The translations under genes were made by a program, and so were the position numbers. The notes under the pieces are model-generated. The model had not been told where the DNA came from. It was given only the letters and a program-made list of their open reading frames with translations, and ran no database searches. Source: Calonectris borealis (taxonomy: Eukaryota). Taken from it: a DNA stretch of 64,000 nt. The stretch is from positions 808,127 to 872,126 of the forward strand of contig NW_027441456.1 in NCBI RefSeq assembly GCF_964195595.1. Direction: 5' to 3'. Numbering within the stretch: position 1 is the stretch's first letter; each line of letters begins with the position of its first letter. Shown one piece after another: positions 1 through 64,000 of the stretch.

Positions 1-1496
1 ACCCCCAGACAACATTTCAAGTTGAACCTGGCCACAGATTTTAAAACAACGTAATTCAGGGGTCAAACTGATGCAAGTCTTTTCTTCTTAAAAAATCCAC
101 ACACTGAAAGAAAGACAACACGCACCCTGCTCTGCTACATCAGGTATCACACTCCTTCCGTTCAGCTTCTATTGCATTTCAGAAATAATACAACAAACCC
201 CAACAGAAAAGGTACAACCACAGCATGCTCCCTAAAAACCTAATCTGAACACCTGACTGTCAATTGCGATCAAAGGAAGAGGTGGTGTGACCCTTCCAAC
301 AGTCTGGATGTGCAGGCAGGACCAAACACTGGCTGGGAATCAAGAATACGCACGCTCATCAAGACAGGCTGGTCAACTTTACCACCAAATCTCTACATCA
401 GCATTTGCTAACGCTGTTCAACTTTGGGTATCCAGAGCTGCACCCAGTTAACGTGAAAGCACCTCCTAGGAGCAGCCGGGATTAAGCCAAGAACTATACC
501 TCTCCCACACGCAAATGGAAGAAAACTCAAACTGTGCTCCCTTCTCCCTCTGCTGGCTCAGAGTTTGTGACAGGAATTGGACTCCGCACTTTGGAAAAGC
601 TCCAAGCTCGCAGCCAAAACAAACTGCAGTTCCCTGGGTCTCAGAGTAATTCTAGAGCTACAGTGGTGATACACATCAACTCTAGATCAGATAATACATG
701 CCAGCACTCATCACTGACCCAAGAAGGCAACCTCCTCCTGCCCTACCCAAGGCTTTCAAATGCAACACGCCTTCTTCCTAGAACAGGACCCTACCCTATT
801 GATTTCTAACACCATTAATATATTTCTTCCTCGAGATGGGACTAGAGAGTCACTACGCAAGCAATCAAGCCACCGCTTGGATGCACTGGAGCCTTTGGGG
901 TATTGTTCTTCCCCACGGCTTCCATGACAAGGAAAATGAGAGACAGGATAGATGGGGAGAAGTTTAACTTACAGTGGAGAAAGCTACGGTGAACAAATAA
1001 GATTGAGACTAAGTCCTTTTTCTCAGGGGAAAAGTACACACCCAAGAAATAATTGCTCAACAGACCAGTAGCATTTTCAAGTTACACAGGAACAAAGAAG
1101 ATTTGGCAAACACAACAGAAGAACCAGCTACCACAACACTACTTTTGTATAGGAGTACTAAAGTGTAAACACACGACACAAAAAATGTATCTATTGCATA
1201 TAGAGAGTTTATAGAAATATTTCATCATTATTTAGTTATATACTATAAGAGACAGTCATATATTTCCGTGTCTATAAACACCTATAAAATCCAAACCTTT
1301 ACTCTTCCTTTGGCCATACACATCTTTCACCTCAACGTACACCAAGAAGAATTCGTAAAATCCAAACGTAATTATCTACAAGATTCCAGTAAAACCTGTA
1401 CCTAAGAAACATTTCAGAGACACTGCTACAAATTTCGTGAAGAATGCAGACAAAATCACCAGTAAAGGAACATTAAAAGCACAATGTTCCCACATC

Positions 1497-1516
1497 TGAA
1501 TTTTTTTTTTTTTTTA
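1497..1516. repeat. Poly(T) tract T16-18, present in every unit (also ~7426-7441 and ~13353-13370)
   Basis: Homopolymer visible in the sequence. Confidence 0.9.
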
Positions 1517-3615
1517 GGAGATGGATCCTGAAGTTTTGCACGTTAGATTATTTTTTAATAAGGTTCTGAAATAGTTTTTGCCATTGGTACCCAACAGCAC
1601 CCGCTTCCCAAGTCTGCAATCATCGAGATCGGTAACTGCAAGGGGTTGTTTCTACAGTTACCCATCGCATTTACCTGGATGTGCTGAGGGTCGACACAAG
1701 ACGAGGATCAGGACCCGCGCTGGCACTCACTGCACCACACCTGCGCTGGCACGATCTGACGAGTGCCAGAATTTCATCCGTCTTCATTCGGCGCAGCCGT
1801 CCCACGCCATCCGCTGCTGTCTGCCCCCAGCAAACACTGCTCGTCCTCACACACTCCGGCAGACGGCGCCCCGAAGCAGGGCATTATTTTAGTTCTGAAT
1901 CGGGTAAGCACAGCATCAAAACAGAGCAATGAAAAAGCCTTCGTTAACATTTACAGAGTTGGCAGCGCGTCAAATCTTTTCTATCCCATTAACAACTTGG
2001 GGTGTACTACCCACTCACGCACATTACCTGCATCACGCATGCCTGTACGTACGTATGCATACGTACGGGCACGTGTGCCTGTATACACCTACGCTACTAC
2101 GTTTCCTTCCCCCCGCCTCTATTTTCTGGTCCAGAAGTATCAAGCTCCACATCCAGTGAAACACAGGCGAGTAGTGAGGCACCAATTCACTTCAGGTCAT
2201 CGGCTATCACCTTGGCATCCAAACTAACACTCACATCACCACCCCAACGACTCTCAAAAGTAACAAGACCAACGTTTCATGAAACTCGCTGCCAAGTGCC
2301 AAAGCTGCCACAATCTGAAGGGGCACTACGAAGGGAATTCTCATGAGCATATCTATCTATCTTTCCCATTGTTTACCTACGCCACCCGCAAGCGTTATTT
2401 TCTGATGCAGTACTTAACCTGCATGTTTTCAGCACAGCAACAACAATCATAAGCGATAGTGCCTCCAGTTCTTTTGGGGACACTAAAAAATAACGGAAAT
2501 TTTTTCCCCGCTCCAGACATAACCAGTTCCTGACATTTTCCACCTCCAGGAACTGGAGTCCAGTTGCTGGGGGCTACATCTGCTCACCCACAACTAGAAA
2601 CCCAACGCTGGTTGCAGTGTTTATCAACGCGAGCAAGCGCAGAGCAGTGCTGCGGCCAGACTCAGTATGTCCTCCTCCCAGGGGAGCCTCGTGGAAACAC
2701 AGCGACAGCCTCCTTGCAGGTAAAGGAGCGAGAAGCTCGCTGCCCAGGTCTCAGAGCAATTCGCGAGCTAAACCAACCATCTGCAGATTTAGATCACACA
2801 ACACACGCCAACACCCATCACAGGCCCAGGGGAATTAACACAGCAGCTCCCTCTGTACATCACGGGGCACGGCAGGGCAAGGGAGGAGCAGCTGGGGAGC
2901 ACGCTCCCAACCCCTAACTCTCCACAAGAGAGTGAGGGCTGTTACCCTTACTAAAAGCACAGCTCAAGCCAGTCCATACTCACACAGGCACCTTCCCTCG
3001 GCCCATACAAAGCTCTACAGGCCACGTGCTTCTCCAAAAGCAACGTGCTCCGGCATCAGGTTTTCTCATCGCGTCCTCTCGCGGCGTCACCTTCAAAAAA
3101 CAGCAACAAAACATTAGTGGTGGCGTCAGCTCGGCGGGTTTCCCTGCCCGGGGGCAATTCGGGCAACTCACCGGCGGCAAGTGCCTGTCGGACACAGACC
3201 TTTCTCCGTCCACCCTCACCACGGGCACGTTGCCTGCCTCGCTTCCCGGCCTGGCGAAGCCCTCTCTGGGGAAACCTCCCGACCAGGCTGAGGTCAACCA
3301 CCAGCTCGCCACTGACCGCCCCGACCAGCAGAAGACCCAGACCCCGCTGAGGGGGCCCGACGCAGACCCCGAGGCCTCCCGGGGGCAGGCGGCCACCCAG
3401 GGCCGCTGCAGCAGGGTCCTGCCGGGCGCTGCCTCCTGCCCTGCCCCGCGGCGTGACGCTGCAACGCCTTCATCAAGAACCATCTCCAATTCTCTCAAAA
3501 CCCTTGTGCTATCTGTTCTGACACCGCTACTTGAAGAACCTTCCTACTCTGTTTGCAAGCTGAAACACACTCCTACAAGCTGCTCCCTTCTTCTCATAAC
3601 TGAACAGACTCACAG

Positions 3616-3660
3616 AACCATTTAGGTTGGAAGGGACTTCTGGAGATCATCTAGTCCAAA
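3616..3660 (-). mobile_element. Short CR1 3'-terminal fragment inside each macrosatellite unit (also at ~9541-9585 and ~15471-15515)
   Basis: 'aggttggaagggacttctggagatcatctagtccaaaccc' is the reverse complement of the canonical CR1 3' end (...ggactagatgatctccagaagtcccttccaacct). Confidence 0.6.
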
Positions 3661-5928
3661 CCCAGGGAAGGAGTTCTGCAATATTTTTTTAGTTTTATTT
3701 TAAAAAAGGAGGGGATGTGTAATACATTCAATAATTATTTCATTCTTATTTCATGATCTGAGATCAAATCCATTTTGAAGGATTACATCGCACTACCTAC
3801 ACACAAGGACTCGTGACCTACGACTGCTGTGCTCGGGCACCCTTTTCAGCCAAAAGGGTACACAGGCCGCTGAAGAGTAAAGCCTGTATTTAGACACAAA
3901 TACTGATTTCACACGCAACAGCATCCTCCATCATAAGCAGCCAAAAGACAGCCGTTACAATGAAATAATGTAACTCGCTCATTCATCAATCATAGGAAGA
4001 TACAACAGGAGAATTACATCAACGCCATTTCCAAAACGGTCATTTTAGTCACATCATAGATTTGTAACAGTCCCTTACCTTACTCCATCGCTGATCTACT
4101 ATTGTGTGCTTTTCAACTGACTTGCTAAGGGGAAGACCTTCTTCTGGCAGGAAAATTGGCCATCTCATGGGCTAGGTCATGGCTTTTTAAAAGCAAACAG
4201 AAAAATTCTAGAGATGGGGAAGTGCTTTAAGCCCACCAATGCCTCCTCTTCACCTCTAACACAGAGGTGGTTTGCCAGCTTCCCAAATAGCCGGGACTTT
4301 CCAGACCTTTCTAGGCTGGGAAGAAGGAAGGCTGCCTAACTTCCATTACTTAATACCTGTTGGGGTTGATTTTGGTTTTCTTCTTCCCTCCCCAAATTAT
4401 AACCTCCCGAGTCTCTACCCGGCTGCTCAGATCTGTCGACCTCTTTGCTCATTTACTGCAACTAAGGGGCAGGCACTGGGCAAACAAGGAAGGTACATCA
4501 ACGGGCATCACCGATGGATCTGTGACCAGCACACCCCGCTGCGATACAGGGGACACCTGCACCACGTCGGGGCGGGAAGGGGGAACACCCTCACCGTCAG
4601 CTAAAGCACTGTGACACCACCGCCGCTCTTCCTCCTCCGCCGAGCACTGAGCCAGGGACCCGGGGACCTTTTCAAGTCAGTCTACATTCTGATTCTTGTA
4701 CCGTGCACTAATTATGAAGCATTTGACCACATCTGCAGAGGGTCCAGGTGACTGAAAACTCTAAGGCACTGAAAACTCAGGTAATGGGAAAGCTACGCTC
4801 AGTGCTAGAAAATGCCGGGTGGCAATACGCTACGCTGATTGCTAAAGTCTTTCTAGAATAATAAAGCTCTAAGTGTAACTGCAACCCTCTGGCCAGTTCT
4901 CAGTCTACCGAGGAGCCTTAACATCAAAAGCCTGGCTGCCCCCATGGCATCAGGCAGTGTCGCGCAATACAGATTCGGAAAGGAACTTTTATAGGCAGGA
5001 TGTGATGCTGCCCAATTTAAAACATCTCCATACAAACAAAACCTCACCCGTCCTGCACAAGCTTCAGAACCAAATCCTCCATACGGGAAAAAAACAAATC
5101 CTGCCGCTTTCCCCACATCAAGAGTACCCAGTTTGCCCTGCAAGGCACAACAGCAACTAATGCACCCTATATCCTAACCAAGCTCAGTCCTGCAGAAGCT
5201 TCAGCAGTGCTAACGAGAAGACACTGTACTTGTGCAAGTGATGATATAGGTCTTACCAGAAGAGCCGGGATTGCTGCAGCACAGAGGGAGAACCTCACAG
5301 CTATTTCTCCTAGAATGTAGGGGGGTAGGGAAGGAAATAACTTGTGGTTTTTTTAACAACAAGAAAAACACGTTCAAATCACCATTGAAAATACGGAACA
5401 AAATGCTGAAAGCCCAGGTTTTATATTGAACAAAAAAACCCCTAACTACAAAGAGCCCCTCTACTGTTTCCTCTTCCACCCCACGAGTAATTTCCTCAAC
5501 AGTCAGCAAGTGCACATCACAACTCCAGTGATCGGCGTGCTAACTGCGCATAAGAGAAAACAAATTCTTTTCCGCTGGTGGATATCTCCAGGTATATATC
5601 CAAATAAACTCCAATAGTGTCACTGGCACAGAGCTATGTGACCTTTAACTTTACCTGTAGTGCCCTACTGGGCGGCTGCAGAGCTGTGGACTCAGAAATA
5701 CCGGGGCACAACTCTTGGCCCACCTGAAACGTTCCCGGCTCTCTCGGCTATCTGGGCAGAAGGAGAAACTATGCCGGGTTTTAGAGCAAGACTGCCTAGC
5801 GCTGCAAATTTTCTTTTGCACACTCGCACCCGGAAGCTAAGCCAGAAGCAGCCACACCTGCAGATGAGGGACTGCTGAGCATGTCCACACCAACAGACCT
5901 CTCCTAACACACACTTCCAGCAATTAAC

Positions 5929-8900
5929 ACCCCCAGACAACATTTCAAGTTGAACCTGGCCACAGATTTTAAAACAATGTAATTCGGGGGTCAAACTGAT
6001 GCAAGTCTTTTCTTCTTAAAAAATCCACACACTGAAAGAAAGACAACACGCACCCTGCTCTGCTACATCAGGTATCACACTCCTTCCATTCAGCTTCTAT
6101 TGCATTTCAGAAATAATACAACAAACCCCAACAGAAAAGGTACAACCACAGCATGCTCCCTAAAAACCTAATCTGAACACCTGACTGTCAATTGCGATCA
6201 AAGGAAGAGGTGGTGTGACCCTTCCAACAGTCTGGATGTGCAGGCAGGACCAAACACTGGCTGGGAATCAAGAATACGCACGCTCATCAAGACAGGCTGG
6301 TGAACTTTACCACCAAATCTCTACATCAGCATTCGCTAACGCTGTTCAACTTTGGGTATCCAGAGCTGCACCCAGTTAACGTGAAAGCATCTCCTAGGAG
6401 CAGCCGGGATTAAGCCAAGAACTATACCTCTCCCACACGCAAATGGAAGAAAACTCAAACTGTGCTCCCTTCTCCCTGTGCTGGCTTAGCGTTTGTGACA
6501 GGAATTGGACTCCACACTTTGGAAAAGCTCCAAGCTCGCAGCCAAAACAAACTGCAGTTCCCTGGGTCTCAGAGTAATTCTAGAGCCACAGTGGTGATAC
6601 ACATCAACTCTAGATCAGATAATACATGCCAGCACTCATCACTGACCCAAGAAGGCAACCTCCTCCTGCCCTACCCAAGGCTTTCAAATGCAACACGCCT
6701 TCTTCCTAGAACAGGACCCTACCCTATTGATTTCTAACACCATTAATATATTTCTTCCTCGAGATGGGACTAGAGAGTCACTACGCAAGCAATCAAGCCA
6801 CCGCTTGGATGCACTGGAGCCTTTGGGGTATTGTTCTTCCCCACGGCTTCCATGACAAGGAAAATGAGAGACAGGATAGATGGGGAGAAGTTTAACTTGC
6901 AGTGGAGAAAGCTACGGTGAACAAATAAGATTGAGACTAAGTCCTTTTTCTCAGGGGAAAAGTACACACCCAATAAATAATTGCTCAACAGACCAGTAGC
7001 ATTTTCAAGTTACACAGGAACAAAGAAGATTTGACAAACACAACAGAAGAACCAGCTACCACAACACTACTTTTGTATAGGAGTACTAAAGTGTAAACAC
7101 ACAACAAAAAATGTATCTATTGCATATAGAGAGTTTATAGAAATATTTCATCATTATTTAGTTATATACTATAAGAGACAGTCATATATTTCCGTGTCTA
7201 TAAACACCTATAAAATCCAAACCTTTACTCTTCCTTTGGCCATACACATCTTTCACCTCAACGTACACCAAGAAGAATTCGTTAAACCCAAACGTAATTA
7301 TCTACAAGATTCCAGTAAAACCTGTACCTAAGAAAGACTTCAGAGACACTGCTACAAATTTCGTGAAGAATGCAGACAAAATCACCAGTAAAGGAACATT
7401 AAAAGCACAATGTTCCCACATCTGAATTTTTTTTTTTTTAGGAGATGGATCCTGGAGTTTTGCACGTTAGATTATTTTTTAATAAGGTTCTGAAATAGTT
7501 TTTGCCATTGGTATCCAACAGCGCCCGCTTCCCAAGTCTGCAATCATCGAGATCGGTAACTGCAAGGGGTTGTTTCTACAGTTACCCATCGCATTTACCT
7601 GGATGTGCTGAGGGTCAACACAAGACGAGGATCAGGACCCGCGCTGGCACTCACTGCACCACACCTGCGCTGGCACGATCTGACGAGTGCCAGGATTTCA
7701 TCTGTCTTCATTCGGCGCAGCCGTCCCACGCCATCCGCTGCTGTCTGCCCCCAGCAAACACTGCTCGTCCTCACACACTCCGGCAGACTGCGCCCCGAAG
7801 CAGGGCATTATTTTAGTTCTGAATCGGGTAAGCACAGCATCAAAACAGAGCAATGAAAAAGCCTTCGTTAACATTTACAGAGTTGGCAGCGCGTCAAATC
7901 TTTTCTATCCCATTAACAACTTGGGGTGTACTACCCACTCACGCACATTACCTGCATCACGCATGCCTGTACGTACGTATGCATACGTACGGGCACGTGT
8001 GCCTGTATACACCTACGCTACTACGTTTCCTTCCCCCCGCCTCTATTTTCTGGTCCAGAAGTATCAAGCTCCACGTCCAGTGAAACACGGGCGAGTAGTG
8101 AGGCACCAATTCACTTCAGGTCATCGGCTATCACCTTGGCATCCAAACTAACACTCACATCACCACCCCAACGACTCTCAAAAGTAACAAGACCAACGTT
8201 TCATGAAACTCGCTGCCAAGTGCCAAAGCTGCCACAATCTGAAGGGGCACTACGAAGGGAATTCTCATGAGCATATCTATCTATCTTTCCCATTGTTTAC
8301 CTACGCCACCCGCAAGCGTTATTTTCTGATGCAGTACTTAACCTGCATGTTTTCAGCACAGCAACAACAATCATAAGCGATAGTGCCTCCAGTTCTTTTG
8401 GGGACACTAAAAAATAACTGCAACTTTTTTCCCCGCTCCAGACATAACCAGTTCCTGACATTTTCCACCTCCAGGAACTGGAGTCCAGTTGCTGGGGGCT
8501 ACATCTGCTCACCCACAACTAGAAACCCAACGCTGGTTGCAGTGTTTATCAACGCGAGCAAGCGCAGAGCAGTGCTGCGGCCAGACTCAGTATGTCCTCC
8601 TCCCAGGGGAGCCTCGTGGAAACACAGCGACAGCCTCCTTGCAGGTAAAGGAGCGAGAAGCTCGCTGCCCAGGTCTCAGAGCAATTCGAGAGCTAAACCA
8701 ACCATCTGCAGATTTAGATCACACAACACACGCCAACACCCATCACAGGCCCAGGGGAATTAACACAGCAGCTCCCTCTGTACATCACGGGGCACGGCAG
8801 GGCAAGGGAGGAGCAGCTGGGGAGCACGCTCCCAACCCCTAACTCTCCACAAGAGAGTGAGGGCTGTTACCCTTACTAAAAGCACAGCTCAAGCCAGTCC

Positions 8901-11855
8901 ATACTCACACAGGCACCTTCCCTCGGCCCATACAAAGCTCTACAGGCCACGTGCTTCTCCAAAAGCAACGTGCTCCGGCATCAGGTTTTCTCATCGCGTC
9001 CTCTCGCGGCGTCACCTTCAAAAAACAGCAACAAAACATTAGTGGTGGCGTCAGCTCGGCGGGTTTCCCTGCCCGGGGGCAATTCGGGCAACTCACCGGC
9101 GGCAAGTGCCTGTCGGACACAGACCTTTCTCCGTCCACCCTCACCACGGGCACGTTGCCTGCCTCGCTTCCCGGCCTGGCGAAGCCCTCTCTGGGGAAAC
9201 CTCCCGACCAGGCTGAGGTCAACCACCAGCTCGCCACTGACCGCCCCGACCAGCAGAAGACCCAGACCCCGCTGAGGGGGCCCGACGCAGACCCCGAGGC
9301 CTCCCGGGGGCAGGCGGCCACCCAGGGCCGCTGCAGCAGGGTCCTGCCGGGCGCTGCCTCCTGCCCTGCCCCGCGGCGTGACGCTGCAACGCCTTCATCA
9401 AGAACCATCTCCAATTCTCTCAAAACCCTTGTGCTATCTGTTCTGACACCGCTACTTGAAGAACCTTCCTACTCTGTTTGCAAGCTGAAACACACTCCTA
9501 CAAGCTGCTCCCTTCTTCTCATAACTGAACAGACTCACAGAACCATTTAGGTTGGAAGGGACTTCTGGAGATCATCTAGTCCAAACCCAGGGAAGGAGTT
9601 CTGCAATATTTTTTTAGTTTTATTTTAAAAAAGGAGGGGATGTGTAATACATTCAATAATTATTTCATTCTTATTTCATGATCTGAGATCAAATCCATTT
9701 TGAAGGATTACATCGCACTACCTACACACAAGGACTCGTGACCTACGACTGCTGTGCTCGGGCACCCTTTTCAGCCAAAAGGGTACACAGGCCGCTGAAG
9801 AGTAAAGCCTGTATTTAGACACAAATACTGATTTCACACGCAACAGCATCCTCCATCATAAGCAGCCAAAAGACAGCCGTTACAATGAAATAATGTAACT
9901 CGCTCATTCATCAATCATAGGAAGATACAACAGGAGAATTACATCAACGCCATTTCCAAAACGGTCATTTTAGTCACATCATAGATTTGTAACAGTCCCT
10001 TACCTTACTCCATCGCTGATCTACTATTGTGTGCTTTTCAACTGACTTGCTAAGGGGAAGACCTTCTTCTGGCAGGAAAATTGGCCATCTCATGGGCTAG
10101 GTCATGGCTTTTTAAAAGCAAACAGAAAAATTCTAGAGATGGGGAAGTGCTTTAAGCCCACCAATGCCTCCTCTTCACCTCTAACAGAGAGGTGGTTTGC
10201 CAGCTTCCCAAATAGCCGGGACTTTCCAGACCTTTCTAGGCTGGGAAGAAGGAAGGCTGCCTAACTTCCATTACTTAATACCTGTTGGGGTTGATTTTGG
10301 TTTTCTTCTTCCCTCCCCAAATTATAACCTCCCGAGTCTCTACCCGGCTGCTCAGATCTGTCGACCTCTTTGCTCATTTACTGCAACTAAGGGGCAGGCA
10401 CTGGGCAAACAAGGAAGGTACATCAACGGGCATCACCGATGGATCTGTGACCAGCACACCCCGCTGCGATACAGGGGACACCTGCACCACGTCGGGGCGG
10501 GAAGGGGGAACACCCTCACCGTCAGCTAAAGCACTGTGACACCAACGCTGCTCTTCCTCCTCCGCCGAGCACTGAGCCAGGGACCCGGGGACCTTTTCAA
10601 GTCAGAGTCTACATTCTGATTCTTGTACCGTGCACTAATTATGAAGCATTTGACCACATCTGCAGAGGGTCCAGGTGACTGAAAACTCTAAGGCACTGAA
10701 AACTCAGGTAATGGGAAAGCTACGCTCAGTGCTAGAAAAGGCCGGGTGGCAATACGCTACGCTGATTGCTAAAGTCTTTCTAGAATAATAAAGCTCTAAG
10801 TGTAACTGCAACCCTCTGGCCAGTTCTCAGTCTACCGAGGAGCCTTAACATCAAAAGCCTGGCTGCCCCCATGGCATCAGGCAGTGTCGCGCAATACAGA
10901 TTCGGAAAGGAACTTTTATAGGCAGGATGTGATGCTGCCCAATTTAAAACATCTCCATACAAACAAAACCTCACCCGTCCTGCACAAGCTTCAGAACCAA
11001 ATCCTCCATACGGGAAAAAAACAAATCCTGCCGCTTTCCCCACATCAAGAGCACCCAGTTTGCCCTGCAAGGCACAACAGCAACTAATGCACCCTATATC
11101 CTAACCAAGCTCAGTCCTGCAGAAGCTTCAGCAGTGCTAACGAGAAGACACTGTACTTGTGCAAGTGATGATATAGGTCTTACCAGAAGAGCCGGGATTG
11201 CTGCAGCACAGAGGGAGAACCTCACAGCTATTTCTCCTAGAATGTAGGGGGGTAGGGAAGGAAATAACTTGTGGTTTTTTTAACAACAAGAAAAACACGT
11301 TCAAATCACCATTGAAAATACGGAACAAAATGCTGAAAGCCCAGGTTTTATATTGAACAAAAAAACCCCTAACTACAAAGCGCCCCTATGCTGTTTCCTC
11401 TTCCACCCCACGGGTAATTTCCTCAACAGTCAACAAGTGCACATCACAACTCCAGTGATCGGCGTGCTAACTGCGCATAAGAGAAAACAAATTCTTTTCC
11501 GCTGGTGGATATCTCCAGGTATATATCCAAATAAACTCCAATAGTGTCACTGGCACAGAGCTATGTGACCTTTAACTTTACCTGTAGTGCCCTACTGGGC
11601 GGCTGCAGAGCTGTGGACTCAGAAATACCGGGGCACAACTCTTGGCCCACCTGAAACGTTCCCGGCTCTCTCGGCTATCTGGGCAGAAGGAGAAACTATG
11701 CCGGGTTTTAGAGCAAGACTGCCTAGCGCTGCAAAGTTTCTTTTGCACACTCGCACCCGGAAGCTAAGCCAGAAGCAGCCACACCTGCAGATGAGGGACT
11801 GCTGGGCATGTCCACACCAACAGACCTCTCCTAACACACACTTCCAGCAATTAAC
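5929..11855. repeat. Macrosatellite unit copy 2 (full length)
   Basis: Colinear with copy 1 over the full 5.93 kb, with near-identical ORF translations. Confidence 0.95.
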
Positions 11856-14800
11856 ACCCCCAGACAACATTTCAAGTTGAACCTGGCCACAGATTTTAAA
11901 ACAATGTAATTCGGGGGTCAAACTGATGCAAGTCTTTTCTTCTTAAAAAATCCACACACTGAAAGAAAGACAACACGCACCCTGCTCTGCTACATCAGGT
12001 ATCACACTCCTTCCGTTCAGCTTCTATTGCATTTCAGAAATAATACAACAAACCCCAACAGAAAAGGTACAACCACAGCATGCTCCCTAAAAACCTAATC
12101 TGAACACCTGACTGTCAATTGCGATCAAAGGAAGAGGTGGTGTGACCCTTCCAACAGTCTGGATGTGCAGGCAGGACCAAACACTGGCTGGGAATCAAGA
12201 ATACGCACGCTCATCAAGACAGGCTGGTGAACTTTACCACCAAATCTCTACATCAGCATTTGCTAACGCTGTTCAACTTTGGGTATCCAGAGCTGCACCC
12301 AGTTAACGTGAAAGCATCTCCTAGGAGCCGCCGGGATTAAGCCAAGAACTATACCTCTCCCACACGCAAATGGAAGAAAACTCAAACTGTGCTCCCTTCT
12401 CCCTCTGCTGGCTTAGCGTTTGTGACAGGAATTGGACTCCACACTTTGGAAAAGCTCCAAGCTCGCAGCCAAAACAAACTGCAGTTCCCTGGGTCTCAGA
12501 GTAATTCTAGAGCCACAGTGGTGATACACATCAACTCTAGATCAGATAATACATGCCAGCACTCATCACTGACCCAAGAAGGCAACCTCCTCCTGCCCTA
12601 CCCAAGGCTTTCAAATGCAACACGCCTTCTTCCTAGAACAGGACCCTACCCTATTGATTTCTAACACCATTAATATATTTCTTCCTCGAGATGGGACTAG
12701 AGAGTCACTACGCAAGCAATCAAGCCACCGCTTGGATGCACTGGAGCCTTTGGGGTATTGTTCTTCCCCACGGCTTCCATGACAAGGAAAATGAGAGACA
12801 GGATAGATGGGGAGAAGTTTAACTTGCAGTGGAGAAAGCTACGGTGAACAAATAAGATTGAGACTAAGTCCTTTTTCTCAGGGGAAAAGTACACACCAAA
12901 TAAATAATTGCTCAACAGACCAGTAGCATTTTCAAGTTACACAGGAACAAAGAAGATTTGACAAACACAACAGAAGAACCAGCTACCACAACACTACTTT
13001 TGTATAGGAGTACTAAAGTGTAAACACACAACAAAAAATGTATCTATTGCATATAGAGAGTTTATAGAAATATTTCATCATTATTTAGTTATATACTATA
13101 AGAGACAGTCATATATTTCCGTGTCTATAAACACCTATAAAATCCAAACCTTTACTCTTCCTTTGGCCATACACATCTTTCACCTCAACGTACACCAAGA
13201 AGAATTCGTAAAACCCAAACGTAATTATCTACAAGATTCCAGTAAAACCTGTACCTAAGAAAGACTTCAGAGACACTGCTACAAATTTCGTGAAGAATGC
13301 AGACAAAATCACCAGTAAAGGAACATTAAAAGCACAATGTTCCCACATCTGAATTTTTTTTTTTTTAGGAGATGGATCCTGGAGTTTTGCACGTTAGATT
13401 ATTTTTTAATAAGGTTCTGAAATAGTTTTTGCCATTGGTATCCAACAGCGCCCGCTTCCCAAGTCTGCAATCATCGAGATCGGTAACTGCAAGGGGTTGT
13501 TTCTACAGTTACCCATCGCATTTACCTGGATGTGCTGAGGGTCGACACAAGACGAGGATCAGGACCCGCGCTGGCACTCACTGCACCACACCTGCGCTGG
13601 CACGATCTGACGAGTGCCAGGATTTCATCCGTCTTCATTCGGCGCAGCCGTCCCACGCCATCCGCTGCTGTCTGCCCCCAGCAAACACTGCTCGTCCTCA
13701 CACACTCCGGCAGACGGCGCCCCGAAGCAGGGCATTATTTTAGTTCTGAATCGGGTAAGCACAGCATCAAAACAGAGCAATGAAAAAGCCTTAGTTAACA
13801 TTTACAGAGTTGGCAGCGCGTCAAATCTTTTCTATCCCATTAACAACTTGGGGTGTACTACCCACTCACGCACATTACCTGCATCATGCATGCCTGTACG
13901 TACGTATGCATACGTACGGGCACGTGTGCCTGTATACACCTACGCTACTACGTTTCCTTCCCCACCGCCGCTATTTTCTGGTCCAGAAGTATCAAGCTCC
14001 ACGTCCAGTGAAACACAGGCGAGTAGTGAGGCACCAATTCACTTCAGGTCATCGGCTATCACCTTGGCATCCAAACTAACACTCACATCACCACCCCAAC
14101 GACTCTCAAAAGTAACAAGACCAACGTTTCATGAAACTCGCTGCCAAGTGCCAAAGCTGCCACAATCTGAAGGGGCACTACGAAGGGAATTCTCATGAGC
14201 ATATCTATCTATCTTTCCCATTGTTTACCTACGCCACCCGCAAGCGTTATTTTCTGATGCAGTACTTAACCTGCATGTTTTCAGCACAGCAACAACAATC
14301 ATAAGCGATAGTGCCTCCAGTTCTTTTGGGGACACTAAAAAATAACTGCAACTTTTTTCCCCGCTCCAGACATAACCAGTTCCTGACATTTTCCACCTCC
14401 AGGAACTGGAGTCCAGTTGCTGGGGGCTACATCTGCTCACCCACAACTAGAAACCCAACGCTGGTTGCAGTGTTTATCAACGCGAGCAAGCGCAGAGCAG
14501 TGCTGCGGCCAGACTCAGTATGTCCTCCTCCCAGGGGAGCCTCGTGGAAACACAGCGACAGCCTCCTTGCAGGTAAAGGAGCGAGAAGCTCGCTGCCCAG
14601 GTCTCAGAGCAATTCGAGAGCTAAACCAACCATCTGCAGATTTAGATCACACAACACACGCCAACACCCATCACAGGCCCAGGGGAATTAACACAGCAGC
14701 TCCCTCTGTACATCACGGGGCACGGCAGGGCAAGGGAGGAGCAGCTGGGGAGCACGCTCCCAACCCCTAACTCTCCACAAGAGAGTGAGGGCTGTTACCC

Positions 14801-15800
14801 TTACTAAAAGCACAGCTCAAGCCAGTCCATACTCACACAGGCACCTTCCCTCGGCCCATACAAAGCTCTACAGGCCACGTGCTTCTCCAAAAGCAACGTG
14901 CTCCGGCATCAGGTTTTCTCATCGCGTCCTCTCGCGGCGTCACCTTCAAAAAACAGCAACAAAACATTAGTGGTGGCGTCAGCTCGGCGGGTTTCCCTGC
15001 CCGGGGGCAATTCGGGCAACTCACCGGCGGCAAGTGCCTGTCGGACACAGACCTTTCTCCGTCCACCCTCACCACGGGCACGTTGCCTGCCTCGCTTCCC
15101 GGCCTGGCGAAGCCCTCTCTGGGGAAACCTCCCGACCAGGCTGAGGTCAACCACCACCTCGCCACTGACCGCCCCAACCAGCAGAAGACCCAGACCCCGC
15201 TGAGGGGGCCCGACGCAGACCCCGAAGCCTCCCGGGGGCAGGCGGCCACCCAGGGCCGCTGCAGCAGGGTCCTGCCGGGCGCTGCCTCCTGCCCTGCCCC
15301 GCGGCGTGACGCTGCAACGCCTTCATCAAGAACCATCTCCAATTCTCTCAAAACCCTTGTGCTATCTCTTCTGACACCGCTACTTGAAGAACCTTCCTAC
15401 TCTGTTTGCAAGGCTGAAACACACTCCTACAAGCTGCTCCCTTCTTCTCATAACTGAACAGACTCACAGAACCATTTAGGTTGGAAGGGACTTCTTGAGA
15501 TCATCTAGTCCAAACCCAGGGAAGGAATTCTGCAACATTTTTTTAGTTTTATTTTAAAAAATGAGGGGATGTGTAATACATTCAATAATTATTTCATTCT
15601 TATTTCATGATCTGAGATCAAATCCATTTTGAAGGATTACATCGCACTACCTACACACAATGACGCGTGACCTACGACTGCTGTGCTTAGGCACCCTTTT
15701 CAGCCAAAAGGGTACAAAGGCCGCTAAAGAGTAAAGCCTGTAATTAGACACAAATACTGATTGCACACGCAACAGCATCCTCCATCATAAGCAGCCAAAA
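11856..15800. repeat. Macrosatellite unit copy 3 (truncated at unit position ~3947)
   Basis: Colinear with unit positions 1-3947. At 15800/15801 the sequence jumps from '...gcagccaaaag' (unit ~3947) to 'ctgcacccagttaacgtgaaag' (unit ~437). Confidence 0.9.
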
Positions 15801-16427
15801 GCTGCACCCAGTTAACGTGAAAGCATCTCCTAGGAGCAGCCGGGATTAAGCCAAGAACTATACCTCTCCCACACGCAAATGGAAGAAAACTCAAACTGTG
15901 CTCCCTTCTCCCTCTGCTGGCTCAGAGTTTGTGACAGGAATTGGACTCCACACTTTGGAAAAGCTCCAAGCTCGCGGCCAAAACAAACTGCAGTTCCCTG
16001 GGTCTCAGAGTAATTCTAGAGCTACAGTGGTGATACACATCAGCCCTAGATCAGATAATACATGCCAGCACTCATCACTGACCCAAGAGGGCAACCTCCT
16101 CCTGCCCTACCCAAGGCTTTCAAATGCAACACGCCTTCTTCCTAGAACAGGACCCTACCCTATTGATTTCTAACACCATTAATATATTTCTTCCTCGAGA
16201 TGGGACTAGAGAGTCACTACGCAAGCAATCAAGCCACCGCTTGGATGCACTGGAGCCTTTGGGGTATTGTTCTTCCCCACGGCTTCCATGACAAGGAAAA
16301 TGAGAGACAGGATAGATGGGGAGAAGTTTAACTTACAGTGGAGAAAGCTACGGTGAACAAATAAGATTGAGACTAAGTCCTTTTTCTCAGGGGAAAAGTA
16401 CACACCCAATAAATAATTGCTCAACAG
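15801..16427. repeat. Partial unit copy 4 (unit positions ~437-1063)
   Basis: ORFs 15898..16173 and 16206..16454 match 534..809 and 842..1060. Homology ends after 'aattgctcaacaga' at ~16427. Confidence 0.9.
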
Positions 16428-16454
16428 ATCGGCATAATTCTCAGAAAACACCAA

Positions 16455-16640
16455 CCCCTAACTCTCCACAAGAGAGTGAGGGCTGTTACCCTTACTAAAA
16501 GCACAGCTCAAGCCAGTCCATACTCACACAGTCACCTTCCCTCAGCCCATACAAAGCTCTACAGGCCACGTGCTTCTCCAAAAGCAACGTGCTCCGGCAT
16601 CAGGTTTTCTCATCGCGTCCTGTCGCCGTATCACCTTCAA
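16455..16640. repeat. Unit-homologous segment (unit ~2905-3090) leading into the edge CpG island
   Basis: 'cccctaactctccacaagagagtgagggctgttaccc...' matches unit 2905 onward. ORF 16476.. matches ORFs 2932/8857/14785 (MRAVTLTKSTAQASPYSH...). Confidence 0.85.
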
Positions 16641-17420
16641 AAAGCACCAACAACACGTCAGCGGTTGCGTCAGCTCGGCGCGTTTCTGTGTCCGGGGGTC
16701 ATTCGGGCAACTCGGCAGCGGCGAGCGCCTGCTCGGACAGAGACCGTTCTCCGTCCCCCCTGACCGCGGGCACATTTCCTGCCTCGCTTCCCGGCCTGGC
16801 CGAACCCTCCGGACGAGGCTGAGGCCAACCACCGGCTCACGGCTGAGCGCCCCGACCAGTGGGAGGCCGAGACCCCGCCAAGGGCTTTGGGCCCCCGCCG
16901 CCAGGCCCGGTCCGGGCGGGCTCTGCCGCAACTGCCGGCCCCCACCACGCCGCTGGAAGGTGCTACCGCGGCCGGAGCCCCCGCGCGCCCCACAGTGCGG
17001 CGGCCGCGGCCCCGGGCCAGGCCTCGGCCCCACCACGCGGCAGCAGCACCCACCTTTACCGCCGCCCGCGCCGGAAAGAGCGTCAGGGCGCGGGGCGGGG
17101 CAAGAAGTAGGTCCCGGAAGGACCCCGCTATAGGTGCCCCTGCCGTTCGCCTGACTCGCGCGGGCGGACTGAGGTGGCGGGACCTGGCGGTCAGGCGGAC
17201 GCCCCGCGGCAGGGAAGGACCCCTCCCGGAAGCGGGGTCTCCGCAGGGAGCGCCGCGGCGCTGTGGAGAAGCCGGTCCTAGTGCCCAGCCCCGGAGCGGG
17301 TGAGGGCAGCGGCGCTTCCCTCCAGGAAGAAACCCCTTTCCTTCCCAATTAAAACTGGTTGGTCTGTTAATTACCGACGTTGGGCTCTGGTAGACGTGAT
17401 CCGTGCCGGGGGGGAACACC
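16640..17420. promoter_or_regulatory. CpG island at the array edge. It is the diverged, CpG-retaining homolog of unit region ~3090-3480. GC-rich sequence continues to ~17980.
   Basis: Extreme GC and CpG density (cggcggccgcggccccgggcc...). ORF 16570 (MLLQKQRAPASGFLIASCRR...) is a diverged version of unit ORF 3026 (MLLQKQRAPASGFLIASSRG...). Confidence 0.7.
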
Positions 17421-17647
17421 ATTTTGAGACCATAAATGAAAAAAGACGTATAATGCTGCTGGCGTAGAGCAATGGAAACTAGGCTCTCTGTTTTGGGTTT
17501 GTGGGTATTTGGGGGGTCTCGGGGGGGGGTCTGAGGGTTACGGGTTGGTCCTTTTGAGGGGTTTCGATGGGGGCGTTGGGTGTGTTTTTAAAAACGGCAG
17601 AGCCTTGTCCAGCGTGGGAGGGGGTTGACCTTCCCGCCGGTGAACAA

Positions 17648-17693
17648 GATGGCGGCTGGCAGCCGTGAAGCAGTGCCCGCCTCAGCGCAGCCC
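17648..17693 (+). other. Speculative first coding exon (ATG in Kozak context 'aacaagATGG', 15 codons MAAGSREAVPASAQP, then donor GTGAGC)
   Basis: Sequence 'gaacaagatggcggctggcagccgtgaagcagtgcccgcctcagcgcagcccg|gtgagcg' lies inside a CpG island. No downstream exons were identified. Confidence 0.12.
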
Positions 17694-17899
17694 GGTGAGC
17701 GGCACCGCCCGGCGCTGCCTGCAGCGGGCGGGTGGCAGGGACGGCAGTGAAGCACGGGCGCTCCGGTGCGTAGCTGCCGGTGAATCACAGAAGGGTTCGC
17801 GGGGAAGGGACCGCTGGAGGTCAGCTCGTCCACCCCCCCGCTCAGGCAGGGCCGCCCGGAGCCAGGGCCCAGGGCCCCGGCCAGTTGGGGTTTGACTGT

Positions 17900-18335
17900 C
17901 TCCGGGGACGGAGACCCCACAGCCTGTCTGGGCAACCTGTGCCAGCGTCTGACCCCCCTCACCGTAAAAAAAAAAGTGTTTTCTTGTGTTCAGGTGGGAT
18001 TTCATTCGCTCTAATTTGTGCCCGTTGCCTCTCACCCTGTCGGTGGGCGCTGCTGAGGGCGATGGCTCCCTCCGCTTCCATCCCGTGATGATGATCCCAT
18101 TCATTGATAAGATCCCCCTGAGCCTTCAACAGGCTGAACAGCTCGCTCAGCCCCATGCTCCAGACCTTCCTCATCGTCGTGGCCCATCCCTGGACTCTCT
18201 CCAGTACGTCCGTGCCTTGTACTGGGGATCCCAGCACTGGACACAGCGCTCCAGGCGCGGCCTCACCAGCGCAGAGCGATTTCCCCACGGAGTCCGGGGA
18301 AGGTGAATTCTGCCGCTGCTGAAAGAAAGGCCTAT
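17900..18335 (-). mobile_element. CR1 LINE fragment (ORF2 C-terminal part)
   Basis: 'tctgggcaacctgtgccagcgtctgacc...' parallels the CR1 copy at 62740-62810. Minus-strand ORF 18171..18356 'LERCVQCWDPQYK' resembles CR1 ORF2 'LEYCVQFWSPQYKKD'. Confidence 0.6.
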
Positions 18336-20094
18336 CCAAGGTAAAAGAAATCTCACAAAAATTCATCCTTCTCAGCTCTTCTTGCTGCAAATGTAGTTAA
18401 GTATATATACTGATGGAAAGGAATAGTGGCTTTAAATATACTGGATTTGAAAGAAACGTGATGCTGTAAGTCATTCTCAAGGAAAAGCCACGCACTTTCA
18501 CTTGAATCATCCTAATGGAACATTTACTTGCTTAGGAAGTAGTAGTGAGAGAGGCCACGCGCTCTGAAGCTGATGTTCTGTTACCGCGGGATAGCATCTA
18601 AATCCTTAAGACAGGCACACGTGCAGACACCAGCGACGCAGCCTTGGCATTGCTGAGCTGGAAGGGCTGTTCGGCTGCTGGACGCTGAGGCGGAGCGAGA
18701 ACCGCAGTACGGCCGTAACGTGCTTCAGACACTGGACAACTTACCAGAAATACAATTTAAATGATGTGACAAGCAAAGTGACTAAAAGCAACCGCACCTC
18801 TCTGCTTAGAAATACATTTTTATTACAATGCAGCAATGCATGTCAGAAATAACATTTTGATCATCTAATTTTACAGTGAAAAAACATTGCATTGTGAGGT
18901 TCTTGTTTCTTGCCCCTTATTCTATTTGGGCTTTTGGGGCACTAACCAAGTTCAGAATAGCGTTGTTATAACTGAAAATAAGGCAGTTTCCTACAGGTTC
19001 TTTCACATGGGATCAGTTAAAATGAAAACATGTATAAAATTAATGATTTTTTTTCCCACTACGATAAAAACACATACCTGTATTTCTCAAGAGCTGTACT
19101 TAACATTCATCCATAAAGAAGACATCTTGCTTAAAGCACAAGAAAACAAGTATTTTCTTCATAAATGTTATAGGTTTCTTTGAGGCACAGAGATAAATGC
19201 ACTGAATAACAATTTCTGTCTGCTGGACTCAGGTGAGTAAGATGGTTGAGTCACAGAAAAAAAGCCCTATTATGCTTTATCTTTTGAAAATAAAAACTAG
19301 TTTTTGTTCATACTGACTCATGGACGTGTGTAAAATATAGATAATCTGCAAGTCGTAATCCAGCCACCATTTGAGAAAAATAACACCTATCTGTGTTGTA
19401 ATTTATGAGAATGTTTCTGAAAGGTCCAGAGGTCAATATGTATTTGCTTTCAGTTTTTTTAAAAGATGCAAGTTTCTAAAGGCCACAAAGCCACAGTTTC
19501 AGCATATTTATTTTAGCAAGTGGTGACCTAGAGGCTGTGTGTGGCAACATGGTGTTCCTGAGGAAACAGAATTCCTTTTTTAAATTTCCCTGAGATTTAT
19601 TAATTTGATATCCACCCAAACTCCAGTGCTAAAACAGTGGGAGCAAATCTGTATCATTATAAACAATACAAAACCACCTAAAATACAGTTCCTTGTTACA
19701 TGCTGAATACCTTCACAGACAAAAAGAAAAATTTTAAAAATCTGAATTTTGTTCACTTTTTTGATCATACAAATTTTACAGAGAAGGTGTTTACCTGTTC
19801 TCCCACCAAAAGCCAAAGATTTGAGTGAAAGAGAGTGAGCGGGGAAAGATGACAACCAATCACTTTGAAATTCAGAAATGTTTAGGAAACACCAAGTTTG
19901 TTAGGCAGAAGGAATGAAGTGAGGGGATGGACGGGGAGTACAGAAGTAGTGCTTAATCGTGTATGCAATAAAAAGATTTTGAAGGAAACGGGTTTTCTCC
20001 ACACCTTTCTAATTGTATTGAGAAACGCACTAAAATCCTCTTCCATGAGAACACAGAACACTACAACAGCACCAGACATGCTTGACACATTTCT

Positions 20095-20166
20095 TCAAGC
20101 CTTGTATTTGCCAACATGTTCACGAGCTATGATCATCCTTTGAACCTGAGCAGTTCCCTCATAAAT
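20095..20166 (-). CDS. ACADM: ACADM exon 12 coding part: [23 protein letters not shown] (stop TGA = rc of 20095-20097)
   Basis: Acceptor 'cttttcag'. Human: [23 protein letters not shown]. Confidence 0.9.
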
Positions 20167-20606
20167 CTGAAAAGAAGAATTAAAATAATGTTAGCTGCTC
20201 ATTTTAAAAAATATTTTTTCAACAGATCTTTCTACACTTGTAAACCTTCATAGCACTAATCCAGTGTGGATTAGGATGTGCAGAAAGACAGAGAAAACTG
20301 AAAAAATTCCAGTGTGACTTGAGTAACTACAAGATGCCGAGAGACAGTCTTGTTCTCTCAGATGCTCTCATCAAAACTCAGTAAGGTTCTCATGAAAGTA
20401 ACAGACATAGTGGGTGAAGAAGGATGGGGAAAATGTCTTATCTGGGGAAGAAAATACATAATTTAGGTTTTACAAATTACGTTTTAAAACTGTGTGGAGG
20501 GGAGGAGGTGATCTGTGCTGAAAGTGTGGTATTTTCTTTGAGTAGCCTTTCAAGGCCGTAGCAAATGTTCCCTTTCATCCATTTATGCCCTTCAACACAG
20601 TATTTA

Positions 20607-20637
<31 letters not shown>

Positions 20638-23037
20638 ACCATGTATTCTTGCATTTTCCTCTAGAAACATTCTGCTCTCTCTGTTCTATTTGGCTTGCTA
20701 GCAGCAAAGCCAGAGATACACAATGTATACACACGTATGTAGGTCTAATGCAGAAAGAAGGCCATATGCTCCACAGGTACAGTGCAACGTGATTCAAGGG
20801 CAACATATTTTAGGGGTTTAAGTGTTTCAGTTCCCAGTTGTTCGGCAAATTGCTCAAATGCATGCAAATTCACTTTCTCTGTAGTCATAAAATAGGGATA
20901 ATCTTCCCAAACCTTACAAAGCTTTTCAAAAATAAAGACACTATAACACTAGTTTTTTGGTTCAGAGGCAACTGTTCATTCTCAAAGTGAATTCTCTGAC
21001 TACTGCTGCTTACCCCGTATCGATTCAGTTCATCGAGCAGATTTTGCTTTGTCAGTACTAGGTGCCCTCTGGAGTAAACTGACCTGGAAGCTCTCCTCTC
21101 TGCGTACCCCCAATACCCTCCGAACCCTAAAGAAGACATAATGGTCCAAGGCTACAGCTGGACCTTACAATGACGTGCATAGTGAGGACGTTCAGTCCAA
21201 ACAGGCCTGCTGTGAACTCGGCTTCCCCAAAGCCGTACAGGAGATGCGGGGGCCTCAGCAGCTCCTCCTGCCGTCTGCGGATCTGCTCCTGCTGCACTGA
21301 ATTACTTGCTGATGAAGATGATGCATTACTTGCTGATGATGAAGAAGCCACAAAATTCAAGTGTAAAGACATCAAAACCCACAGCCTTCTTAAGTAACCA
21401 CGAGAAAGGCTTTGGTTTGCAAGCCAATGGGAGTCAAGAATCCTTGACAATTAAAGAAGGGAAAGTTTTCTGAGTTTGAGAAACTAAGTTACAAGTTTCT
21501 ATCATAGTAGCCTGGATTTGTAGCCAGAGAGAAACCAGGAGCAAAGCATGGACACCTGGGAACGTTACCAGTAAACACAGTAACAGAATTGTGTCATACC
21601 GAGAAATAACCAAATATGTGGAAGAAAAGAACACATGGAAAACAAAGTTTCTGTACATGAAGCATATGGCCAAAAGCATACACCATCTGGAATTGGGCAG
21701 TAATATAGTAAAGCATAATCAAGAGACATGGATGAAATAACTGTAAAGAGAAAAGCCTTTCCTGTGTTCTTTTGGGGATGAAGGGAAGCAGAAAAACACC
21801 AAAGATGTAATCCTAAATCATTAATTTGAACAATTAAAAAAAAAAGTCTATCTAGCCATGCATTTGTGATGGATCAGTGTAATGGAAAATCTAAATAACT
21901 GGGATCCTGTAAAATCAGTCTCAACTTTCAAATAAACTTCTAACCCTCCCTCCCTCCCACTTTTTCTAGAAACACATGGAACCTGACAGGAAAAAAGCCC
22001 AATCATAGCAAAGTTCAATTACTCATTCATTTCCTCACTTGCAGGAGTGCAATTAGTACTAAGAACCTTTAGATTCCAAAACAGCAGTTTTCTATCCTCG
22101 GATAGAGAAAAATTCTCGGCTAGTGAGAATACTTTTCATTTTAAAGTCGTCTGTAAGAGAAATTTTAACTACCTAGAATCTTAAGAATGACAGCTGTTAT
22201 AATTAGCATTACAGATCATGGTCCACATGCATTTCTTGATATCATCTATTTTGTCATATCTATTTTGTTTATATTCTATGTCATCTATTTTGTTTATAAT
22301 CTAGTCATTATAATGTCAGAAAGAGGTGAAAAGATAAAGATTACTGGTTTTCCTGAACATAATTAAATCATTCTTGCTGAATAAAGAACTGTAGCGTAGA
22401 GAAGAATTATGACAAGGAATAATTTCTTGGTAATAGTACTGCAGAAAAAGATCTGGGCATTATGGGTGACTATGGGCTAAACGTGAGTAAATATGAGCAT
22501 GTTTTGTTGTGTTGTTTTTTTTTTTAAAAAAAGGCTAATCGCTCCAGGTTGTGCCACACTTCTGTTAATACAACATATGCAAGATAATTAATCCATGATA
22601 CTCAGTGCTGGTTACTTCTCAACTGAAGTAATCTGCCCAGTTTATGATACCAAAGTTTCAGACAGAAGGTTTAGAGCACAGCAAGAAGTGAGGAAGAGAA
22701 CAGCATTATACATAAACCTACTTACAGAATACCAAAGCAAGCATTGGTATTTTGATCAGTGTTTTCTACAGTCCTTTTTTCTAAGAGTTCAAACACTTCA
22801 AGCTGAAGAGTCCAAGAATTTCAAAGAGTTACCACATCAGAAAAACAAAACCACACCACTAAATTTGTTTCTCTTGTGTAGGTTAAGTTGTTGATCTAAT
22901 GCAAAGAGTTTTGTATGCAAGAATTTGCCTGATTTGAACACCCTTTCTTTAAATGGAAGGATTATTGCTCTCATCCTCAAAACTTTTTTTATATGTGTAC
23001 ATCATGATTCCAAATAAGTAGCCATTAGTTTATTTTA

Positions 23038-23334
<297 letters not shown>

Positions 23335-24027
23335 CTACGAGTGATGAAATAAACTCGGTTAACACTGCCTGCTTAAAATTCTATGACATCCAAGAAGAAT
23401 ATAGTCGTCTTAATTTCTTAATTTGTGCATTCAACACACTCAGGAAATTGTACTTAAGGACTTCCACAAAATTTGGATCAGGCTTTCATAACAGTATGTT
23501 GTATTAGACTTTTAAGTTTTTGATTCTAAAAGCCACGTAGCCACAGGAATTAAGTATTGAATTATGAAGTTGTGCTTTACTTTTTATGAGATCTGTATTT
23601 AGTTTGATGTTTATTGATATTTCTTTAAGCATGGTAAGCAGTGCGATTGGCAATGTATTCCATTAGTATTAATACCATGAGTCTTGTTTCATGTACCTCG
23701 GGGAGGTTTTTTCCTTCCCTGAAAATCCCTGTTCATTAGAATTGAAGAACTTAAGTATGTCCTGACAGTGCATGAGTTTCAGGGGTTTGGGCGGAGTTTT
23801 CTTTGTGATTTTACTATTATCATCAATAAGTTATTGAAGAATCCCAGGAGTTATTGCATAGCTAGATTTACTTAGATAGTGCTGACCTATATACTTGAAA
23901 ACCCAAGCAATGGCAGAGATATAATAAATGACACGTCCTAAATATCAAGGAGCAACCTTGAAAATTCACTAGTAGTGCATCTGGTATGAAAACGTAGCTT
24001 TATGATATATTTATTTTTATATATTTA

Positions 24028-24201
<174 letters not shown>

Positions 24202-24205
24202 TTAC

Positions 24206-24346
24206 AGGTGGTCTGGTCTTATCGAAAGCTCCCATTGCAATTTTAAAGCCAGCTCCCTCAGCTATTAATACATTTTCTTTCGGAACTCTCACATCTTCAA
24301 AAATAATACCTCTTGTATCAGAGCAGCGCTGACCCATGTTTATTTC
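24206..24346 (-). CDS. ACADM: ACADM exon 9: [47 protein letters not shown]
   Basis: Acceptor 'cttttcag', donor 'gtaagtatc'. Human: [47 protein letters not shown]. Confidence 0.92.
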
Positions 24347-25246
24347 CTGAAAAGGGAAGTTTACAGAGGTGCAACTAAATTGGATTCTTCCAAGGTACAA
24401 CACATTTTCATTCTTTAGTTTACTCAAAGCATAAATGAAAGCTTCCCCCCACCCCTCCAAACACTTCAGTTTTACCTAAAAAACACCATATACACAACAA
24501 ATACTAGTTTTGCATTTACAGACCAGCACGCCCTTAATTTGTCAAAGCTGGGCAGTTTACTTTCTCCATATGTGAAATTAATTCTGTAGCTGTAATCACT
24601 CATTTGTCCTTTTCTAGTTCAATTACATCCTTTGAGATGAGAGAGGAAAAAGTAAAGAACCTAAAATGCAGGCAGAAGTAAAATACAGCTGTACTACAAA
24701 CAAACAATGAAATAAATGAGATTTTCAAGTTTTCTAATTCCGTTCCTAATGTTCAATGTGCATTTTTGCCTGCTACTAAAAATAGTACTTTCTTTGTTTT
24801 CTTTTTTTTTCTCCCCTCCCCCCCAAAAGAGAACTAGCAGCAGTGTCTCCGAGGCCTATTCCTTGAGCAGGAGTAGCTAAAATTAAAGCACACCATGTGT
24901 TTAAGGTTAAAGTTGTCCACCTTGCTTCTTACACTTTCAAGGCTTACTACTTCACATTAATTGGCACTTATCAATTAAATGGTTCTCAAAGATTCTTTTG
25001 CAGCTGGGCAAAGCCATCTTATTTTAGACCATTCAGAAAAATTTCTTATCTGAATTTATAACATTATAATTATTAAGTATGTCTTATGAATAGTTTCTGC
25101 ATGCTGTGAAAAAGAGAAGAGTACATGAGTACATGAAAATGTTCAGTTGCTTAACAGTCTCTTTTCTTTAATGGCAATTTGTTACATTATTGGTTTAGAA
25201 GTGAATAATAATTCCTGGCTTGTCAAATAAGAGATACACTGTTCAC

Positions 25247-25355
25247 CTTTCTTCCAATTTGGATTCCAGGGCTATTTGCTTCTACAATGAATCCAGTAAA
25301 GGCTTTGCTTGCAGGAGCTTTTGGATCTGGATTAGTACGAGCTAGCAAAAAATAC
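25247..25355 (-). CDS. ACADM: ACADM exon 8: (W)[36 protein letters not shown]
   Basis: Acceptor 'cactag', donor 'gtgaac'. Human: [36 protein letters not shown]. Confidence 0.92.
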
Positions 25356-26570
25356 CTAGTGTAAAACAAAGAAGAGGGGAGTCAGTTTATCCTCACAATT
25401 AACAATCAGATACTTTTTTAGCTAACATGTTAAATGTTTTTGTGTGTGTTTGTACCATATAATAAATCTATCAAAAAGTTAACAACCCTTTTTCCTTGTC
25501 CCTTCCAAAAAAATGAGCGGGAGTGAGGGAGAGGAAGCATCAGCGCATCTCTTACTGCGAAAGTCAAGATTTAATAAAACTACTTCAGATCAACATGCAA
25601 AGGTTCTCCACCTTTTCCATGTATTTTAAGTCTTAATATTACAATCAGCTTCACAAATAGTACAAAAGAAACCTATTCACAGCACATACATAAAAATTAT
25701 TGCTGAGGAAATACAGTATTGCATGCAAAATGTTATGTTATCCTCTTCATTTCAAATATCTTAATTTTATTCTTCTAAGTATAAGTTGTAAATAAGTTTT
25801 TTTCTGCTAGAAATGAAACAGTTGTAAATCACATTTGTGGTGTTCAGTAACCTCAAAAGGTAGCTGGTAGATTCTCTTTGACGGTTCTGCCTTGAACAGG
25901 GAAATAAATAACAAGAAAATTCAACTTTGTACATAAATGTATAAAGTTTTTCCTCTTGAATTAAAAAGAATTTATGTGTTGGGGATGAGCATGATCTTAA
26001 GTGAGACATGATGAAAGAGGTCTATATTGTAAAGCACATTCCTGGACACCGCAGCAAAATCTGGATTCTTTGACACTGGGAAAATGTCTTCTCTTAAGAA
26101 AATAAAATGTAACACCACGATCCCAGAATTTTTCTATCTTCACTAAAAGTGAGAGATGTTTCCAGTAGAATCAGAAGCAACTGGTCTCCATCACCACACC
26201 CAAAATGCAAGGTCGCTTGTAACATGAGCCTCCTGAGTACTTTGCAAGTTAACTCTTACTGTTGCTGCCCTTCCCTGAAGAGAAAGTGGAATTGATTTTG
26301 TTAGATAGCAGCAAAATTTGAGAGGCATTCTTGAATGGAGTTGTCATGTCATCCCTCAGTTTCCTTTTTAGCCCCTGCACAGCACCGAGACTGCTTTCTT
26401 ATACCTTGTCCTGATAAACTGGTCACCGATTAAAGTGCAGTGTGGCAAAACGTAATGAATATTCAGATTTATAACATCTTTAAAGAAACACTAGTGTATA
26501 ACTTGGGGCGGGGACACACACACGCGCGCATCAGTTTAGAATAGAGTAACAGAAAATGTAACATGAGTCA

Positions 26571-26714
<144 letters not shown>

Positions 26715-27507
26715 CTAAAAGAAAATAAAATGCAAAATCTTGAGGAATAAGACTTCTGTTTCTAAGCAACCACAAATTATTGCAGAATTATGTGCACCAA
26801 ACTGATCTGTAAAAGTTTTAAGTGAACTGCATGGAAACCCCCAAAATATTACATCAAAAAAACCCAACAACTGTCTGAGCAAAAATCCGAACATGTAGGG
26901 TTAATTTTCCTTATAAATCCATAATAATAATTAAAATTGTCTTTTACTTTAATGATAAACAGAACCATTCTGTAACTTTTTCTAAGTCATCACTTTCTTA
27001 TGCTTCACAAACTCTGATATGAAAGTTGAGGATGTTTAAAATCTGAAAATAAGAGCACAGAGTAACGTCCTGTGGTTACCGTGCTCTTCATTTTATGAGG
27101 CTTAGTTGTTCAGATTTTAACGCATTGCACATGAATCTTTACTTCTTTCTGTGTAACAAGTACTACTTAGATAATATTTAAAATTCATAAATGCAGTTTA
27201 ATGCCCATCTGAGTTGAATTTGTGCTCATATAAACCTTGCATTCTTCTTAAAACTCCTACACCTTCTCTTGGAAGTGAATTAAAAGGTATTACTTTTCAG
27301 TGACTTAGGATGTTTTTCCAGGTAATATCTTCTATTTGCTTATTGAATACATCTAATTCAATATCCCTTGACTTTCAGTAAATGCCACTGTTTATTTAAA
27401 AACCGAAATGGGCTAAGTTGTGAGTAGATATCAGTGTTTTAAACAAACAAACAAACCTGATTAATATGATTTAGGAACAGTCTACAGTGTTCCTAAGTTA
27501 CACTTAC

Positions 27508-27588
27508 ACACATCATTGGTTCCTCCGTCATTCTTCCTAAGTATTTTTTCTGCTGCTGCTCATTTCCTGCAATGATTACTGGCATTTG
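27508..27588 (-). CDS. ACADM: ACADM exon 6: [27 protein letters not shown]
   Basis: Acceptor 'ttctttcag', donor 'gtaagtg'. Human: [27 protein letters not shown]. Confidence 0.92.
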
Positions 27589-27674
27589 CTGAAAGAAAAT
27601 ATTTATACTATTAATCCATCTTTTTAAAGGGCACAGACTTCAGTTTAAAGGAGGTAAGAAAAGACAAAACTTAC

Positions 27675-27775
27675 CCCTAGGGAGTTTGCCTCAATGGCAG
27701 TTTGAACCCCTGTACACCCGTAAGCTAACTCTTCCGTAATAAGGCATGCTTCAAAACTGCCAAGGCCAAGACCAC
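27675..27775 (-). CDS. ACADM: ACADM exon 5: [33 protein letters not shown]
   Basis: Acceptor 'ctgtag', donor 'gtaagtttt'. Human: [33 protein letters not shown]. Confidence 0.92.
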
Positions 27776-28570
27776 CTACAGTTGCAATATTTGACTAAAA
27801 TGAGTTTAAAGTGGAACATATTAGTGATTTACAAATATTACTTATCAAAAACATATTCCCCTACGTACATTTGATTGTGCACTGTGTTTGATTAGACATT
27901 CCCATGCAAACTTTTTAAATAAAGTTTTGTCAGATTAGTAACAGATGACTTAAAAACGACACTCTGCAGTTCCAGGGTGATTGTGTGCTTGAGGTGGGAC
28001 AAGTTGCACAAAATGGCAAGAATGTACCACTGGAATCTTTCGACTACTTTACATCTGACAATTTTCTTAAGAGTTCTTAGGAAGCAGAGAAAGGGCCTTA
28101 AGGGCTCCTAAGCTACCACAGCACTTAGGAATAAAAAAAAAAAGTGTCCATATCAGTCAGAAAACCAACCCAGTAACCTGTTTCTGACAGAAGCCAACAC
28201 TTTGGGGAGTGCATAAAAATACAGTAACAATACAGCAATACTTCCTCAAAATATTTTCCACAGCCTTCAGGTGACTTCCTCAGCCAAAAGTATCTTTGGT
28301 ATCTTTGTTAGCTAACCCTTGATAGACCTTTCTTCTCTGAATTTGCCCAGTCTCTTTTTGAGCCTATGTAAAATTTTAGCATCAATGTCATCCAGGGGCA
28401 GTGAGTTTCACAAACTAAGCACTGAGTGTAGAGCCATCTCCTTTCATTTATTCTGAACCTGCTGTCTGCTGACTTCATTTGATGCCTTCTAGTTGTACCG
28501 AAGGGGACAGTAAGCTATGACTCACTTTTCACACGCTCCATGACACTGGCGTTTTAGGCCTTTCTCATAC

Positions 28571-29940
28571 AGAATCATAGAATCATTAAGGTTGGAAAAG
28601 ACCTCTAAGATCATCGAGTCCAACCATCAACCCAACACCACCATGCCCACTACACCATGTCCCTAAGCGCCTCATCTACACGTCTTTTAAATACCTCCAG
28701 GGATGGTGACTCCACCACTTCCCTGGGCAGCCTGTTCCAAGGCCTGACCACTCTTTTAGTAAAGAAATTTCTCCTAATATCGAATCTAAACCTCCCTTGG
28801 CGCAACTTGAGGCCATTTCCTCTCGTCCTATCGCTAGTTACTTGGGAGAAGAGACCAACACCCACCTCGCTACAACCTCCTTCCAGGTAGTTGTAGAGCG
28901 CGATGAGGTCTCCCCTCAGCCTCCTCTTCTCCAGGCTAAACAACCCCAGTTCCCTCAGCCGCTCCTCATAAGACTTGTGCTCCAGGCCCTTCACCAGCTT
29001 CGTTGCCCTCCTCTGGACACGCTCCAGCACCTCCTTGTCCTTCTTGTAGTGAGGGGCCCAAAACTGAACACAGGATTCGAGGTGCGGCCTCACCAGTGCC
29101 CAGTACAGGGGCACGATCACCTCCCTGCTCCTGCTGGCCACACTATTTCTGATACAGGCCAGGATGCCGTTGGCCGCCTTGGCCACCTGGGCACACTGCT
29201 GGCTCATGTTCAGCTGTCGACCAGCACCCCCAGGTCCTTTTCCTCCGGGCAGCTGTCCAGCCACTCTTCCCCAAGCCTGTAGAGTTGCCTGGGGTTGTTG
29301 TGGCCGAAGTGCAGGACCCGGCACTTGGCCTTGTTGAACCTCATACAGTTGGCCTCAGCCCATCGATCCAGCCTGTCCAGGTCCCTCTGCAGAGCCTTCC
29401 TACCCTCGAGCAGATCAACACTCCCGCCCAGCTTGGTGTCATCTGCAAACTTACTGAGGGAGCACTCGATCCCCTCGTCCAGATCGTTGATAAAGATATT
29501 GAACGGGACCGGCCCCAGCACTGAGCCCTGGGGAACACCGCTCGTGACCGGCCGCCAACTGGATTTAACTCCGTTGACCACAACTCTCTGGGCTCGGCCG
29601 TCCAGCCAGTTTTTTACCCAGCGAAGAGTGCACCTGTCTAGGCCGTGAGCCGCCAGCTTCTCTAGGAGAACGCTGTGGGAGACAGTGTCAAAGGCCTTAC
29701 TGAAGTCCAGGTAGACCACATCTACAGCCTTTCCCTCATCCACTAGGCGGGTAATTGGTCATAGAAGGAGATCAGATTGGTCAAGCAGGACCTGCCTTCC
29801 ATGAACCCGTGCTGGCTGGGCCTGATCCCCTGGTTGTCCCGCACATGGCTTGTGAGTGCCCGCAAGACGAACCACTCCATGATCTTCCCCAGCACCGAGG
29901 TCAGGCTGACAGAAGCTGTTCTGTATCTTTTACCATCTTT
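28571..29940 (-). mobile_element. CR1 LINE (3' ~1.4 kb: ORF2 reverse-transcriptase C-terminal half plus 3' end with (ATTCTATG)n) inside ACADM intron 4
   Basis: Minus-strand ORFs 29210..29743 ([13 protein letters not shown]...FADDTKL... RT motifs) and 28650..29324 (...[47 protein letters not shown]). The 3' end is 'agaatcatagaatcattaaggttggaaaagacc'. Confidence 0.9.
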
Positions 29941-31431
29941 GTCATCTTTTTAGGAACCTCCTCCTTTTCCACAACACCCTTTTGAGGTGGACGGATGAGA
30001 CTGCATAATGAATTAAAGGGGCAAGTGCAATTTGGATTCGAGAAGCAGCATAATTATGGCTTCTCCTTTTTTTGTCATTCCCTTCTTAATTTTGGACCTT
30101 AAATGTATGGTTTTGACCACTTCTGGGCATTATGCTGACATCTTCACAAAACTATTTATTACAACCTGCAAAATCTCTTTTTTCCCCAGAGGTAGTAACT
30201 AGTTCAGAAGACACCATTTTATCTGGGAAGTTTGGATTGCTTCTTTCCTTTCTTGTGGGCATAATTTTTCCTATTTTGAATTTCAGCTGCCATTTTAACA
30301 GTCACCCAGTTTCACGACCTTCTCCTACAGCTCTTCGCACCAGCTCATCTTTTCTATACTGCATAACTCAGTATTATCAGTAAACTCTATGACCTCACTA
30401 TTGACCTCCTTTTCCAGATTATTTATAGATATCCCAAATAGCACAAGCGCCAGCAAGACTGTGCTGCTGATTTTTCCACTATGAAACCTCATGAATTTTC
30501 AAATTCATTTTGGAAGACCAACCAGGCGTCCCCTGCTCACACATTTATTAGCTACTTCAGAGAACTCCAGTTATTTTTCGTGCCATGAATTCCTTTTATG
30601 AAAACCCTTCTCTAGCACATGATGTTTATGTGTGTCCACTCTATCTATCACGTTACTTGCTCTTAATTTACATGGTATATCAGGCTTACTAGTATGTATA
30701 ATCCCAGCTCTCCCTTGCAGACCTTGTAAAGGAATGGCGTCCAATTTGTCACTTGTAAGTTTTAACTTAATAACCAAGTGATTACACATTGCAGTAGCCC
30801 AGCTATTTCAGCCTTGAGTTTCCCTAGAATTTGTGACTGAATAAATGTTATCCTCACAACTGCTCCTTTTGTCTCTTTGTTCCTTAACCTTGTTAATTAC
30901 ATTTTTGAAACAAGATATACCCTCTGATGAGTCTTCAAAAAAAATAGGGTCTGCTATGGACATGTCCCCAACTTCTTTTTCAGGTAAAAATCTAAAATTT
31001 AACATTTTTTCCATGGTTAGTCATATACCTAAGCACTGCCAAAGCACTGCTGTACTGCATGTCATCTAAACTGGAAAACTATCCTCTGGAATAAACTCTT
31101 AAATTGCTCCAGCCTGGGTCAGAGACTAGATCAAAGTATGACCTTCTAATTTCTCTGCCTCATCAGCAGACACAGTGCATCAGGGGAACATTAGGCAGTT
31201 GTAATCATGGTAGAAAACCTGGTCATAAATTACTAAATCGTGATCTGTCCAATTTGTTGCCTGATTACACCCACCTCTAGTAACACTTGTGTCAACCTGC
31301 CTACTGACTAAATTTAGAGTATTCAAGTACGCAACTGTTCATTTTATGCAGAATCCATAATTACACATATAAATCTCCTCTAAGGTCTTTTCTGTGTTTT
31401 ATTTTACAGATTAAAAAGAACGTTTACTTAC

Positions 31432-31501
31432 CACAGCTTTCTGGTATGTGTGAATTTATAAGACCAAGTTCCCAAGCTCGTTTTATGAGCGGAAGAGGAT
31501 A
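31432..31501 (-). CDS. ACADM: ACADM exon 4: [23 protein letters not shown](G)
   Basis: Acceptor 'ttatttcag', donor 'gtaagtaaac'. Human: [24 protein letters not shown]. Confidence 0.92.
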
Positions 31502-31610
31502 CTGAAATAAACAGGGAGAATCACCTTCTGATTCATCACAGTTAACATTTTTAATTTTATGCAGGTTAAGATAACAATCTGTTTTTTCCCCTACTGCATG
31601 GTAGATTTAC

Positions 31611-31708
31611 CTCTCCAGTTTTGTCATATTGTGCAGCAACAGGAATAATTTCCTCCACAGCAAATTTACGAGCAGTAGCTTGAAACTCTTTCTGTTCATC
31701 AGTAAGTT
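31611..31708 (-). CDS. ACADM: ACADM exon 3: (E)[32 protein letters not shown]
   Basis: Acceptor 'ttaatag', donor 'gtaaatc'. Human: [33 protein letters not shown]. Confidence 0.92.
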
Positions 31709-32530
31709 CTATTAAAAAAAGAAAGTAAAAAATAAAGTCACAAATTCTGTACTCTCTTTAATTTTGCCAGCTGTCAAACTACGAGAAAAGAAAAAACAAG
31801 TCTCAGTTATTTCCAGGACAATTCAAACTACCTTCCTGGGCCTCTCCAGAAACCAAAGCAGCTCAAGTTCCTCTTTCTCTCTAGAGAAAACCTCTGCTGA
31901 TCTCTAACGAACATCTACAATGCACTTACTTCTGACAAATTATCCACAAAATATTGAAAGTGGAGTAGGGAGTACTATGTAACATAAAATGTACTACCAA
32001 AAGAAACGAGAAGCATGCTATGCTAATTAAATGAAGGAGGACATGGAGGCCGATAAATGTTCCTTATTTGACAATTCTGGCTACTCGGTTTCAAACATCT
32101 AGCTGCTGACCCTGAATTTGCTTTTAGGTATATAATATGCCAAGATGAGAATGAATTTCTTTATAACATTTCTTTATAACAAAGTTCAACTAAGACTACA
32201 TACAGTTATTTTAATGTTTTAAAAGCCAGTGTGAGATAATTATTCAAACCTAAGGCGACTTTGGCAATAAAAAAAGCTCAAGACAGACATTAGTTAAAAA
32301 AAGAAGAAAATCTCATAAATATCACACAAATACGTGGCTTTCCTGCGCTGGAGAAGAAGGTAATTTTGGTTTTCGAATACTTTTTAAAAAAAGAATAGAA
32401 ATCTATTCAGAATAAATACCTTCATTGTAAATTCATACTGAACTGCAATACAGTTGTTTTGGGGTTTTTTTTCCTAACTCCGCAATTTGTCCTTGATGGT
32501 TTCATTTCTTTCAAAAACTGCAATACTTAC

Positions 32531-32630
32531 CAAAGCTAAAGCCAGCTCCAGGTTTGCTTATATGTACGTTTTGAGCAGGTTTACTAGCATGTGATCTCCA
32601 TCCATGCCCTGCAATGGTTCGGAGCATCTG
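32531..32630 (-). CDS. ACADM: ACADM exon 2: QMLRTIAGHGWRSHASKPAQNVHISKPGAGFSF(G)
   Basis: Acceptor 'tttccttcag', donor 'gtaagtattg'. Aligns with human [29 protein letters not shown]. Confidence 0.85.
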
Positions 32631-33479
32631 CTGAAGGAAAAAAGAAGATGAGGTGTAAGACCTTTGCAGCTCAAGTCTCATAAAGCTACCAGCCTGACTG
32701 CAGCACAACTGCAACACGAAGCATGAAGAACACAGGCAAGAATAGGTATCAACACAGTGAAAAAAAGTATTTTCAGAGAATACTGAAAACACCTATAAAG
32801 TTAAAAGGTGAAGAAATGCAGGAAGACCACTGCTAGGCATAGAAGCACTGAATACTGAACTGTTAAGTGAGTGTTTTAATAGTTCAGGATTGTATTTTCC
32901 AGTAGGCGGTATATTACTCACTTGGAGTTTTCACAAGCCACAGTCATTGCAAAATGGTATGTTGGTTTCTTACCTAAGTTTTACCTTCTTACCTAAGCTT
33001 TTTTACCTAACACTGTAGGTAAGAAACTGTTATGTAGAAAACCAAACCAATCAAACAATACCAACAAATATCTAGAAAGACCTCGATCCTTCCAGATGTT
33101 TTATACCTGATTTTGCCTGGAAACAGACAAGAAGATGAGGTTGAGAAAGAGCCAGGTAATTGTAATCGTGTTTGGTTTTCTTTTTTCTAAAGGATGATCC
33201 AGTCATGTATAGCTTTGCCACCAAAAAGTTTTGTCCAAACTAGAAAAAGTCCTGAAATCAAAATAACGCTAAAGGTGATACCCCACATGAAAGAAGCTGT
33301 CAAGTTTATGCTAGAGAACTTAAGTCTGTCGCGGTTTTCATACCTGAGTGGTGTGCAAGGTCAACACCGCAGGTTACTCTGAAAAAACCTGACACTCCCC
33401 CCAACAAATGGAAATATGAATTGGACGGGGGGGTTCATACCTGGAGGTGGCACAAAAGGGGGAACAAATGACCGCGGTT

Positions 33480-34560
33480 CACAACATGTAAGGATTTGGG
33501 CGACCACCTGCCTGCTCCGTCAACCTCCCTCTGGTCTGACTGGGTGGATTCAGTGACATGGTAGCCACGCTCAAACCCGACTCCTTGCGCCTTACACCAG
33601 CTCTACCGCCGCTGGACACGCCACCGCGGCTGCGGTGCGACTGTTGGCGGGGCTGAACTCCAACCACCGGTGCCCGACGCCTCGCCCTCCATCTGCGAGG
33701 GACCGGCTGCCGCCGCTGTCACAGCGACGCTTTGGGCAGGTGGCCGCGTCCCGCTGGGGGACATTGCTGCTGCCGCCCGAGGGACGCGGCCGCCCGGCCG
33801 CCCTGACCCAGCGCCCTTCACCTCTGCCCCAGTTCAGGAGCGGCTCTGGAAACGGGGAGAGCGGGAAAAGGGCCGGTGCGAACACGGCGCTGCCGGGCCG
33901 AGGCCCCCTGGCGCTGCCGGTTCGGTGACCCCTCACAGGAGGAGCACCTTCCGCTCCCCGCGGCGAGGTTAGCTCCTCGGAAAACAACTTCCACAGACCG
34001 CGTATTAGAGCGCGCCTCCGGCAGCGCGGCCAGGGACGCGTCGGGAAAGGCCGCACCGAGTTCGTGAGGGGAAGCAGGCGCCGGGGGGCCGCCTCCAGGC
34101 CCGGCAGCCAGCCCGACGGCGGGCCGAGAGCCCCCGGGGCCGGGGCCGGCAGCGCCCGCCCGGGCCCTGGCGCCGGCGGCACGGCCCCCGCCCCAAGGCG
34201 GCAGTTGCGGCGGGCGGCAGCCAGGCTCGCCCCGAGGCCTCCGGCGCGCCCCGTCCCCCCCCGGCCGCCAGGGCCCGTCCCGGCCGCTCACCCGGCTGGC
34301 TCCGAAGGCGGACATCTTGGCGAGGACGCCCGGCGGCGGGCGGGGAGGGGGGGCCTGCGGGGCCCGGGCCTGCCCGCTCCGCCCGCCCCGGCCCGGGAGG
34401 TCCCTCCCCCCGCGCAGGCCCAGCCCGGCGGCGGCTGGAGGGGCGTTCGTGCCCTTCCTCTGCTGCGGGGCTGCCTGCGGCCGCCCGTTCCTCTCCCCGG
34501 CCGCGGGAAGTGCCCCGCGGTTTCGCTAGGAACAACTTTTGTCGGTCTGGCGTTTTTAAC
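33480..34560. promoter_or_regulatory. CpG island and promoter of ACADM (TSS expected ~34320-34450). Extremely GC-rich, with G-runs.
   Basis: >75% GC with dense CpG. Contains the ACADM start codon and a G-tract at 34340-34350 (gggcggggaggggggg). Confidence 0.8.
34292..34315 (-). CDS. ACADM: ACADM exon 1 coding part: MSAFGASR, donor GTGAGC
   Basis: rc of 'ctcacccggctggctccgaaggcggacat' = ATG TCC GCC TTC GGA GCC AGC CGG|gtgagc. Lies in a CpG island. Human exon 1 likewise encodes only a short leader (MAAGFGRCCR). Confidence 0.7.
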
Positions 34561-36649
34561 AGAGTTGCTGAAATATAAATGCCTTTTCTGAAAGCTGCAT
34601 TTTGGATAGCATTTTATTTTGCGTAACACTTCAAAATAAGGCGTGCCAAATATTTTTAGCACCGTTATTGCCTTGGCGTGTTTGATTCCTGGTTGCTTGG
34701 TTTGTGGCCGACAGCTGTGACTATGGACTTTGTACTTAATGCAGCAGAAACGTTTCCGTAGGTAGCTAGCTGCGTGAGAGTTATTTTGGCACATACAGCA
34801 GCAGATTAAAAAGAAGCTGGTTGTAATCTGCACAGGCTGTGTACTGACATGAGTCCAGGGGTTTACTGACACTAGGGACCGCTGATTTTTCACTCCAATA
34901 TCAGTGGATTTTTTCTCCCTCTACTTTAAGGCTAGTTGAGTAAAAGGTAATTTGTAACCTTATGTTATTCAAATATTTAATGAAGATTTTCGCATGTTCT
35001 TCCAGTTTTAAATCGAGTCTCAAGTACACGGGATTGGGGGGGGGGCTTTTAAATACCAGCTCTCAAGACTGCATTCTGTGCGCCACTTTATATAGGGTTC
35101 TGCTCCATAGGTCATGTTTCTGACTATGGTGTGGAATTCCTGAGCAGCCCACTTTCTGTTCACGTATTATTTCTCTCTTATTTGTATAGTTTCTGCATAC
35201 CTTGTATCTCAGTATTCCTCAGTTGATTTATGATTACAACAGCCCTGTGATGTGGAGAAATATATTCATCCCGTTTTACCGATAAAGGTTTTAACAGGTT
35301 TGGGGTTTTTTGATGAGCAGCGTGGCTTTTACTGTGAGTACGCTAACACCCACAACACAATTCTAGAGGCAGGAAGGTGGGTTCAGTGTCCGTATGGAAA
35401 GGTAATGGCACAGGTAATATACGCTCTCCTGGGTAACAAACTGAGTCAGGTGCCTGAATGAGCATCTGTAAGGATGCCATACACTGAGGATTACTAGTTG
35501 CTGGAAGGGATTTAGATACAATAGGGATCAGAATTGACACATTATTTCTGGGTGCCTTCAAGCTTAGGATCCATAACCCTTCAGTAAGTAAAAAGCTCCT
35601 ATAATTTGCGACGAAGCAATGACCTGGTACGGAGGGCGAGAAGGTCCAGCTGCGGAAGGGGTTAAACTGGCTGGAAGCAGGAATGCCAGGGTGAAGTTTC
35701 CCTTGGTGACGAGATAAGAAGCAGCCTGGTCTTGCAGCCATCCCTTGAACGCAAGCGAGCTCAGGGGCCGCGGAGCTGGGCTGGGGATGGACCCCAGGCC
35801 GGGCTGAGGCCCTCCGTGCCAATGCTTGCAGGGTGGGTGTTGGTCCCAGTGCGTTTAAGGAATCGGCTTAAAGTTAGCAATTCTAATCTAGGCTGAAGTG
35901 TTTTTTTTTTAGCAGTAGTTATAAATGTTTTACTGTTTCGGGTTTTTTTTAATTATTAGGAACAAACTGTATTCTAGCATTTGCTAATGCATCATTATTT
36001 TAGAAATGGAAAGCAACTTGAATGTTATGCAGGGATTGATGTAGTGCAAGTTACTGAAGCTACTGCTGTGAAAGAACATTTTAAAATTCAATTAAAATAT
36101 TTTCAGGTATATTTTTAGCTTTTTTGATTCCCGGGTATCACAAACATTACTTCATTTCAAATTTCCAATCTTTTTTAATTATAAAGCCATATCTGCTCAA
36201 AGTCTTGGAGGCTTTTAATTTGACTACTGTATGTAAACACATCAAATATTTTTTTTTAATGTCATAAAAAGGTGCTGAGTTACATTTCTATGACTATTTA
36301 ACATGAACTATGAAGAAAAAAAAGGGACAGATATACAGAGCTTGAGAACAAATAAAAACCTGGTAACACTTTTGGCTTGTCTGGCTTTCTGAAGACACAG
36401 AAGGTTAGTGCAAGGCTCAGAAGATAGCTTCTGCATCATGCCTTAGAAGAAAGGTCACCTGTCCTGACTTTTTTCAAAGTATGATGAAATTTAGTTTAGG
36501 GTTTTTCAGGACTAGCTACTTTAAGGAACAAGTACTTACTTAGACAACAACGGCTTTAACTTGTGTGAAATATAAACGAATTAATCATCAAAAAAAATAC
36601 AATGCAGTAAGGGCTATCTATGTGTAAAGGAAACATCCAGGACATTTTA

Positions 36650-39400
36650 GCACTAAATCGCTTCTAATCATCATGTTGAAATATGCTGATCAGGATGCAA
36701 ACCAGAAGGTCCGGGATGTAGGAGGGGGGTGGTGGGACTGTCCAAACTGGTGCAGGAGTGGGGGGGAAAGGGAGCTGGGAAGGGGGGCGGGCAAAGGAGG
36801 GAGAGACAGAAAGGGGTGCAGAAGGGACCAGCCGTGGGTGAAATGGGGCAGTTAGTGCCCTCCTCGGACGAGCTCTGCCCCTGATCACCGCAGTCTGTCC
36901 TGTCTTCTTCTGTCTTCTTATCACATCTTTTTTTACCAGTCTCTTAAAACCTTGTCTTAACTGTCTCTTTTAAAACCTTGTCTTAACTGTCTCTCTGTGT
37001 AATCTCAGTCTCTATCCCATGTGCATGTGTGCTGCAGCGACTAAGTGCCAGCTCTGGCGAGATCTGCATGTGAGGGTGAAAATTGGTGCCAGCTACTGGG
37101 GTCAGACCGGGGGTGTGGGCACCCCTGGAGCGAGTGGGGTCCCAGTGCAGCCACTGGAGTGAATGCGGGGGTCCCAGTGCAGCTACTGGAGCCAGTGGGA
37201 GTCTTTAATCTGCAGCCACTATGGCAGCAACACTGTCCCCAAAACCAGCTACTGGAGGGGACCGGCATGAGTGAGGCGAGTGAGGGGCTCCGTGCTGGCA
37301 CCTGGAGCAGGACCGCAGGTCACAGCCCATGTGCCTGGTGCCAGCTGCTGAGGGGGCGAGGGTCTGTATCCCCCCAAACCGGCTGTGCGTGGGGCGTCTG
37401 TGGGTATTCACCAGCAAACTTCAGGCTGGACCAGCCACGAGCAGGGGGGCCTCGGGTCCAGGCTGGGGTGTCAGGAGGGCAGGGGTCTGTGCTGGTACCC
37501 GGGGGGACCCACGAGTGTGGGATGCCCGTGGGATGGGCGTGCGAGTGCTGCGTGTTTGCAGTGAGCACCGAGCTGGAGCAGCTGGCAAGTTAGGGACCCG
37601 TGGGGTGGGTCAGAGGGCCGGGGTCTGGGCAGGGGTCCCAGGTGGCAGAGGGTCCGTGCCGGTGCTCAGGGGACCCCTGAGCCTGCGTGTGCGCCTGCAC
37701 GAGTGACTGTCTGTCTGTGCCAGCCCCCGAGGAGGACGGGGACGTGGCTGTGGGTGCTGGTGTGTGACGGGGGTCCCGGGCGTGGGTGCTGCTGGCAGCA
37801 GTGTCTTGGCTGTGGCAGGCTGTGTGACCGGCTGTGTCTGTGTGTCCTCTGTGTGTCCTGTGTCTGTGTGTGTCTCTGGGACACGTGTGCAGCTTCGCTG
37901 CTGGTTGAACCTGCAAAGGGGAAAGCAGCAGCTCTCTCCCTCATCCTGGGCAGAGACCCTGGGTCCCCAGGGGGGTCCTGGGCCGGATTTGCTGGAGGCG
38001 GTGGCAGCTCCTGACACGCCTTGACAGCCCACTCTGCTCTCCCGCTTGCACAACTCCCTCACCTCTGCCAGAGCGCAGCTCCCACAGGGGAGGATCATCT
38101 CCTCCGCAACACCAGCCTTGCTTAGTCACCTGCTTTCCTGAGCAGTTTCTTAGCCCCTTTGCTCCCCGCTGCAATGTTGGATGAAATACACGTGCTCGTC
38201 CCTGGGCTTCAGCAGGGACTGAAACAGCATGGACAGACCCGCAGCGAACAGCCTTCTGCATCAGCTTATTCCCACTGAAAGGGCCAAGGTGGCTTAGAGG
38301 TGGCAGCAGTGACTCTCCGGGGTCTAGCAGGGACAGCTACGGACCATGACATCGTGACTTCAGAACAGCCCCAGCTCAGAAACTGGCAGTCATTTTTCCT
38401 CTGCAAATTTACCTTCCTTTTACCTTCCTGCACATTGCAACCAGACTTTACTTCTGTGTTCTCCGTCCCCTCCACACCGGACCAAGGGCTCACAGCACAA
38501 GCACCTCAACCATCCCCATCACCCAGCCACCCACCAGCCTGCACTGTCCATCCCAGCCGCAGCCCCTTGCAGCCCCGAGCAGCTCCTCAGGTCCTCCTCT
38601 GGGTCCTGCTGTGGCTCTCCCACCAGGAGCTTGACCAGGACGGTCACCCCCAGTGAACCTGCCAGGCCAAGGCACGTGCTCAGACTGGCCAGAGCCGCAG
38701 CCACACGCACATCCCAGCCTCCGGCAGACCTGCCGTCCCGTCCCTGACCCCCCAGGGAGGCACCACTGGAGAAGTTTGGCTTTTGCTGTCACTGAGCGCA
38801 GGAGTGAGGAGGGAGGAGAGGACAGGCTCGTCCGTGCAAGCATCGTTATTGGCTTGCCAGCTTTGCGAATGTGCTTGAAGATGCTTGTCTGTAGAGACAG
38901 TGAACACAAGACTGCCACTGCTCCAAACGACTCCTTCTCAGTTGTTTTTGAGGCAGAAAGAGGAGAGTCACTGGTGAGGATGACATTGGCGCCCACATGC
39001 GCAGAGCAGGAGAGATGAGCACTCCATCCCCTCAACCATCATCGCACTCCACTGGTCAATGTGGTCCAGCTTTGGTTCCCCCAGCCCCTCTGCCAGGCAG
39101 GTGCTCAGCTGGGACAGATCCAGACCATCAGCCAGCACAACCCCCCTGGCCGCGCTGCCCGGAACCCAGCCCCTTCCCGGGGGGCTGAACCACCAAGATT
39201 TCGGTTGTCGGCCAAGTGCGCTCACCTGCTGCGCTGCAGAGCTCTTGGGTGGAGGTGTCCTGGGGCACAGCACAGGCGTGGAGACAGTCCCTGATGCTGT
39301 GGGAAGGGTAGGGTCCCTCAGCCCACCCACACCCCCAGCCCCCAGGAGAGGGGAAGCCATCCTTCACCCCACCCCAGGGGTGCAGGGGGAGGCCCCGTGC
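36650..39400. repeat. GC-rich, minisatellite-laden intergenic block. Sub-arrays: ~37060-37300 imperfect ~35-45-bp repeats ('ccagctactgg...ggtcccagtgcag'), 37780-37900 GT-rich (ctgtgtg)n, 36940-37000 direct duplicate 'ccttgtcttaactgtctct'.
   Basis: Repeats are visible in the sequence. Both strands carry Pro/Gly/Arg-rich pseudo-ORFs with no recognisable homology. Confidence 0.6.
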
Positions 39401-39859
39401 CTGGGTGAGGGTTTGCGGGCACTCCAAGCCCAGGACCCCTCTTTCCCATCCTACGTCCCCGCCACCGCCCCCCCTGCCATCGGAGCCTGGGACACCTCAC
39501 CCAAGGGAGGGCACTTGCCTGGCCCCTTCCCTGCTCCTGCTGCTGCAGTCGGGGACAGACGTGACACACACAGGAGTGTTGCACTGGGTGGCAGGAGGAG
39601 GGATTTGCTCCTCTCCGTTGACTCACCTGCAGTCACAGAGACACTGAAGAGAGAGGACCTGTCCCCAGCAGAGCCACAATCCCAACCTCCCCCATCCCAG
39701 CCTGCAGCCTCGCAGGAGGCTTCAAACGCTGCTTTCCGAACAGCCTGCCCCCAGCATGTACTGGTGCACTGGTCCAGCCCACGTGCTGGACTTTGCACTT
39801 TGCGACTTTGCAAATGTAAGAAAAAATGGGTTTTTTACTGTGAGCGTGATCAAGCGTCA

Positions 39860-39995
39860 GACCTGGCTACCAGAGAAGTTGTGGATTCTCAGTCCTTGGA
39901 GGTATTCAAAACCCGATGGGACATGACCTAGGCAACCTGCTCTAGCTGACCCTGCTTGAGCAGGGGTTTTCGTCCCTTCCCAGCCCAGCTATTCT
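39860..39995 (+). mobile_element. CR1 3'-terminal fragment
   Basis: ORF 39059..39931 ends '...REVVDSQSLEVFKTRWDMT', the CR1 ORF2 C-terminus, followed by 'ttcccagcccagctattctgtgattttgtg'. Confidence 0.6.
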
Positions 39996-41572
39996 GTGAT
40001 TTTGTGTTTCTGTGAATCCTCTCCCAGGCACCTTCAGGCACACCTGGCTTGTCTACCTGGTTACAGGTACAAACTGCTGCCTATTCATGCCAGAGTCCCC
40101 TTGCGACATAACCAATCCTTAATCCTGTCACTACACTCACAGAAGAACAGCAAGGCAGGAGGAGGAAGGACCTGGACATGTATTTACAGGCATTTACTGG
40201 GAGTCCAAAGGAGTTAAAAGAAGAGAACATTTCTGAGCAGCTCAGGGAACTCCTGCTTTGCCACTGTGATGTGGTTTGTTGTGGACTGAAAATCAGACCC
40301 CGGAAAGATTTCCTGGGTGCCATCCCTAGGGATTGTCTGGCACTAGGAGAGTCCAGAGATTGGCACCAGCTACAGGACGGGAGGAAAATGTCACAACCTG
40401 AGGAGATCCCCGAGTCAGGCCTTTTTTGCAAAATCAGAAAAAATTCTCCTGGATAAAAGCATAGCTAAACGAAAGAGACAGAAGCACCCTCCTTTGAAGC
40501 TGTCAAATCAGAACTATCAAAATCTTCATCAGTGAGCCCTTGGAACAGGAAAAACACCCGCTCCTATATACAAAGTTCGCAGAAACTTCAAGAAGGAGGG
40601 CCTACGCTCATCTGTCTGTACCCTCAGCACTGTTCTCTACATCCCTACCCTAACTCCCTCTGCCCGCTGCTTCCCTCCCACCCTAACGGAGATCCAGACA
40701 GGACCCCTTCAAGCTGCCGTCATGCCTGAGCAGAACTCAGTCCCCAGCAGCATCTCACACCCTCGTCATGACACTCAGCCAAGACTGCAGCGATGTCCCA
40801 ACCAGACACGCTGGTAACCCCTTTTTGGCATTAAAGGGAATATCCATAAATGCAGCAAACATCTCCTCATTCCCGATTCACTTTTAACTTTTAGCCTATC
40901 TCTGTGAGAACATCATGAGGCCAGAGACCTTGCTCAAGAAATGCGACATTTATTCCATCTGGGCTTTTCCTCTTTCAGGGAGCCAGCTCCTGCTGTGTTC
41001 CTTCATTTAATACAGATCTGATCAACCTTTGGAGAGAAGCAGAGAAGAACAACTGTTAAATCTGCCTGATACTGACCACCGCCTGACACCAGGGACCAAT
41101 AGCACCTCTGCTTCACCCCATCCTGCTCCTAAGTGCCTGCCAGAGCCCCCTCTTGCTGTCATCCCCGTTCCCCAACTGCTGCTCTCCCTGCCCAGGAGCT
41201 GTCACATGGAGGGGAGTGGGGAGGTTAAAAGGCTGAGCTGGTCTGAGCATTTCTGCTCCCCTGAAGACCCTTCACCAAGGCAATTCCTCTTTGTTCAAAG
41301 CATGCAAACCACAATCAGCACACCCTTTATGCAAGTAATTGAGACTCATCTGTGCTTCAGCCAGTGGAAACAAGCAGGGTGCCTATTTTAGTTGATTCTT
41401 CAGCCAAAACGGCACAGTGCAAGACCTTGCGGTCTTAGGAAAACTCCATCAGCAGCCCCACGAATGATCTGGCCTGAACAGACCCTGGCCTTCCTTCAAA
41501 ATAAGGACCTTCATAACAGAACCCTTCTTTCGCTGAGAAGAGACACAACCTACCCACACTTGCAGCGCAAAG

Positions 41573-42300
41573 ATCATAGAATCACAGAATATCAGGTTGG
41601 AAAGGACCTCAAAGATCATCTGGTCCAACCTTTCTTGGCAAAAGCATGGTCTAGACAAGATGGCCCAGCACCTTGTCCAGCTGAATCTTAAAAGTGTCCA
41701 ATGTTGGGGAATCCACCACCTCCCTGGGGAGATTATTCCAATGGCTGATTGTTCTCATTGTGAAAAATTTTCCTCTTGTGTCCAATCGGAATCTCCCCAG
41801 GAGTAACTTGTACCCATTATCCCTCCTCTTTTCCATATGACTCCTTGTATAAAAGGAGTCTCCATCTTTTTTGTAGCCACCCTTTAAATACTGGAACTCG
41901 GTGATAAGGTCTCCCCTAAGCCTTCTTTTCTCAGGACTGAACAAACCCAGCTCTCAGCCTTTCCTCATATGGCAGGCTTCCCAGTCCTTTGATCATCTTT
42001 GTGGCTCTCCAGCCTGTTCACATCTTTTTTGCGTAGCAGGGACCGAAACTGAACACACTATTCTAGGTGTGGCCTGACAAGTACGAGCAGAGTGGGATAA
42101 TGACTTCTTTATCTCCGCTGGTGATGCCCTTGTTGATGCAACCCAGCATCCTGTTGGCTTTCTTTGCCACAGCAGCACAACTGTTCACTCATATTGAGCT
42201 TGTTGTCCACCAGGACCCCCAGGTCCCTTTCCACAGAGCTGCTCCCCAGCCGGGTAGATCCCAGCCTGTGCTGCACTCCACCCCACAAGGTACACCTGGA
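41573..42300 (-). mobile_element. CR1 fragment (3' ~0.7 kb)
   Basis: Minus-strand ORF 41651..41944 '...RFRLDTRGKFFTMRTISHWNNLPREVVDSPTLDTFKIQLDKVLGHLV'. 3' end 'atcatagaatcacagaatatcaggttggaaaggacc'. Confidence 0.85.
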
Positions 42301-42530
42301 AGCCACCCCAAGGGTGTAGGACCCAGGGCTGGGGAAAGAGGTGCCTGGAGGGGCACCCCTTTCACAAACTCCTCTTGCTCCCTGGGATGAGCAGGGACCC
42401 AGCGCTGCAGGCTCATCTTGATGGCAGCCTCTCCCCATCCCTGCAGGCAGCAGCTGCCCAGCCCCAGCCCCATTGCACGCTGGCGGTGGGGCAACCACGG
42501 AAATGCCCTGAGGAGCTCCGGGTCCCTCAC

Positions 42531-42701
42531 CGGATGCTCTCCAGCTGCCAGGTAGAATTCTTCAGCCCCTTGCAGAGCAGCCGCACCCCAGGATCTCCCA
42601 GGTCCTTAGTACTGATGTCCAGCTGCTGCAGGCTCTGGTTGGTGCCGAGTGCGTCGGCCAGGTCCCCGCAGCTGGCACTGGTGATCTGGCAGCACTGCAG
42701 T
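42531..42701 (-). CDS. NLR LRR exon g: LQCCQITSASCGDLADALGTNQSLQQLDISTKDLGDPGVRLLCKGLKNSTWQLESIR
   Basis: Acceptor 'cctgcag', donor 'gtgaggg'. 171 bp. Confidence 0.8.
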
Positions 42702-42939
42702 CTGCAGGGAAGATGCCCCAGAGAGGAGCTGGGGGTCGTCAGCCCCTGTGCGGGATGCAGCCACCCAGCAGCCCCTCCCCAGCCAACACCCTGCCCACAC
42801 CCGGGACACACCCACCCCTCAGCCAATGAGGGGACAGCAAGGGAGACACTGCCTCCTCCCAGCCCTGCCAACGGCCTCCCCACAGCCAATCCCCTCCCAG
42901 AAGGGACCAAACGGGTCTTCTCAGAGGCGCAAAGGAGAA

Positions 42940-43060
42940 GGACGAGAGCAAATGAGGGAGGGAGGGAGGGAGGAAGGAAGGAAGGAAAAAAGCAAGGAAA
43001 AGAGGAAGACAGGAAAAAAGGAAGGGAGGAGGGAAGGAAGATCCTAGCGCGGTCCAGGAC
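42940..43060. repeat. Purine-rich (GGAA/GGGA)n microsatellite in an LRR intron
   Basis: 'gagggagggagggagggaggaaggaaggaaggaaaaaagcaaggaaaag...'. Confidence 0.9.
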
Positions 43061-43222
43061 TCTCTATCCGCAGGCTCCTCTTGCTCTCTGGGCAGGCAGG
43101 GAGGGAGCATGGGATGGTCAGGGACCCACACTCTCCCTGTCTTTGCAGGCAGCAGCTGCCCAGCCCCAGTCCCATCAAGTGCTGCCCAGGAGAAATGCCC
43201 TGAGCAGCCCTGGGTCCCTCAC

Positions 43223-43393
43223 CGCAGTTTCTCCAGCCGGCAGGCAGGATGCTTCAGCCCCTCGCACAGCAGCCTCATCCCAGCATCTCCCAGGTTGTTT
43301 CCACCAAGATGCAGCTCCCGCAGGCTCTGGTTGGTGCTGAGCACTGCAGCCAGGTCCCCACAGCAGGCGCTGGTGAGCTTGGACCACCACAAC
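43223..43393 (-). CDS. NLR LRR exon f: [57 protein letters not shown]
   Basis: Acceptor 'cctgcag', donor 'gtgaggg'. 171 bp. Confidence 0.8.
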
Positions 43394-43849
43394 CTGCAGG
43401 CACAGCAAATCAGAAATACAACGGATCTTGTCACAGCTGCGATGACAGATGCACACAGACGCACAGGCAGATGCACACACCTCACCAGGCCATTGCCCGA
43501 AAGCAATGGTCACAATCCCAAATCGCACATCCCTTGGCCAGTGAGGGGCTAGCGCTGGAGACAACGCCTGCTCCCAGCCCAGCCCAAGAATATCCACATA
43601 CATTAGGAAGTGCATATTGGGCACGGTGATGGGGAGAGCTCCCACACCCTTCCTGGGGAACCAGCATGGCTGGGCACCTCTCTGAAGTGCTGTTACACAG
43701 ATGCATGCAGGACAGGGAACAAACAAGAGGAACTGGAGGTCTGCGTGCAGTCGCAGGGCTTTAGTAGCTCACTGGAATCACAGAGTCATACCGGGATAGC
43801 TCAGCAGCTAGTGCTGCAATGAGTGGATACAGGCTTTTTTGGAAGGTCA

Positions 43850-45700
43850 TGCTGGGAAAGCAAGATGGGAGACTTGCCCTTTACATGAGAGAGTAGCAGA
43901 TCATAGCCCTGGACTTCAGGAGCACTGACCCTGGCCTGTTGAGAGGTCTGCAAGGAAGAATCCCATGACAGACTTTCCTCCAGAGAAGAGGGGTCAAGGC
44001 GAGCTGGTTGACAATCAAGGATCACCTCCTCCAAGCTCAACAACCATCCATCAAACATGAAAAGGAAGCATACAGGAGGTGGAAGCACAGGAAAGTGGCT
44101 TGGAAAGAATGTAGAGATGCTGTCCAAGTGTGCAGGGATCAGGTTAGGAAAGCCAAAGCCCAACTGGAGTTGAATCTGGTGAGGGATGTGAAGGGCAACA
44201 GGAAAGGCTTCTACAGGTACACGCGCAGCAGAATGAACAATACAGAAGATGTGGGCCTGCTGCTGAACGGGAGTAGGGACCTGGTCACAAAGGACATGCA
44301 GAAGGCTAAAGTACTGAATGCCTTCTTCACCTCAGTCTTCACTGGTAAGACTGGCCTTCAGCAATTCCAGGTCCCTGAGACCAATGGGAGAGTCCAGGGC
44401 AAGGTGGACTTATCCTTGGTGCAGAGAACCAGCATGGGGAATGTTTAAGCAAACGGGACATAGGTAAGTTCATGGACCTGATGGGATGCACCCACAAGGG
44501 CTGAGGGAGCTGACTGGTGTCACTGCAAGGCCACTTTTGATAATCTCTGAAAGGTCATGACGATCAGGGCAGGTTCCTGAAGTCTGGAAGAACACAAATT
44601 TTGCCCTATTTTCAAGACAGACAAGAAAGAGGATCCAGGGAACTACAGGCTGGTCAGTCACCTCCATCCTAGGAAAGGTGATGGAGCAAATAATCCCGGG
44701 AACCACTTCTGAATACAGGAAGGACACGAAGGTGACTGGGAGTACTCTGCATGGATTTGCAAAGGGCAAATCATGTCTGACCAACCTGATAGCTGTCTTT
44801 GGTAAAATGAGTGGCTTGGTGCATGAGGAGAGAGCCTTGGATGTCATTTATCTCAACTTCAGAAGGGATTTTGACCCTGTCTTCTGCAACACCCACTTAG
44901 ACAAACTGATGACTATTGGCTAGAAAAGCAGACAGTGAGATGGATTTAAAACCGGCTGAATGGCTCGACTCAAGGATTGTGGCACTGAGTCTACCTGGAG
45001 GCCAGTCACCAGTGGTGTACCCCAGAGGTCAACACTGGGGCTAATACTGTTGAACATCTTCATTAGACACCGGGACTGAGTGCACCCTCAGCAAGTTTGC
45101 AGATGATACAAAAGTAGAGGAGAGGCTGACAGACCAGGTGAGCATGCAACCATTCAGAGGGATCTGGACAGGCTGGAGAAATGGGCTGACAGGAACCTCA
45201 TGAAGTCCCACAAGGGGAAGTGCAAAGTCTTTCATATTGGGATGAGTAACTCCATACACCAGTAGAGGCTTACTGGCTGGAAAGCAGCTTGGCAGAAAAG
45301 GACCTGCGGGTCCTGGTGGACACCAAGTTGACTATGAGCCAGCAATGTGTCCTTGCCGCAACAAAGGCTGAGGGTATCCCGGGCTGCATTAGGAAGAGTG
45401 TTGCCAGCAGGTGGAGGGAGGTGATCCTTCCCCTCTACTCAGCACTGGAGTGAGGCTCCACCTGGAGTGCTGTGCCCAGTTCTGGGCTCCCCAGTACAAG
45501 GGAGACATGGCCGTACTGGAGAGAGACCAACAAAAGGCCAACGAAGGATGATGAAGGGACTGGAGCACCTCACATACGAGGAAAGGCTGAGAAGGCTGGC
45601 ACTGTTTAGCCTGGAGAAGAGAAGGCTCAGGCTCATCAGGCTCTCTCAGGACCAGAAGGAGCCTGGAGAGCAGATTTGGTCAGGGACTCTGGGAAGTAAA
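43850..45700 (+). mobile_element. CR1 LINE fragment (ORF2 middle/RT region, 3' end missing) within the NLR gene intron between LRR exons e and f
   Basis: Plus-strand ORFs 44008..44448, 44678..44923 (TGSTLHGFAKGKSCLTNLIAVFGKMSGLVHEERALDVIYLNF...) and 45467..45703 (...[25 protein letters not shown]) are CR1 ORF2-like. Confidence 0.8.
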
Positions 45701-47148
45701 TGAAGAGCCCCTTGGGAAGACAGTGCAGGGTGACCACCGCTTGGCATGTGGAGATGGAAGAGGGGAATTGTGGCAGAGAGGGCTGGCACTGTGCACCAGC
45801 GGGTCACTCCACAGCCACATTCACTTTCAGCAGCTCACACAGCCAAGTTCTGCGGCACCAGGAGGAGAAACCCACACCAGCTCCGCCTGGCATCCCGGCA
45901 CCCAGCAGCAGCCCCTGGCAAGCCAGCTGCAGTGATATGGCAGTGAGGCTTCTTGGTGCTAAGCATGGCCAAGGAATGGCTGCCAAGTGATGCGCTCCTG
46001 TCTGCGTGAGTGTCTCGCAGAGAATTGCACTGTCTTTCTGCACGTGTGCCCCCAGCCTTGGCTCCCAGGTACAGCTGCACTGATGGGGTCCGTGCTGCCC
46101 GCAGCCGAGCCTATGGGGAACAGAGATGGGAAGATGGACCTCCTGGTTCAGAGAACCCTTTCTTCTGGGTTGGGTTTTGAAACTTCCTTGGGCAAAGGGA
46201 TCCCAAGAGAGTGTCCTCATTCAGTCCCCTCAGTGGGGACCGTGACAGAGAAGCATGGCTCAGAGTGCGCAGTCCAGCAAGAAGCAATGCTTGGAAACAC
46301 TGAGACGTGTGTTTGGAGATGGCTAACTGTAGCCATGCCCGGGTAGCCAGGGGTCACACAGATCAGCTGACAGAGGACTGTGGCAGTAACGGAAGGAAAT
46401 GGCAGGGGCACTTTCTCTTTGAGCGTTTCCATGAGTCTTTTCACTCCTGTCAGTGGCATGTTTCTGAGATACACCTCTGGATTGGTCCAGTCGTTGTGCC
46501 CCGTTTCACCCTGCGGAGCAGCCTCAGAGGGTGAGAACTGGGTTCCTTTGCGATGAGCTGGCCCAAGAAGTTGTGCTCCGGGAGCACAGCTAATGTGCTC
46601 CAGCTGTTTGTAGGCTTTCGGTTCATAGCACAAGACCAAAGGTAAGCCAAAAGGAAAGCAACCCAAAATGTCCCAAGTGTGAACATCAGGCCCTCTACAT
46701 CAGCAGTTTTGTTCCATGTACCCAATGTCCTGGCTCTTCACTGCTGGCAAATTTGGACATGGCCTTTCAGCAGACCCATTTCCTCAATAATTCCTGCTGG
46801 TTCTTATCCCCAACCATCCTTCCCACTGCTTTGGGCCCATCATGGTGGAGACAAGGAATGGGAATTTCTGGCCATTTTGTTTTGTCCAGTCATCTCAGTG
46901 TGTATGCTAGTGGCCACACTGCTGTAAGGGGGGAAGTAGGGGTGGATGCTGCTGATTAAAAAACTCAAGTGCCATGGGCTATGCCCCACACAGCCTTGAT
47001 ATCCACATGCAGCTTTCAGAGATGACACAAGGCCTGTACTTGAGCCCTGAAATTTGGGATGGCAGCGGGGGGTCAAGAAGCCTGTGGGAAAAAGGCCTGA
47101 TGGGAGAGGGAGTGTTAACAGCACACGAAAATCCTTAGGGAGCCTCAC

Positions 47149-47319
47149 CGCAGTTTCTCCAGCCGGCAGGAGGGATGCTTTAGGCCCTCGCACAGCAGGC
47201 GCACCCCCGCGTCTCCAACGTCATTATCACCCAGGTCCAGCTCCCGCAGACTCGGGCTGGTGCTGAGCAGAGTGGCCAGGTCCCCGCAGCCGGTGCTGGT
47301 GATTTGGCAGTGCTGCAGC
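47149..47319 (-). CDS. NLR LRR exon e: [57 protein letters not shown]
   Basis: Acceptor 'cctgcag', donor 'gtgaggc'. 171 bp. Confidence 0.8.
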
Positions 47320-48096
47320 CTGCAGGGGAGGCACACGAAGAGGAGCTGTGAGGTTGTCACAGCCACCAAGAGACAGACGCACTCACCCACCCACCAGCCT
47401 TCCCAGTTTAATCCCACTAGTCCCCGACCCGGAGCTTCCCCAGTCACTGGGCACTTCCCAAGGCTACAGACAACAAACGGGAATTTCTGGGCACTTTGTT
47501 TTGTTCACAAAGTCATCTCAGCATGCACGCTAGTCATCCCACCACCATAGTGGTAATTGTGCGGCTGTGTTCCCGTGGCTTGGCAGAGTGCTCTAGAGCC
47601 ACAGGAGATGCCCCACGTGGCTCAAACATCCAGGCAGAGCTCGCAGAGACAACACAGGGCCTGCACAAGAGCCCCAACATTCGGCATGGCAGCCAGGGTG
47701 GTGATGTGAGTAAAAGCAAGGACTGGGAGGGAGCTGAGTGGCGCAGCCCAGGATGACTTGGGCCTGGCAGAAGAGGGACTTCCCACAAGGATGTGTCCTC
47801 TGCCCTCCTCCGGTGCCCACTCACGTGGGACTGAACACCCTGGACTCAGCAGACGCCGGGGCTGGGGAAACAGGTGCCTGGAGGTGCACCCCTTTCACGC
47901 ACTCCTCGTGCTCTCCAGGCAGGCAGGCAGGGAGCACAGGATGAGCAGGGACCCAGCGCTGCAGGCTCACCTCGACGGCAGCCTCTTCCCATCCCTGCAG
48001 GCAGCAGCTGCCCAGCCCCAGTCCCAGCCCAGACCCCATCAAGGGCTGCCCACAAGGCAGCCAGGGAAATGCCCCAAGGGGCCCTGGATCCTTCAC

Positions 48097-48267
48097 CCCA
48101 AGATCTCCAGCCGGCAGGTGGGTTGCTTCAGGCCCTCGAACAGCAGCTGCACCCCAGCGTCTCCAAAATCATTATCACCCAGGTCCAGCTCCCGCAAACT
48201 CAGGCTGATGCCGAGCGCAGTGGCCAGGTCCCCGCAGCCAGTGCTGGTCAGCTGGCAATATCGCAAC
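48097..48267 (-). CDS. NLR LRR exon d: [57 protein letters not shown]
   Basis: Acceptor 'cctgcag', donor 'gtgaagg'. 171 bp. Confidence 0.8.
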
Positions 48268-48589
48268 CTGCAGGGGAGACACACCAAAAGGAGCCACAAG
48301 ACCATCACAGCCACCAGGACAGATGTAACCACCCAGCAGCCTCTCAACAGGCCTGTGCCCACATGCCACGGCCAGAAACCCTGCCCACACTCATGGGAGC
48401 CAGTGCTTTACCAAGAGCTTGGTGCTGGAGTGACCGCTTGCTCCAAGCCTGGCTCTCGGCCTCCTCTGAGCCCATTTCTTCCGAGAAGGGAACAAATGGC
48501 TCTTCTCAGTGGTGCGTAATGGAAAGATAAGAGGTAACAGGCACGACTTCCAACAGAGGAAACTAATTAGACTTTAGATCTCTCCATCC

Positions 48590-48790
48590 CTGTTCCCCCA
48601 TGAGTGTGGTCACAGTGGAACAGGACCCCACAGAGGCTGTGGGATCCTCATCCTTTAAAACATTCCTAACCCAGTTGGACAAGACCCTGAACAACAGAAC
48701 CTACGGCAGCCCAGCTTTGAACACGAAGAAGTGCTGGACGACTTCTGGAGGTCCCCTCCTACATAAACTACTTTATGATTCTGGATCTGG
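48590..48790 (+). mobile_element. CR1-like 3'-terminal fragment (second copy at ~53935-54115) embedded in a duplicated intronic segment
   Basis: '...ggacaagaccctgaacaacagaacctacggcagcccagctttgaac...tggaggtcccctcctacataaactactttatgattctggatc' resembles a CR1-subfamily 3' end. Both copies are nearly identical. Confidence 0.5.
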
Positions 48791-49479
48791 GCAAGACCCT
48801 GCTCATTAACTGCCCTTCTGCAAATGGCTGGAGCTGTGGAGACTCTGGAAAACAGGCCTATTCCTAGAATCCTTCAGACCCTGCCTGCACTCAGGACATA
48901 CATGTAGGGATGCACTCCTTCAGCCGAAAATGCAGCAACACTAACTCCCCCTTTGCCAACACAATCCTTGCTGCTGGGCTTGCTCATTCACGGCATTCAT
49001 CCACTCCTCTCTCCAGGACATCCTTCTGCTGCCCAGCTGCTCTCTTCCCGCTTGGAGGGGAGAGCAGGCAAGATCACTTTAATTGTCCAGCCCACCTGCC
49101 TGTGCTTCAGGATCCATTTCCTCCTGCCTTGCCTTCACATATCCTTATGCATCCCTTTAAGCTTCCATGGAATCACTCTCCTGCCCTAGGCCAACAGTGG
49201 GAAGCACCAGCTTAGCACATTTCCTTCCACCTGTTCAATGATCTTGAAAAAGTGAATACTGCTACTCTCCTCCCTTCACAAGTTCTGCCCATTTGTAAAA
49301 GCCCCTCTCTGCTGAGAAGCCTTAGGGCTTCCTCACTTTCTCCTCTGGGAGAAGCCTTTGCCCCTCAATATCAGGTGATGGGCACCAGGGAATCCTGCAA
49401 GTCATCTCAGCTGGCACCGGCCACCTCCATGTGGGATCGGCCAAGCCCCTCCAAGTAGTGCATGGCAGATGTTTTTCTT

Positions 49480-50345
49480 CTCCTAGAGGATCTCATTGAG
49501 CAACTTCTAAACCAGCTTCTGTGTAGAGATGCCTTTTTCCTCAGTGCAAGCAGACATCAAGAACTGTATGAAGTTTAGCAAAGACAAATGCAAGGTCCTG
49601 TACCTGGGACAACATAACCAAAGAGCCCAGTACAGGCAAGCATTGGTGTGACTGGGGAGCAGCCTTGCTGAAAGGGACCTGGGGTCCTGGTAGACAATAA
49701 GCTGAATGTGAGTCAGCAGTACACTGCTGCAGCAATGAAGGCAAATCAGATCCCGGCCTGCAACCGCAGGGGCATGGCTAGGAGAGAGAGAGATGTGATC
49801 ATCCCACTCTCCTTCATGCTTATCAGGCCACACCTGGAGTACTGTGTCCAGTTCTGGTCCCTACAATTCAAGAAAGACGTGGACAGACTGGAGAGAGTCC
49901 AAAGGAGTGCCACAGAGATGATCATGAGATCATGAGAACCTGCCCTATGAGGAAAGACTGAAGGAGTTAGGTCTCTTCTGCCTGGAGAAGAGAAAGCTCA
50001 GGGAGGAACTCATGACAGTATTCCAGAACTTAAAGGGTAGCTACAAAGAGGATGGAGGCGCTCTCTTCACAAGGAGCCACATGGAGAAGACAAGGGGCAA
50101 TGGGTACAAGTTGCACTGGGAGAGGTTTCATCTCAACATAAGAAAGAAATATTTCACAGTAAGAACAATCATTCACTGGAACAACCTTCCCAGGTAGAGT
50201 CCCCATCGCTGGAGGTTTTCAAGATGTGATTGGACAAGTTGCTAGATAATCTCCTCTAGGTTCCCTTTCCCACAAACAGTTGGACCAGATGATCTTTCGA
50301 GGTCCCTTCCAGTCTGGGCTATTCTATGATTCTATGATCATCCAT
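49480..50345 (+). mobile_element. CR1 LINE fragment with intact 3' end
   Basis: ORFs 49708..49935 (...PHLEYCVQFWSLQFKKDVDRLERVQRSATEMI) and 50012..50197 (...YKLHWERFHLNIRKKYFTVRTIIHWNNLPR). 3' end 'ccagatgatctttcgaggtcccttccagtctgggctattctatgattctatgatc'. Confidence 0.9.
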
Positions 50346-51160
50346 TCTGATTCATGCAAGAGATCATTTGAGAAGAGGAGGTGTCCATCGTAGTATTTGA
50401 GGCTGTGTTCTCCTTGGTAGTTTCGTGCTACTGCTCCCATTTCAGTCACAAAGATGCCAGGCTGAATCCCATTGCCCAAAGAGAGGGGTCCAGGGCTGAC
50501 TGAGAGATGGGGTTGACTGGATCGTGATCTGGGGCTTGCAAACATGACACAGAGCCAACAAACCTCAATGCCAGGAAGGCTGTATGAGAAAAGCAACAGC
50601 TTAGAAAGGTAGCTGAGTGACCCAACTCCTGTCAACTCCTGACCATGGTCACAGCGTGCTAACACAGACGTCGTGCACTGGAGGAATTCAGGGACTGACT
50701 CTCCAGCTCAGTTCCACTGGGTGTGTCCCAGAGGAGATCCCTGTGTTTCAGTTGGCCACCCTGAGGCCTGTCCTTTGCAGGAGGAGAGACAGGGTCGCCC
50801 TGGGAGGCGTGCAGCTCTCTGGGGTGCTGCAGAGTCCTACGCTGGAGCAATGAGTTGGTCATGGCAGAAGATCGCCTTTCCGCAAGGATGTGTCCTCTGC
50901 CCTCCCCCGGTGCCCGCTCACCTGGGACTGAACACCCCGGACACAGCAGACACCAGGGCTGGGGAAACAGGTGCCTGGAGGGGCACCCCTCTACACAATC
51001 TTGCTCTCCGGGCAGGCAGGGAGGGAGCACGGGATGAGCAGGGACCCAGCACTGCAGGCTCACTTCCATGGCAGCCTCTCCCCATCCCTGCAGGCAGCAG
51101 CTGCCCAGCTCCATCAAGTGTTGCCCGGGGAAATGCCCCAAGGAGCCCCAGGTCCCTCAC

Positions 51161-51331
51161 CCCACATTCTCCAGCCGGCAGGTGGGATGCTTCAGCCCCT
51201 CGCACAGCAGCCGCACTCCAGCGTCTCCCAGGTCATTAGAACCAACATCCAGCTCCCGCAGGCTCTGGTTGGTGCTGAGCGCAGTGGCCAGGTCCCCACA
51301 GCCGGCACTGGTGAGCCGGCACCACCACAGC
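51161..51331 (-). CDS. NLR LRR exon c: [57 protein letters not shown]
   Basis: Acceptor 'ccacag', donor 'gtgaggg'. 171 bp. Confidence 0.8.
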
Positions 51332-52802
51332 CTGTGGAGAGACACACCAAAGAGCCAGGGGTCATGGCAGCCACTGGGACCAACGCACCCGACCCTGCCC
51401 TCCCCACCCACCCATCCCAGCCGCTCCCTCCAGTCCTACCCACTAGGTGCTGGGCCAGTCGGGGTGGTGGTGATGGAGTGAGGCCCAATCCCAGCTGGCC
51501 ACGGGGCTGCCCTGGCCCGACGCCAGGCAATGCTCCCCATGGTCGCTGGGCCTCTGGCTGCCCCCAGCCCCACGCTCGCCATGCGCCAGGTCCCACAGAA
51601 ACCCCACTGGCAGAGGGACAGCAGGGGGAGAACAGAGGAGGAGACGGATGGAGGTCAGAGGAGAGCCCTGCCCCATGGACTGCTGTGCTGGGGCACAGAC
51701 CTGCAGCCAAATGATGACGTGCTATGTGACAGTGTGATGAAAGACTGAAGGGCTCAGCAGCCCTGGGAGAGTGCTCAGAGCTCTCAGGCATGGGATCAGG
51801 AGGGCAAGAGGGGAAGTGTGGCAGAAGTTAATGGACAGAAGGGACCAGGAGGACACTACAGACACCCAAAAGGCCACAGCAGGATGAGTGATAGACCAGA
51901 TCTTCTCCAAGACCCTGCAGCTTAACAGCCCCAACCTGCAGCTGGAGTACTGTACTGGAGGAGGGGCAGGAGTCTGCATCCATCAGGGTGGAAAGTGGAG
52001 AATCCTAGGATGGTGAAGGCTGGAAGCTTTTAACTTCTGACGCTATGAGGAAGGCTCCTGCTTCACCCCAAGATTTGCAATGCCAGAACAGATTCAGTGT
52101 TGTAGTAGCTGGCAAGGGGCTGGGACCTCCCTTCAATGAAGTACTCAAGGCAGCTAAACTTCAGCCGTGCAACAGAAACAGGAAGAGTGGTGAGTATATA
52201 GCAGCAGATGACTCGCGGCTGTGGGGGATGGATGCTGCCACTGGTCGACCCGACACCGTGGTCTTGGTTGCTGACAAGGGGCTGTTAGTGCACAGCGTGC
52301 TAACACAGACGTCGTGCACTGGAGGAATTCAGGGACTGACTCTCCAGCTCAGTTCCACTGGGTGTGTCCCAGAGGAGATCCCTGTGTTTCAGTTGGCCAC
52401 CCTGAGGCCTGTCCTTTGCAGGAGGAGAGACACGCTCCCCCTGGGAGGCGTGCAGCTCTCTGGGGTGCTGCAGAGTCCTACGCTGGAGCAATGAGTTGAT
52501 CATGGCAGAAGATCGCCTTTCCGCAAGGATGTTGTCCTCTGCCCTCCCCCGGTGCCCGCTCATGTGGGACTGAACACCCCGGACACAGCAGACACCAGGG
52601 CTGGGGAAACAGGTGCCTGGAGGGGCACCCCTCTACACAATCTTGCTCTCCGGGCAGGCAGGGAGGGAGCACGGGATGAGCAGGGACCCAGCACTGCAGG
52701 CTCACTTCCATGGCAGCCTCTCCCCATCCCTGCAGGCAGCAGCTGCCCAGCTCCATCAAGTGTTGCCCGGGGAAATGCCCCAAGGAGCCCCAGGTCCCTC
52801 AC

Positions 52803-52973
52803 CGCAGTTTCTCCAGCCGGCAGGTGGGATGCTTCAGCCCCTCGCACAGCAGCCGCACTCCAGCGTCTCCCAGCTTGTTATCACCGATGTCGAGGTCCCT
52901 CAGTCTCTGGTTGGTGCTGAGCACTGCACCCAGGTCCTCACAGCCAGCGCTGGTTAATTCACACGCCCCCAGC
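52803..52973 (-). CDS. NLR LRR exon b: ...[54 protein letters not shown]
   Basis: Acceptor 'cctgcag', donor 'gtgaggg'. 171 bp, same phase. Confidence 0.8.
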
Positions 52974-54729
52974 CTGCAGGGAATGCACATGGGGAAGACT
53001 CTCAGCATTGCCAGCCCAGCCTGCCACCTTTCCTCCCCTGGCAGCGAGGGCCAAGAAGGGGCCCCCAGGCAGGGAGCCCTGCAGGCAGGGTGCTGGGAAG
53101 AGCTGGGCGAGCGGCCATCAGCTCAGCCCAGGCAGGGTTGCCCCCCTGCCTAGAGCCAGATGCAACACCCATCTCCTCTGACCCTCCAGCTCCCACAGAG
53201 AGACTCTTGCTGGCACAGCAGCCAGACTGTGCTGGCTTCTGGCCCCTGACAGCTGGCTGTGGGCCACCTCATGAGCCCTCATCCATTCGAACCCTCCCCT
53301 CCTCATCTGAGACTTTCCAGTGCTTCCTGCAGCTGGTCAGGAACAGGCTAACACACGGCAAGAAACCCTACCCCTTGGCAGGGCCCTTCCTAGCACAAGC
53401 CCTCCTCCAAACTTTGCTCTGAGTACTGAAATGCCACCCCAATCTACAGCTAACTGAGCCCCACGTATTTAAAGAGTGGTTTTGTTCCTCCCACCTGACA
53501 GGGAGAGTGTTCCCGTCAGAAAGTGGGAGGCTATGGGGAAGGGAAAAAAACCCGCCACGCAGCTCAATGGTGAAATCAAGAGGAAGGAGCCTTCACAATT
53601 CAACAGGAAAGCAGAATGTTTTGATAAATGCATGAAAATCAAAAGAAATAATGGTCGCCCCAATGCAAGAATGCACCATTGGGAACTGGTGCAAGCCCAG
53701 CAGAGGAGCACAAAAATGGCTAGGGGGCTGCGGCAACATGAGATATGAGGAGAGGCCGAGAGCACAGGGTTTGTTGAATCAAGGGAAGAGAAGTCCAAGG
53801 GTGCAATCTTATTGCTGTTACCAGATACTTCCTGGGACAGTGAGTCCTAGGTGCACAGAGGTGCACAGGAAACTAGACTTCAGATCTCTCTGTTCCCTGT
53901 TCCCCGTCCCCCCACGATCAGTGTGGTCAAACAGGGGAACAGGACCCCAGAGAGGCTGTGGGATCCTCATCCTTTAAAACATTCCTAACCCAGTTGGACA
54001 AGACCCTGAACAACAGAACCTACGGCAGCCCAGCTTTGAACATGAAGAAGTGCTGGACGACTTCTGGAGGTCCCCTCCTACATAAACTACTTTATGATTC
54101 TGGATCTGGGCAAGACCCTGCTCATTAACTGCCCTTCTGCAAATGGCTGGAGCTGTGGAGAGTCTGGAAAACAGGCCTATTCCTAGAATCCTTCAGACCC
54201 TGCCTGCACTCAGGACATACATGTAGGGATGCACTCCTTCAGCCGAAAATGCAGCAACACTAACTCCCCCTTTGCCAACACAATCCCTGCTGCTGGGCTT
54301 GCTCATTCATGGCATTCATCCACTCCTCTCTCCAGGACATCCTTCTGCTGCCCAGCTGCTCTCTTCCCACTTGGAGGGGAGAGCAGGCAAGATCACTTTA
54401 ATTGCCCAGCCCACCTGCCTGTGCTTCAGGATCCATTTCCTCCCACATTAGCTCTATGCGACCACCCCAGCTTCAGCCATGTTGCTTGCATGTCCCAGTA
54501 CAACGGTGGGGACCTCAAGCTTAGCAGCACTTTCACCCACCCCACGATCTTGAAAGAGCTGTCTCCCTTTTCAGGAATTCATCCCCTCTCTCAGCTTGCC
54601 TCTCTGATGAGTGCCATTTGGGAAACACCACTTCCATCTCCACGTACCAGTTGGCAGCAGCAGCTGCCCAGCCCCAGCCCCATCGAGTGCTGCCCAGGGA
54701 AACACCCCGAGGAGCTCCAGGTCTCTCAC

Positions 54730-54900
54730 CGCAGTCTCTCCAGCAGGCAGGCTGGATGCTTCAGCCCCTCGCACAGCAGCCGCACCCCAGCGTCTCCCAC
54801 CTGCCTGTCTTGCACGTCCAGCTCCCGCAGACTCTGGCTGGTGCTGAGTGCGGCGGCCAGGTCCCTGCAGCCGCGGCTGGTGAGCTGGCACTGCCACAGG
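54730..54900 (-). CDS. NLR LRR exon a (171 bp): (L)[56 protein letters not shown]
   Basis: Acceptor 'ctctctgcag', donor 'ggtgagagac'. Consensus of NLRP LRR exons (C..L...C..L..LS.N.SL.ELDLS.N.LGD.G...LC..L..P.C.L..L.L). Confidence 0.8.
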
Positions 54901-57900
54901 CTGCAGAGAGATGCACCAAAGAGGGGCTGGGAGTTATCAGAGCCACCGGGACAGATGCAGCCCCCCACCACGCTCTCAGCAGCCTCAGTCTTGCCTATGG
55001 GCTCCGGGGAGGAGGGTAGCTCCAAGGAGCCACGGGGATCAGCAGAACCTGATCCTGGCCCGTGTGTGGCCCCAGCGCGCTATGCCTTGTTTGGGGTAGG
55101 AGTATCCCTCTCCGCCTTCCCCACCCTGGGGAGGGGTTCCTCGGGCTCTGGTTTTCCCCACCCCAAGCTGATGTTCCCAGGGGACCTGGGCCAGGTTGGA
55201 CAACCCCTCTCCCTCAACGCCCCGTAGCAGGGCCTTCAGATACCTTCCTGAGGCTCAAGGGCTGTGAACACAAGTTCTATCAGGTGGAGAAGGACTCGAC
55301 TCCTCCTCTCCAGTCTCTGGTCACATGCAGGAAGCACAAGGGCATTACACACAGGGATTTGGGATTATCTCTCCAGCAGGATTCAGGTGGGCAGAATGAT
55401 CTGCCTGCTTGAGAGAAAGGCTGGCATTTTGGTTGGTTTGTTTCTAAGAAACAGAACAGTTTTCTCACCTGAGTGTCTTCAATTTGCTCCTTGGATTCCC
55501 TACAGCTTGATGGAGCAGGCACAGAGATGACGACTGTGACTGCTCTGTCTGGCATGGCTGCCTGGAGAAGTGAAGAGGAGATGCTCTGCATGAGAGGTGG
55601 CAAGCTGGATTCGTTACTAGTTCACAAGCATCAAAACAGCATGTCAGGGAGCATGACCTCCCACTCAAAACAGGATGGTGTGTATTCCCAGTTCATCGCA
55701 AATCATTTGAAAACCAGATGAGGCTCACACCATGCAATGCTGGGTCAGACATTCAAGACATTGAGAGTAATCACCAATGCTGTGTGTTGTACACAGCTAC
55801 CTTAGCGTGACCGTTCACTCAGCTTTTGGCGTAACATGTGGCTCACACCAAGACCCAATGTGTGCTGGGAGCAGCACCATTAGGTCAAAGCGAGAGCAGC
55901 ATGTTCGCAGAACACGCTGGACATGCATTGTGATGGAGAAGCTAGGTTAGGTAACTATTTCTCTCACAGACACGCGAGTTGGAGAATTTGCAAGATAGGA
56001 GAACATGAGAGGTATTTGAGAAGGTGTAGTGAATCCACAAATTAATGAATTAGAGAATTCACGTGATAGACTAATCTGTACAAAGGGGATTGAGCCTTTG
56101 CTTGATTTATTTTTAACCAGATGAGCTCACGAAATAAATTTTAATTTATAAAGTGTAAATTGTCCTGTAAATTTGAAAGATCCAAATGAACCATGACACT
56201 TACCCATGCAAAGACTTTTGCTATCCACATACAAAGACTATGCTTGATCTGGTCAGGTTTGTAGGAGGGCTTCCCAGGGAAGGCAAGCTGGTGGCTTTCA
56301 TTCTCATCAACAAACCCTTGAGGAGCAGGGCACTGGGCTGCCTGGACACTGGACAGAGCTCTCCAGAAATGTCTCAGCCTCTAAACAGATCCAAAGGTTC
56401 CTCTGGAATTCCAGGAACAGAGATGCTTGCGCGAACTGAAACTGCCCCATGGCAAGAGCGAGCAACCCAGGTCCCTATGCAGGGGATGGGAATGGGAGCA
56501 CATCCACAGCCTTCCCTTGCGCTGCTAATCGTTTCCTTCATAAGATGCAGTTCCTTTCTGAGCATTAATTACCACTGTTGGGAAAAGGGCAACTGCGCTC
56601 CCCACTGAGCACACAGCTCCCACAGGGAAAAACCACACGGACCGAGTCCAGCCGGGTAATGACAGCTGGTGCCATCAGCAGTAGCCCGGAGCCCTGGTAT
56701 GAGGGAAAGAAGCTACCTCAGGGAGTTGGCTATGGGATACAGCCCTTGAGGGGCTGTGTCTGAACAGGTCTGAGAACACTCGGAGCCACAGCTCACCCAG
56801 AGTCCAGGTGGACATGCTGTTTGGGGCTACCCGTTCACCAGCCCCCACGCCTGTTCACTGCAATTTGGACCAGGACAATAAACCTGCTTGCGTCTGACTT
56901 GCTTGTGCTCTCAAGGCATTCCTCACCACTCTTTCCCTGCTGTTGGGGAGAGAACTCTGGGAGCTCTCTTCCCGACACTGATGGGGAAACAGGTGCAGGG
57001 TAGTGCCCAATACTACCATCCCTTCCCAAACTCCTTGCCGGTCCCACTGCTGACCATGGAAGTGCAGCTACAGTGCCGTGGAAGCGGCAGCTGCTGCTGC
57101 TTTTCCAGTTTAACAAATACCTTCCAAGGGAAGAAGATTGTGCTTTGACAGTTGCCCGATGCCACAAGAAAGCCTCGCCACAATGAGAAGGTTGCACCCC
57201 GTAGGGGAGAGGGGATACAGACAAAAACTGCGCTTTTACAGGGGTTATGGTTTTTCCGGTACAGAACTCCTGATAAGCCCTCTGCAGCATGAGCCATCTC
57301 TTGCCCTGTCTCAGGGGTCCAGGCTCATTTTGTGCTGTGCTGAGCATCTCCAGCTCACTCAGGGCACTTGCCCTGGCCATATTGCTGAGAGGCGAACAGA
57401 TCCCTCCTAGCTGGGTACCAGAGCCCTCTGCCTGATCAAGCACAGCACTCTCGTGAGCAGAGTCTCACAAGAGACTCTGCCAGCCTGCAGATAAGAGTCA
57501 AACAGGTCAAGGGAGAAGCAACAGCCCATGGCCATTTAGCGCACGTGCCCCGGGCAAGTGCAGGATTGCAGCTTAACCCCTTCCAAACTCACACAGGATG
57601 GCCCAAGCTTTTTGCTCTCTGCTTCTTTGCTAGGACTCTCTCTGAATGCAAGTCAAACCTTCCAGCCTTTCAGACCAAGGACTACAGGGAAAGGGGTAGT
57701 GAAAAAAAACAGGTTTGCATTTTCAGGAAAAGCAAATGAAAATGCCTTTAAAAATACCTTTTGCAGTGTATCCCCCTACTAGGGCAACGCAGTGGAGATA
57801 AGCGCTTGTATTTCCCGCAGAGAAACACCACTCTGGCTTGGTACTTTCCTGGACCTAGGAGAAGAGGCTTTGTAGACACAGTGGATAGCTAACATAGCTC

Positions 57901-58181
57901 TGCAGCTCCGCAGCTCCTTTATGGAACTGCCCACAGTGTCAACTCCATCAGCATGGTCTCCACAAGAGCCTTAGTCAATCAGTAATGAAATGAGTAACCA
58001 TGCCGAGAGTGTAGGGGAAAGAGTTTTTTAGTAGGAAAGCAAGAAGAGTCCCTTCACTGTAATAGCATTAGTTTGCTGGGAAAGACTTTCTACTATTTTT
58101 AGTTCGTAGAAAGGGAGAGAAGATCAACTTACTGGTTCAGGGAACTTTGTCACTGCGGTTGTCAGACAATACAATACTTAC

Positions 58182-59898
58182 AGACATGATCGCTCTGGGG
58201 GTCCTGGAATGACCTTGTTTTCATGGTCTTCCCATGTAAGGAAGCACCATTCAAGATGAAGGGAGTCCAGTCCTTTCCAGGGTTTGACACAGAATGAGAG
58301 AACCCTTTGATCAAATTGGGTCAGGCTGATGTCTCTCAGAACGATCCCCGTAAAATGCTCCAATGCATTGCTCACAAACGTTTCTTCATGACTCTCAAAC
58401 AAACAGTGAAATATATTCAAGTCAAAAACCACCTTATCAGAACTTGAAGCTACTCCTTGGCTTATCTGAGTCCACCTCAGCAAGTCTTCCTCAATTTGAG
58501 GTGAAGTTTCACATCCAGTTATTTCTTTCAGCTTCTTCTTTAGTTCATTGTTTAACAGGCCAAACAGGAATCGCACCACTAATATAAAACGTGTTTTACA
58601 TTCATTGTAGTTTTCAAGCACTACATTTATTCTTTTCTCAGGAGTCTCCGAGTGTCCCCTTGTGTCTTCACTGTCCCCCAGTGCATAGAACAATGCTGCA
58701 AAAAACTCTTGAAAGCTCAGATGAACGAAGCTGTAGACATTCACGCACTCCCTACCTTTTCTTAGAACACTCTCACTCAGAAAAAGGGAGCATAAAACTT
58801 GGTGATTTAAGCCATGTTCCTTGATCTCCTTTTCCTCAAACAGGATCTCCTGCCTCCAGATTCCATCAGCAGCCAGGCAGCAAAGTCTGCCCAGGAACTT
58901 CTTCAGATCCTGCTTCAGATCTTCTTTCCCACACTTGAGTAATGTGGAAAGGTAGGACACATACAGCTCTGTGATTGTTGTAGAAGGCTGTGAAAGATCA
59001 TTCCCTTCATCAAGTTCTTGTTCAAGGGCAGTGCAGACGGTCCAACATATGATGGGTACAAGGCACATGGTAAAAAGAGTGTCATTTCTTTTGACAAAGC
59101 TAATGGCTTTCCTTGCTTTGTCTTCATCCATGAAGAACTTGCGGAAATATTCCTCCCTCTCAGCTTCTGAAAAACCCAGTATCTCTGCAAAACACTCTGT
59201 CTTTAAACACTGCCCCAGACTTTGAAGAGCCGTTGGTCTTGTGGTGATGAGTAAGGAGGACTCCGAAAGGAGAGTCTTCTCCAATAAACTGCTCAGAATA
59301 ATTTCTACGGGCTTCTTTTCCTCAGCACTTGAGCATAATTTACATTTTGGTTGATCCAAGGAAAACCTCAGTTCATCAAAGCCATCAATGATGAACAGAA
59401 GCTTCTGGGGACTAGCCAGGATCTCGTCAAGTGGTGCCCATCGATCAGGACAGCAATCTGACATCAAGTCACCCAGACTCAGCAAGTCCTCTTGCTGAGA
59501 AAGGTTGATCTCTCTACAGCTTATGTAGAAGGCATAGTCAAACTGTGCGTAAAGAGCTCCTTTTGCCCAGTCTAACATGATCTTTCTTGATGTCATTGTC
59601 TTTCCAATACCTGCAGCTCCCACCAGCACAATGATCTGTGGTATTTGCCCTTTTTTATCAGGCTGAAAAAGAGTTTCCACAGTGATGGTACGTTTAGCAC
59701 CTTCTCCTCTGACCTCCTCGTGTCTCTGCCTGAGACGCAGGACCTCATGTTCTTGTTCAGTTGTGTTGTGAGTCTTTGTAACCATCATCAGCTTTGCATA
59801 TCTGCTGCTTAGAGTCACATTCTCACCCAGGCGAGTGTTCACCTCTTTAAATGTACAGAACTCTCTTGCTACATAGTCTCTGTACTTCTGCCTGTAAT
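58182..59898 (-). CDS. NLRP3-like NACHT exon (1717 bp, phase 1 in, phase 2 out). Contains Walker A 'GAAGIGKT', Walker B 'LLFIIDGFDEL', then NACHT-associated/winged-helix region.
   Basis: ORF 58178..59926 (582 aa). Acceptor 'ggtttag' at 59899-59905, donor 'gtaagtattg' at 58181. Close similarity to human NLRP3 (DYRKKYRKYV..., GAAGIGKTILARKMMLDWA, ILFLMDGFDEL, LLITTRPVAL, EILGFSEAKRKEYF, LFTMCFIPLVCWIVCT, SFIHMTFQEFFAA...). Confidence 0.9.
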
Positions 59899-60823
59899 CT
59901 AAACCAATGAGAAACATAAGCACCACCCCCTAATAAAGGCAAACTTCTCATTAGCCCCTCATCATTAAAATTATTCCCACAACACATTCCCAGTACACTG
60001 CAGTTGTTTTACATGTCTGTTTTAGAAGACTTCCAAAGACCTTTACAACGGCTTATGCTGAGCAACCATCTGAGCAGGCCTCTCTACCTTTTATTTAGGG
60101 AAGGTGGGGGGAACCAGCTCCTCTTCACACAGCTCCATTAAGTACCACCAAGTAGGGCAGAAGGAACCCAAGGGGGGAAGAACACCTTCATGGGAAAGAC
60201 TGGTGAGCATTTACTTGGAAAACAGTTGCTAAGCATACTCCTCTTTCTGTAAAGCAGAAGAGGACTTCCACCTTAATTTCTCAAATGGAAGACACATGGT
60301 TCCTCTGGCCCAAATCAGACTTGGAGGGCAGAGGTCCAGTCAACCTCCACTGCAATAAGCAGGTGATACTGTCGGTTGATTAGAGATCACCCATTGTATC
60401 ACCTCTCTTCCTTCAAACTCTGCCAGAAAAGGAGAATCTGAATTGTCCCTTGTATTCCCTAGGTGCGTAGATGGCTCTGCACCACTATCTCCTGGCTGAG
60501 ATAGCTGCACGTAGCATAGGCACTTCTGCTGAAATGGCACATACCGTCAGCTAATACATACCGTTCCAAGACTGGGAGCTGAAACTGCAAAATGAACATG
60601 AGTATTAGCACAGTGGTGTGGCAAAGTCCCACAGACAATGTTCAGAGGCAGTGGATCCCTCTGGTGCCTGCCTAAAATCCCAGAGGATAAAGCAGATTTC
60701 TGCTACTGATATTGCCACACAAGCACTGTGAACACTCCCTGCCCTCTGCAAATCAACCTGCCTTTACATTGGGAAGAAACCCCTCTCCTCCCAGGGAACC
60801 CCAGGTCCCACATGGGGACATTA

Positions 60824-61275
60824 GAATCATAGAATTGTTAAGGTTGGAAAAGACCTCTAAGATCATCGAGTCCAACCGTCAACCCAACACCACCACGCCC
60901 ACTACACCATGTCCCTAAGCGCCTCATCTACACATCTTTTAAATACTTCCAGGGATGGTGACTCCACCACGTCCCTGGGCAGCCTGTTCCAAGGCCTGAC
61001 CACTCTTTCAGTAAAGAAATATCTCCTGATGTCCAATCTAAACCTCCCTTGGCACAACTTGAGGCCATTTCCTCTCATCCTATCGCTGGTTACTTGGGAG
61101 AAGAGACCAACACCCACCTCGCTACAACCTCCTTTCAGGTAGTTGTAGAGCACGATGAGGTCTCCCCTCAGCCTCCTCTTCTCCAGGCTAAACAACCCCA
61201 GTTCCCTCAGCCGCTCCCCATCAGACTTGTGCTCCAGACCCTTCACCAGCTTCGTTGCCCTTCTTCTTTCCCAGA
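60824..61275 (-). mobile_element. CR1 3' fragment, upstream of the NLR NACHT exon
   Basis: Minus-strand ORF 60902..61312 '...[47 protein letters not shown]'. 3' end 'tagaatcatagaattgttaaggttggaaaagacc'. Near-identical to the CR1 at 28571. Confidence 0.9.
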
Positions 61276-61399
61276 GCAGAAGAAATTGCCTGACCTGTGG
61301 GCCACAACCCACCCCACCTGATCAAGAGGGCAGGGCACGTAGCACCCCAGGAAAAAGGGAGGAGTCATGGCAGCAGTCCCCGAAACCGGCATGTAGGGC

Positions 61400-62470
61400 A
61401 TTGGCAGGAGGGTGTCCTTGCAGTTCCTCTCCCCAGCAAGGAGAGCACTGGGCTCCTCTCCTTCTCCCCTTTCCCCGGGACTTGAAATCTGCCCTCACCC
61501 CTCCGAGGAGGAGCTTGCTTTGCACTTTTTCCAGGGAGCAGGCAGAAAAGGAAAGAAGAGGAGTAGTGACCCCCTGCCTCCTCACCTTCCTCCTCCTCCT
61601 GCCCCAGCTGAGCTGCCGTGCCTCCGGCCGACCCCTGCCAGCACCGCATGGCCACCTCCACCCACAGCAACCTCTGGCCCCAGCGCGCGCACGCGCGCTC
61701 AGCAGCCGCGACTGCGGCATCGGTTGCCTCAAACCAACCTCTGGGCAGGCTCTGCGCGCCTCCGTAACCCCTACGTCACAATCCAAACGTGCCCAGGGCG
61801 AGATCCCCCCGCGCTTCCGAGAGGGCCTCGCGGCGGCTCCTCTCTCGCGCCACCGGGCGCTGCTACGGTCGCCCCGGGAACAGGGGCCGGGGTCCTGCCG
61901 AAACGCCCTCCCGAGCCCGCGGCGCCCCCCGAGCCGCTGCCGCCGCCGCTGCCGCGGGCCCGGCGCCGAGGGGCGCGGCCGGGCCGAGCGCGGAGCGGAC
62001 CCGGCCGGGCGGAGCTCAGCCCGCCGCTGCCGCGCCCCCGGCCCCGGGGCTGGCCCGGCCCCGCCCCACCCCGGCCCCGCCCCCCGGCCCCGCGGCCCCG
62101 GCCCCGGTGCGGCTGCGGCAGCCGGGAGCGGCCCCGCCGGAGGGCCCGGCCCCGGGGGAGGGGCGGGCTCCGGTGTGCGACGGGCACGGGCAGCCCCGGG
62201 GGAGGAGGGGGCTCCGGTATGAAACTGCGGTGCGAGCTCCGGCGTGCGGGGGGCGCACGCTTGGCTGGGGGGCGGGGCGGGGGCTCCAGTCCGCAGGTGC
62301 CTGTATTGGGCGGAATCAGCAGGGTTTTGGGAGCGGGGACCTGCAGGGATGACGCTTTGGAGGCGGCGGCGGGCTGCCCCGTGCCGGGCCCGGCCGGCTC
62401 CTGCACGGCTGGCACAGAGCGGTGCCGTGGCTGCGATGGACGGTCCCACGCTCCACTCTGGACGTTGGAG
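61400..62470. promoter_or_regulatory. CpG island (>75% GC) ~1.5 kb upstream of the NLR NACHT exon. Candidate promoter/5' exon region of the NLR gene or of a divergent gene.
   Basis: Dense CpG (gcgcgcacgcgcgctc, gccccggccccggggctggcccggccccgcccc...). All long ORFs here (up to 392 aa, both strands) are Pro/Arg/Gly/Ala low-complexity artefacts. Confidence 0.6.
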
Positions 62471-62606
62471 CTGTTCTAGGGTTTTCCTACAAGAAGACAA
62501 GACCGTCTGAGAGGCACCTGCCCGCCCCCTTCGCCTGCTGCTGGCCCACCACGTACCAGGGCAGGAGTGACCTCAGAAGCACTTACCCATCCACGGCCTT
62601 AGAGCC

Positions 62607-63410
62607 GTAGAATCATGGAATGATTTGGGTTGGAAGGGGTCTTCCAAGATCATCCAGTTACAACACCCTGCCATGGGCAGGGACATCTTCCACTAGATGA
62701 GGTTGCTCAAAGCCCCCGACCAACCTGACCTTGAACACTTCCAGGGGTGGGACATCCACAGCTTCTCTGGGCAACCTGTGCCAGTGTCTCACCACCCTCA
62801 GAGTAAAAAATGTCTTCCTCATATCTAATCTAAATCTACCCTCTTTCAGTTTAAAACTGTTATCCCTTGTCCTGTCACTACAGGCCTTGGTAAAAAGTCT
62901 CTCTCCATCTTTCTTATACGCCTCCTTTATATATGGAAAGACCACAATAAAGTGTCCCTGAAGCCTTCTCTTCTCCAGGCTGAACACCCCCAACTCTCTC
63001 AGCCTTTCTTCACAGGAGAGGTGTAACAGCCCTCAGGATCATTTTCACAGCCTTCACCTGGACTTGCTCTGACAGGTCCATGTCTTTCCTGTGCTGGGGA
63101 CCCCAGAGCTGGATGCAGTGCTCCAGGTGGGTTCTCATGAGAGCGGAGTAGAGGGGCAGAATCATCTCCCTCGACGTGCTGGCCACGCTTCTTTTGATGC
63201 AGCCCAGGATATGACTGGCTTTCTGGGCTGTGAGCGCACATTGCTGGCTCCTGTCCAATTTGTCACCTACCGGTACCCCCAAGTCCTTCTCGGCAGGGCT
63301 GCTCTCAATCCCTTCATCCCCCAGTCTGTGCTGGTACTGGGGATTGCCCCAACCCGGGTGCAGGACCTTGCACTTGGCCTTGTTGCACTTCTTTCTTGCC
63401 TGCCATGTAC
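62607..63410 (-). mobile_element. CR1 fragment flanked by a 27-bp direct repeat
   Basis: Minus-strand ORFs 62658..62993 (...RFRLDMRKTFFTLRVVRHWHRLPREAVDVPPLEVFKVRL) and 63010..63282 (...[23 protein letters not shown]). 'gggcaggagtgacctcagaagcac' occurs at 62556-62580 and 63414-63437. Confidence 0.85.
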
Positions 63411-64000
63411 TGGGGCAGGAGTGACCTCAGAAGCACAAGCAAAGCCCCAAACTTCTTTCTGGTGGATCAGGTCCTCGAGGAGAAGTGACCTCACTCACAC
63501 GGACTGTTGTGCACCTTGAGGTGCTGGTCTGTGGCAATCCCAGTAAGGAAGGCGCTCAGACTCCTTAAGGTGTCATTCACTGCTGTTCATTAGCGCTGGT
63601 GCTGTCCCTCAAGTGGGGTTCGTTACCCTGTGTGCAATAAGCCAATCTCACACACAGAGCCGAGATATTTATTTCTCTCCTGTCTGCTAGCACCTCTCAG
63701 TTAACACACGGTAAGCATTTTATACATTCCCAGCGACAGTTATCAGTCCTTTCACATCTACACTTCGTCATCCTTGCTTCTATTGGTTCTTGTAATGCCT
63801 TGTCTGCACTTAAAGTCACAGTGTCCTTTCTTTTTACTGCGCATGTTCAGTGGGGAAGGGGCTTTGTTGGGTAGGGGGCTTTCCTGCCCGTGGGTGGGGT
63901 TTTTACTATGCTAACTAGAATAGGGCAGAATAGGTCAGACTACTCGAGAGGAATTTGCTGGGAAACAATGGGGTTAATTGGCAGCTCTTCTCAAGGATGT

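Follow-up and report, generated by a model that had tools for sequence, protein, structure and literature searches.

A tandem array of pseudogenised RABGGTB fragments carrying SNORD45, a putative multi-copy snoRNA host in a bird genome

RABGGTB is a conserved host gene of SNORD45, and its human introns carry SNORD45A/B/C. In mammals, snoRNAs of the SNORD115/116 type are orphans without an rRNA target, and are encoded in units of approximately 2 kb in imprinted, eutherian-specific domains. Arrays of this type are homogenised by non-allelic gene conversion, from which the edge copies escape (PMC12429941). Chicken snoRNAs are reported to be mostly singletons, without counterparts of the mammalian imprinted tandem arrays, and the chicken U45 homologue in the RABGGTB introns, GGgCD5, targets 18S-A158 and U171 (PMC2653536).

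We analysed a window of 64,000 nucleotides from Calonectris borealis (contig NW_027441456.1, positions 808,127 to 872,126), the first part of which is a tandem array whose nearest analogues are the mammalian SNORD115/116 arrays. Like these, and like SNORD113/114, it is arranged head-to-tail with non-coding exons and one intronic box C/D snoRNA per unit, and the copy at its edge has diverged (86–90% identity, compared with about 99% inside the array). The array differs from SNORD115/116 in having a canonical 18S guide as its snoRNA, in its unit size of 5.9 kb, in the visible origin of the unit from the 5′ half of the protein-coding gene that hosts this snoRNA, and in occurring in a bird. With human and chicken RABGGTB the array shares the snoRNA family (RF00279), the introns after exon 2 and exon 3, the 18S targets and the neighbouring gene ACADM, but its host has no coding capacity, is truncated after exon 6, is repeated in tandem and has kept only one of two snoRNAs. 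GAS5/SNHG genes also have short exons and no conserved ORF, and as in these genes the apparent role of the array host would be confined to transcription and splicing to release intronic snoRNAs. They are single-copy and carry different snoRNAs in successive introns, whereas in the array one snoRNA is multiplied with the whole host unit.

Architecture of the array and identity of its unit

Bases 1–15801 of the window consist of head-to-tail copies that repeat every 5927/5928 bp and are 98.7–99.3% identical by self-BLAST. This bears out a first-pass annotation of the region as a kb-scale tandem array, structurally a macrosatellite, with >98% identity between copies. Bases 1–9872 matched 5929–15801 in 9877 aligned columns with 99.19% identity (E = 0); between 1–3947 and 11856–15801 the identity was 98.73%. 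A repeat search gave start-to-start spacings of 5924–5929 bp; Tandem Repeats Finder reported nothing on the array because the longest period it searched was 500 bp. Self-BLAST also recovered the two complete and two partial copies, with rearranged ends, that had been annotated before. All are on the minus strand: copy A (1–5928) and copy B (5929–11855, 99.27% identical to copy A) are complete, copy C (11856–15801) is cut at unit position 3947, and a 629-bp terminal piece (15800–16428) corresponds to unit 436–1064 at 98.4–98.9%. Both junctions had been placed correctly. At 15800/15801, unit 3947 passes to unit 436 through a 2-nt microhomology (AG), and at 16428/16451, unit 1064 is followed by unit 2907 with approximately 22 nt of filler between them. 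As the array runs past the window's left edge, these counts refer to copies within the window only.

Between copies A and B there are 43 substitutions, of which 27 are transitions, and four small indels, one of which lies in a homopolymer run. No substitutions between them fell across unit positions 3000–4000, and one fell between 2500 and 3000. Among the three long copies, 22 of the 52 variable sites are in CpG dinucleotides. Since the copies differ by genuine substitutions, they are separate paralogues, as opposed to a single sequence entered repeatedly.

The unit is the 5′ part of RABGGTB in minus-strand orientation, spanning introns 1 to 6. A tblastn search with RABGGTB detected degenerate exons on the minus strand in every unit (E = 5e-16 for residues 41–100), and the real RABGGTB genes of Amazona, Penelope, Phainopepla and Antrostomus align collinearly with the unit at 65–71% identity. 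When copy A was mapped onto the Amazona and Antrostomus genes, its minus strand contained part of intron 1, pseudo-exon 2, a degenerate snoRNA (sno1-psi), pseudo-exon 3, an intact snoRNA (sno2), pseudo-exons 5 and 6 and part of intron 6, together with approximately 1 kb without assignment. The host fragment stops after exon 6. Intact coding exons of ACADM (20101–31718, minus strand; residues 37–420, 72–98% identical to human) lie upstream of the unit locus, as in Amazona and Phainopepla, and fix the synteny from ACADM to RABGGTB. In this neoavian bird, the array occupies the ancestral place of RABGGTB, immediately 3′ of ACADM. Neither tblastn nor mapping of bird genes found an intact RABGGTB in the window.

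The ancestral RABGGTB promoter is the CpG island P0 (16601–17400, minus strand; GC 0.71, CpG observed/expected 0.93), which lies at the orthologous position, the ACADM stop codon being 3.4 kb upstream of it, compared with 4.0 kb in Amazona. The core of P0 can be aligned with the promoters of Amazona and Penelope and keeps the conserved GC-box/CTTCCGG core. Exon 1 persists as a relic (17054–17080, minus strand; CTCTTTCCGG...GGTAAAG) in which the Amazona initiator ATG is replaced by AAG, and its donor GTGGGT is kept at 17048–17053. The start region is a pyrimidine tract (CTCTTTCC) resembling those of the GAS5/SNHG genes of the 5′TOP class, to which P0 may on this evidence belong.

The array had previously been derived from this island, with homology extending to 17400. 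Direct homology between the island side and the unit is, however, restricted to 16451–16884, an older, non-homogenised minus-strand copy of unit 2907–3353 (86–90%) representing the intron 1/pseudo-exon 2 segment that adjoins the ancestral promoter. The unit is a piece of RABGGTB, and shares with P0 only about 430 bp of downstream shore, consisting of intron 1 and exon 2. Beyond 16884 the only match was short and inverted, between 17079–17170 and unit 3460–3372 (about 70%). This inverted copy of a core-promoter segment (3372–3460, plus strand) is 76% identical to the Penelope promoter over 72 nt, and lies in a CpG-rich 600-bp stretch of the unit (3000–3600; GC 0.62, observed/expected 0.74). In alignments to the island and to bird promoters, the units contained neither the core promoter nor exon 1 in sense orientation.

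Decay of the host exons and retention of SNORD45

All RABGGTB copies seen are pseudogenes, and their coding capacity is gone. Pseudo-exon 2 (2984–3090, 8909–9015, 14837–14943 and 16528–16634, minus strand, as are all the exons below) keeps its acceptor AG and donor GTGAGT, and the same frameshifting 1-nt deletion is present in all four copies, including the one beside the ancestral promoter. Pseudo-exon 3 (1675–1863, 7599–7787 and 13526–13714) covers RABGGTB residues of about 41–101, with approximately 50% protein identity and 69–72% DNA identity to real bird exon 3; it carries indels, and has kept the donor GTAAAT and lost the original acceptor. Mapping onto the Amazona gene shows that exon 4 is deleted from the units. 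Pseudo-exon 5 (5257–5309 and 11184–11236) and pseudo-exon 6 (5048–5137 and 10975–11064) have each kept both splice sites; the latter has lost two internal stretches, of 10 and 12 nt, and contains a 1-nt insertion. Splice sites are thus retained at seven of eight pseudo-exon boundaries, a marginal result with an estimated probability of about 0.06 of arising by chance.

Each of the four copies contains an intact sno2 on the minus strand, at 635–719 in copy A (62.4 bits), 6563–6647 in copy B (58.5 bits), 12490–12574 in copy C (58.5 bits) and 15999–16083 in the terminal copy (59.4 bits), all above the gathering score of 42 bits for the Rfam family SNORD45 (RF00279). This box C/D snoRNA has intact boxes and both guide sequences in all four copies, a strong predicted terminal stem of 9–10 bp, and fold z-scores of -3.1 and -2.4. 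Its guides pair with 18S 156–170 and 169–179, predicting methylation at A159 and U172 in human numbering, which refers to what we take to be the 18S sequence (1869 nt, the correct length). These predicted targets agree with those of the chicken U45 homologue. The distance from sno2 to the next downstream acceptor is approximately 1.2 kb, and the parental gene is arranged alike; the usual distance from snoRNA to acceptor is about 70–80 nt. The paralogue sno1-psi (2742–2823, 8670–8751 and 14598–14679, minus strand) is degenerate, scoring 26.9 bits, below the gathering score, with GTGA as its D′ box, both guides mutated, no terminal stem and a fold z-score of +0.5. SNORD45 in every copy and the decayed RABGGTB exons are key content that the first-pass annotation had missed.

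The 54 functional nucleotides of sno2 are all identical to those of Penelope sno2, whereas 11 of the 31 other positions differ; the sequence flanking sno2 is 68% identical, and the flanks are 29–32% diverged from other birds' genes. The 54 corresponding positions of sno1-psi contain nine changes. With neutral rates taken from the unit itself, the probability of no change in the 54 sno2 sites is 2.6e-6; this is a test between species, as the four array copies, at 99% identity, have no power within the array. These comparisons suggest that sno2 has been selectively conserved while sno1, the exons and the other sno2 positions drifted, and conversion from an intact RABGGTB may contribute. The pseudo-exon GC-to-AT rate (11/144, or 0.076) matches the neutral lineage rates of 0.084–0.116 and therefore indicates a long non-coding history. 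The pseudo-exons would then have drifted at the neutral rate over most of the history of the lineage, which makes the recent origin proposed earlier doubtful.

Along the unit lineage we counted 271 AT-to-GC changes against 48 GC-to-AT changes. The AT-to-GC rate per site was 0.245, compared with 0.046–0.100 in four control lineages, a threefold, array-specific excess, and GC-to-AT changes were not raised relative to the controls. No AT-to-GC bias was found in the control lineages, which include the ACADM introns of the same window, approximately 10 kb away. The GC content of the unit is 48%, compared with 35.5% in the parental gene. The excess points to long-running gene conversion and directly supports the earlier suggestion of ongoing homogenisation.

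Proposed role of the array and alternative explanations

It appears probable that the array is a tandemly amplified, pseudogenised 5′ fragment of RABGGTB acting as a non-coding, multi-copy SNORD45 host. Minus-strand transcription would begin at the retained promoter P0, near 17080, and the CpG-rich segment in each unit may provide an additional promoter. The transcript would be spliced at the retained pseudo-exon sites, and SNORD45 released from the introns. Copies at a distance from P0 may be poorly transcribed, since the units carry no core promoter or exon 1 in sense orientation. Unequal exchange and non-allelic gene conversion would keep the copies about 99% alike, a process that has probably also enriched the unit strongly in GC. 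The array would be expected to end, beyond the window on the left, in an intact RABGGTB copy.

The same structure could be an inert tandem duplication of a dead gene fragment, in which sno2 is refreshed by short conversion tracts from a functional RABGGTB nearby or the array is simply young. The missing sense-oriented core promoter, gene conversion that is clearly active in the unit lineage, and differences of only 0.7–1.3% between copies, as after very recent amplification, are all in keeping with this, as is the finding that expression is limited to about one third of the snoRNA copies annotated in vertebrates (PMC10234308). Conversion from RABGGTB would, however, refresh the flanks of sno2 as well as its functional nucleotides, and the flanks are strongly diverged; sno1, four exons and the non-functional sno2 positions drifted neutrally while the functional sites stayed unchanged, and the GC-to-AT rate argues against a young array. 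We regard an inert by-product as rather unlikely. Still less probable is an expanded first intron or 5′ UTR of a functional RABGGTB, with a P0 transcript running to intact exons left of the window. Such a gene could use P0, a strong CpG island at the orthologous position, and would fit with the absence of an intact RABGGTB from the window. The exon 1 relic has lost its start codon, though. Any real copy to the left would have to supply an exon 1 and ATG of its own, and frameshifted pseudo-exons with good splice sites would be included and break the reading frame.

The repeat has the appearance of a multi-copy snoRNA carrier, not of the D4Z4/DXZ4-type macrosatellite proposed in the first-pass annotation, which would act through chromatin organisation or epigenetic silencing rather than through an encoded RNA. 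It has in common with D4Z4 and DXZ4 the kb-scale tandem units beside a CpG island, very high identity between copies, CpG-rich content in the 600-bp segment of each unit, and a copy number that is likely to vary; the share of variable sites at CpG also suggests germ-line methylation of the array body. Nevertheless, the unit ORFs contained no Pfam domains and nothing like DUX4, no CTCF core motif was found in 1–17420, and the unit, with its far lower GC content (48%) and CpG observed/expected of 0.56, is not a CpG island throughout. Its conserved element is a snoRNA, which together with a recognisable gene fragment already accounts for retention, and a macrosatellite of this type is accordingly very improbable. 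Arrays of such a kind are often mis-sized in assemblies, and this one touches the window edge, as might be expected if one or two real copies had been falsely expanded or haplotypes set in tandem. We consider such an artefact the least probable explanation: the three long copies differ in an evolutionary pattern, with its concentration at CpG, just one of the four small indels between copies A and B is in a homopolymer run, the junctions are clean and unique, and the terminal copies differ in structure.

The array and its repeat unit

In a self-BLAST of the window, positions 1-9872 matched 5929-15801 at 99.19% identity across 9877 columns, and a second alignment paired 1-3947 with 11856-15801 (98.73% identity). 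A repeat search of the window gave start-to-start spacings of 5924-5929 bp. The array is therefore a macrosatellite in the structural sense, with units of at least about 1 kb arranged head to tail at a period of 5927/5928 bp. It contains at least 2.67 regular copies, here called A (1-5928), B (5929-11855) and C (11856-15801), together with rearranged pieces, and it continues past the left edge of the window. Tandem Repeats Finder reported no repeat in 1-20000, the unit period being greater than its 500-bp limit. Between copies A and B there are 43 substitutions, 27 of which are transitions, and 4 small indels; 22 of the 52 variable sites among the three long copies lie in CpG dinucleotides. 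The differences among the three long copies are paralogue divergence, and these real substitutions rule out repetition of one copy by the assembler.

The differences between A and B are unevenly spread. A single substitution was found across unit positions 2500-4000 (unit coordinates are those of copy A; 8425-9925 of the window in B), and none in 3000-4000. This near-identical tract spans pseudo-exon 2 and a CpG-rich segment; outside it, as many as 7 sites in 500 bp differ between A and B. In copy C, 13 differences fall within unit 3500-3947, adjoining its junction. The pattern suggests either a recent conversion tract or local constraint.

The regular array breaks at 15800/15801 and 16428/16451, and self-BLAST here bears out the first-pass annotation, which had put the breaks at the same places. 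The first junction connects unit position 3947 to unit 436 via a 2-nt AG microhomology, and the second connects unit 1064 to unit 2907 with approximately 22 nt of filler between them. The last piece, 16451-16884, corresponds to unit 2907-3353 at just 86-90% identity. The same annotation had carried the homology through the adjoining CpG island up to 17400, but it ends at 16884; past that point there is a short inverted match alone, of 17079-17170 to unit 3460-3372.

When RABGGTB was used as a tblastn query, degenerate exons were detected on the minus strand of every unit. The best match covered RABGGTB residues 41-100 (approximately 50% identity, E = 5e-16), and weaker matches covered residues 1-38 and 140-159. 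Alignments showed that the unit is collinear with the real RABGGTB genes of Amazona, Penelope, Phainopepla and Antrostomus. These four comparison genes come from short-read draft assemblies; the RABGGTB isoforms of Nyctibius, Aptenodytes and Calypte, which have no gene on record, lie outside the comparison. In minus-strand order the unit comprises approximately 260 bp of intron 1, pseudo-exon 2 (2984-3090), a degenerate SNORD45 paralogue (sno1-psi), pseudo-exon 3 (1675-1863), an intact SNORD45 (sno2), pseudo-exon 5 (5257-5309), pseudo-exon 6 (5048-5137) and approximately 600 bp of intron 6 that extend to about unit 4391. Exon 4 is deleted between sno2 and pseudo-exon 5. The segment of approximately 1 kb at unit 3353-4391 contains a CR1-like fragment of 56-70 nt (3594-3663) and an inverted piece of the promoter (3372-3460), and has no other detectable counterpart in the four bird RABGGTB loci or elsewhere in the window.

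A processed pseudogene would lack introns, whereas introns 2, 3, 5 and part of 6 are kept here in collinear order. A functional RABGGTB would have a start codon, an intact frame and nine coding exons. At P0, the CpG island at 16601-17400 that represents the ancestral RABGGTB promoter, the initiator ATG in the relic of exon 1 (17054-17080) has become AAG. A 1-nt deletion, giving GATG-CCGGAGC, is common to all four copies of pseudo-exon 2, including the copy attached to P0, pseudo-exons 3 and 6 carry further indels, and RABGGTB past exon 6 is absent. No copy is able to encode the RABGGTB protein, and no unit ORF of at least 100 residues has a Pfam domain. Splice acceptor or donor dinucleotides are kept at 7 of the 8 pseudo-exon boundaries.

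The neighbouring gene ACADM is intact on the minus strand at 31718-20101, with 72-98% identity to human by tblastn. The gene order in Amazona guildingii is ACADM, RABGGTB, MSH4, and in Phainopepla nitens ACADM lies directly upstream of RABGGTB. Of the exon 2-like segments, the one closest to the CpG island lies 3.4 kb from the ACADM stop codon; the distance in Amazona is 4.0 kb. The intact ACADM, the gene order and the distance therefore place the array at the ancestral RABGGTB position. The core of P0 can be aligned with the promoters of both Amazona and Penelope, in the latter case with 76% identity over 161 nt, and it retains a GC box, a CTCTTTCCGG motif and a GTGGGT donor.

Conservation of the intronic snoRNA

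The sno2 copies, at 635-719, 6563-6647, 12490-12574 and 15999-16083 on the minus strand, match SNORD45 (RF00279) with Rfam scores of 58.5-62.4 bits. Membership was defined by a covariance-model score of at least the gathering score, 42 bits, and all four copies are members. The second SNORD45-like element of each unit (sno1-psi; 2742-2823 and equivalents) was found in a relaxed search at 26.9 bits, below the threshold, and is not a member. Boxes C (GUGAUGA), D′ (CUGA), C′ (UGAUGU) and D (CUGA) are present in all four sno2 copies. A terminal stem of 9-10 bp is predicted for sno2, with a minimum free energy of approximately -35 kcal/mol and z-scores of -3.1 and -2.4; this fold is not predicted for sno1-psi or for the decayed sno2 of Amazona. 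The array sno2 sequence includes a GAGUUGAUGUGUAUCACCACUGU(A/G)GCUC segment. The two guides of sno2 pair perfectly with the 18S rRNA sequence used for numbering, over 15 bp and 11 bp, and 18S-A159 and 18S-U172 fall on the fifth paired position upstream of boxes D and D′, respectively.

The position of sno2 is collinear with intron 3 of RABGGTB in the four birds, the host here being a pseudogene copy. The human SNORD45 genes lie within RABGGTB introns. In chicken the U45 homologue likewise lies within RABGGTB introns, and it targets 18S-A158 and U171, in agreement with sno2 (PMC2653536).

Comparison of sno2 with the intact sno2 of Penelope revealed no differences in the 54 functional nt and 11 in the other 31 nt, and the 400-nt flanks are 68% identical. 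Over the equivalent 54 positions, sno1-psi of the array unit has 9 differences. At the unit's own neutral rates the probability of no change in 54 positions is 2.6e-6. Judged from these substitution patterns, sno2 is under selection and the rest of the unit is not. The unit carries an internal control, in that its second snoRNA and four exons decayed and the 54 functional nt of sno2 did not. Pseudo-exon 3 is 69-72% identical to the real exon 3, compared with 90-97% for real exons among the four birds. The GC-to-AT rate of the pseudo-exons, 11/144 or 0.076, matches the neutral lineage rates of 0.084-0.116. The pseudo-exons have therefore drifted for most of the lineage's history, and the constraint on sno2 acted during the non-coding period of the unit. 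An origin of the intact sno2 from sno1 by conversion was rejected, as the internal D′-C′ segment is clearly of the sno2 type. The locus is a clean natural case of a snoRNA outlasting the coding function of its host gene, in which the amplified unit is a host fragment and not the snoRNA alone.

The SNORD45 paralogues of bird RABGGTB genes have been lost reciprocally, the array having kept sno2 and lost sno1. The sno2 copies of Amazona (L001 12362-12439) and Antrostomus (L004 2328-2412) are decayed, with scores of 29.9 and 27.1 bits, and sno2 is undetectable in the Phainopepla locus, which gave no SNORD45 match for it. In these three birds sno1 exceeds the 42-bit threshold, at 50.7 bits in Amazona (where the D′ guide is changed), 61.8 in Antrostomus and 62.8 in Phainopepla. 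In Penelope both paralogues are intact, with scores of 60 and 64 bits (L002 13590-13673 and 11646-11728). As the two paralogues have the same guides, their reciprocal loss resembles drift between redundant copies. The Penelope pileata scaffold also contains a 550-bp duplicate that includes sno1 (L002 10127-10675 and 11517-12066, 99.3% identity). It flanks N gaps, and promoter-like sequence lies between its copies at 10689-10845. Either it is an artefact of scaffolding, or the promoter/exon 2/sno1 segment has undergone a real, small duplication.

Base composition and homogenisation

Two outgroup genes served to polarise the substitutions. In the unit lineage 271 changes are AT-to-GC and 48 are GC-to-AT, or 0.245 and 0.084 per site respectively. 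In the control lineages, represented by the RABGGTB introns of Amazona and Antrostomus, the ACADM introns of the window and Amazona ACADM, the corresponding rates are 0.046-0.100 and 0.085-0.116. In the pseudo-exons there are 58 AT-to-GC and 11 GC-to-AT changes. On established population-genetic grounds we infer GC-biased gene conversion in the unit lineage, its signature being an excess of AT-to-GC changes alone. The CpG observed/expected ratio is 0.56 in the unit and 0.26 in the parental gene segment. The threefold lineage-specific AT-to-GC excess, with a GC content of 48% in the unit against 35.5% in the parental segment, offers a quantitative view of long-term concerted evolution in a kb-scale array. 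The sense-strand G+T skew of the unit is inherited from the parental gene: the unit has a GC skew of 0.16 and a TA skew of 0.11, and Amazona has corresponding values of 0.15 and 0.10.

The unit is 65-71% identical to real RABGGTB genes, and orthologous ACADM introns are 71-79% identical. A duplication predating the split of the neoavian orders was considered as the cause of this extra divergence and rejected, because all of the excess lies in AT-to-GC changes and the controls share the unit's GC-to-AT rate; furthermore, Amazona and Phainopepla have no pseudogene copy between ACADM and RABGGTB. GC-biased gene conversion explains why the unit appears more diverged than ACADM introns at no greater age. 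It also explains why the copies have remained approximately 99% alike, and why the array-edge copy adjoining P0 is just 86-90% alike.

Comparison with known arrays and likely working of the locus

The first-pass annotation had likened the array to D4Z4 and DXZ4, and neither likeness held up in the sequence tests made here. Each D4Z4 unit has a double-homeobox (DUX4-like) ORF and is a CpG island throughout, whereas the unit has no Pfam domain, a GC content of 0.48 and a CpG observed/expected ratio of 0.56. DXZ4 has a CTCF site in each monomer, whereas a motif scan with CCASYAGRKGGCRS, allowing up to 1 mismatch, found no match within 1-17420. The sequence of the array appears instead to follow the SNORD115/116 type, with one or more non-coding exons and one intronic box C/D snoRNA per unit: every unit has pseudo-exons with kept splice sites and one intact snoRNA. 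SNORD115/116 snoRNAs are orphan, imprinted and eutherian-specific, whereas this array carries a canonical 18S guide and belongs to a bird. By analogy, it probably works like the mammalian arrays of SNORD115/116 and SNORD113/114 and like GAS5 and other non-coding host genes, and it belongs to none of them. Unlike theirs, its unit can still be recognised as a pseudogenised half of the protein-coding gene that hosts the snoRNA. The homogenisation and edge-copy behaviour of SNORD115/116 arrays are the same as those seen here (PMC12429941).

In chicken, snoRNAs are reported to be mostly singletons and the mammalian imprinted tandem snoRNA arrays to have no counterparts (PMC2653536), a pattern to which the present locus would be an exception. 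We found no description of such an array in the literature searched, coverage of which is incomplete. A search with the concatenated pseudo-exon peptides gave no match among annotated products of other assemblies, and the array was found in no second species. Gene annotators are likely to overlook this array or to label it wrongly as RABGGTB-like, and in short-read assemblies it would be collapsed.

The sequence shows how the array is built and where it came from, that it can no longer encode the protein, that sno2 has been selectively conserved and that gene conversion has left its signature. The most likely working of the locus is the following. P0 would drive a non-coding minus-strand transcript that would hold a sno2 (15999-16083) already in its first intron region and continue into the array. 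The pseudo-exons would then be spliced and sno2 released, to be assembled into a snoRNP that methylates 18S rRNA. The units have no sense-oriented core promoter, so downstream copies would need either read-through or, as an alternative, the CpG-rich segment at unit 3000-3600 with its inverted promoter fragment. An intact RABGGTB would be expected to the left of the window. We put forward only tentatively, as rather doubtful in its entirety, the fuller reading that P0 now drives a non-coding gene with SNORD45 as its sole product, and that the array is a copy-number-variable macrosatellite selected over tens of millions of years for snoRNA dosage and homogenised by GC-biased gene conversion. If this were true, array length could tune the stoichiometry of 18S Am159 and Um172, and the array would stand as an avian equivalent of the snoRNA macro-arrays of mammals, devoted to a canonical rRNA-methylation guide.

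Several further features were observed in the window. A CR1-like ORF fragment lies at 17588-18104, directly upstream of the P0 island. CR1 LINE fragments at 28571-29743 and 60823-61312, both on the minus strand, contain reverse-transcriptase-like and C-terminal ORFs, and share 95% identity over 439 bp at their 3′ ends. GC-rich stretches (GC 0.55-0.65) occur at 33000-35000 and 61000-62600. The former adjoins the mapped ACADM exons upstream, at the expected place of the ACADM promoter and exon 1, and the latter contains long low-complexity ORFs on both strands. An open exon of 582 residues at 58178-59926 (minus strand) corresponds to the NACHT region of an NLRP3/NLRP12-like protein. Its best match is in Podargus strigoides (79%), several other neoavian orders match at approximately 69%, and all strong matches are avian or reptilian. 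Between the ACADM promoter region and this exon, 42300-55000 contains a GC-rich repeat family of approximately 250-660 bp with 75-98% identity, for example 50650-51312 and 52291-52954 (95.5%), and 48595-49124 and 53910-54443 (97.6%). They may represent repeated modules of exon and intron sequence within the NLR gene, or else a repeat family of their own.

Follow-up and report, generated by a model that had tools for sequence, protein, structure and literature searches.

In human, the box C/D snoRNAs SNORD45A, SNORD45B, and SNORD45C reside in introns of RABGGTB. In intact RABGGTB genes of birds, SNORD45 is found in intron 2 and, in the guan, in intron 3 as well. SNORD45 and RABGGTB are named together in 13 papers; the literature found on the two consists of human expression and methylation studies, with nothing on birds or on duplications. 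The DNA analyzed here (the window) is a stretch of 64,000 nucleotides from the shearwater Calonectris borealis (contig NW_027441456.1). It carries the same snoRNA family in introns of the same host gene, but differs from the described arrangement in that the host is a degenerate, tandemly amplified, non-coding paralogue, and in that one of the two snoRNA positions per unit is dead. Non-coding snoRNA hosts and tandem snoRNA clusters are represented by GAS5, UHG/SNHG1, and the SNORD116/SNORD115 arrays. The shearwater locus resembles them in its weakly conserved exons, its retained splice sites, its conserved intronic snoRNA, and the head-to-tail arrangement of its units 3′ of one CpG-island promoter. 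It is distinguished from them by its few copies (in the window, SNORD45 genes number at least 3.7), by an origin from the 5′ half of a protein-coding gene that can still be traced, and by the putative status of transcription through the array.

In silenced duplicates and pseudogenes, CpG islands decay by methylation-dependent loss of CpG to TpG. The locus is similar in that a promoter-less duplicate of an island is less CpG-dense than the copy bearing the promoter, and the king penguin locus fits this scheme well; the shearwater array, in contrast, has no excess of CpG-to-TpG/CpA changes, and its observed/expected CpG ratio (O/E) stays at 0.7. A further precedent is the concerted evolution of duplicates: conversion tracts of paralogues have raised GC content (PMC2720389), non-allelic gene conversion is GC-biased (bioRxiv 10.1101/135152), and GC-biased conversion in duplicated genes is known from histones (Galtier 2003, as cited in PMC2720389). 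The present locus is like these cases in its mosaic of converted and divergent tracts with sharp boundaries, its raised GC content, and its AT-to-GC bias; it differs in that the DNA affected is avian and non-coding (pseudogene and intron), that the bias, at 7.4:1, is very strong, that CpG-rich blocks arise de novo, and that a snoRNA paralogue is destroyed.

Results

Positions 1 to ∼17160 of the window hold, on the minus strand, a degenerate paralogue of the 5′ half of RABGGTB. It lies just downstream of an intact ACADM gene, the protein of which, when spliced from the window, matches database entry XP_074994770.1 (Calonectris) exactly. The array unit aligned collinearly with the intact RABGGTB genes of golden eagle and parrot (blastn), and the exon remnants were placed by tblastn with RABGGTB. 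On the minus strand, an edge copy comes first and comprises the promoter with exon 1, intron 1, pseudo-exon 2, and an intron bearing SNORD45. Units of 5.93 kb then succeed it, of which the window contains at least 2.66, a lower bound because the array continues past the window start, where unit copy 1 is possibly cut. The units are direct repeats spaced 5925–5929 nt with 98–100% identity; they were delineated by direct-repeat search and self-BLAST because Tandem Repeats Finder (period limit 500) is blind to a 5.9-kb array. The features of the locus are the following:

1–5928, minus strand: array unit copy 1 (direct repeats)
5929–11855, minus strand: array unit copy 2, complete (direct repeats and copy identity)
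11856–15801, minus strand: array unit copy 3, equal to unit positions 1–3947 (self-BLAST)
3090–3480 (also 9015–9405 and 14943–15333), minus strand: CpG-rich block left over from RABGGTB intron 1 (its 3′ part), immediately 5′ of pseudo-exon 2
2984–3090, minus strand: pseudo-exon 2 of the array unit (tblastn/alignment), ∼55% amino acid identity, frameshifted, with AG acceptor and GTGAGT donor kept
2743–2844, minus strand: dead second SNORD45, the intron-2 paralogue, with C and D′ boxes and both guides mutated, mostly from A/T to G/C
1683–1862, minus strand: remnant of pseudo-exon 3 (amino acids 42–101), 52% identical to the parrot RABGGTB protein
635–719, 6563–6647, and 12490–12574 (units) and 15999–16083 (edge), minus strand: intact SNORD45 box C/D snoRNA (Rfam RF00279)
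5036–5316, minus strand: remnants of pseudo-exons 5 and 6, with internal deletions and splice sites kept
15800–16428, minus strand: SNORD45-bearing intron segment of the edge copy, 98.4–98.9% identical to unit positions 436–1064
16528–16634, minus strand: pseudo-exon 2 of the edge copy, within which the recent conversion tract apparently ends (∼16622)
16635–17053, minus strand: intron 1 of the edge copy (419 nt), the CpG-island body and sole stretch comparable with 3090–3480
17054–17160, minus strand: exon 1 remnant and RABGGTB core promoter (alignment with the intact golden-eagle RABGGTB)

In gene sense, a unit is composed of the intron-1 remnant, pseudo-exon 2, the dead SNORD45, pseudo-exon 3, the intact SNORD45, pseudo-exons 5 and 6, and a CR1-like-fragment spacer. 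The unit copies are 98.9–99.3% identical to each other; they differ by ∼1% plus indels, and the copy-specific variants are scattered over the unit. All of them start within intron 1, and the promoter was never part of them. Copy 3 and the edge copy are joined at 15800/15801 with a 2-nt microhomology.

An intact RABGGTB was defined as an intact ORF with conserved exons, bird orthologues being ∼90% identical to human. Instead of this prenyltransferase-type gene (Prenyltrans, PF00432), exon remnants of only 43–57% identity and no intact ORF were found; the intact RABGGTB of this species would lie outside the window. The start codon is lost (AAG), exon 2 contains a frameshift, exon 4 is missing (no homologue was found in the array unit with eagle exon 4 as the query), exon 6 has suffered deletions, and no RABGGTB sequence past exon 6 is present in the paralogue. 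Pseudo-exon 3, 50% identical to the human RABGGTB sequence, has undergone a strong AT-to-GC shift, and its acceptor AG is now CG; the acceptor of the array pseudo-exon 2 reads ..ttttttgaag|G at 3091/3090. Judged by the loss of the ATG, the frameshift, and the ∼50% identity to real RABGGTB, the protein-coding exons of the paralogue are dead. The degenerate exon at 2984–3090 was also considered as exon 1, with 3090–3480 as the promoter, which was ruled out by the N-termini of bird proteins and by the eagle alignment: the bird RABGGTB N-termini ("LQ|GTPQKD") read through the acceptor ctgcag, so that 2984–3090 is exon 2 and 3090–3480 is intron 1.

Four-point distances separated falcon, shearwater, and penguin from eagle and parrot (sums 0.307 vs 0.44), and intact RABGGTB exons downstream of ACADM are absent from the falcon and penguin loci. 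By this grouping and this absence, the RABGGTB-derived locus is an old paralogue. The king penguin locus has the same edge structure as that of the shearwater, plus a second copy with the same junction. Because the junction of spacer and intron 1 (S|R) is thus also present in the penguin, the tandem duplication appears to be older than the penguin/shearwater split. The possibility that the edge copy is a unit with two deletions was rejected, because penguin and falcon share the junction at which its pseudo-exon 2 meets the SNORD45 intron; this junction is ancient, and the one loss peculiar to the shearwater is that of 2.4 kb at 15800.

The promoter was found only at the edge. Shared with the eagle gene are a GC box (GCCCCGCCCCGC, 17090–17101), CTTCCGG (17069–17078 and 17114–17121), and the exon-1 donor G|GTGGGT; the exon-1 ATG is gone (AAG in shearwater and GAG in penguin). 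O/E at the edge promoter region is 0.9–1.0. A reading made previously from the letters of the DNA (the sequence-only reading) had proposed the terminal copy as a possible active promoter, which is borne out by the alignment of 17055–17160 with the eagle gene over its core promoter and exon 1. The edge copy does sit on a genuine promoter, inherited from RABGGTB, which is probably active.

Four SNORD45 genes were matched by RF00279 (58.5–62.4 bits; gathering score 42) over model positions 1–72 of 72, with the C (UGAUGA), D′ (CUGA), C′, and D (CUGA) boxes, both guides, and the terminal stem all present. The boxes and the guides UGGCAUGUAUUA and GCUCUAGAAUUAC are invariant in shearwater, penguin, and falcon; between these birds, the snoRNA differs at 3–5 of 85 nt, and its flanks are ∼75–85% identical. 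Copy-specific SNORD45 variants within the shearwater are ...CUAGGGCUGAUG... in the edge copy and GUGGCUC in copies 2 and 3. The penguin counterpart of the dead intron-2 SNORD45 still scores 56 bits.

The sequence-only reading had further described CpG decay in the internal copies: three array segments were said to align with the edge island (16640–17100) and to differ from it preferentially at CpG to TpG/CpA positions, as a footprint of germline methylation. The array segments 3090–3480, 9015–9405, and 14943–15333 are indeed in register, copies 1 and 2 being identical and copy 3 having three substitutions. Homology to the edge was confirmed for 3090–3353 versus 16634–16884 (local score 147 vs 11 ± 1.5 in shuffles, reached by 0 of 200 shuffles; identity ∼81%, 80–89% per 40-column block), but not for 3354–3480 versus 16885–17100, the score of which is at the level of shuffled sequence (16 vs 14.4 ± 2.5, reached by 142 of 500 shuffles). 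Because the latter pair lacks significant similarity, the proposed GC-rich expansion of the homologous edge stretch cannot be demonstrated. CpG density was, as predicted, lower in the array, with an O/E of 0.71–0.72 in the array block (32 CpG in 391 nt; GC 68%) versus 0.94 in the edge island 16640–17100 (60 CpG in 461 nt; GC 74.8%), and 0.70–0.73 versus 0.97–0.99 when the homologous stretch alone was considered. Both the edge island and all three array blocks pass the thresholds of Gardiner-Garden and Frommer for CpG islands (≥200 bp, GC ≥50%, and O/E ≥0.6). The edge is, thus, as CpG-dense as had been claimed, but restricting island-level density to it was an overstatement, because the array block itself is an island by the classical thresholds. 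A stricter rule, reportedly that of Takai and Jones, sets the length at 500 bp, and the array blocks would fail it.

Within the 254 aligned sites, edge and array differ at 49, comprising eight sites with CpG in the edge and TpG or CpA in the array, four with the reverse (binomial P = 0.39), 16 non-CpG transitions, and 21 transversions, so that 37 of the 49 are other than CpG transitions. Differences were enriched at edge-CpG positions only 1.8-fold (OR 1.8; Fisher P = 0.12), and a lack of enrichment had been named beforehand as the outcome that would speak against decay. Pairwise counts, thus, do not bear out a preference for CpG to TpG/CpA. The four motif pairs that had been quoted for it are all present in the alignment, but they were selected, and one of them (accgttc/acctttc) involves a G/T transversion, which deamination does not produce.

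The direction of the differences was determined with the king penguin and falcon orthologues as outgroups. Among the 49 differences, 37 could be polarized, 25 being edge-derived and 12 array-derived (P = 0.047), and 12 are ambiguous. The edge lineage acquired 11 AT-to-GC and 6 GC-to-AT changes (not significant alone) and, by inference, several new CpGs. A single CpG-to-TpG loss in the array is unambiguous, and three further sites are ambiguous; the losses could rise by at most four sites if inferred gains of the edge were parallel losses, and as an upper limit, CpG loss in the array could account for 8 of the 49 differences. Tallied per CpG, the confirmed losses by CpG transition are three in the array and one in the edge. 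Recurrent CpG-to-TpG change biases parsimony at CpG sites, and the penguin edge copy may be partly overwritten by the penguin internal copy, which would make it a weaker outgroup there. Parsimony with the two penguin copies had suggested many CpG gains in the edge, two of which are retained ancestral CpGs according to falcon: at columns 243 and 382 of alignment A3, the edge CpG is shared by falcon, which implies parallel loss in the array and in both penguin copies. Column 302 proved to be an alignment artefact. For these reasons, CpG-gain counts are to be taken as ranges. The proposed decay footprint is clear in the internal copy of the king penguin (7:0, P = 0.016; O/E 0.30 vs 0.76). The shearwater array block keeps 12 CpGs that were lost from this penguin copy, with two in the reverse direction, and its O/E of 0.70–0.72 shows no fall toward the bulk value of the locus (0.2–0.3).

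Identity between edge and array is 98.8% below and ∼82% above 3078/16622, with the step inside pseudo-exon 2. From pseudo-exon 2 onward, informative sites group both shearwater copies together and both penguin copies together (30:0); in columns 190–300 of A3, site patterns are 7:2 for grouping by orthology. Paralogues within a species are, thus, more alike than orthologues, in tracts with sharp boundaries, which is the pattern of concerted evolution. As read from these alignments, the sharp step at 3078/16622 is a gene-conversion boundary.

Since the split from the penguin, 304 changes were fixed over 3460 sites of the array, 228 from AT to GC versus 31 from GC to AT (P = 3e-38). Over the same period, the array gained 63 CpGs, and no CpG-to-TpG loss was found among the few CpGs common to penguin and eagle. 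GC content of the array homologue is 35% in eagle, 41% in penguin, and 47% in shearwater, and CpG was also gained near pseudo-exon 3 (O/E ∼0.9–1.06). In the ACADM introns, which served as the control for the same branch, the ratio was 49:22 among 83 changes at 3407 sites (Fisher P = 0.0004 vs the array). Young, copy-specific variants of the array comprise 28 GC-to-AT versus 16 AT-to-GC changes, with transitions at 10 of 272 CpG positions versus 19 of 3675 others, a ∼7-fold CpG hypermutability as ordinary vertebrate germline methylation would give. The fixed bias is, thus, opposite to that of the young variants and stronger than that of the single-copy flank. Fixed AT-to-GC changes set against young GC-to-AT changes are what biased gene conversion classically leaves behind, and this contrast points to GC-biased gene conversion in the array.

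Discussion

The contrast between the edge copy and the array of this SNORD45 host locus likely stems from old divergence combined with concerted evolution through GC-biased conversion. A tandem duplication would have taken place before the penguin/shearwater split, and gene conversion would then, in each species, have homogenized the part of the copies that begins with pseudo-exon 2. In the shearwater, the latest conversion tract would end at 3078/16622, which would account for the abrupt drop in identity from 98.8% to ∼82%; because it ends in pseudo-exon 2, the intron-1 block upstream would hold old, independently accumulated divergence, mostly non-CpG and mainly of the edge lineage. The AT-to-GC excess and the new CpGs of the edge are as might be expected beside an avian promoter CpG island. 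In the array, strong GC-biased fixation, the cause of which would be GC-biased conversion during exchange between copies, would result in gain of CpG, not loss, despite the faster mutation of CpG. Transcription from the edge promoter may continue across the array and yield a non-coding host transcript, from the introns of which SNORD45 would be released; the duplications would thereby raise snoRNA gene dosage.

It is unlikely that the contrast arose because deamination removed CpGs from germline-methylated internal copies, with the terminal copy protected as an unmethylated active promoter island. Such a history would agree with the lower O/E of the array in the homologous stretch (0.70–0.73 vs 0.97–0.99), with the conserved promoter kept by the edge, and with the ∼7-fold CpG hypermutability among young array variants, and the king penguin internal copy displays its exact pattern (7:0, P = 0.016). 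In the shearwater, the eight sites with CpG in the edge and TpG or CpA in the array versus four in reverse point in the direction that had been predicted, in a sample too small to count against a modest methylation effect, and outgroup-supported CpG-to-TpG losses are three in the array versus one in the edge. However, neither the enrichment (P = 0.12) nor the asymmetry (P = 0.39) is significant, 37 of the 49 differences fall outside the CpG transitions, and the polarizable changes are mostly those of the edge (25 vs 12), CpG gains placed there by parsimony included. The array block, with an O/E of 0.72, is far above bulk (0.2–0.3) and retains CpGs 12:2 compared with the penguin, the array gained CpGs under a strong AT-to-GC bias, and the abrupt identity step is that of a recombination boundary and not of a decay gradient. 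With 8:4, one unambiguous loss in the array, and 63 CpGs gained, the proposal that the contrast was caused by CpG decay in methylated internal copies is largely unsupported.

Retention of CpGs would also be expected if each array CpG block were an unmethylated, functional internal island that serves its own SNORD45 unit as an alternative start or regulatory element, with hypomethylation or selection, instead of biased conversion, preserving the CpGs. The block passes the Gardiner-Garden and Frommer thresholds, is identical in copies 1 and 2, retains CpGs that the penguin copy lost (12:2), and immediately precedes a pseudo-exon whose splice sites are intact. This idea is nevertheless rather improbable: the GC box, CTTCCGG, the core promoter, and exon 1 are found only at 17054–17160 and not in the block, among the three block changes peculiar to copy 3, one is a CpG-to-CpA transition, and CpG was gained beyond the block, around pseudo-exon 3, which points to a regional fixation bias. 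An assembly artefact (such as false haplotype duplication or repeat expansion) might be suspected from copies that are 98.9–99.3% alike on a scaffold of 1.57 Mb that is not chromosome-scale; it is hardly credible in view of the ∼1% differences and indels with copy-specific variants over the whole unit, the unique structure and old divergence of the edge copy, and the independent assembly of the king penguin, a member of another order, in which an edge copy and at least one unit are present with the same junctions.

With concerted evolution and GC-biased conversion as the preferred explanation, the locus unites three known processes: an old segmental paralogue, concerted evolution with a boundary that can be mapped, and strong GC-biased fixation. 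No new mechanism is needed, and no long-standing question is opened. A gap in CpG density between repeat copies, together with a few selected CpG/TpG pairs, is no evidence of differential methylation; alignment limits, sites of the reverse direction, polarization with outgroups, and GC-biased conversion need to be checked before such a pattern is read as methylation. The locus also suggests that the duplicate of a coding gene may survive purely as a snoRNA host. Tentatively, a partial paralogue of the housekeeping gene RABGGTB may have turned into a dedicated, tandemly amplified SNORD45 host that shearwaters, penguins, and falcons retain solely for its snoRNA. Intense GC-biased conversion between its units would then be creating CpG-island-like sequence de novo and, at the same time, wearing down the exons as well as one snoRNA paralogue. 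If this were true, the locus would be a natural example of the origin of tandem snoRNA clusters and of "orphan" CpG islands.

Structure of the array and of its edge copy

A 5.93-kb direct repeat occupies window positions 1-15801 with a spacing of 5925-5929 nt and 98.9-99.3% identity among unit copies; the array extends past the window start, and its 2.66 copies are the part inside the window. The three array segments (3090-3480, 9015-9405 and 14943-15333) proved homologous and in register, copies 1 and 2 being the same there and copy 3 carrying three substitutions. When array and edge region (island at 16640-17100) were aligned with MAFFT, three zones were visible:

2912-3077 vs 16456-16621: zone 1, 98.8% identity
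3078/16622 to 3353/16884: zone 2, sudden fall to ~81% identity (80-89% per block)
past 3353/16884: zone 3, 33-56% identity

Homology with the edge copy, claimed for the whole segment by the sequence-only reading, holds for its proximal part up to 3353/16884 (alignment score 147 vs 11 ± 1.5 in shuffles). The distal part, 3354-3480 against 16885-17100, scored 16, which is the shuffle level (14.4 ± 2.5; equaled by 142 of 500 shuffles).

Alignment to the golden eagle gene identifies the edge island as promoter, exon 1 and a 419-nt intron 1 (17053-16635) of RABGGTB, the protein-coding host gene of the box C/D snoRNA SNORD45 (Rfam RF00279), and the array segment 3090-3480 as a copy of intron 1 alone; the promoter was never part of the array copies. 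Positions 17054-17160 are homologous to the eagle core promoter and exon 1, including a GC box, CTTCCGG motifs and the donor G|GTGGGT, and the exon 1 ATG is changed to AAG in the shearwater and to GAG in the king penguin. The suggestion that the edge copy is a promoter is thereby upheld as far as conservation of the RABGGTB-derived core is concerned, its activity being predicted. Approximately 0.5 kb from this minus-strand promoter, a plus-strand ATG in good context (gaacaagATGGCGGCTGGC...; 17640-17690) is followed by GTGAGC after 15 codons; it may represent exon 1 of a transcript running divergently from a bidirectional CpG island.

RABGGTB remnants and SNORD45

Rfam detected one SNORD45 per unit and a further one in the edge copy, and tblastn with RABGGTB detected degraded exon remnants in every unit:

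635-719, 6563-6647, 12490-12574 (array) and 15999-16083 (edge), minus strand: SNORD45, 58.5-62.4 bits (threshold 42)
3090-2984, minus strand: exon 2 remnant with a frameshift (tblastn)
1862-1683, minus strand: exon 3 remnant, 52% identical to the parrot protein (tblastn)
5316-5036, minus strand: remnants of exons 5 and 6 (tblastn)

The unit is collinear with ~10.3-16.5 kb of the eagle gene, starting in the 3′ portion of intron 1 and ending shortly after exon 6; in this alignment the eagle stretch 13471-15230, which holds exon 4, is absent from the unit. Coding capacity has been lost, and the locus does not represent a working RABGGTB gene. Seven of the eight pseudo-exon splice sites examined are intact. 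Across three orders (shearwater, penguin and falcon), SNORD45 differs at 3-5 of 85 nt with invariant boxes and guides, and its flanks are 75-85% identical. The paralogue at the intron 2 position is dead in the shearwater unit (~2743-2844, ~8668-8769 and ~14596-14697, minus strand): its C box (UGAUGG), D′ box (GUGA) and both guides are changed, mainly from A/T to G/C, and the penguin counterpart still scores 56 bits. A functional RNA gene seems to have been destroyed here by GC-biased fixation.

The intact RABGGTB of the guan carries two SNORD45 copies in intron 2 (10256-10338 and 11646-11728, 1390 nt apart) and one in intron 3, so local duplication of SNORD45-bearing intron segments is recurrent in birds. 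The unit-end spacer contains a short CR1-like fragment (ggttggaagggac..., 3604-3663 per unit) near the duplication junction.

An old paralogous locus

ACADM lies upstream of the array on the same strand (last exon 20172-20098, exon 1 near 34300), and the protein spliced from the window exactly matches XP_074994770.1, Calonectris ACADM isoform X1, so that the DNA comes from a shearwater of that genus. The CpG island at 33600-34600 comprises its promoter and exon 1 (MSAFGASR, then GTGAGC). Parrot, guan and golden eagle have the canonical order ACADM, intact RABGGTB, MSH4. The falcon locus and the ACADM-like locus of the king penguin have degenerate RABGGTB and SNORD45 downstream of an intact ACADM, and no intact RABGGTB exons were found at either. 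Over 3395 shared ACADM columns, the falcon was 0.155-0.159 distant from shearwater and penguin, compared with 0.24-0.28 for distances to eagle and parrot and 0.148 between these two; the four-point sums (0.307 vs 0.44) likewise set falcon, shearwater and penguin apart from eagle and parrot. The species tree is at odds with this grouping, which points to an old paralogous locus; the shearwater ACADM (20098-34320, minus strand), intact as it is, is a member of it. In NCBI, 'ACADM-like' is the name given to the counterparts in penguin, stork and manakin. As the penguin locus has the same edge structure as the shearwater, a second copy with exon 3 and an identical junction between spacer and intron 1 remnant, the tandem duplication is older than the penguin/shearwater split. 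The falcon locus also carries satellite-like DNA, repeated in tandem every ~68-70 nt (28830-29202), which starts ~9.6 kb downstream of ACADM, beyond the RABGGTB remnant.

The window also holds a minus-strand NLR-type innate-immunity gene (42100-59930), whose many alike single-repeat LRR exons (~42.5-55 kb) look internally duplicated, an extremely GC-rich CpG island (61300-62500) that contains short tandem repeats (periods 6-26) and has no gene assigned to it, and the following features:

58178-59926, minus strand: 582-aa exon of the NLR-type gene with FISNA, NACHT, NOD2_WH and NLRC4_HD2 domains
28571-29912, 60823-61312, 62609-63282 and 3604-3663 per unit: CR1-type retrotransposon fragments
29210-29743: reverse-transcriptase domain in a CR1 fragment

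CpG differences between array and edge copy

CpG observed/expected (O/E) was lower in the array copies than in the edge island, as had been noted (0.72 vs 0.94; 0.73 vs 0.99 when confined to the homologous part). The proposed cause, CpG decay of germline-methylated array copies, fared less well. Array and edge differ at 49 of 254 aligned sites, comprising 8 transitions from edge CpG to array TpG/CpA, 4 in the opposite direction, 16 non-CpG transitions and 21 transversions. Neither this asymmetry (p=0.39) nor the enrichment at edge CpGs (OR 1.8, p=0.12) bears out a preference for CpG sites. The motif pairs quoted in its favor all occur in the alignment and are a selection among the 49 differences; one of them, accgttc/acctttc, is a transversion. 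In the tests that define a methylation-decayed CpG-island duplicate, the shearwater array did not emerge as one.

Four sequences were aligned, the edge copies of shearwater and penguin together with an array copy of the former and the second copy of the latter, and the falcon was included as well. Informative sites from pseudo-exon 2 onward were 30:0 for within-species likeness of copies; at columns 190-300 they were 7:2 for likeness by position, the pattern of orthology. The former is concerted evolution in both lineages. Together these patterns mark the identity step at 3078/16622 as the end of the latest shearwater conversion tract, which leaves the segment 3090-3480 within the old, unconverted part. 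Polarized by the penguin copies and the falcon, 25 of the 49 differences arose on the edge lineage and 12 on the array lineage, the other 12 being ambiguous (p=0.047), and the edge lineage had 11 AT-to-GC vs 6 GC-to-AT changes. One CpG-to-TpG loss was unambiguous on the array lineage and three CpG transition sites stayed ambiguous; because CpG loss recurs, parsimony perhaps undercounts such losses, and anywhere between 1 and 8 of the 49 differences could be of this kind. By CpG, 13 were common to both copies, 5 array-only and 15 edge-only, of which 9 were seen nowhere else and 6 supported as ancestral, the latter lost from the array by transition (3), transversion (2) or indel (1).

One-sided decay of the kind proposed is clear in the internal intron 1 block of the king penguin, with 7 sites changed from edge CpG to internal TpG/CpA and none reversed (p=0.016; OR 4.2, p=0.0035) and O/E values of 0.76 (edge) and 0.30 (internal; penguin locus 29330-29940 against 24780-25400). 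The shearwater array has kept 12 CpGs lost by the penguin internal copy, compared with 2 in the opposite case (p=0.013).

Substitution regime of the array

The shearwater unit was compared with its penguin orthologue, using the eagle as outgroup, at 3460 unit sites outside 3090-3480. The shearwater branch accumulated 304 changes, 228 AT-to-GC vs 31 GC-to-AT (p=3e-38), and 63 new CpGs; among the few CpGs common to penguin and eagle, no CpG-to-TpG loss was observed. Unit GC content rises from 35% (eagle) via 41% (penguin) to 47% (shearwater), and O/E around pseudo-exon 3 from 0.22 via 0.39 to 0.74. This second CpG-rich block (1500-2250 per unit, O/E 0.74-1.06) is CpG-island-like sequence that arose de novo, since its homologue is AT-rich in eagle and penguin. 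On the same branch, ACADM as a control had 83 changes at 3407 sites, split 49:22 (AT-to-GC:GC-to-AT); the array thus has a 3.3 times stronger bias (p=0.0004) and a 3.6 times higher rate.

Young copy-specific variants of the array run the other way (28 GC-to-AT vs 16 AT-to-GC), with 10 CpG transitions at 272 CpG positions vs 19 transitions at 3675 others, an ~7-fold difference. Mutation is therefore directed toward AT and fixation toward GC, and such opposed directions are the signature of, and point to, GC-biased gene conversion, which has been reported in converting paralogues (PMC2720389; bioRxiv 10.1101/135152) and for the recombination hotspots that birds have at start sites and CpG islands (bioRxiv 10.1101/023101). 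Array CpGs appear to be hypermutable, in line with what ordinary germline methylation should produce; despite this, the array on balance gains CpGs.

A probable SNORD45 host array

The initial observation is borne out in part, and its interpretation finds only partial support: the edge copy as a promoter stands, the CpG-decay explanation of the array does not. The analysis establishes the locus structure, the conversion boundary and the GC-biased spectrum, and shows that coding capacity is gone and that the snoRNA and the edge promoter are conserved. In the mechanism that we propose, a non-coding host transcript would start at the edge promoter and run through the array, SNORD45 would be released from its introns, and exchange between copies would be the origin of the GC bias. 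It is most closely paralleled by SNORD45 within RABGGTB introns, by tandem snoRNA clusters and non-coding host genes of snoRNAs, and by cases of concerted evolution in which conversion is biased. What the window shows is an ordinary mix of known processes and a neat example of them, and it is probably an undescribed SNORD45 host array.

Follow-up and report, generated by a model that had tools for sequence, protein, structure and literature searches.

Sequence comparison indicates that the seven LRR exons of an avian NLRP3/12-like gene are old paralogues, and that the recent part of their array amounts to only two tracts of ~0.5 kb, referred to here as (a) and (d). Taking the account as a whole, we consider it probable that seven old exon copies have undergone recent short copying between neighbours by gene conversion or unequal exchange. 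An earlier, sequence-only reading had proposed recently duplicated exon+intron cassettes. This was only partly upheld, as no whole cassette is recent; pairwise identity among the seven exons is 71-85%, the closest pair reaching about 85%.

The gene lies on the minus strand at 42.5-59.9 kb of the window (the whole 64,000-nucleotide stretch of Calonectris borealis DNA analysed), and the region under study is its LRR-coding array. It is made up of one NACHT exon, a linker exon of 93 nt and seven LRR exons of 171 nt, the latter intact and phase-symmetric:

58182-59898, minus strand: NACHT exon (FISNA-NACHT-WH-HD2), avian NLRP3/12-like, ends read from sequence
55469-55561, minus strand: linker exon, 93 nt, between NACHT and LRR exons, placed by tblastn, AG/GT sites and phase
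54730-54900, minus strand: LRR exon e1, 171 nt, AG/GT, open frame
52803-52973, minus strand: LRR exon e2, 171 nt, mosaic, with a switch of similarity inside the exon
51161-51331, minus strand: LRR exon e3, 171 nt, counterpart of Podargus e2
48097-48267, minus strand: LRR exon e4, 171 nt, AG/GT, open frame
47149-47319, minus strand: LRR exon e5, 171 nt, without the downstream element, counterpart of Podargus e3
43223-43393, minus strand: LRR exon e6, 171 nt, AG/GT, open frame
42531-42701, minus strand: LRR exon e7, 171 nt, orthologue of Podargus e4 by its flanks

The NACHT exon holds a 582-aa ORF with Pfam matches to FISNA, NACHT, NOD2_WH and NLRC4_HD2, and LRR_6 repeats were also matched in the gene. 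Top protein matches of this ORF were avian NLRP3/NLRP12-like (79% in Podargus, 68-70% in Fregata, Limosa and Ciconia). The linker exon was recovered by tblastn to residues 683-710 of Ciconia protein P0006, giving '...LCLLHQAVGNPRSKLKTLR', and its phase fits both neighbours. Synteny with the Podargus (tawny frogmouth) locus extends to an acyl-CoA dehydrogenase gene downstream. The window yielded no pyrin exon.

Every LRR exon (7/7) is exactly 171 nt long, is bounded by AG/GT splice sites and has an open frame; all are in phase, and each encodes a 28+29-residue repeat pair. A cassette measures ~0.5-0.6 kb, made of ~70 nt of upstream intron, the exon and ~200-250 nt of downstream intron. This anatomy bears out the suggestion that NLR-type LRR exons are set here in exon+intron cassettes, and the spacings reported for e4/e5 (pair (b), ~948 bp) and e6/e7 (pair (c), ~692 bp) were correct. 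The near-identity described for these pairs fared less well: e4 and e5 are 85.9% identical as exons, but what they share outside is ~27 bp at the acceptor, their downstream flanks being unrelated, and pair (c) gave 77.8% identity. Some flanks are indeed far more similar than the exons, as had been claimed, but most are as diverged as the exons or more. By the yardstick of the sequence-only reading itself, under which flanks as diverged as exons mean old copies, duplication of the cassettes was therefore ancient.

Comparison with Podargus supported the age of the exons. Four window exons have one-to-one counterparts there, namely e2 with Podargus e1 (86.5%), e3 with e2 (87.1%, with a collinear upstream intron), e5 with e3 (84.8%, with an orthologous upstream intron) and e7 with e4, the last by its flanks (42524-43126 against L001 16618-16040). 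Since e2 and e3 match two different Podargus exons, both predate the recent event. Informative sites (98 vs 17) make the intron downstream of e6 the orthologue of the one that follows Podargus e3. The intron downstream of e4 (47795-48020) shares 85.9% identity with the one that follows Podargus e2, and collinearity then extends to e5. Downstream site patterns of e3 and e4 against Podargus e2, which bear on loss in Podargus versus gain here, stand at 13:13. The exon e1 has no counterpart in Podargus, the region being missing there.

Tract (a) joins the introns after e2 and e3 to the 3' parts of both exons:

50655-51231: first copy of recent tract (a), made up of 506 nt from the intron downstream of e3 and ~70 nt from the 3' end of e3, matching 52296-52873
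52296-52873: second copy of recent tract (a), made up of intron downstream of e2 and ~70 nt from the 3' end of e2, matching 50655-51231

As aligned, the pair spans 50650-51312 and 52291-52954 (95.5% over 664 bp). The repeat had been noted before, and it recurs with its quoted ORF at both places and a period of 1641-1642 bp; near-identity, by contrast, covers only ~577 of the 1642 bp, with 10 differences in 577 columns (about 98.5% identity). At the distal end the match stops abruptly, no homology being detected beyond 50650/52291 (z = -0.4). The other end lies inside the exon at about position 100, and beyond 51232 identity falls to the level of exon paralogues. On either side of this point the two parts of e2 have different relatives: positions 1-98, like the intron upstream of them, resemble Podargus e1, whereas positions 101-165 and the intron that follows the exon are the same as in e3, save for the differences counted above. 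Informative sites run 84:9 for Podargus e1 upstream and 135:2 for e3 downstream. Over the 5' 100 nt of the exon e2 and e3 are only ~70-76% identical, and their upstream introns are unrelated. Three mismatches are bunched within the final 6 nt of the exon, the remainder of the exon part being identical, so tract (a) is either patchy or the product of two events. Relative to Podargus intron 1, window positions 51655-52717 are extra sequence, of which ~640 bp beside copy 2 (51655-52290) found no match in the window or the other loci compared. Because the near-identity forms a 0.58-kb tract with one end inside an exon, it carries the signature of conversion or partial copying, not of copy-number expansion in progress.

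Tract (d) is purely intronic, and introns of the array also hold CR1-like sequence:

48620-49124: first copy of recent tract (d), within the e3-e4 intron, matching 53940-54443
53940-54443: second copy of recent tract (d), within the e1-e2 intron, matching 48620-49124
49520-50340 (approximate ends), plus strand: CR1-like LINE fragment in the e3-e4 intron, matching dispersed copies in the window and L001
43600-45700 (approximate ends), plus strand: CR1-like LINE fragments making up most of the 3.75-kb e5-e6 intron, with dispersed matches in L001, L002 and L003

The proposed match between these two introns was confirmed (48595-49124 against 53910-54443, 97.6% over 534 bp). Within it the recent tract shows 7-8 differences in 505 columns (about 98.5% identity), and weaker but significant homology goes on at both sides (z 7.9 and 14.9). 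It contains an old 3' tail of CR1-like type along with unique sequence. We take the fragment at 49520-50340 to be CR1 from its ORF2 C-terminus and 'attctatgattct' tail, and those at 43600-45700 presumably belong to the same family; Pfam returned no match for the CR1-like fragments tried.

The plentiful CR1-like fragments in these introns, and the CR1-like tail with which block (d) starts, raise the question of whether the repeated blocks are transposable-element copies inserted independently into several introns. This is extremely unlikely. Retroposed copies of CR1, or of an element with a CR1 tail, would stop at that tail; in (d) the tail stands at the 5' end and is followed by ~340 bp of shared non-CR1 sequence, so the unit is host sequence holding an old insertion. 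Lower-level homology runs on past the block, and both copies match one single place in Limosa, inside the same gene (L002 29703-29803, ~80%). Tract (a) takes in part of a coding exon, and the window and ~140 kb of related loci contain no further copies of (a) or (d).

Copying of the same kind recurs in other birds. The number of LRR exons among the species compared is 4, at least 5, 5, 7 and 9 (4 in Podargus, 7 here, 9 in Himantopus), so the variability assumed by the sequence-only reading exists between species. The orthologue in Himantopus (black-winged stilt) has its own tracts, one of 974 bp at 97.5% identity and one of 593 bp at 99.0%, which end in or beside exons; they are independent of those in the window and of the same kind. 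Over their 3' 71 nt, Limosa exons share 94.8% identity among themselves vs only 78.9% with the window exons, and the repeat units of Ciconia are identical in their last 26 residues.

Two further explanations would place the repeats in whole cassettes or in the assembly. Were exon number growing now by tandem duplication of whole cassettes, e2/e3, e4/e5 and e6/e7 would be young pairs; the 95.5% repeat at an offset of 1641-1642 bp and the differing exon numbers among species agree with this, and the 974-bp Himantopus tract, which takes in most of an exon, indicates that copying on the scale of a cassette occurs. In the window, however, the rest of the 1642-bp period beyond 577 bp is unrelated, e2 and e3 are 81% identical overall and have separate Podargus counterparts as well as separate upstream introns, the common flank of e4/e5 is confined to the acceptor, and e6/e7 are 75-78% identical. 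Whole-cassette tandem duplication is thus largely refuted for this window, and we give it little credence. An equally slight chance attaches to the near-identical tracts having been made or misplaced by the assembler, either by duplicating sequence falsely or by collapsing a longer array. Short-read assemblers have difficulty with 0.5-kb repeats of 98.5% identity among 171-nt exons in an array, and the region is repeat-rich, the window also containing a 5.9-kb repeat at 99% identity. Against this, the window is free of N gaps, the copies differ at 7-10 scattered positions (1.4-1.7%) and have unique, non-homologous outer flanks in an order collinear with Podargus, exact length, splice sites and frame are kept in every exon, and similar tracts are present in the independent Himantopus assembly. 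The pattern instead fits gene conversion or partial copying between cassettes.

Beyond the tracts, the cassettes share an intronic element:

54652-54706, minus strand: proximal remnant after e1, ~55 nt (nhmmer E = 2e-9, HMM positions 3-68 only)
52589-52780, minus strand: element after e2, starting 23 nt past the exon (nhmmer E = 1e-46)
50947-51138, minus strand: element after e3 (nhmmer E = 1e-46), with 26-mer and 24-mer pattern matches inside
47850-48074, minus strand: element after e4 (nhmmer E = 7e-56)
43057-43200, minus strand: partial element after e6, with an internal deletion (nhmmer E = 2e-24, alignment)
42318-42508, minus strand: full element after e7 (nhmmer E = 8e-50)

It had been described as following every LRR exon. 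It is full after four of the seven (e2, e3, e4 and e7) but partial after e1 and e6, and no match with the element HMM was obtained after e5. All 20 nhmmer matches (E <= 0.0011) begin 18-29 nt past an LRR exon in gene sense, three of them in a paralogous NLRP gene of the owl Tyto alba (E 4e-11 to 6e-7). The element is a conserved and ancient sequence, the best-preserved part of an ancestral short intron, carried with most cassettes.

Whether its similarity also reflects function, with selection keeping it as a cis-acting splicing signal beyond mere descent and conversion, is doubtful, although this merits more weight than the readings above. The putative signal might act as an intronic enhancer rich in G runs, or else as a decoy pair of acceptor and donor ~55-140 nt past the true donor. 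An ~80-nt core averages 79-85% across window e3, e4 and e7, Podargus e2 and Limosa e2, equalling the best-conserved part of the exon and exceeding the 38-50% of neighbouring intron, a contrast inflated by the choice of the core after alignment. The 18-mer CTGGGTCCCTGCTCATCC (<=3 mismatches) occurs only 94-141 nt past LRR donors, in four species; the element is still detectable in the owl paralogue; and the first 150 nt hold 6-11 GGG runs past 6/7 donors vs 1 past e5. NLRP3 is known to undergo alternative splicing of its LRR exons (PMC6642158). On the other hand, e5 lacks the element and e1 and e6 retain only part of it, yet all three exons are intact. The donor-like GTGAG and acceptor-like CAG are not kept in the Himantopus or Limosa copies, orthologous introns of Limosa and Himantopus are evenly similar, with no island, and conversion tracts cover exactly the element region, which alone can keep copies alike within a genome. 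Neither a stable RNA fold (z -0.1 to +2.6) nor an Rfam match was obtained for the element.

On the account of old copies with recent exchange, the array would derive from ancient head-to-tail duplication of a cassette of ~0.5-0.6 kb. Non-allelic homologous exchange (gene conversion and unequal crossing-over) would keep it partly homogeneous, and the same exchange between cassettes would change exon number from species to species. Tracts (a) and (d) would be the two most recent exchanges, each ~0.5 kb at ~1.4% divergence, probably a few million years old. In (a), the e3 version may have overwritten the 3' end of e2 and its downstream intron, a weakly polarised direction that depends on one informative exon site; (d) would be an exchange between two introns 5.3 kb apart. 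Conversion seems preferable to a more complex duplicative insertion as the molecular mechanism. Simple conversion between homologous flanks does not predict that the distal end of (a) abuts non-homologous sequence, which would need templated copying (a partial duplication or an insertion) or subsequent indels.

Related systems are known. The ribonuclease inhibitor (RNH1) reportedly evolved by duplicating a 57-residue exon module, as proposed by Haigis, Haag and Raines in 2002, and to our knowledge its repeat number is essentially fixed among mammals. Both genes have a 57-codon exon unit and growth inferred to proceed by tandem exon duplication; unlike in RNH1, exon number here ranges from 4 to 9 among bird orders and exchange is probably ongoing. 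LRR exons of NLRs are strictly modular, at 171 bp (Hoss et al. 2019, PMC6642158). As in mammalian NLRP3 and other NLRs with RI-type LRRs, every LRR exon here has exactly this length and a 28+29-residue pair, the exon border falls at the same place in the repeat and one phase is used throughout (PMC6642158), so the reading frame survives the gain, loss or skipping of any LRR exon. In contrast to mammalian NLRP3, this is an avian NLRP3/12-like paralogue with no pyrin exon seen in the window, and the recent exchange between cassettes and the shared intronic module documented here are not addressed in that study. Gene conversion is known in vertebrate NLR families, such as zebrafish NLR-B30.2 (PMC4852459). 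Short part-unit tracts, mosaics and within-genome copies more alike than orthologues are common to the present array, to that family and to plant R-gene LRR regions, but in those families exchange is mostly between separate genes, whereas here it involves exons and introns of one gene. This is a known kind of evolution found in a new gene, and an ordinary route for such genes.

The gene lies on the minus strand. Its 582-codon ORF, in the exon at 58182-59898, matched Pfam FISNA (1.5e-7), NACHT (2e-47), NOD2_WH (5e-17) and NLRC4_HD2 (8e-26), and its best protein matches were avian, labelled NLRP3 or NLRP12-like. The highest protein identity in the database was to Podargus strigoides (79%), with 68-70% to Fregata, Nycticryphes, Limosa, Charadrius, Ciconia and Himantopus and ∼52-54% to a second avian NLRP group. 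All protein matches of the window were avian or reptilian, and CR1-like LINE fragments were dispersed across it. The remaining exons of the gene, with LRR exons e1-e7 numbered in gene order, are as follows.

Linker and LRR exons of the NLRP3/12-like gene
55469-55561, minus strand: linker exon, 93 nt, 3′ of the NACHT exon and before the LRR exons
54730-54900, minus strand: LRR exon e1, 171 nt, AG/GT
52803-52973, minus strand: LRR exon e2, 171 nt, AG/GT
51161-51331, minus strand: LRR exon e3, 171 nt, AG/GT
48097-48267, minus strand: LRR exon e4, 171 nt, AG/GT
47149-47319, minus strand: LRR exon e5, 171 nt, AG/GT
43223-43393, minus strand: LRR exon e6, 171 nt, AG/GT
42531-42701, minus strand: LRR exon e7, 171 nt, AG/GT

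Each of the seven LRR exons measures exactly 171 nt and comprises 57 open codons (28+29 residues) between AG and GT splice sites, and all share a single phase. One reading frame runs unbroken across the NACHT exon, the linker and e1-e7, and the concatenated LRR translation matched Pfam LRR_6 (5.5e-41). No terminal exon with a stop codon was identified 3′ of e7 in the window. A pyrin exon was likewise not detected when pyrin regions from four orthologues were used as tblastn queries against the 4 kb by which the window extends upstream of the NACHT exon; it may have been lost or be located beyond the window. The pyrin domain is also absent from the Podargus gene model, the N-terminus of which is disordered and GC-rich in its place. 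Where a pyrin exon would be expected, the window (60000-64000, especially 61300-62500) is very GC-rich and carries long Pro/Arg/Gly-rich ORFs on both strands. This arrangement recalls the replacement of pyrin reported for NLRP3 of songbirds and falcons (PMC11258412). The window and the Podargus locus are collinear, and in the latter an acyl-CoA dehydrogenase gene lies 3′ of the orthologue.

Four pairs of repeats within the gene, (a) to (d), had been listed in the sequence-only reading, and self-BLAST confirmed the two striking ones, (a) and (d): 95.5% identity over 664 bp for pair (a) (50650-51312 vs 52291-52954) and 97.6% over 534 bp for pair (d) (48595-49124 vs 53910-54443). The same reading took the listed pairs to be recently duplicated cassettes, each an LRR exon with its near-identical flanking intron. 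Near-identical flanks were confirmed for (a) only; e4 and e5 share 85.9% over 191 bp, the exon plus ∼27 bp, and e6 and e7 share 77.8%. The idea of recent whole-cassette duplication largely failed. Near-identity in (a) covers 577 bp of the 1642-bp period, only about one third, and (a) is therefore not a tandem cassette duplication; the upstream introns of e2 and e3 are unrelated, and the two exons correspond to different Podargus exons.

In a windowed global alignment the core of tract (a), 50655-51231 vs 52296-52873, differs at 10 of 577 columns. On the low-coordinate side, downstream in the gene, the tract stops abruptly, and beyond this point the alignment scores no better than shuffles (z = -0.4). 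On the high-coordinate side it ends within the exon at about position 100, the other 100 nt of e2 and e3 being 68-76% identical, and no homology was detected between the introns upstream of e2 and e3 (z = -0.1). The tract is broken up by three mismatches among the final 6 nt of exon sequence. Comparison with Podargus gave e2 86.5% identity to Podargus e1, e3 87.1% to Podargus e2 and e5 84.8% to Podargus e3, e7 being paired with Podargus e4 by its flanks; the most similar exon pair within the window reached 84.8%. In addition, e2 and e3 each keep their own upstream intron match in Podargus, with e1 and e2 respectively. Both exons are therefore older than the Podargus split.

Three-way site patterns located the change of affinity within e2. 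Of the informative sites 5′ of the exon, 84 placed it with Podargus e1 and 9 with window e3; the counts were 15 and 7 in the first half of the exon, and 2 and 135 downstream of it. These patterns show e2 to be a chimera, its parts grouping with different relatives across a breakpoint. A later event gave e2 and e3 their common last ∼70 nt of exon together with 506 nt of intron, at the protein level affecting two e2 residues only (HPSCQ to HPTCR). Transfer was probably from e3 to e2, on the evidence of one informative exon site and of the lack of this stretch of intron in Podargus intron 1. Adjoining tract (a) in the e2-e3 intron, a ∼640-bp stretch (51655-52290) had no match in the window, Podargus, Limosa or Himantopus; it forms part of the ∼1.06 kb by which this intron exceeds Podargus intron 1.

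Tract (d) is wholly intronic, with one copy in the e3-e4 intron and the other in the e1-e2 intron, and its core (48620-49124 vs 53940-54443) shows 7-8 differences in 505 columns. Homology that is weaker yet significant extends past either end (z = 7.9 and 14.9); both copies match one single place in the Limosa gene at ∼80%. Tract (d) is thus a recent high-identity tract on top of an older intragenic duplication. A single larger duplication that produced both (a) and (d) was ruled out by the order of the copies in the gene (d2, a2, a1, d1) and by their offsets of 1642 and 5319 bp.

Intronic divergence was the same in the two tracts, 7 differences in ∼505 nt (∼1.4%), as against ∼17-20% in the alignable introns of the window and Podargus, which makes the tracts about one-fifteenth the age of the Podargus split. 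If that split is assumed to date to the early Neoaves radiation, the tracts would be a few million years old. The e3 and e4 cassettes, in turn, differ by 19.5%, as much as orthologues. Podargus e3 has e5-type sequence upstream (82:9) and switches cleanly to e6-type sequence downstream (17:98), so that the e5/e6 flanks give a clear signal, whereas the site patterns of e3/e4 against Podargus are ambiguous (13:13). Exons like e4 and e6 were either lost from Podargus by unequal crossing-over or gained in the window lineage, the Limosa locus being too diverged and gapped (2100 N) to polarise the change. The fourth LRR exon of Podargus (L001 16442-16612) carries a 1-nt deletion causing a frameshift and stop and has a GG donor, and the distal half of the conserved intronic element downstream of it is degraded; the Podargus gene also lacks the end of the NACHT exon, the linker exon and an equivalent of e1. 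This gene may be decaying.

LRR exon number varies between species, from 4 in Podargus to at least 5 in Limosa, 5 in Ciconia, 7 in the window and 9 in Himantopus; the Nipponia locus showed no LRR exons within its contig. The nine Himantopus exons (L003 19992-33231), all of 171 nt, are accompanied by recent tracts of their own with ends in or beside exons: 20752-21725 vs 29361-30334 (97.5%, 974 bp), 26206-26798 vs 30507-31097 (99.0%, 593 bp), and a third at 90.7%. Himantopus exons 6 and 8 encode nearly the same peptide. The last 71 nt of the Limosa exons are 94.8% identical among themselves and 78.9% to the window exons, and in Ciconia five repeat units have an identical 26-residue C-terminal half. 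Outside the two tracts, homogenisation within the window is weak, identity being 78.1% internally and 77.7% to Podargus. Independent tracts and variable exon number across species indicate that the locus evolves by repeated exchange between cassettes. The two tracts in the window are two recent instances of such exchange, a pattern not peculiar to this genome.

Taken together, these data are best explained by an ancient LRR exon array with occasional intragenic gene conversion or partial copying, a reading that we regard as likely. A tract produced by conversion should lie within older paralogy, and such paralogy was found on both sides of (d) and on the exon side of (a); the distal end of (a) showed no homology. 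Copies of a transposable element were rejected as the source of the tracts, since neither the window nor five related loci yielded further copies of (a) or (d). Moreover, block (d) begins with an old CR1-like 3′ tail and passes from it into ∼340 bp of non-CR1 sequence common to both copies, and is therefore host sequence with an old insertion rather than two element insertions. Assembly collapse had been the other possibility raised for the repeated cassettes. Against an assembly artefact, the window is gap-free, the tract copies differ at dispersed sites, and each copy sits between unique outer flanks that are collinear with those in Podargus. Every exon has also kept its exact length, frame and splice sites, and a like pattern occurs in the independent assembly of another species.

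An intronic element just downstream of the LRR exons, said in the sequence-only reading to follow every one of them, proved less uniform. Cassette alignment revealed the full element, ∼200-250 nt, after four of the seven exons (e2, e3, e4 and e7); the copy after e6 has an internal deletion, that after e1 consists of the first ∼55 nt only, and nothing was detected after e5 by cassette alignment or with an nhmmer profile. In pattern searches, a distal 26-mer was present after four exons and a proximal 24-mer after five, with none expected by chance. The nhmmer profile, built from nine copies in four species, was run on both strands of ∼187 kb; all matches, in five loci, started 18-29 nt past LRR donors in gene sense, and there were none elsewhere. 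They included copies after all three LRR exons detected in an NLRP paralogue from Tyto alba (E = 4e-11, 7e-8 and 6e-7). This placement just past LRR exons, extending to the Tyto alba paralogue, identifies the element as the surviving bulk of an ancestral short intron, and the Podargus cassette periods of 525-812 bp are consistent with that origin. Conservation of a ∼80-nt core in five copies (79-85%, vs 38-50% in adjoining intron) equals that of the best-conserved part of the exon, and the 18-mer CTGGGTCCCTGCTCATCC was found only 94-141 nt past LRR donors. GGG runs number 6-11 in the first 150 nt past six of the seven donors and 1 after e5.

Several identities for the element were discarded. 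Rfam gave no match in or near it at E <= 1, and only three weak, below-threshold miRNA-like matches in the rest of 40-62 kb. A stably folded RNA (snoRNA or miRNA) was rejected on six folds no better than shuffles (z -0.12 to +2.56), and a degenerate exon 3′ end on local alignments to the exon that were no better than shuffles (z -0.3 to 2.5). In e2, e3 and e4 of the window and in Podargus e2 and e4, 24 in-frame nt lie between an acceptor-like CAG/G and a donor-like G/GTGAG, but a coding micro-exon of this length was not supported, since the donor is gone in window e7 and the Himantopus copies and the acceptor in the Limosa copy.

The position-specific conservation of the element beside LRR exons matches that of an intronic splicing regulatory element, and it may have a function, for example in splicing, which we consider rather unlikely: three intact exons lack the full element, and conversion could keep the copies alike without selection, its tracts spanning exactly the element region. 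Improbable in our view is the proposal that a portable ∼200-nt downstream module, kept with each LRR exon across bird orders and NLRP paralogues, would make the exon a self-sufficient splicing cassette. If true, the intronic module would be the reason why exons can be copied, lost and swapped without splicing failure, and might set LRR exon inclusion; conversion tracts, always spanning the module, would then preserve function beyond homogenising sequence.

Other features were noted in the window. Positions 1-16428 contain ∼2.8 head-to-tail copies of a ∼5.93-kb unit, with 98.4-99.2% identity, and each unit carries on the minus strand a SNORD45 C/D-box snoRNA above the Rfam gathering threshold (635-719, 6563-6647, 12490-12574 and 15999-16083). 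Either part of a snoRNA host gene has very recently undergone tandem segmental duplication or the array is an artefact of assembly; it is far younger than any part of the NLRP array. A pair of CR1-like fragments separated by 32 kb (28571-29009 and 60823-61261) are 95.4% identical over 439 bp, which suggests a relatively young LINE subfamily in the genome; CR1-like ORF fragments gave no Pfam match. The e6-e7 intron contains a purine-rich (AGGA)n-like microsatellite (42955-43040), the Podargus equivalent of which is a long C/T-rich low-complexity run. A weak mir-81-like hairpin on the minus strand of the NACHT-linker intron (55825-55913; 27.6 bits vs a gathering threshold of 54.5, E = 0.018) is probably a chance match.

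The ribonuclease inhibitor reportedly grew through duplication of a 57-codon exon like those in the window (Haigis et al. 2002). In human NLRs, LRR exons are strictly 171 bp, with the exon border at a fixed repeat position, and are tied to alternative splicing (PMC6642158); gene conversion acting on parts of genes is established for vertebrate NLR genes (PMC4852459). Reptiles have multiple NLRP3/12-like copies, and birds retained NLRP3 (PMC11258412). Modular LRR exons, exon duplication and NLR gene conversion being established, the window gene is a further example of a known process. Specific here are the base-level mosaic in e2 and a defined intronic module that accompanies the exon across species and paralogues.

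For annotation, exon counts and gene models at such loci require long-read support. As the exon array is phase-symmetric, exon number is free to drift (4 to 9 among bird orders), and bird immunology gains an NLRP3/12-like paralogue with lineage-specific LRR architecture. More generally, the locus offers a base-level case of the remodelling of a vertebrate NLR sensor surface, in which short exchange tracts give rise to mosaic exons.

Follow-up and report, generated by a model that had tools for sequence, protein, structure and literature searches.

A pyrin-less NLRP3/NLRP12-like gene upstream of ACADM in Calonectris borealis, probably a neoavian duplicate

An NLRP-type gene sits directly upstream of ACADM in Cory's shearwater (Calonectris borealis), raising the question of whether it is NLRP3 in an unfamiliar position or a duplicate, and whether it still functions in the form that survives. 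A preliminary description of the window, the 64,000-nucleotide stretch of DNA analysed here, had proposed an intact NLRP3-like inflammasome sensor that could be either a lineage-specific paralogue or a translocated orthologue of NLRP3. We consider it probable, at roughly 70%, that the gene is a neoavian-specific dispersed duplicate (subclade A1) of the bird NLRP3/NLRP12-like family that lacks the pyrin domain (PYD). The gene is not new, being already annotated in C. borealis and Nyctibius grandis. Annotation pipelines label it 'NLRP12-like', and many database names say 'NLRP3'.

The minus-strand gene comprises 11 exons that join into a single 3,123-nt open reading frame of 1,040 amino acids, with canonical ag/gt dinucleotides at each junction and no stop, frameshift or damaged site across the reading frame and its 20 splice sites. 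The features of the locus are:

61700..62500, no strand, CpG island; GC 0.77-0.86, CpG observed/expected 0.7-1.1
61586..61853 (approx.), minus strand, PYD exon relic; DNA alignment to PYD exons of bird NLRPs
61586..61649, minus strand, exon 1, coding part in present use; new in-frame ATG at 61649
60562..60584, minus strand, optional 23-nt mini-exon used in the annotated Calonectris model; ..VSAPSLGT
58182..59898, minus strand, FISNA-NACHT-WH-HD2 exon; 1,717 bp, open; tttag acceptor, gtaagt donor
55469..55561, minus strand, transition LRR exon; 93 bp; ..QPCQTEQSQSSSLCLLHQAVGNPRSKLKTL
54730..54900, minus strand, LRR exon 1; 171 bp, two RI-type repeats
52803..52973, minus strand, LRR exon 2; 171 bp
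51161..51331, minus strand, LRR exon 3; 171 bp
48097..48267, minus strand, LRR exon 4; 171 bp
47149..47319, minus strand, LRR exon 5; 171 bp
43223..43393, minus strand, LRR exon 6; 171 bp
42531..42701, minus strand, LRR exon 7; 171 bp
40975..41026, minus strand, terminal coding exon; LIRSVLNEGTQQELAP followed by the stop
20101..32633, minus strand, ACADM (neighbour gene); all coding exons found, same strand as the NLRP-type gene

The preliminary description had correctly placed the seven 171-bp LRR exons, which share ag and gtga borders and phase-2 introns that split the codon after its second base, and had correctly named ACADM as the neighbour, whose first coding exon begins ~9.9 kb downstream of LRR exon 7. 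It had not contained the transition exon, the terminal exon, the mini-exon or the degenerate PYD exon. Exon 1, read from the ATG at 61649, encodes MRCWQGSAGGTAAQLGQEEEE and the first base of the following codon, giving an N-terminus identical to that of the annotated protein P0400. The mini-exon is flanked by ttttgcag and gtatgt, and in the annotated isoform the acceptor of the NACHT exon lies further upstream, at 59929. The terminal exon is homologous to the L(K/N)K.GF.EE...LNIGYI-stop terminal exon of other bird NLRPs and ends 13 codons earlier, with an AATAAA ~20 nt 3′ of it (roughly 40949-40954). The start codon and polyadenylation site are predicted, as is which of the two splice forms joins exon 1 to the NACHT exon, and the CpG island probably serves as promoter and 5′ leader.

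The encoded domains bear out the assignment as an NLRP3-type NACHT-LRR gene. The minus-strand frame 58178..59926 is open for 582 amino acids, and Pfam analysis of the NACHT exon detects FISNA (31.9 bits, cutoff 28.1), NACHT (161), NOD2_WH (62) and NLRC4_HD2 (91). The motifs GAAGIGKT, LLFIIDGFDEL, LLITTRP, FSEAEREEYF and HLSFQEFFAA are all present, and Walker A, Walker B, sensor-1 and the WHD histidine align with human NLRP3, which is the best match among solved structures (461 bits with the NACHT exon alone, 734 bits at full length). The C-terminal part matches LRR_6 (121 bits) and strongly matches ribonuclease inhibitor, and its LRR domain is of ribonuclease-inhibitor type with 15 repeats. 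The FISNA score above cutoff, the top structural match and a neighbour-joining phylogeny all place the gene by descent within the NLRP3/NLRP12-type family. The membrane-binding linker exon of NLRP3, with its hydrophobic helix, Cys130 and polybasic KKKK/RKKYRK motifs, is absent; the shearwater N-terminus is acidic (..QEEEE), and the stretch aligned to the NLRP3 linker has lost 4 basic residues.

The N-terminal pyrin domain has been lost. The PYD relic aligns at the DNA level with the PYD exons of Limosa, Podargus (its clade A2 copy) and ostrich and keeps a G/GTGAGG splice donor, while carrying an ATG-to-GTG change, a 15-bp deletion and an in-frame TGA. Its substitutions are strongly GC-biased (85 W-to-S versus 7 S-to-W), and the CpG island covers its 5′ half. 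Pfam PYD is undetected in the relic translation at E<=1, PF02758 is absent from the annotated shearwater and potoo proteins, and no PYD match occurs anywhere within the 64-kb window. The disabling lesions are limited to the abandoned part of the exon, and the present ATG stands 21 codons ahead of the conserved exon-1 donor. This ATG is not conserved in potoo, whose own start codon position reads ACG in the window. The earlier description of the gene as intact is thus right for its NACHT and LRR portions but wrong for the decayed PYD exon, and with that exon dead the term inflammasome sensor is not supported in its canonical sense.

Phylogenetic analysis by neighbour-joining with bootstrap reveals where the gene belongs. 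The shearwater gene forms subclade A1 with great potoo and tawny frogmouth copies (bootstrap 100); A1 is sister to the PYD-bearing A2 genes (A1+A2, 100), and these together are sister to clade B, canonical bird NLRP3 (A+B, 100), which is pan-avian and includes tinamou, ostrich, swan and condor. All sauropsid copies form one clade (89) that is sister to, and lies outside, a mammalian NLRP3+NLRP12 group that includes platypus (100). The stretch from the NLRP gene to ACADM is collinear between Podargus and the window. In tinamou, a choline-transporter gene in the position of human SLC44A5 is followed by a 4.4-kb spacer and ACADM, the interval containing no NLRP gene. The A1 grouping and the empty tinamou site support a lineage-specific paralogue, one of the two origins first proposed. 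Many birds outside the passerines have as many as four NLRP3-like clades; representative bird species surveyed in published work have been assigned one NLRP3-like gene each. A further A1-type fragment, P0275, has a scrambled P-loop region.

We next weighed whether the gene might be a unitary pseudogene at an early stage of decay, functionless since PYD loss, with the open NACHT-LRR frame a leftover that is still annotated. The dead PYD exon, the truncated C-terminus, the start codons that differ between potoo and shearwater and the fragment P0275 are all compatible with such decay, as is the reported absence of ASC from most birds (PMC11258412). The tawny frogmouth (Podargus) orthologue is clearly a pseudogene: it carries a stop codon, a large deletion and deletions of 1, 4 and 11 nt, so at least one lineage can do without the gene. 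However, PYD loss and the early stop are old, because they are common to frogmouth and, in architecture, to potoo, yet in shearwater the 3.1-kb reading frame and all 20 of its splice sites are still perfect, and potoo retains an equivalent frame. If the shearwater branch were neutral, 8-12 new stops would be expected on it alone, compared with 0 observed (P about 1e-4 to 1e-6). This branch has dN 0.030 and dS 0.090, an omega of 0.33 by branch decomposition, and parsimony polarisation of 20 synonymous and 36 non-synonymous changes gives a ratio of 0.48 (P=0.008 versus neutrality), so that non-synonymous changes are significantly fewer than neutral expectation. These values come from one exon and few taxa, depart from the omega of about 1 of a neutral pattern and point to only moderate constraint on the NACHT-LRR part. 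We regard a pseudogene in early decay as unlikely.

Two further readings concern the missing domain and the identity of the gene. A pyrin domain might be encoded by an alternative first exon beyond position 64000, the relic being an abandoned duplicate; just 2.1 kb separates the relic from the window end, and the alligator PYD exon is found 6.2 kb upstream of its NACHT exon. The relic, however, occupies the position homologous to the A2 PYD exon, with homology of the flanking intron and the same donor, the annotated shearwater and potoo proteins begin within it and contain no PYD, and the window itself is devoid of PYD matches, making a distant first exon very improbable. Still less credible is that the gene is the true bird NLRP3 relocated beside ACADM. 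Human NLRP3 is the top structural match and its name recurs in database entries, but representative mammalian NLRP3 and NLRP12 are almost tied (443 and 434 bits), canonical bird NLRP3 is the separate clade B, and A1 sits within the tree as a duplicate of a duplicate. The gene does not group with mammalian NLRP3 to the exclusion of NLRP12 in neighbour-joining trees, all sauropsid copies falling outside the mammalian group, and the tinamou ACADM site has no NLRP gene. Its neighbourhood is also not the ZNF496-NLRP3-OR2B11 arrangement of eutherians (PMC13076529; bioRxiv 10.64898/2026.04.26.720791), and bird NLRP3 is reported at another conserved locus, near CEND1/LRRC55 (PMC11258412). A translocated orthologue, the other origin first proposed, is thus not supported.

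For the PYD-less A1 duplicate, the following route from exon decay to protein output can be proposed. Decay has left the ancestral PYD exon as GC-rich leader sequence of a CpG island, and translation now probably starts at the new ATG 21 codons before the exon-1 donor. By analogy with NLRP3, on which the proposed biochemical role depends wholly, the protein would be a nucleotide-switched STAND ATPase that still binds and hydrolyses ATP and self-associates via NACHT and LRR surfaces. Because the PYD exon is dead, the protein would be unable to nucleate PYD filaments, and its output may be either PYD- and ASC-independent or that of a modulator or decoy of the PYD-bearing paralogues in A2 and B. 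We put forward tentatively, at somewhat less than even odds, that A1, lacking any death-fold domain, has functioned for tens of millions of years in two or more bird orders (Procellariiformes and Nyctibiiformes), the PYD having been lost independently of songbirds and falcons through GC-biased takeover of the first exon by a CpG island.

The shearwater gene is an ordinary annotated family member, and its context bears on NLRP3-like signalling in birds without ASC. In one bird NLRP3-like clade the PYD has been lost independently of songbird and falcon NLRP3 with the NACHT-LRR part still constrained, and GC-biased erosion of a PYD exon in a CpG island could be a widespread way in which the reported 'novel disordered N-termini' of bird NLRP3 arise. 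If A1 is functional, it would represent a second PYD loss among avian NLRPs and would offer a natural experiment on how an NLRP3-type sensor signals independently of PYD and ASC or acts as a dominant-negative regulator. Current understanding would be changed by the shearwater gene only through a demonstration of function.

Comparison with known relatives places these features in context. The annotated C. borealis 'NACHT, LRR and PYD domains-containing protein 12-like' (P0400, 1,058 aa) is the same gene, with 100% identity to the 11-exon frame across 1,040/1,040 aligned residues and 18 further residues from the mini-exon and upstream acceptor. The orthologue in Nyctibius grandis (XP_068280868.1/XP_068280867.1; P0241/P0390) has LRR exons that correspond one-to-one, and its XP_068280868.1 product is 80.3% identical over 1,029 aa; it likewise has a short PYD-less N-terminus, a transition exon, seven LRR exons and a short terminal exon, and differs in its start ATG and in a C-terminal end 6 residues later. 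Clade A2 genes (Limosa, Ciconia, Numenius, Rissa, Spheniscus and Podargus P0007) share the exon plan at 61-69% identity, with a homologous intron upstream of the NACHT exon and a PYD exon homologous to the relic, but their PYD is intact (PF02758) and they reside on 14-16 Mb chromosomes, away from ACADM, as judged from contig size alone. Clade B is ~48-50% identical in the NACHT region; songbird and falcon NLRP3 have a disordered region in place of the PYD (PMC11258412), a loss that parallels that in A1 but is a separate event at a different locus. Human NLRP3 (for example PDB 7pzc and 7vtp) has the same FISNA-NACHT-WHD-HD2-LRR architecture, Walker A GAAGIGKT, Walker B, LLITTRP and WHD histidine, and its LRR exons too are 171 bp and phase 2. 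The shearwater gene, in contrast, has no PYD, a basic linker cut down from KDYRKKYRKYVRSRF to LDYRQKYRDYVAREF, no conservation of the acidic loop, an extra transition repeat, about two more LRR exons and another genomic neighbourhood, and is not a one-to-one orthologue. Mammalian NLRP12 is about as similar to the shearwater gene as NLRP3 is, but has a PYD and groups with mammalian NLRP3 and not with the sauropsid genes.

The minus-strand open reading frame at 58178..59926 is open across 582 aa and matches the Pfam domains FISNA (31.9 bits), NACHT (161 bits), NOD2 winged helix (62 bits) and NLRC4-HD2 (91 bits). Among solved structures the NACHT exon scores best against chains of human NLRP3 (461 bits), followed by NLRP6 (332) and NLRP1 (290). 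We read both ends of this exon and placed its true limits at 58182-59898, between a polypyrimidine tract with a tttag acceptor and a CT/gtaagt donor. Using tblastn with full-length homologues followed by boundary inspection, we located seven LRR exons, all flanked by ag and gtga and with every intron splitting a codon after its second base, and two further exons that had gone unnoticed in the preliminary description.

Exons of the shearwater gene from the NACHT exon onward
58182-59898, minus strand, NACHT exon
55469-55561, minus strand, transition LRR exon, 93 bp
54730-54900, minus strand, LRR exon, 171 bp
52803-52973, minus strand, LRR exon, 171 bp
51161-51331, minus strand, LRR exon, 171 bp
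48097-48267, minus strand, LRR exon, 171 bp
47149-47319, minus strand, LRR exon, 171 bp
43223-43393, minus strand, LRR exon, 171 bp
42531-42701, minus strand, LRR exon, 171 bp
41026-40975, minus strand, terminal exon, encoding LIRSVLNEGTQQELAP and the stop codon

The terminal exon has a good acceptor and is homologous to the last exon of other bird NLRPs with its stop 13 codons early, and an AATAAA lies about 20 nt downstream. What the preliminary description had reported of the NACHT reading frame, the seven 171-bp LRR exons and the ACADM neighbor proved right in every particular by Pfam, tblastn and boundary analysis. Starting from an in-frame ATG at 61649, 21 codons ahead of the conserved first-exon donor, 11 exons with canonical splice sites throughout join into a 3,123-nt open reading frame of 1,040 aa with FISNA, NACHT, WH, HD2 and LRR domains in Pfam.

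We built this model from the window and homology only, and the potoo and shearwater proteins came later: both are absent from the word-indexed protein search and were recovered by exhaustive representative and profile searches. The great potoo RefSeq protein P0241 (XP_068280868.1, "NLRP12-like isoform X2", 1,035 aa) lacks a PYD, as its N-terminus begins MAAQLGQKEEE/DYRQKYRD, and aligns to the model end to end at 80.3% identity with one-to-one LRR exons and the same terminal exon. The annotated C. borealis "NLRP12-like" protein P0400 (1,058 aa, with no PYD match in Pfam) is 100% identical over all 1,040 aligned residues, so the gene is already annotated; its sole difference is 18 added residues, contributed by a 23-nt mini-exon (60584-60562) together with a NACHT-exon acceptor further upstream, at 59929. 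The two splice forms both keep the frame and neither includes a PYD. Alignment with these two proteins corroborates the window-built gene model.

Within the LRR array, intron DNA beside the exons is 98-99% identical between 50891-51190 and 52533-52832 (1,642 bp apart), a second such pair lies at 48612-48911 and 53931-54230 (spacing 5,319 bp), and LRR exons 2 and 3 have identical 3′ halves. These identities suggest recent gene conversion or local duplication, though the exon count equals that of the potoo one to one. CR1-type ORF fragments (...RLRGDLI..YLKGG...) fill introns and flanks at 41400-46000, 49500-50200, 60800-61300 and 62600-63400, and pieces of CR1 have been taken up as spurious C-terminal tails in the homologous gene models P0004 and P0001, the latter the tawny frogmouth copy. 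Matches to these tails at 44305-44403 and 41467-41550 were rejected as exons here as the stretches hold CR1-type retroelement ORF fragments, and the tails themselves are probably mis-annotated.

The most important omission of the preliminary description is the PYD exon. Standard tblastn and protein searches find no PYD exon in the window, and a relic surfaced only through DNA alignment to the Limosa homologue's PYD exon, which aligns to 61786-61334, and a search with composition correction switched off. When the window is compared with the PYD exons of Limosa, the second frogmouth gene (A2) and ostrich in a four-way alignment, an unmistakable relic appears at about 61853-61586, in which the ancestral ATG has become GTG, 15 bp are missing and an in-frame TGA is present, with the G/GTGAGG donor conserved. 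The Pfam PYRIN model does not match the conceptual translation of the relic even at E<=1. The relic is located on the margin of a genuine CpG island (61.7-62.5 kb; GC 0.77-0.86, CpG observed/expected 0.7-1.1), and, counted at sites on which the two A2 genes agree, it has 85 W-to-S against 7 S-to-W substitutions.

We favor a functional PYD-less gene with a probability of roughly 70%. In a three-taxon decomposition the shearwater branch has dN 0.030, dS 0.090 and omega 0.33, and the frogmouth branch dN 0.118 and dS 0.207. Parsimony with two A2 outgroups assigns 20 synonymous and 36 non-synonymous changes to the shearwater branch, a ratio of 0.48 (P=0.008 versus neutrality). Since 4.4% of possible single-base coding changes would make a stop, neutral evolution of this branch should have produced 8-12 new stops, yet it has none (P ~1e-4 to 1e-6). 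By these measures the shearwater copy looks constrained. The early-stop nucleotides are common to shearwater and frogmouth and the PYD-less architecture to shearwater and potoo, so the changes are old, and the remainder of the gene is intact in two lineages despite them.

An unlikely alternative reading, of a pseudogene in early decay, draws support from the frogmouth orthologue, which is dead, and has against it the shearwater omega and substitution ratio and the missing stops. The frogmouth orthologue is a pseudogene despite its annotation as a 910-aa "NLRP12-like" protein (Podargus strigoides CM051657.1, locus L001, 10001-17164): in its NACHT exon there are deletions of 1, 4 and 11 nt as well as a stop codon, the equivalent of window positions 58320-53572 is missing, and the PYD region is even more degraded. 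Its transition exon and first LRR exon are lost, its terminal exon has a 4-nt deletion, and the N-terminus given in the annotation comes from a GC-rich repeat.

We placed the gene in a neighbor-joining tree of 120 sauropsid homologues, which resolves four avian NLRP3-like clades, and in a broader tree, bootstrapped 100 times, that added mole and squirrel NLRP3, mole-rat NLRP12, platypus, marsupials, squamates, turtles, alligator and newt. Bootstrap support is 100% for A1 (window, potoo and frogmouth P0001), for A2 (PYD-bearing genes of waders, storks, gulls, penguins and the second frogmouth gene), for A1 with A2, for A with the pan-avian clade B (tinamou, ostrich, swan, condor), for C with D, and for mammalian NLRP3, NLRP12 and platypus together, and 89% for all sauropsid copies. 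Mammalian representatives score nearly equally against the query (NLRP3 443 bits, NLRP12 434 bits), and with the bootstrapped tree this places the gene in the NLRP3/12 lineage but not as an NLRP3 orthologue. On this placement the gene arose within birds by duplication of a gene that was itself a duplicate. The phylogeny suggested in the preliminary description thus puts the gene inside the NLRP3/12 lineage, and of the two origins proposed there, a lineage-specific paralogue stands and a translocated NLRP3 orthologue does not. The placement agrees with the caution that NLRP3 and NLRP12 are not distinguishable at such evolutionary distance (PMC11258412) and with a preprint that argues against counting non-eutherian NLRPs as true NLRP3 orthologues (10.64898/2026.04.26.720791). 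Table 1 of PMC11258412 lists one NLRP3 per bird for four representative birds; many non-passerine birds, among them ostrich, rhea, storks, gulls, cranes and penguins, have 3-4 distinct NLRP3-like genes from clades A to D, with B and D on one 70-95 Mb chromosome.

The window's ACADM, with exons at 20101-32633 on the same (minus) strand as the NLRP gene, matches the main avian ACADM cluster at 98% identity. Frogmouth P0001 likewise sits immediately upstream of ACADM and shares its orientation, and the frogmouth locus and the window are collinear throughout, starting in the intron that precedes the NACHT exon and continuing across the LRR array and intergenic DNA into ACADM; frogmouth P0007 (A2) is a separate locus, about 75% identical in DNA. 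At tinamou ACADM, a choline-transporter gene (human SLC44A5 position) lies 4.4 kb upstream and a prenyltransferase gene downstream, with no NLRP sequence at the locus, and the 10-kb ACADM flanks of falcon and king penguin stop short of the position equivalent to the NLRP gene. Searches with the tinamou sequence find no SLC44A5 exons in the window or NLRP loci, so an insertion between SLC44A5 and ACADM is drawn from the tinamou comparison alone. A2 genes occur on 14-16 Mb chromosomes of chromosome-level assemblies, as judged only from contig sizes. The simplest reading is that A1 would have originated when a dispersed duplicate landed upstream of ACADM, later than the palaeognath split and earlier than the divergence of the shearwater, potoo and frogmouth lineages.

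We rejected the NLRP-ACADM block as a duplicated ACADM locus: the "ACADM-like" entries of several birds come from the one ACADM gene and represent intron-retention isoforms. In the predicted stork (P0125) and king penguin (P0127) isoforms the 85-nt intron 31505-31589 (between 31590-31718 and 31430-31504) is kept, which accounts for their names with no second ACADM gene. A second CpG island at 33500-34600 (GC 0.74, CpG observed/expected 0.89) closely precedes ACADM exon 1 and presumably serves as its promoter, and the 34.5-38.2 kb stretch beyond the island is conserved in falcon (76%) and king penguin (86%). Scaffolds with ACADM and/or A1 are very small within otherwise chromosome-level assemblies (Podargus 0.93, Nyctibius 0.64, Calonectris 1.57, Aptenodytes 0.47 and Ciconia 1.76 Mb), in tinamou and wagtail ACADM lies on a roughly 30-Mb chromosome, and the region may be flanked by hard-to-assemble repeats. 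Window 1-16100 holds at least 2.7 tandem copies, 98-100% identical, of a 5.93-kb unit in an array that runs past the window start, with a SNORD45 box C/D snoRNA in each unit (635-719, 6563-6647, 12490-12574 and 15999-16083, minus strand). In king penguin this DNA is single-copy. It matches the ACADM downstream region, where tinamou carries the prenyltransferase (RABGGTB-like) gene, so part of this host gene with its snoRNA intron has undergone tandem amplification in the genome or the assembly.

The gene is already in public annotation for C. borealis and potoo as NLRP12-like, and its family is well known. Our literature search returned no paper naming NLRP3, ACADM and synteny together, and within the searched literature the A1 paralogue and its place beside ACADM, its PYD loss independent of the songbird and falcon loss already reported, and the erosion of its first exon by GC-biased change in a CpG island appear undescribed. 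These three points are modest evolutionary details and do not amount to a novel type of system.

Walker A (GAAGIGKT), Walker B (LLFIIDGFDEL), sensor-1 (LLITTRP) and the winged-helix histidine (HLSFQEFF) align to human NLRP3, making a nucleotide-switched STAND mechanism plausible. Lacking a PYD, the shearwater protein is unable to nucleate PYD filaments. ASC is reported missing from most birds (PMC11258412; PMC13076529), and a PYD may therefore be dispensable. The shearwater protein could signal through some PYD-independent route, or alternatively could modulate PYD-bearing paralogues through NACHT or LRR contacts. Compared with human NLRP3, the acidic loop is not conserved and the shearwater gene reads LDYRQKYRDYVAREF in place of KDYRKKYRKYVRSRF; unlike eutherian NLRP3, it lacks the membrane-binding linker exon and has an acidic leader.

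Follow-up and report, generated by a model that had tools for sequence, protein, structure and literature searches.

The pyrin-domain (PYD) exon of the NLRP3-like gene on the minus strand of this Calonectris borealis sequence is very probably still in place, as an eroded relic that has lost its capacity to encode a PYD. The window, the whole stretch of 64,000 nucleotides that was analysed, holds one such gene, with ACADM as its neighbour. The original prediction had taken the PYD exon to be missing, yet a PYD-derived exon with a matching phase-1 donor lies within the CpG island upstream of the NACHT exon (Table 1). Of the outcomes that the prediction allowed, an exon unrecognised inside the window is borne out, though not at 63.4-64.0 kb, where nothing PYD-like was found, and a location outside the window is not. 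Likewise, the N-terminal effector domain is lost, since the exon lacks an ATG, contains an in-frame TGA and gives neither a Pfam nor an HMM signal, but it is not replaced, as six frames contain no other domain. An upstream PYD exon with a matching phase-1 donor, the structure that would have counted against the prediction, is present structurally but not functionally. The loss of the PYD is a case of in-place decay with extreme AT-to-GC enrichment, not of exon deletion or domain replacement.

The remainder of the gene is that of an NLRP-type sensor. Its NACHT exon encodes FISNA, NACHT, winged helix and HD2, with Walker A (GAAGIGKT) and Walker B (LLFIIDGFDE) motifs. Specifically, Pfam matches on its translation comprise FISNA (1.5e-7, residues 5-78), NACHT (2.1e-47, residues 88-258), NOD2_WH (5e-17) and NLRC4_HD2 (9.8e-26), and the LRR exons score 1.6e-37 for LRR_6. 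NACHT with both Walker motifs, FISNA/winged helix/HD2 and LRRs in 171-nt exons are features of the NLRP subfamily; its N-terminal pyrin domain (PF02758) is not found here. The gene belongs to an old lineage of avian NLRP3-like paralogues. Its NACHT exon is entered in phase 1 and left in phase 2 via CT/GTAAGT, and the phase-1 acceptor originally proposed holds, being kept in 4/4 related loci that align base for base. Since AT, the first two bases of the exon (translation YRQKYRDYVAREF...), completes a split codon, intron 1 is in phase 1. In human NLRP3, a 5' exon for the PYD leads through a phase-1 junction to a single large FISNA-NACHT exon starting ...DYRKKYRKY and then to 171-nt LRR exons; its PYD is intact and signals through ASC, and it has a separate short linker exon.

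Table 1. Features of the NLRP3-like gene and its upstream flank, in window positions.
Feature	Position	Strand	Remarks
Terminal exon	~41.55 kb	-	open
Seven 171-nt LRR exons	~54.90, 52.97, 51.33, 48.27, 47.32, 43.40, 42.70 kb	-	open, with splice borders
Linker exon	~55551-55447	-	open
Remaining exons of the gene, overall	41470-55551	-	all open, cag/.../gtgag borders
NACHT exon	58182-59898	-	1717 nt, 571 full codons, open
Acceptor AG of NACHT exon	59899-59900	-	tttag/, pyrimidine-rich tract ttatgtttctcattggtttag in front
Intron 1, 3' part	59901-60821	-	collinear with intron 1 of PYD-bearing paralogues (~70-77% identity) and of the Podargus orthologue
CR1a	60822-61267	-	446 nt, 5'-truncated CR1 3' fragment within intron 1
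Intron 1, 5' part	61268-61585	-	opens with donor GTGAGG, GT at 61585-61584
PYD-exon relic	61853-61586	-	268 nt against 283 nt in paralogues; GC 0.71
Sole in-frame ATG in relic	61647-61649	-	context ggccATGc
Upstream out-of-frame ATG	61718-61720	-	context accgATGc, weak
Acceptor-like site	AG at 61863-61864	-	ccgtag/CAGCGCC, retained
CpG island	61601-62500	.	GC 0.70-0.91, CpG o/e 0.6-1.1
CR1b	62596-63394	-	799 nt, 5'-truncated CR1 3' fragment
Unique sequence	63437-64000	.	without PYD, Pfam domain or homology to related loci

The relic is recognised by comparison with PYD-bearing paralogues (P0002-P0008; loci L002 in Podargus, L003 in Himantopus and L004 in Nycticryphes), whose NACHT exons are 66-69% identical to that of the window gene at the amino-acid level. 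These paralogues share a common plan of PYD exon, phase-1 intron, 1.7-kb NACHT exon, phase-2 intron and 171-nt LRR exons, and their intron 1 is collinear with that of the window gene. An nhmmer profile of the PYD exon alone matches 61824-61599 (E 3.1e-13), and blastn aligns 61767-61263 with the PYD exon and the start of intron 1 at three paralogue loci (E 8e-16, 1e-20 and 3e-8). The blastn result depended on word size 9 without dust filtering; default settings (word 11, dust on) against L002 and the Podargus orthologue locus L001 missed the relic. The ancestral phase-1 donor is retained directly 3' of the relic (AAG/GTGAGG), and the final base of the relic (G at 61586) supplies position 1 of an Asp codon that the AT of the NACHT exon completes. 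At the other end, the retained acceptor-like site aligns with the paralogue acceptor tttttag/CATAGAGTGATG just upstream of the ATG.

What the relic has lost is the ability to specify a PYD. Whereas the paralogue exons are intact, with an ATG, GC of 0.44-0.47 and a Pfam PYRIN match of 2.3e-18, multiple alignments place a GTG where the ATG of the relic once stood (61853-61851) and an in-frame TGA at 61778-61776, and 15 nt are deleted. Conceptual translation (VARERSRREALSEARGDLALGTFGL and RRGYGGAQSLPRGWFEATDAAVAAAERACARWGQRLLWVEVAMRCWQGSAGGTAAQLGQEEEE, on either side of the stop) agrees with a Himantopus PYD at 32/88 residues, and Pfam PYRIN does not match this translation (Himantopus control 2.3e-18). 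A custom PYD protein HMM returned nothing significant in the window (positive control 1.3e-39), its best, non-significant match (iE 3.5) falling inside the relic at 61775-61635, and a six-frame Pfam search of 59899-64000 on both strands found no PYD, other effector domain or other family. Full-length PYD-bearing homologues searched by tblastn against the whole window (E<=10) left the PYD unmatched, because the relic has diverged too far in protein sequence. Since GC-rich regions are prone to assembly error, any one lesion taken singly, for example the TGA, could be an artefact. At the former ATG, GGTGGCGCG is aligned with Podargus in 2/3 alignments and the 15-nt deletion is ambiguous there, and no shared lesion is claimed. 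A frameshift reading of 1-nt indels in the relic was dropped, since the same aligner makes compensating +/-1 gaps in the open NACHT exon.

Between the relic and the NACHT exon lies the ancestral intron 1, now 1.7 kb long; PYD-to-NACHT introns of the paralogues span 1.2-2.8 kb. A profile of its 5' part matches 61585-61259 (E 4.3e-40) from profile position 1, the donor itself, and homology resumes at 60821, beyond CR1a. The stretch of 0.9 kb that precedes the NACHT exon (59899-60821), in which the absence of a PYD-like ORF had rightly been noted, is the 3' part of this intron, homologous to intron 1 of the paralogues, and contains no coding signal either. A duplication breakpoint within the intron, suggested by homology to L002 seemingly ending at 60515, was rejected, as the whole intron is collinear. 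Paralogue homology breaks off exactly at one end of CR1a and restarts exactly at the other. L001-L004 lack CR1a at the corresponding position, and a copy at 28571-29012 is 95% identical to it. CR1a is a later insertion, which enlarged intron 1. Its terminus reads ATTCTATGATTCTAATG at 60835-60819. CR1b, the second of the two CR1 copies correctly called in advance, ends in ATTCCATGATTCTACGG near 62620-62600 and lies between the two copies of a 42-nt direct repeat (62541-62582 and 63395-63436, 86% identical). By peptide similarity, it presumably carries remains of the ORF2 C-terminus. Both fragments read in sense along the minus strand and recur, at 65-95% identity, at many places in the window and in loci from three further bird species. 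They are 3' fragments of 446 and 799 nt, too short for an RT domain, and draw no Pfam match. Both end in ATTCTATG-type octamers, and tandem ATTCTRTG-type 3' octamers are a CR1 hallmark (PMC2612034, PMC8665684).

The intact exons downstream of the relic raise the question of whether the gene still functions. It is unlikely, yet conceivable, that the entire gene is a non-functional unprocessed pseudogene, inactivated so recently that its NACHT and LRR exons are still intact. Part of the case for this comes from Podargus strigoides, where an 'NLRP12-like' gene (P0001, locus L001; GCA_028020825.1, CM051657.1) is the orthologue, with ACADM as a neighbour common to both and NACHT exons that are 79% identical in amino acids and 87% in nucleotides. 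This only identifiable orthologue is already a pseudogene: its NACHT exon carries a 1-nt deletion 12 nt in and a further 4-nt deletion, and a 4.7-kb deletion takes the end of the NACHT exon, the linker exon and the first LRR exon, so the annotated protein is a model patched around lesions. Because the orthologue is broken well beyond the PYD, the whole paralogue may be on its way out. In addition, no other birds have an annotated orthologue among 1131 matches, the ancestral start is lost, the sole in-frame ATG is not conserved in Podargus, and dN/dS is raised (0.545 against Podargus and 0.45 against the paralogues, compared with 0.35 between PYD-bearing paralogues). Against a dead gene stand some 3 kb of coding sequence open across at least nine exons, with splice sites and both Walker motifs intact. 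Moreover, a dN/dS of ~0.4-0.55 on the window branch, with the NACHT and LRR exons intact, is sub-neutral (<1). An open NACHT exon is improbable under neutrality, because 5% of random substitutions in it create a stop; with a window-branch dS of ~0.07-0.08, arithmetic from dS and stop rate gives ~6 neutrally expected stops, and 0 are seen.

If the gene is active, its transcription would probably start in the CpG island, at the 3' edge of which the relic lies. By the Gardiner-Garden and Frommer definition (>=200 bp, GC >=0.5, o/e >=0.6), the earlier call of an island stands, although not its size of 1.1 kb from 61.4 to 62.5 kb: it spans ~0.9 kb, as 61401-61600 has an o/e of only 0.12. GC is 0.70-0.91 and CpG o/e 0.78-1.08 at 61601-62400, both fall to 0.63 and 0.61 at 62401-62600, and the flanks have o/e of 0.0-0.4. 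The island contains four GGGGCGGGG boxes (62059-62083 and 62269-62282), and its block at 62333-62150 is shared with the Podargus orthologue at 73% identity. It is quite improbable that this island is instead the promoter of a divergent or unannotated neighbour, or an orphan island of a recombination hotspot, while the NLRP gene is silent or has its promoter in another place. Admittedly, GC boxes are expected in any sequence this rich in GC, and the island could not be matched to the CpG-rich blocks that precede the PYD exons of the paralogues: lax blastn with the island core returned weak GC-rich matches, and nhmmer profiles gave no match. However, neither strand of 59.9-64 kb holds an ORF with a Pfam domain, and gene calls are absent from the 10 kb upstream of the Podargus orthologue. 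In the paralogues, too, a CpG-rich block precedes the PYD exon by ~1 kb, and an acceptor in front of that exon implies a 5'UTR exon there. As a promoter, the island of the window gene may be new, as the prediction had suggested, or ancestral. The difference is that the paralogue PYD exon lies ~1 kb downstream of its block, whereas the relic lies within the island.

This position is mirrored in the substitutions. The relic has a GC content of 71%, against 45% in paralogue PYD exons, and 71/89 of its substitutions are AT-to-GC. Counts of AT-to-GC against GC-to-AT changes are 71:4 for the relic; the 5' intron has 42:13, the 3' intron 83:60 and the NACHT exon ~1:1. Identity to the paralogue is 66% in the relic, 77.5% in the flanking intron and 81-82% in the NACHT exon. 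These figures bear on another reading, namely that the relic is a functional, highly diverged N-terminal module whose GTG and TGA either stem from faulty assembly or are avoided through a coding exon further upstream. Such a module could appeal to the net length change of -15 nt, a multiple of three, to an ancestral frame without a stop over the 63 codons before the donor, to the Podargus gene model, which treats its GC-rich counterpart as coding, and to the replacement of the PYD by a disordered region in songbirds and falcons (PMC11258412). It is nonetheless very improbable, as the relic is more diverged than the adjoining intron and 80% of its changes are AT-to-GC irrespective of codon position. 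Furthermore, the TGA stands in the ancestral frame, and the other two frames cannot join the NACHT exon. The 5' region of the Podargus orthologue is likewise GC-rich and without a PYD, but the counterpart there is barely alignable, has a stop in the ancestral frame and has lost the ancestral donor that the window gene keeps, and its gene model is a patch around frameshifts. Lastly, although the window extends only 4.1 kb upstream of the NACHT exon and paralogue introns span 1.2-2.8 kb, an intact PYD exon beyond 64000, with 61.6-61.9 kb as a mere duplicated remnant, is extremely improbable: the relic stands where the ancestral exon stood, keeps the donor of that exon and is followed by an intron 1 that is collinear throughout, and in the orthologue tblastn, protein HMM and DNA profile found no PYD in the 12.4 kb upstream of the NACHT exon.

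The data support a model in which the PYD exon eroded where it stood. Selection on the PYD may have been relaxed because most birds lack its partner ASC. The start codon of the exon changed to GTG, an in-frame TGA appeared and 15 nt were lost. Substitutions of which ~80% were AT-to-GC, perhaps caused by GC-biased gene conversion, merged the exon into the adjoining CpG island, and the pyrin fold is no longer specified. Transcribed from the island, the relic could still be spliced to the NACHT exon via its surviving donor. It would then contribute 5'UTR and, if the ATG at 61649 serves as a start, a leader of at most 21 residues (MRCWQGSAGGTAAQLGQEEEE-D) fused to YRQKY..., and the predicted product would be a PYD-less FISNA-NACHT-WH-HD2-LRR protein. 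The frame of the upstream ATG at 61718-61720 meets the donor in phase 0 and stops 10 codons into the NACHT exon; given transcription, it would be an overlapping upstream ORF. The chances that a functional PYD-less protein is expressed are about even. A broader version of this model, which is possible but on balance doubtful, holds that the locus was caught in the act of pyrin stripping from avian NLRP3-type sensors after the loss of ASC. Here, an exon beside a promoter island at a recombination hotspot would have been overwritten by GC-biased substitution and turned into a leader that is disordered or cannot be translated. The NACHT-LRR sensor, meanwhile, would have stayed under selection and would signal without a death-fold.

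The loss of the PYD has a precedent in birds. Songbirds and falcons are known to have a PYD-less NLRP3, with a disordered N-terminus in place of the PYD, and most birds have no ASC (Billman, Hancks & Miao 2024, Genome Biol Evol, PMC11258412); the window gene adds another case of PYD loss. Both the published genes and this one combine NACHT, HD, HD2 and LRRs without a recognisable death-fold N-terminus, and such PYD-less avian NLRP3-type genes are often annotated 'NLRP12-like'. They differ in the neighbours seen: NLRP3 of songbirds and falcons is syntenic and lies beside CEND1, and the window gene has ACADM on its downstream side. Its identity to proteins that carry the name NLRP3 in ratites and further birds is only 52-54%. 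In addition, the published case is a 'novel domain' described at the protein level (PMC11258412), whereas the loss is seen here at the DNA level as an eroded exon in place. Were the broader version of the model true, an eroded exon would also be the origin of the 'novel disordered N-terminal domain' that NLRP3 has in songbirds and falcons.

As such, the findings solve an annotation puzzle, as no exon is lacking and nothing beyond the window has to be invoked, and they give a nucleotide-resolution record of one route to pyrin loss in an avian NLRP3-type gene. They bear on the question posed by Billman et al. 2024 (PMC11258412) of how NLRP3-like proteins of birds signal when ASC and, in certain lineages, the PYD as well are absent. 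Their biological weight is modest unless the gene proves to be expressed and functional, because it is a lineage-restricted extra paralogue whose Podargus orthologue is already a pseudogene. There is also a warning for annotation: tblastn, Pfam, HMM and default blastn searches all miss GC-eroded exons, and pipelines may then invent GC-rich N-termini, for instance in the Podargus model. As for the wider surroundings, Tandem Repeats Finder reported nothing at a score of >=200 in the window, where a 5.9-kb repeat exceeds the maximum period of the program. Downstream of the gene, ACADM is followed by a SNORD45-bearing repeat, while only 4 kb are visible on the upstream side.

In the NLRP3-like gene of Calonectris borealis, the exon that once encoded the PYD has decayed in place, and the capacity to encode this domain is gone. 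The gene is the only NLRP gene that tblastn recovers within the window, and its NACHT exon translates into 571 codons without a stop, beginning YRQKYRDYVAREF. Pfam recognizes FISNA, NACHT, winged helix and HD2 in this exon and LRR_6 in seven 171-nt exons downstream, all seven of which are open and have splice borders. The phase-1 acceptor that had been read from the sequence stands: the first two bases of the NACHT exon, AT, finish a codon, so that the preceding intron is in phase 1, and in an alignment with four related loci the acceptors correspond base for base.

The NACHT exon matches 1131 proteins in a protein search. The top match is a Podargus strigoides model annotated 'NLRP12-like' (P0001), with 79% identity and no PYD, followed by a group from waders, storks, a frigatebird and Podargus (P0002-P0008, 66-69% identity), most of which carry a PYD; proteins labelled NLRP3 from ratites and other birds reach 52-54%. 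Four loci were compared: that of P0001 (L001), that of the PYD-bearing Podargus paralogue P0006 (L002), and those of Himantopus (L003) and Nycticryphes (L004). From the CpG island across the gene into ACADM, L001 and the window are collinear; L001 is therefore the orthologue, which makes the PYD-bearing group the nearest paralogues. In these paralogues the PYD exon comprises 282 nt plus one base, with the donor G|GTGAGGAA, and precedes the NACHT exon by 1.2-2.8 kb. Additionally, a Ciconia maguari isoform (P0005) has a 14-residue 'linker' between PYD and NACHT (residues 95-108, GEETGALGPGTSAE), which opens with the translated conserved intron start G|GTGAGGAAACAGGAG (G-E-E-T-G); this stretch is most likely not a linker exon of its own but the product of reading on to an alternative donor farther downstream.

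The original prediction held that the PYD exon was missing, and no PYD is found in the window by tblastn (E<=10), at significant level by a custom HMM derived from 73 N-termini of avian and reptile NLRPs (positive control 1.3e-39), or by Pfam in all six frames of 59899-64000; default blastn is likewise blind to the relic. With a word size of 9 and no low-complexity filter, blastn pairs 61767-61263 with the 3' two-thirds of the PYD exon and the start of intron 1 at each of the three paralogue loci (E 8e-16, 1e-20 and 3e-8), and the remainder of intron 1 is collinear with the paralogues on either side of a CR1 fragment. Specifically, a DNA profile limited to the PYD exon matches 61824-61599 (E 3.1e-13), placing an eroded PYD exon inside the CpG island, and a second profile, covering the opening 450 nt of intron 1, matches 61585-61259 from profile position 1 (E 4.3e-40) and picks up again at 60821-60744. 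The ancestral donor is therefore 61586|61585, and the CR1 fragment was inserted into intron 1.

Alignments of the relic reveal a GTG in place of the former ATG (61853-61851), a 15-nt deletion, an in-frame TGA (61778-61776) and a preserved donor, AAG|GTGAGG. Its final base is codon position 1, so that the junction with the NACHT exon reads ...EEEE-D-YRQKY; neither of the two remaining frames permits an in-frame junction. The conceptual translation has a high content of Ala, Arg and Gly, is identical to the Himantopus PYD at 32 of 88 positions and gives no match to Pfam PYRIN (control 2.3e-18). Thus the loss of the effector domain that had been suggested holds, as the relic cannot encode a PYD, and its replacement does not, as no substitute effector domain is present. 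The relic has a GC content of 0.71, compared with 0.44-0.47 in paralogue PYD exons, and 71 of its 89 substitutions relative to Himantopus run from AT to GC and four from GC to AT, a bias that declines farther from the CpG island (see table). No segment of the locus has diverged as far as the former PYD exon, which is the opposite of what is expected for a constrained coding exon.

Features of the locus, with substitution ratios and identities relative to Himantopus
Feature	Window coordinates	Strand	AT-to-GC : GC-to-AT	Identity	Remarks
PYD-exon relic	61853-61586	minus	71:4	66%	
5' intron 1			42:13	77.5%	
3' intron 1			83:60	77%	
NACHT exon	59898-58182	minus	about 1:1	81-82%	pyrimidine-rich tract and AG (59900-59899) directly before
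CR1 fragment in intron 1	60822-61267	sense on minus			
Upstream CR1 fragment	62596-63394	sense on minus			
ACADM exons	~34400-27050	minus			medium-chain acyl-CoA dehydrogenase; downstream of NLRP gene; 5' region 33-35 kb
SNORD45, each repeat unit	635-719, 6563-6647, 12490-12574, 15999-16083	minus			box C/D snoRNA (Rfam)

The CpG island itself is real, with a CpG o/e of 0.78-1.08 and a GC content of 0.70-0.91 across 61601-62400, an o/e of 0.61 in 62401-62600 and 0.0-0.4 in the flanks; it spans about 0.9 kb rather than the 1.1 kb first assigned to 61.4-62.5 kb, as 61.4-61.6 kb falls outside. Four GGGGCGGGG boxes lie within it (62.06-62.28 kb), and the segment 62333-62150 is shared with Podargus (73% identity, E 2e-29). 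The PYD-bearing paralogues have an acceptor directly upstream of the ATG, the counterpart of which is kept in the window (ccgtag|, 61864-61863), and a CpG-rich block about 1 kb upstream of this acceptor; comparison of that block with window 61.87-62.5 kb yielded no convincing homology. Upstream of the Podargus relic, L001 9400-10000 is a C-rich low-complexity repeat (CCATGGGTGTGCATCCCCCCCCACACCCC...) with a GC content of 0.71 and a CpG o/e of about 0, unlike the window's island at the matching position.

The rest of the gene bears the marks of an intact coding sequence, with intact Walker motifs and no stop in the NACHT exon. The dN/dS ratio is 0.545 between the window and the Podargus orthologue, about 0.45 between the window and the paralogues, and 0.35 between two PYD-bearing paralogues. 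Our own arithmetic on these pairwise values gives the window branch a dN of about 0.035, a dS of about 0.07-0.08 and an omega of about 0.4-0.55. As about 5% of random NACHT-exon substitutions create a stop, roughly six stops would be expected in this exon alone under neutrality since the Podargus split, compared with none seen.

In Podargus, the orthologue has lost the ancestral PYD-exon donor, and three deletions are present: one of 1 nt, 12 nt into the NACHT exon, one of 4 nt, and one of 4.7 kb, through which the NACHT exon has lost its end and both the linker exon and the first LRR exon are gone; the locus is probably a pseudogene. P0001 (910 aa; positions 10001-17164 of L001, from CM051657.1) is a model patched around these lesions of a damaged gene: the 1-nt deletion is sidestepped by a cryptic acceptor that lies 7 nt within the NACHT exon, a cryptic donor is placed ahead of the 4-nt deletion, and the 4.7-kb deletion is skipped. 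Its 126-aa N-terminus is GC-rich, non-homologous sequence taken as coding and should not be mistaken for a real domain.

The data suggest a model in which transcription would start in the CpG island and the relic would be spliced onward via its surviving donor. Translation might, more tentatively, begin at the sole in-frame ATG (61649) and add a 21-residue leader, a weak step because this ATG is not conserved in Podargus. As FISNA begins at residue 5, a start at Met37 would leave it truncated, and an out-of-frame ATG at 61720, in weak context, would create an overlapping upstream ORF. GC-biased gene conversion at a CpG-island recombination hotspot is expected to produce a steep AT-to-GC gradient in birds, and is a candidate source of the gradient at the relic. 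Relaxed selection on the PYD would fit the published absence of ASC from most birds and the loss of the PYD in songbirds and falcons from their syntenic NLRP3 (PMC11258412). That NLRP3 gene adjoins CEND1; the window gene adjoins ACADM. Avian NLRP3-type genes without a PYD are already known, and the present gene is another case; what it adds is a route to the PYD-less state that is visible at the DNA level.

The anatomy originally proposed for the region is borne out overall, with slightly corrected coordinates, and both CR1 calls are confirmed; each fragment has many matches, within the window as well as in other bird species. Both elements have 3' termini with ATTCTATG-type octamers, a hallmark of CR1 (e.g. 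PMC2612034, PMC8665684). The upstream fragment is bounded exactly by a 42-nt direct repeat (62541-62582 and 63395-63436, 86% identical), which may represent either a target-site duplication of unusual length or insertion into a pre-existing short duplication. The intron 1 fragment is 95% identical over 442 nt to a copy in the same orientation near ACADM, downstream (28571-29012), and 65-80% identical to other CR1 copies, which points to a young CR1 subfamily or to local duplication or conversion.

The arrangement of the NLRP gene and ACADM is syntenic with the Podargus locus, in which an acyl-CoA dehydrogenase gene is called. At the far end, a unit of about 5.93 kb is repeated in tandem across window 1-16731. 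There are at least 2.7 copies, which are 97-100% identical to one another; the period is seen in base composition, direct repeats and Rfam, and was missed by Tandem Repeats Finder because its longest period was 500. The SNORD45 matches, at 58-62 bits, lie above the gathering score of 42; the human SNORD45 copies lie in RABGGTB introns, beside ACADM. Recent duplication or an assembly artefact could account for a near-identical multi-kb array of this kind.
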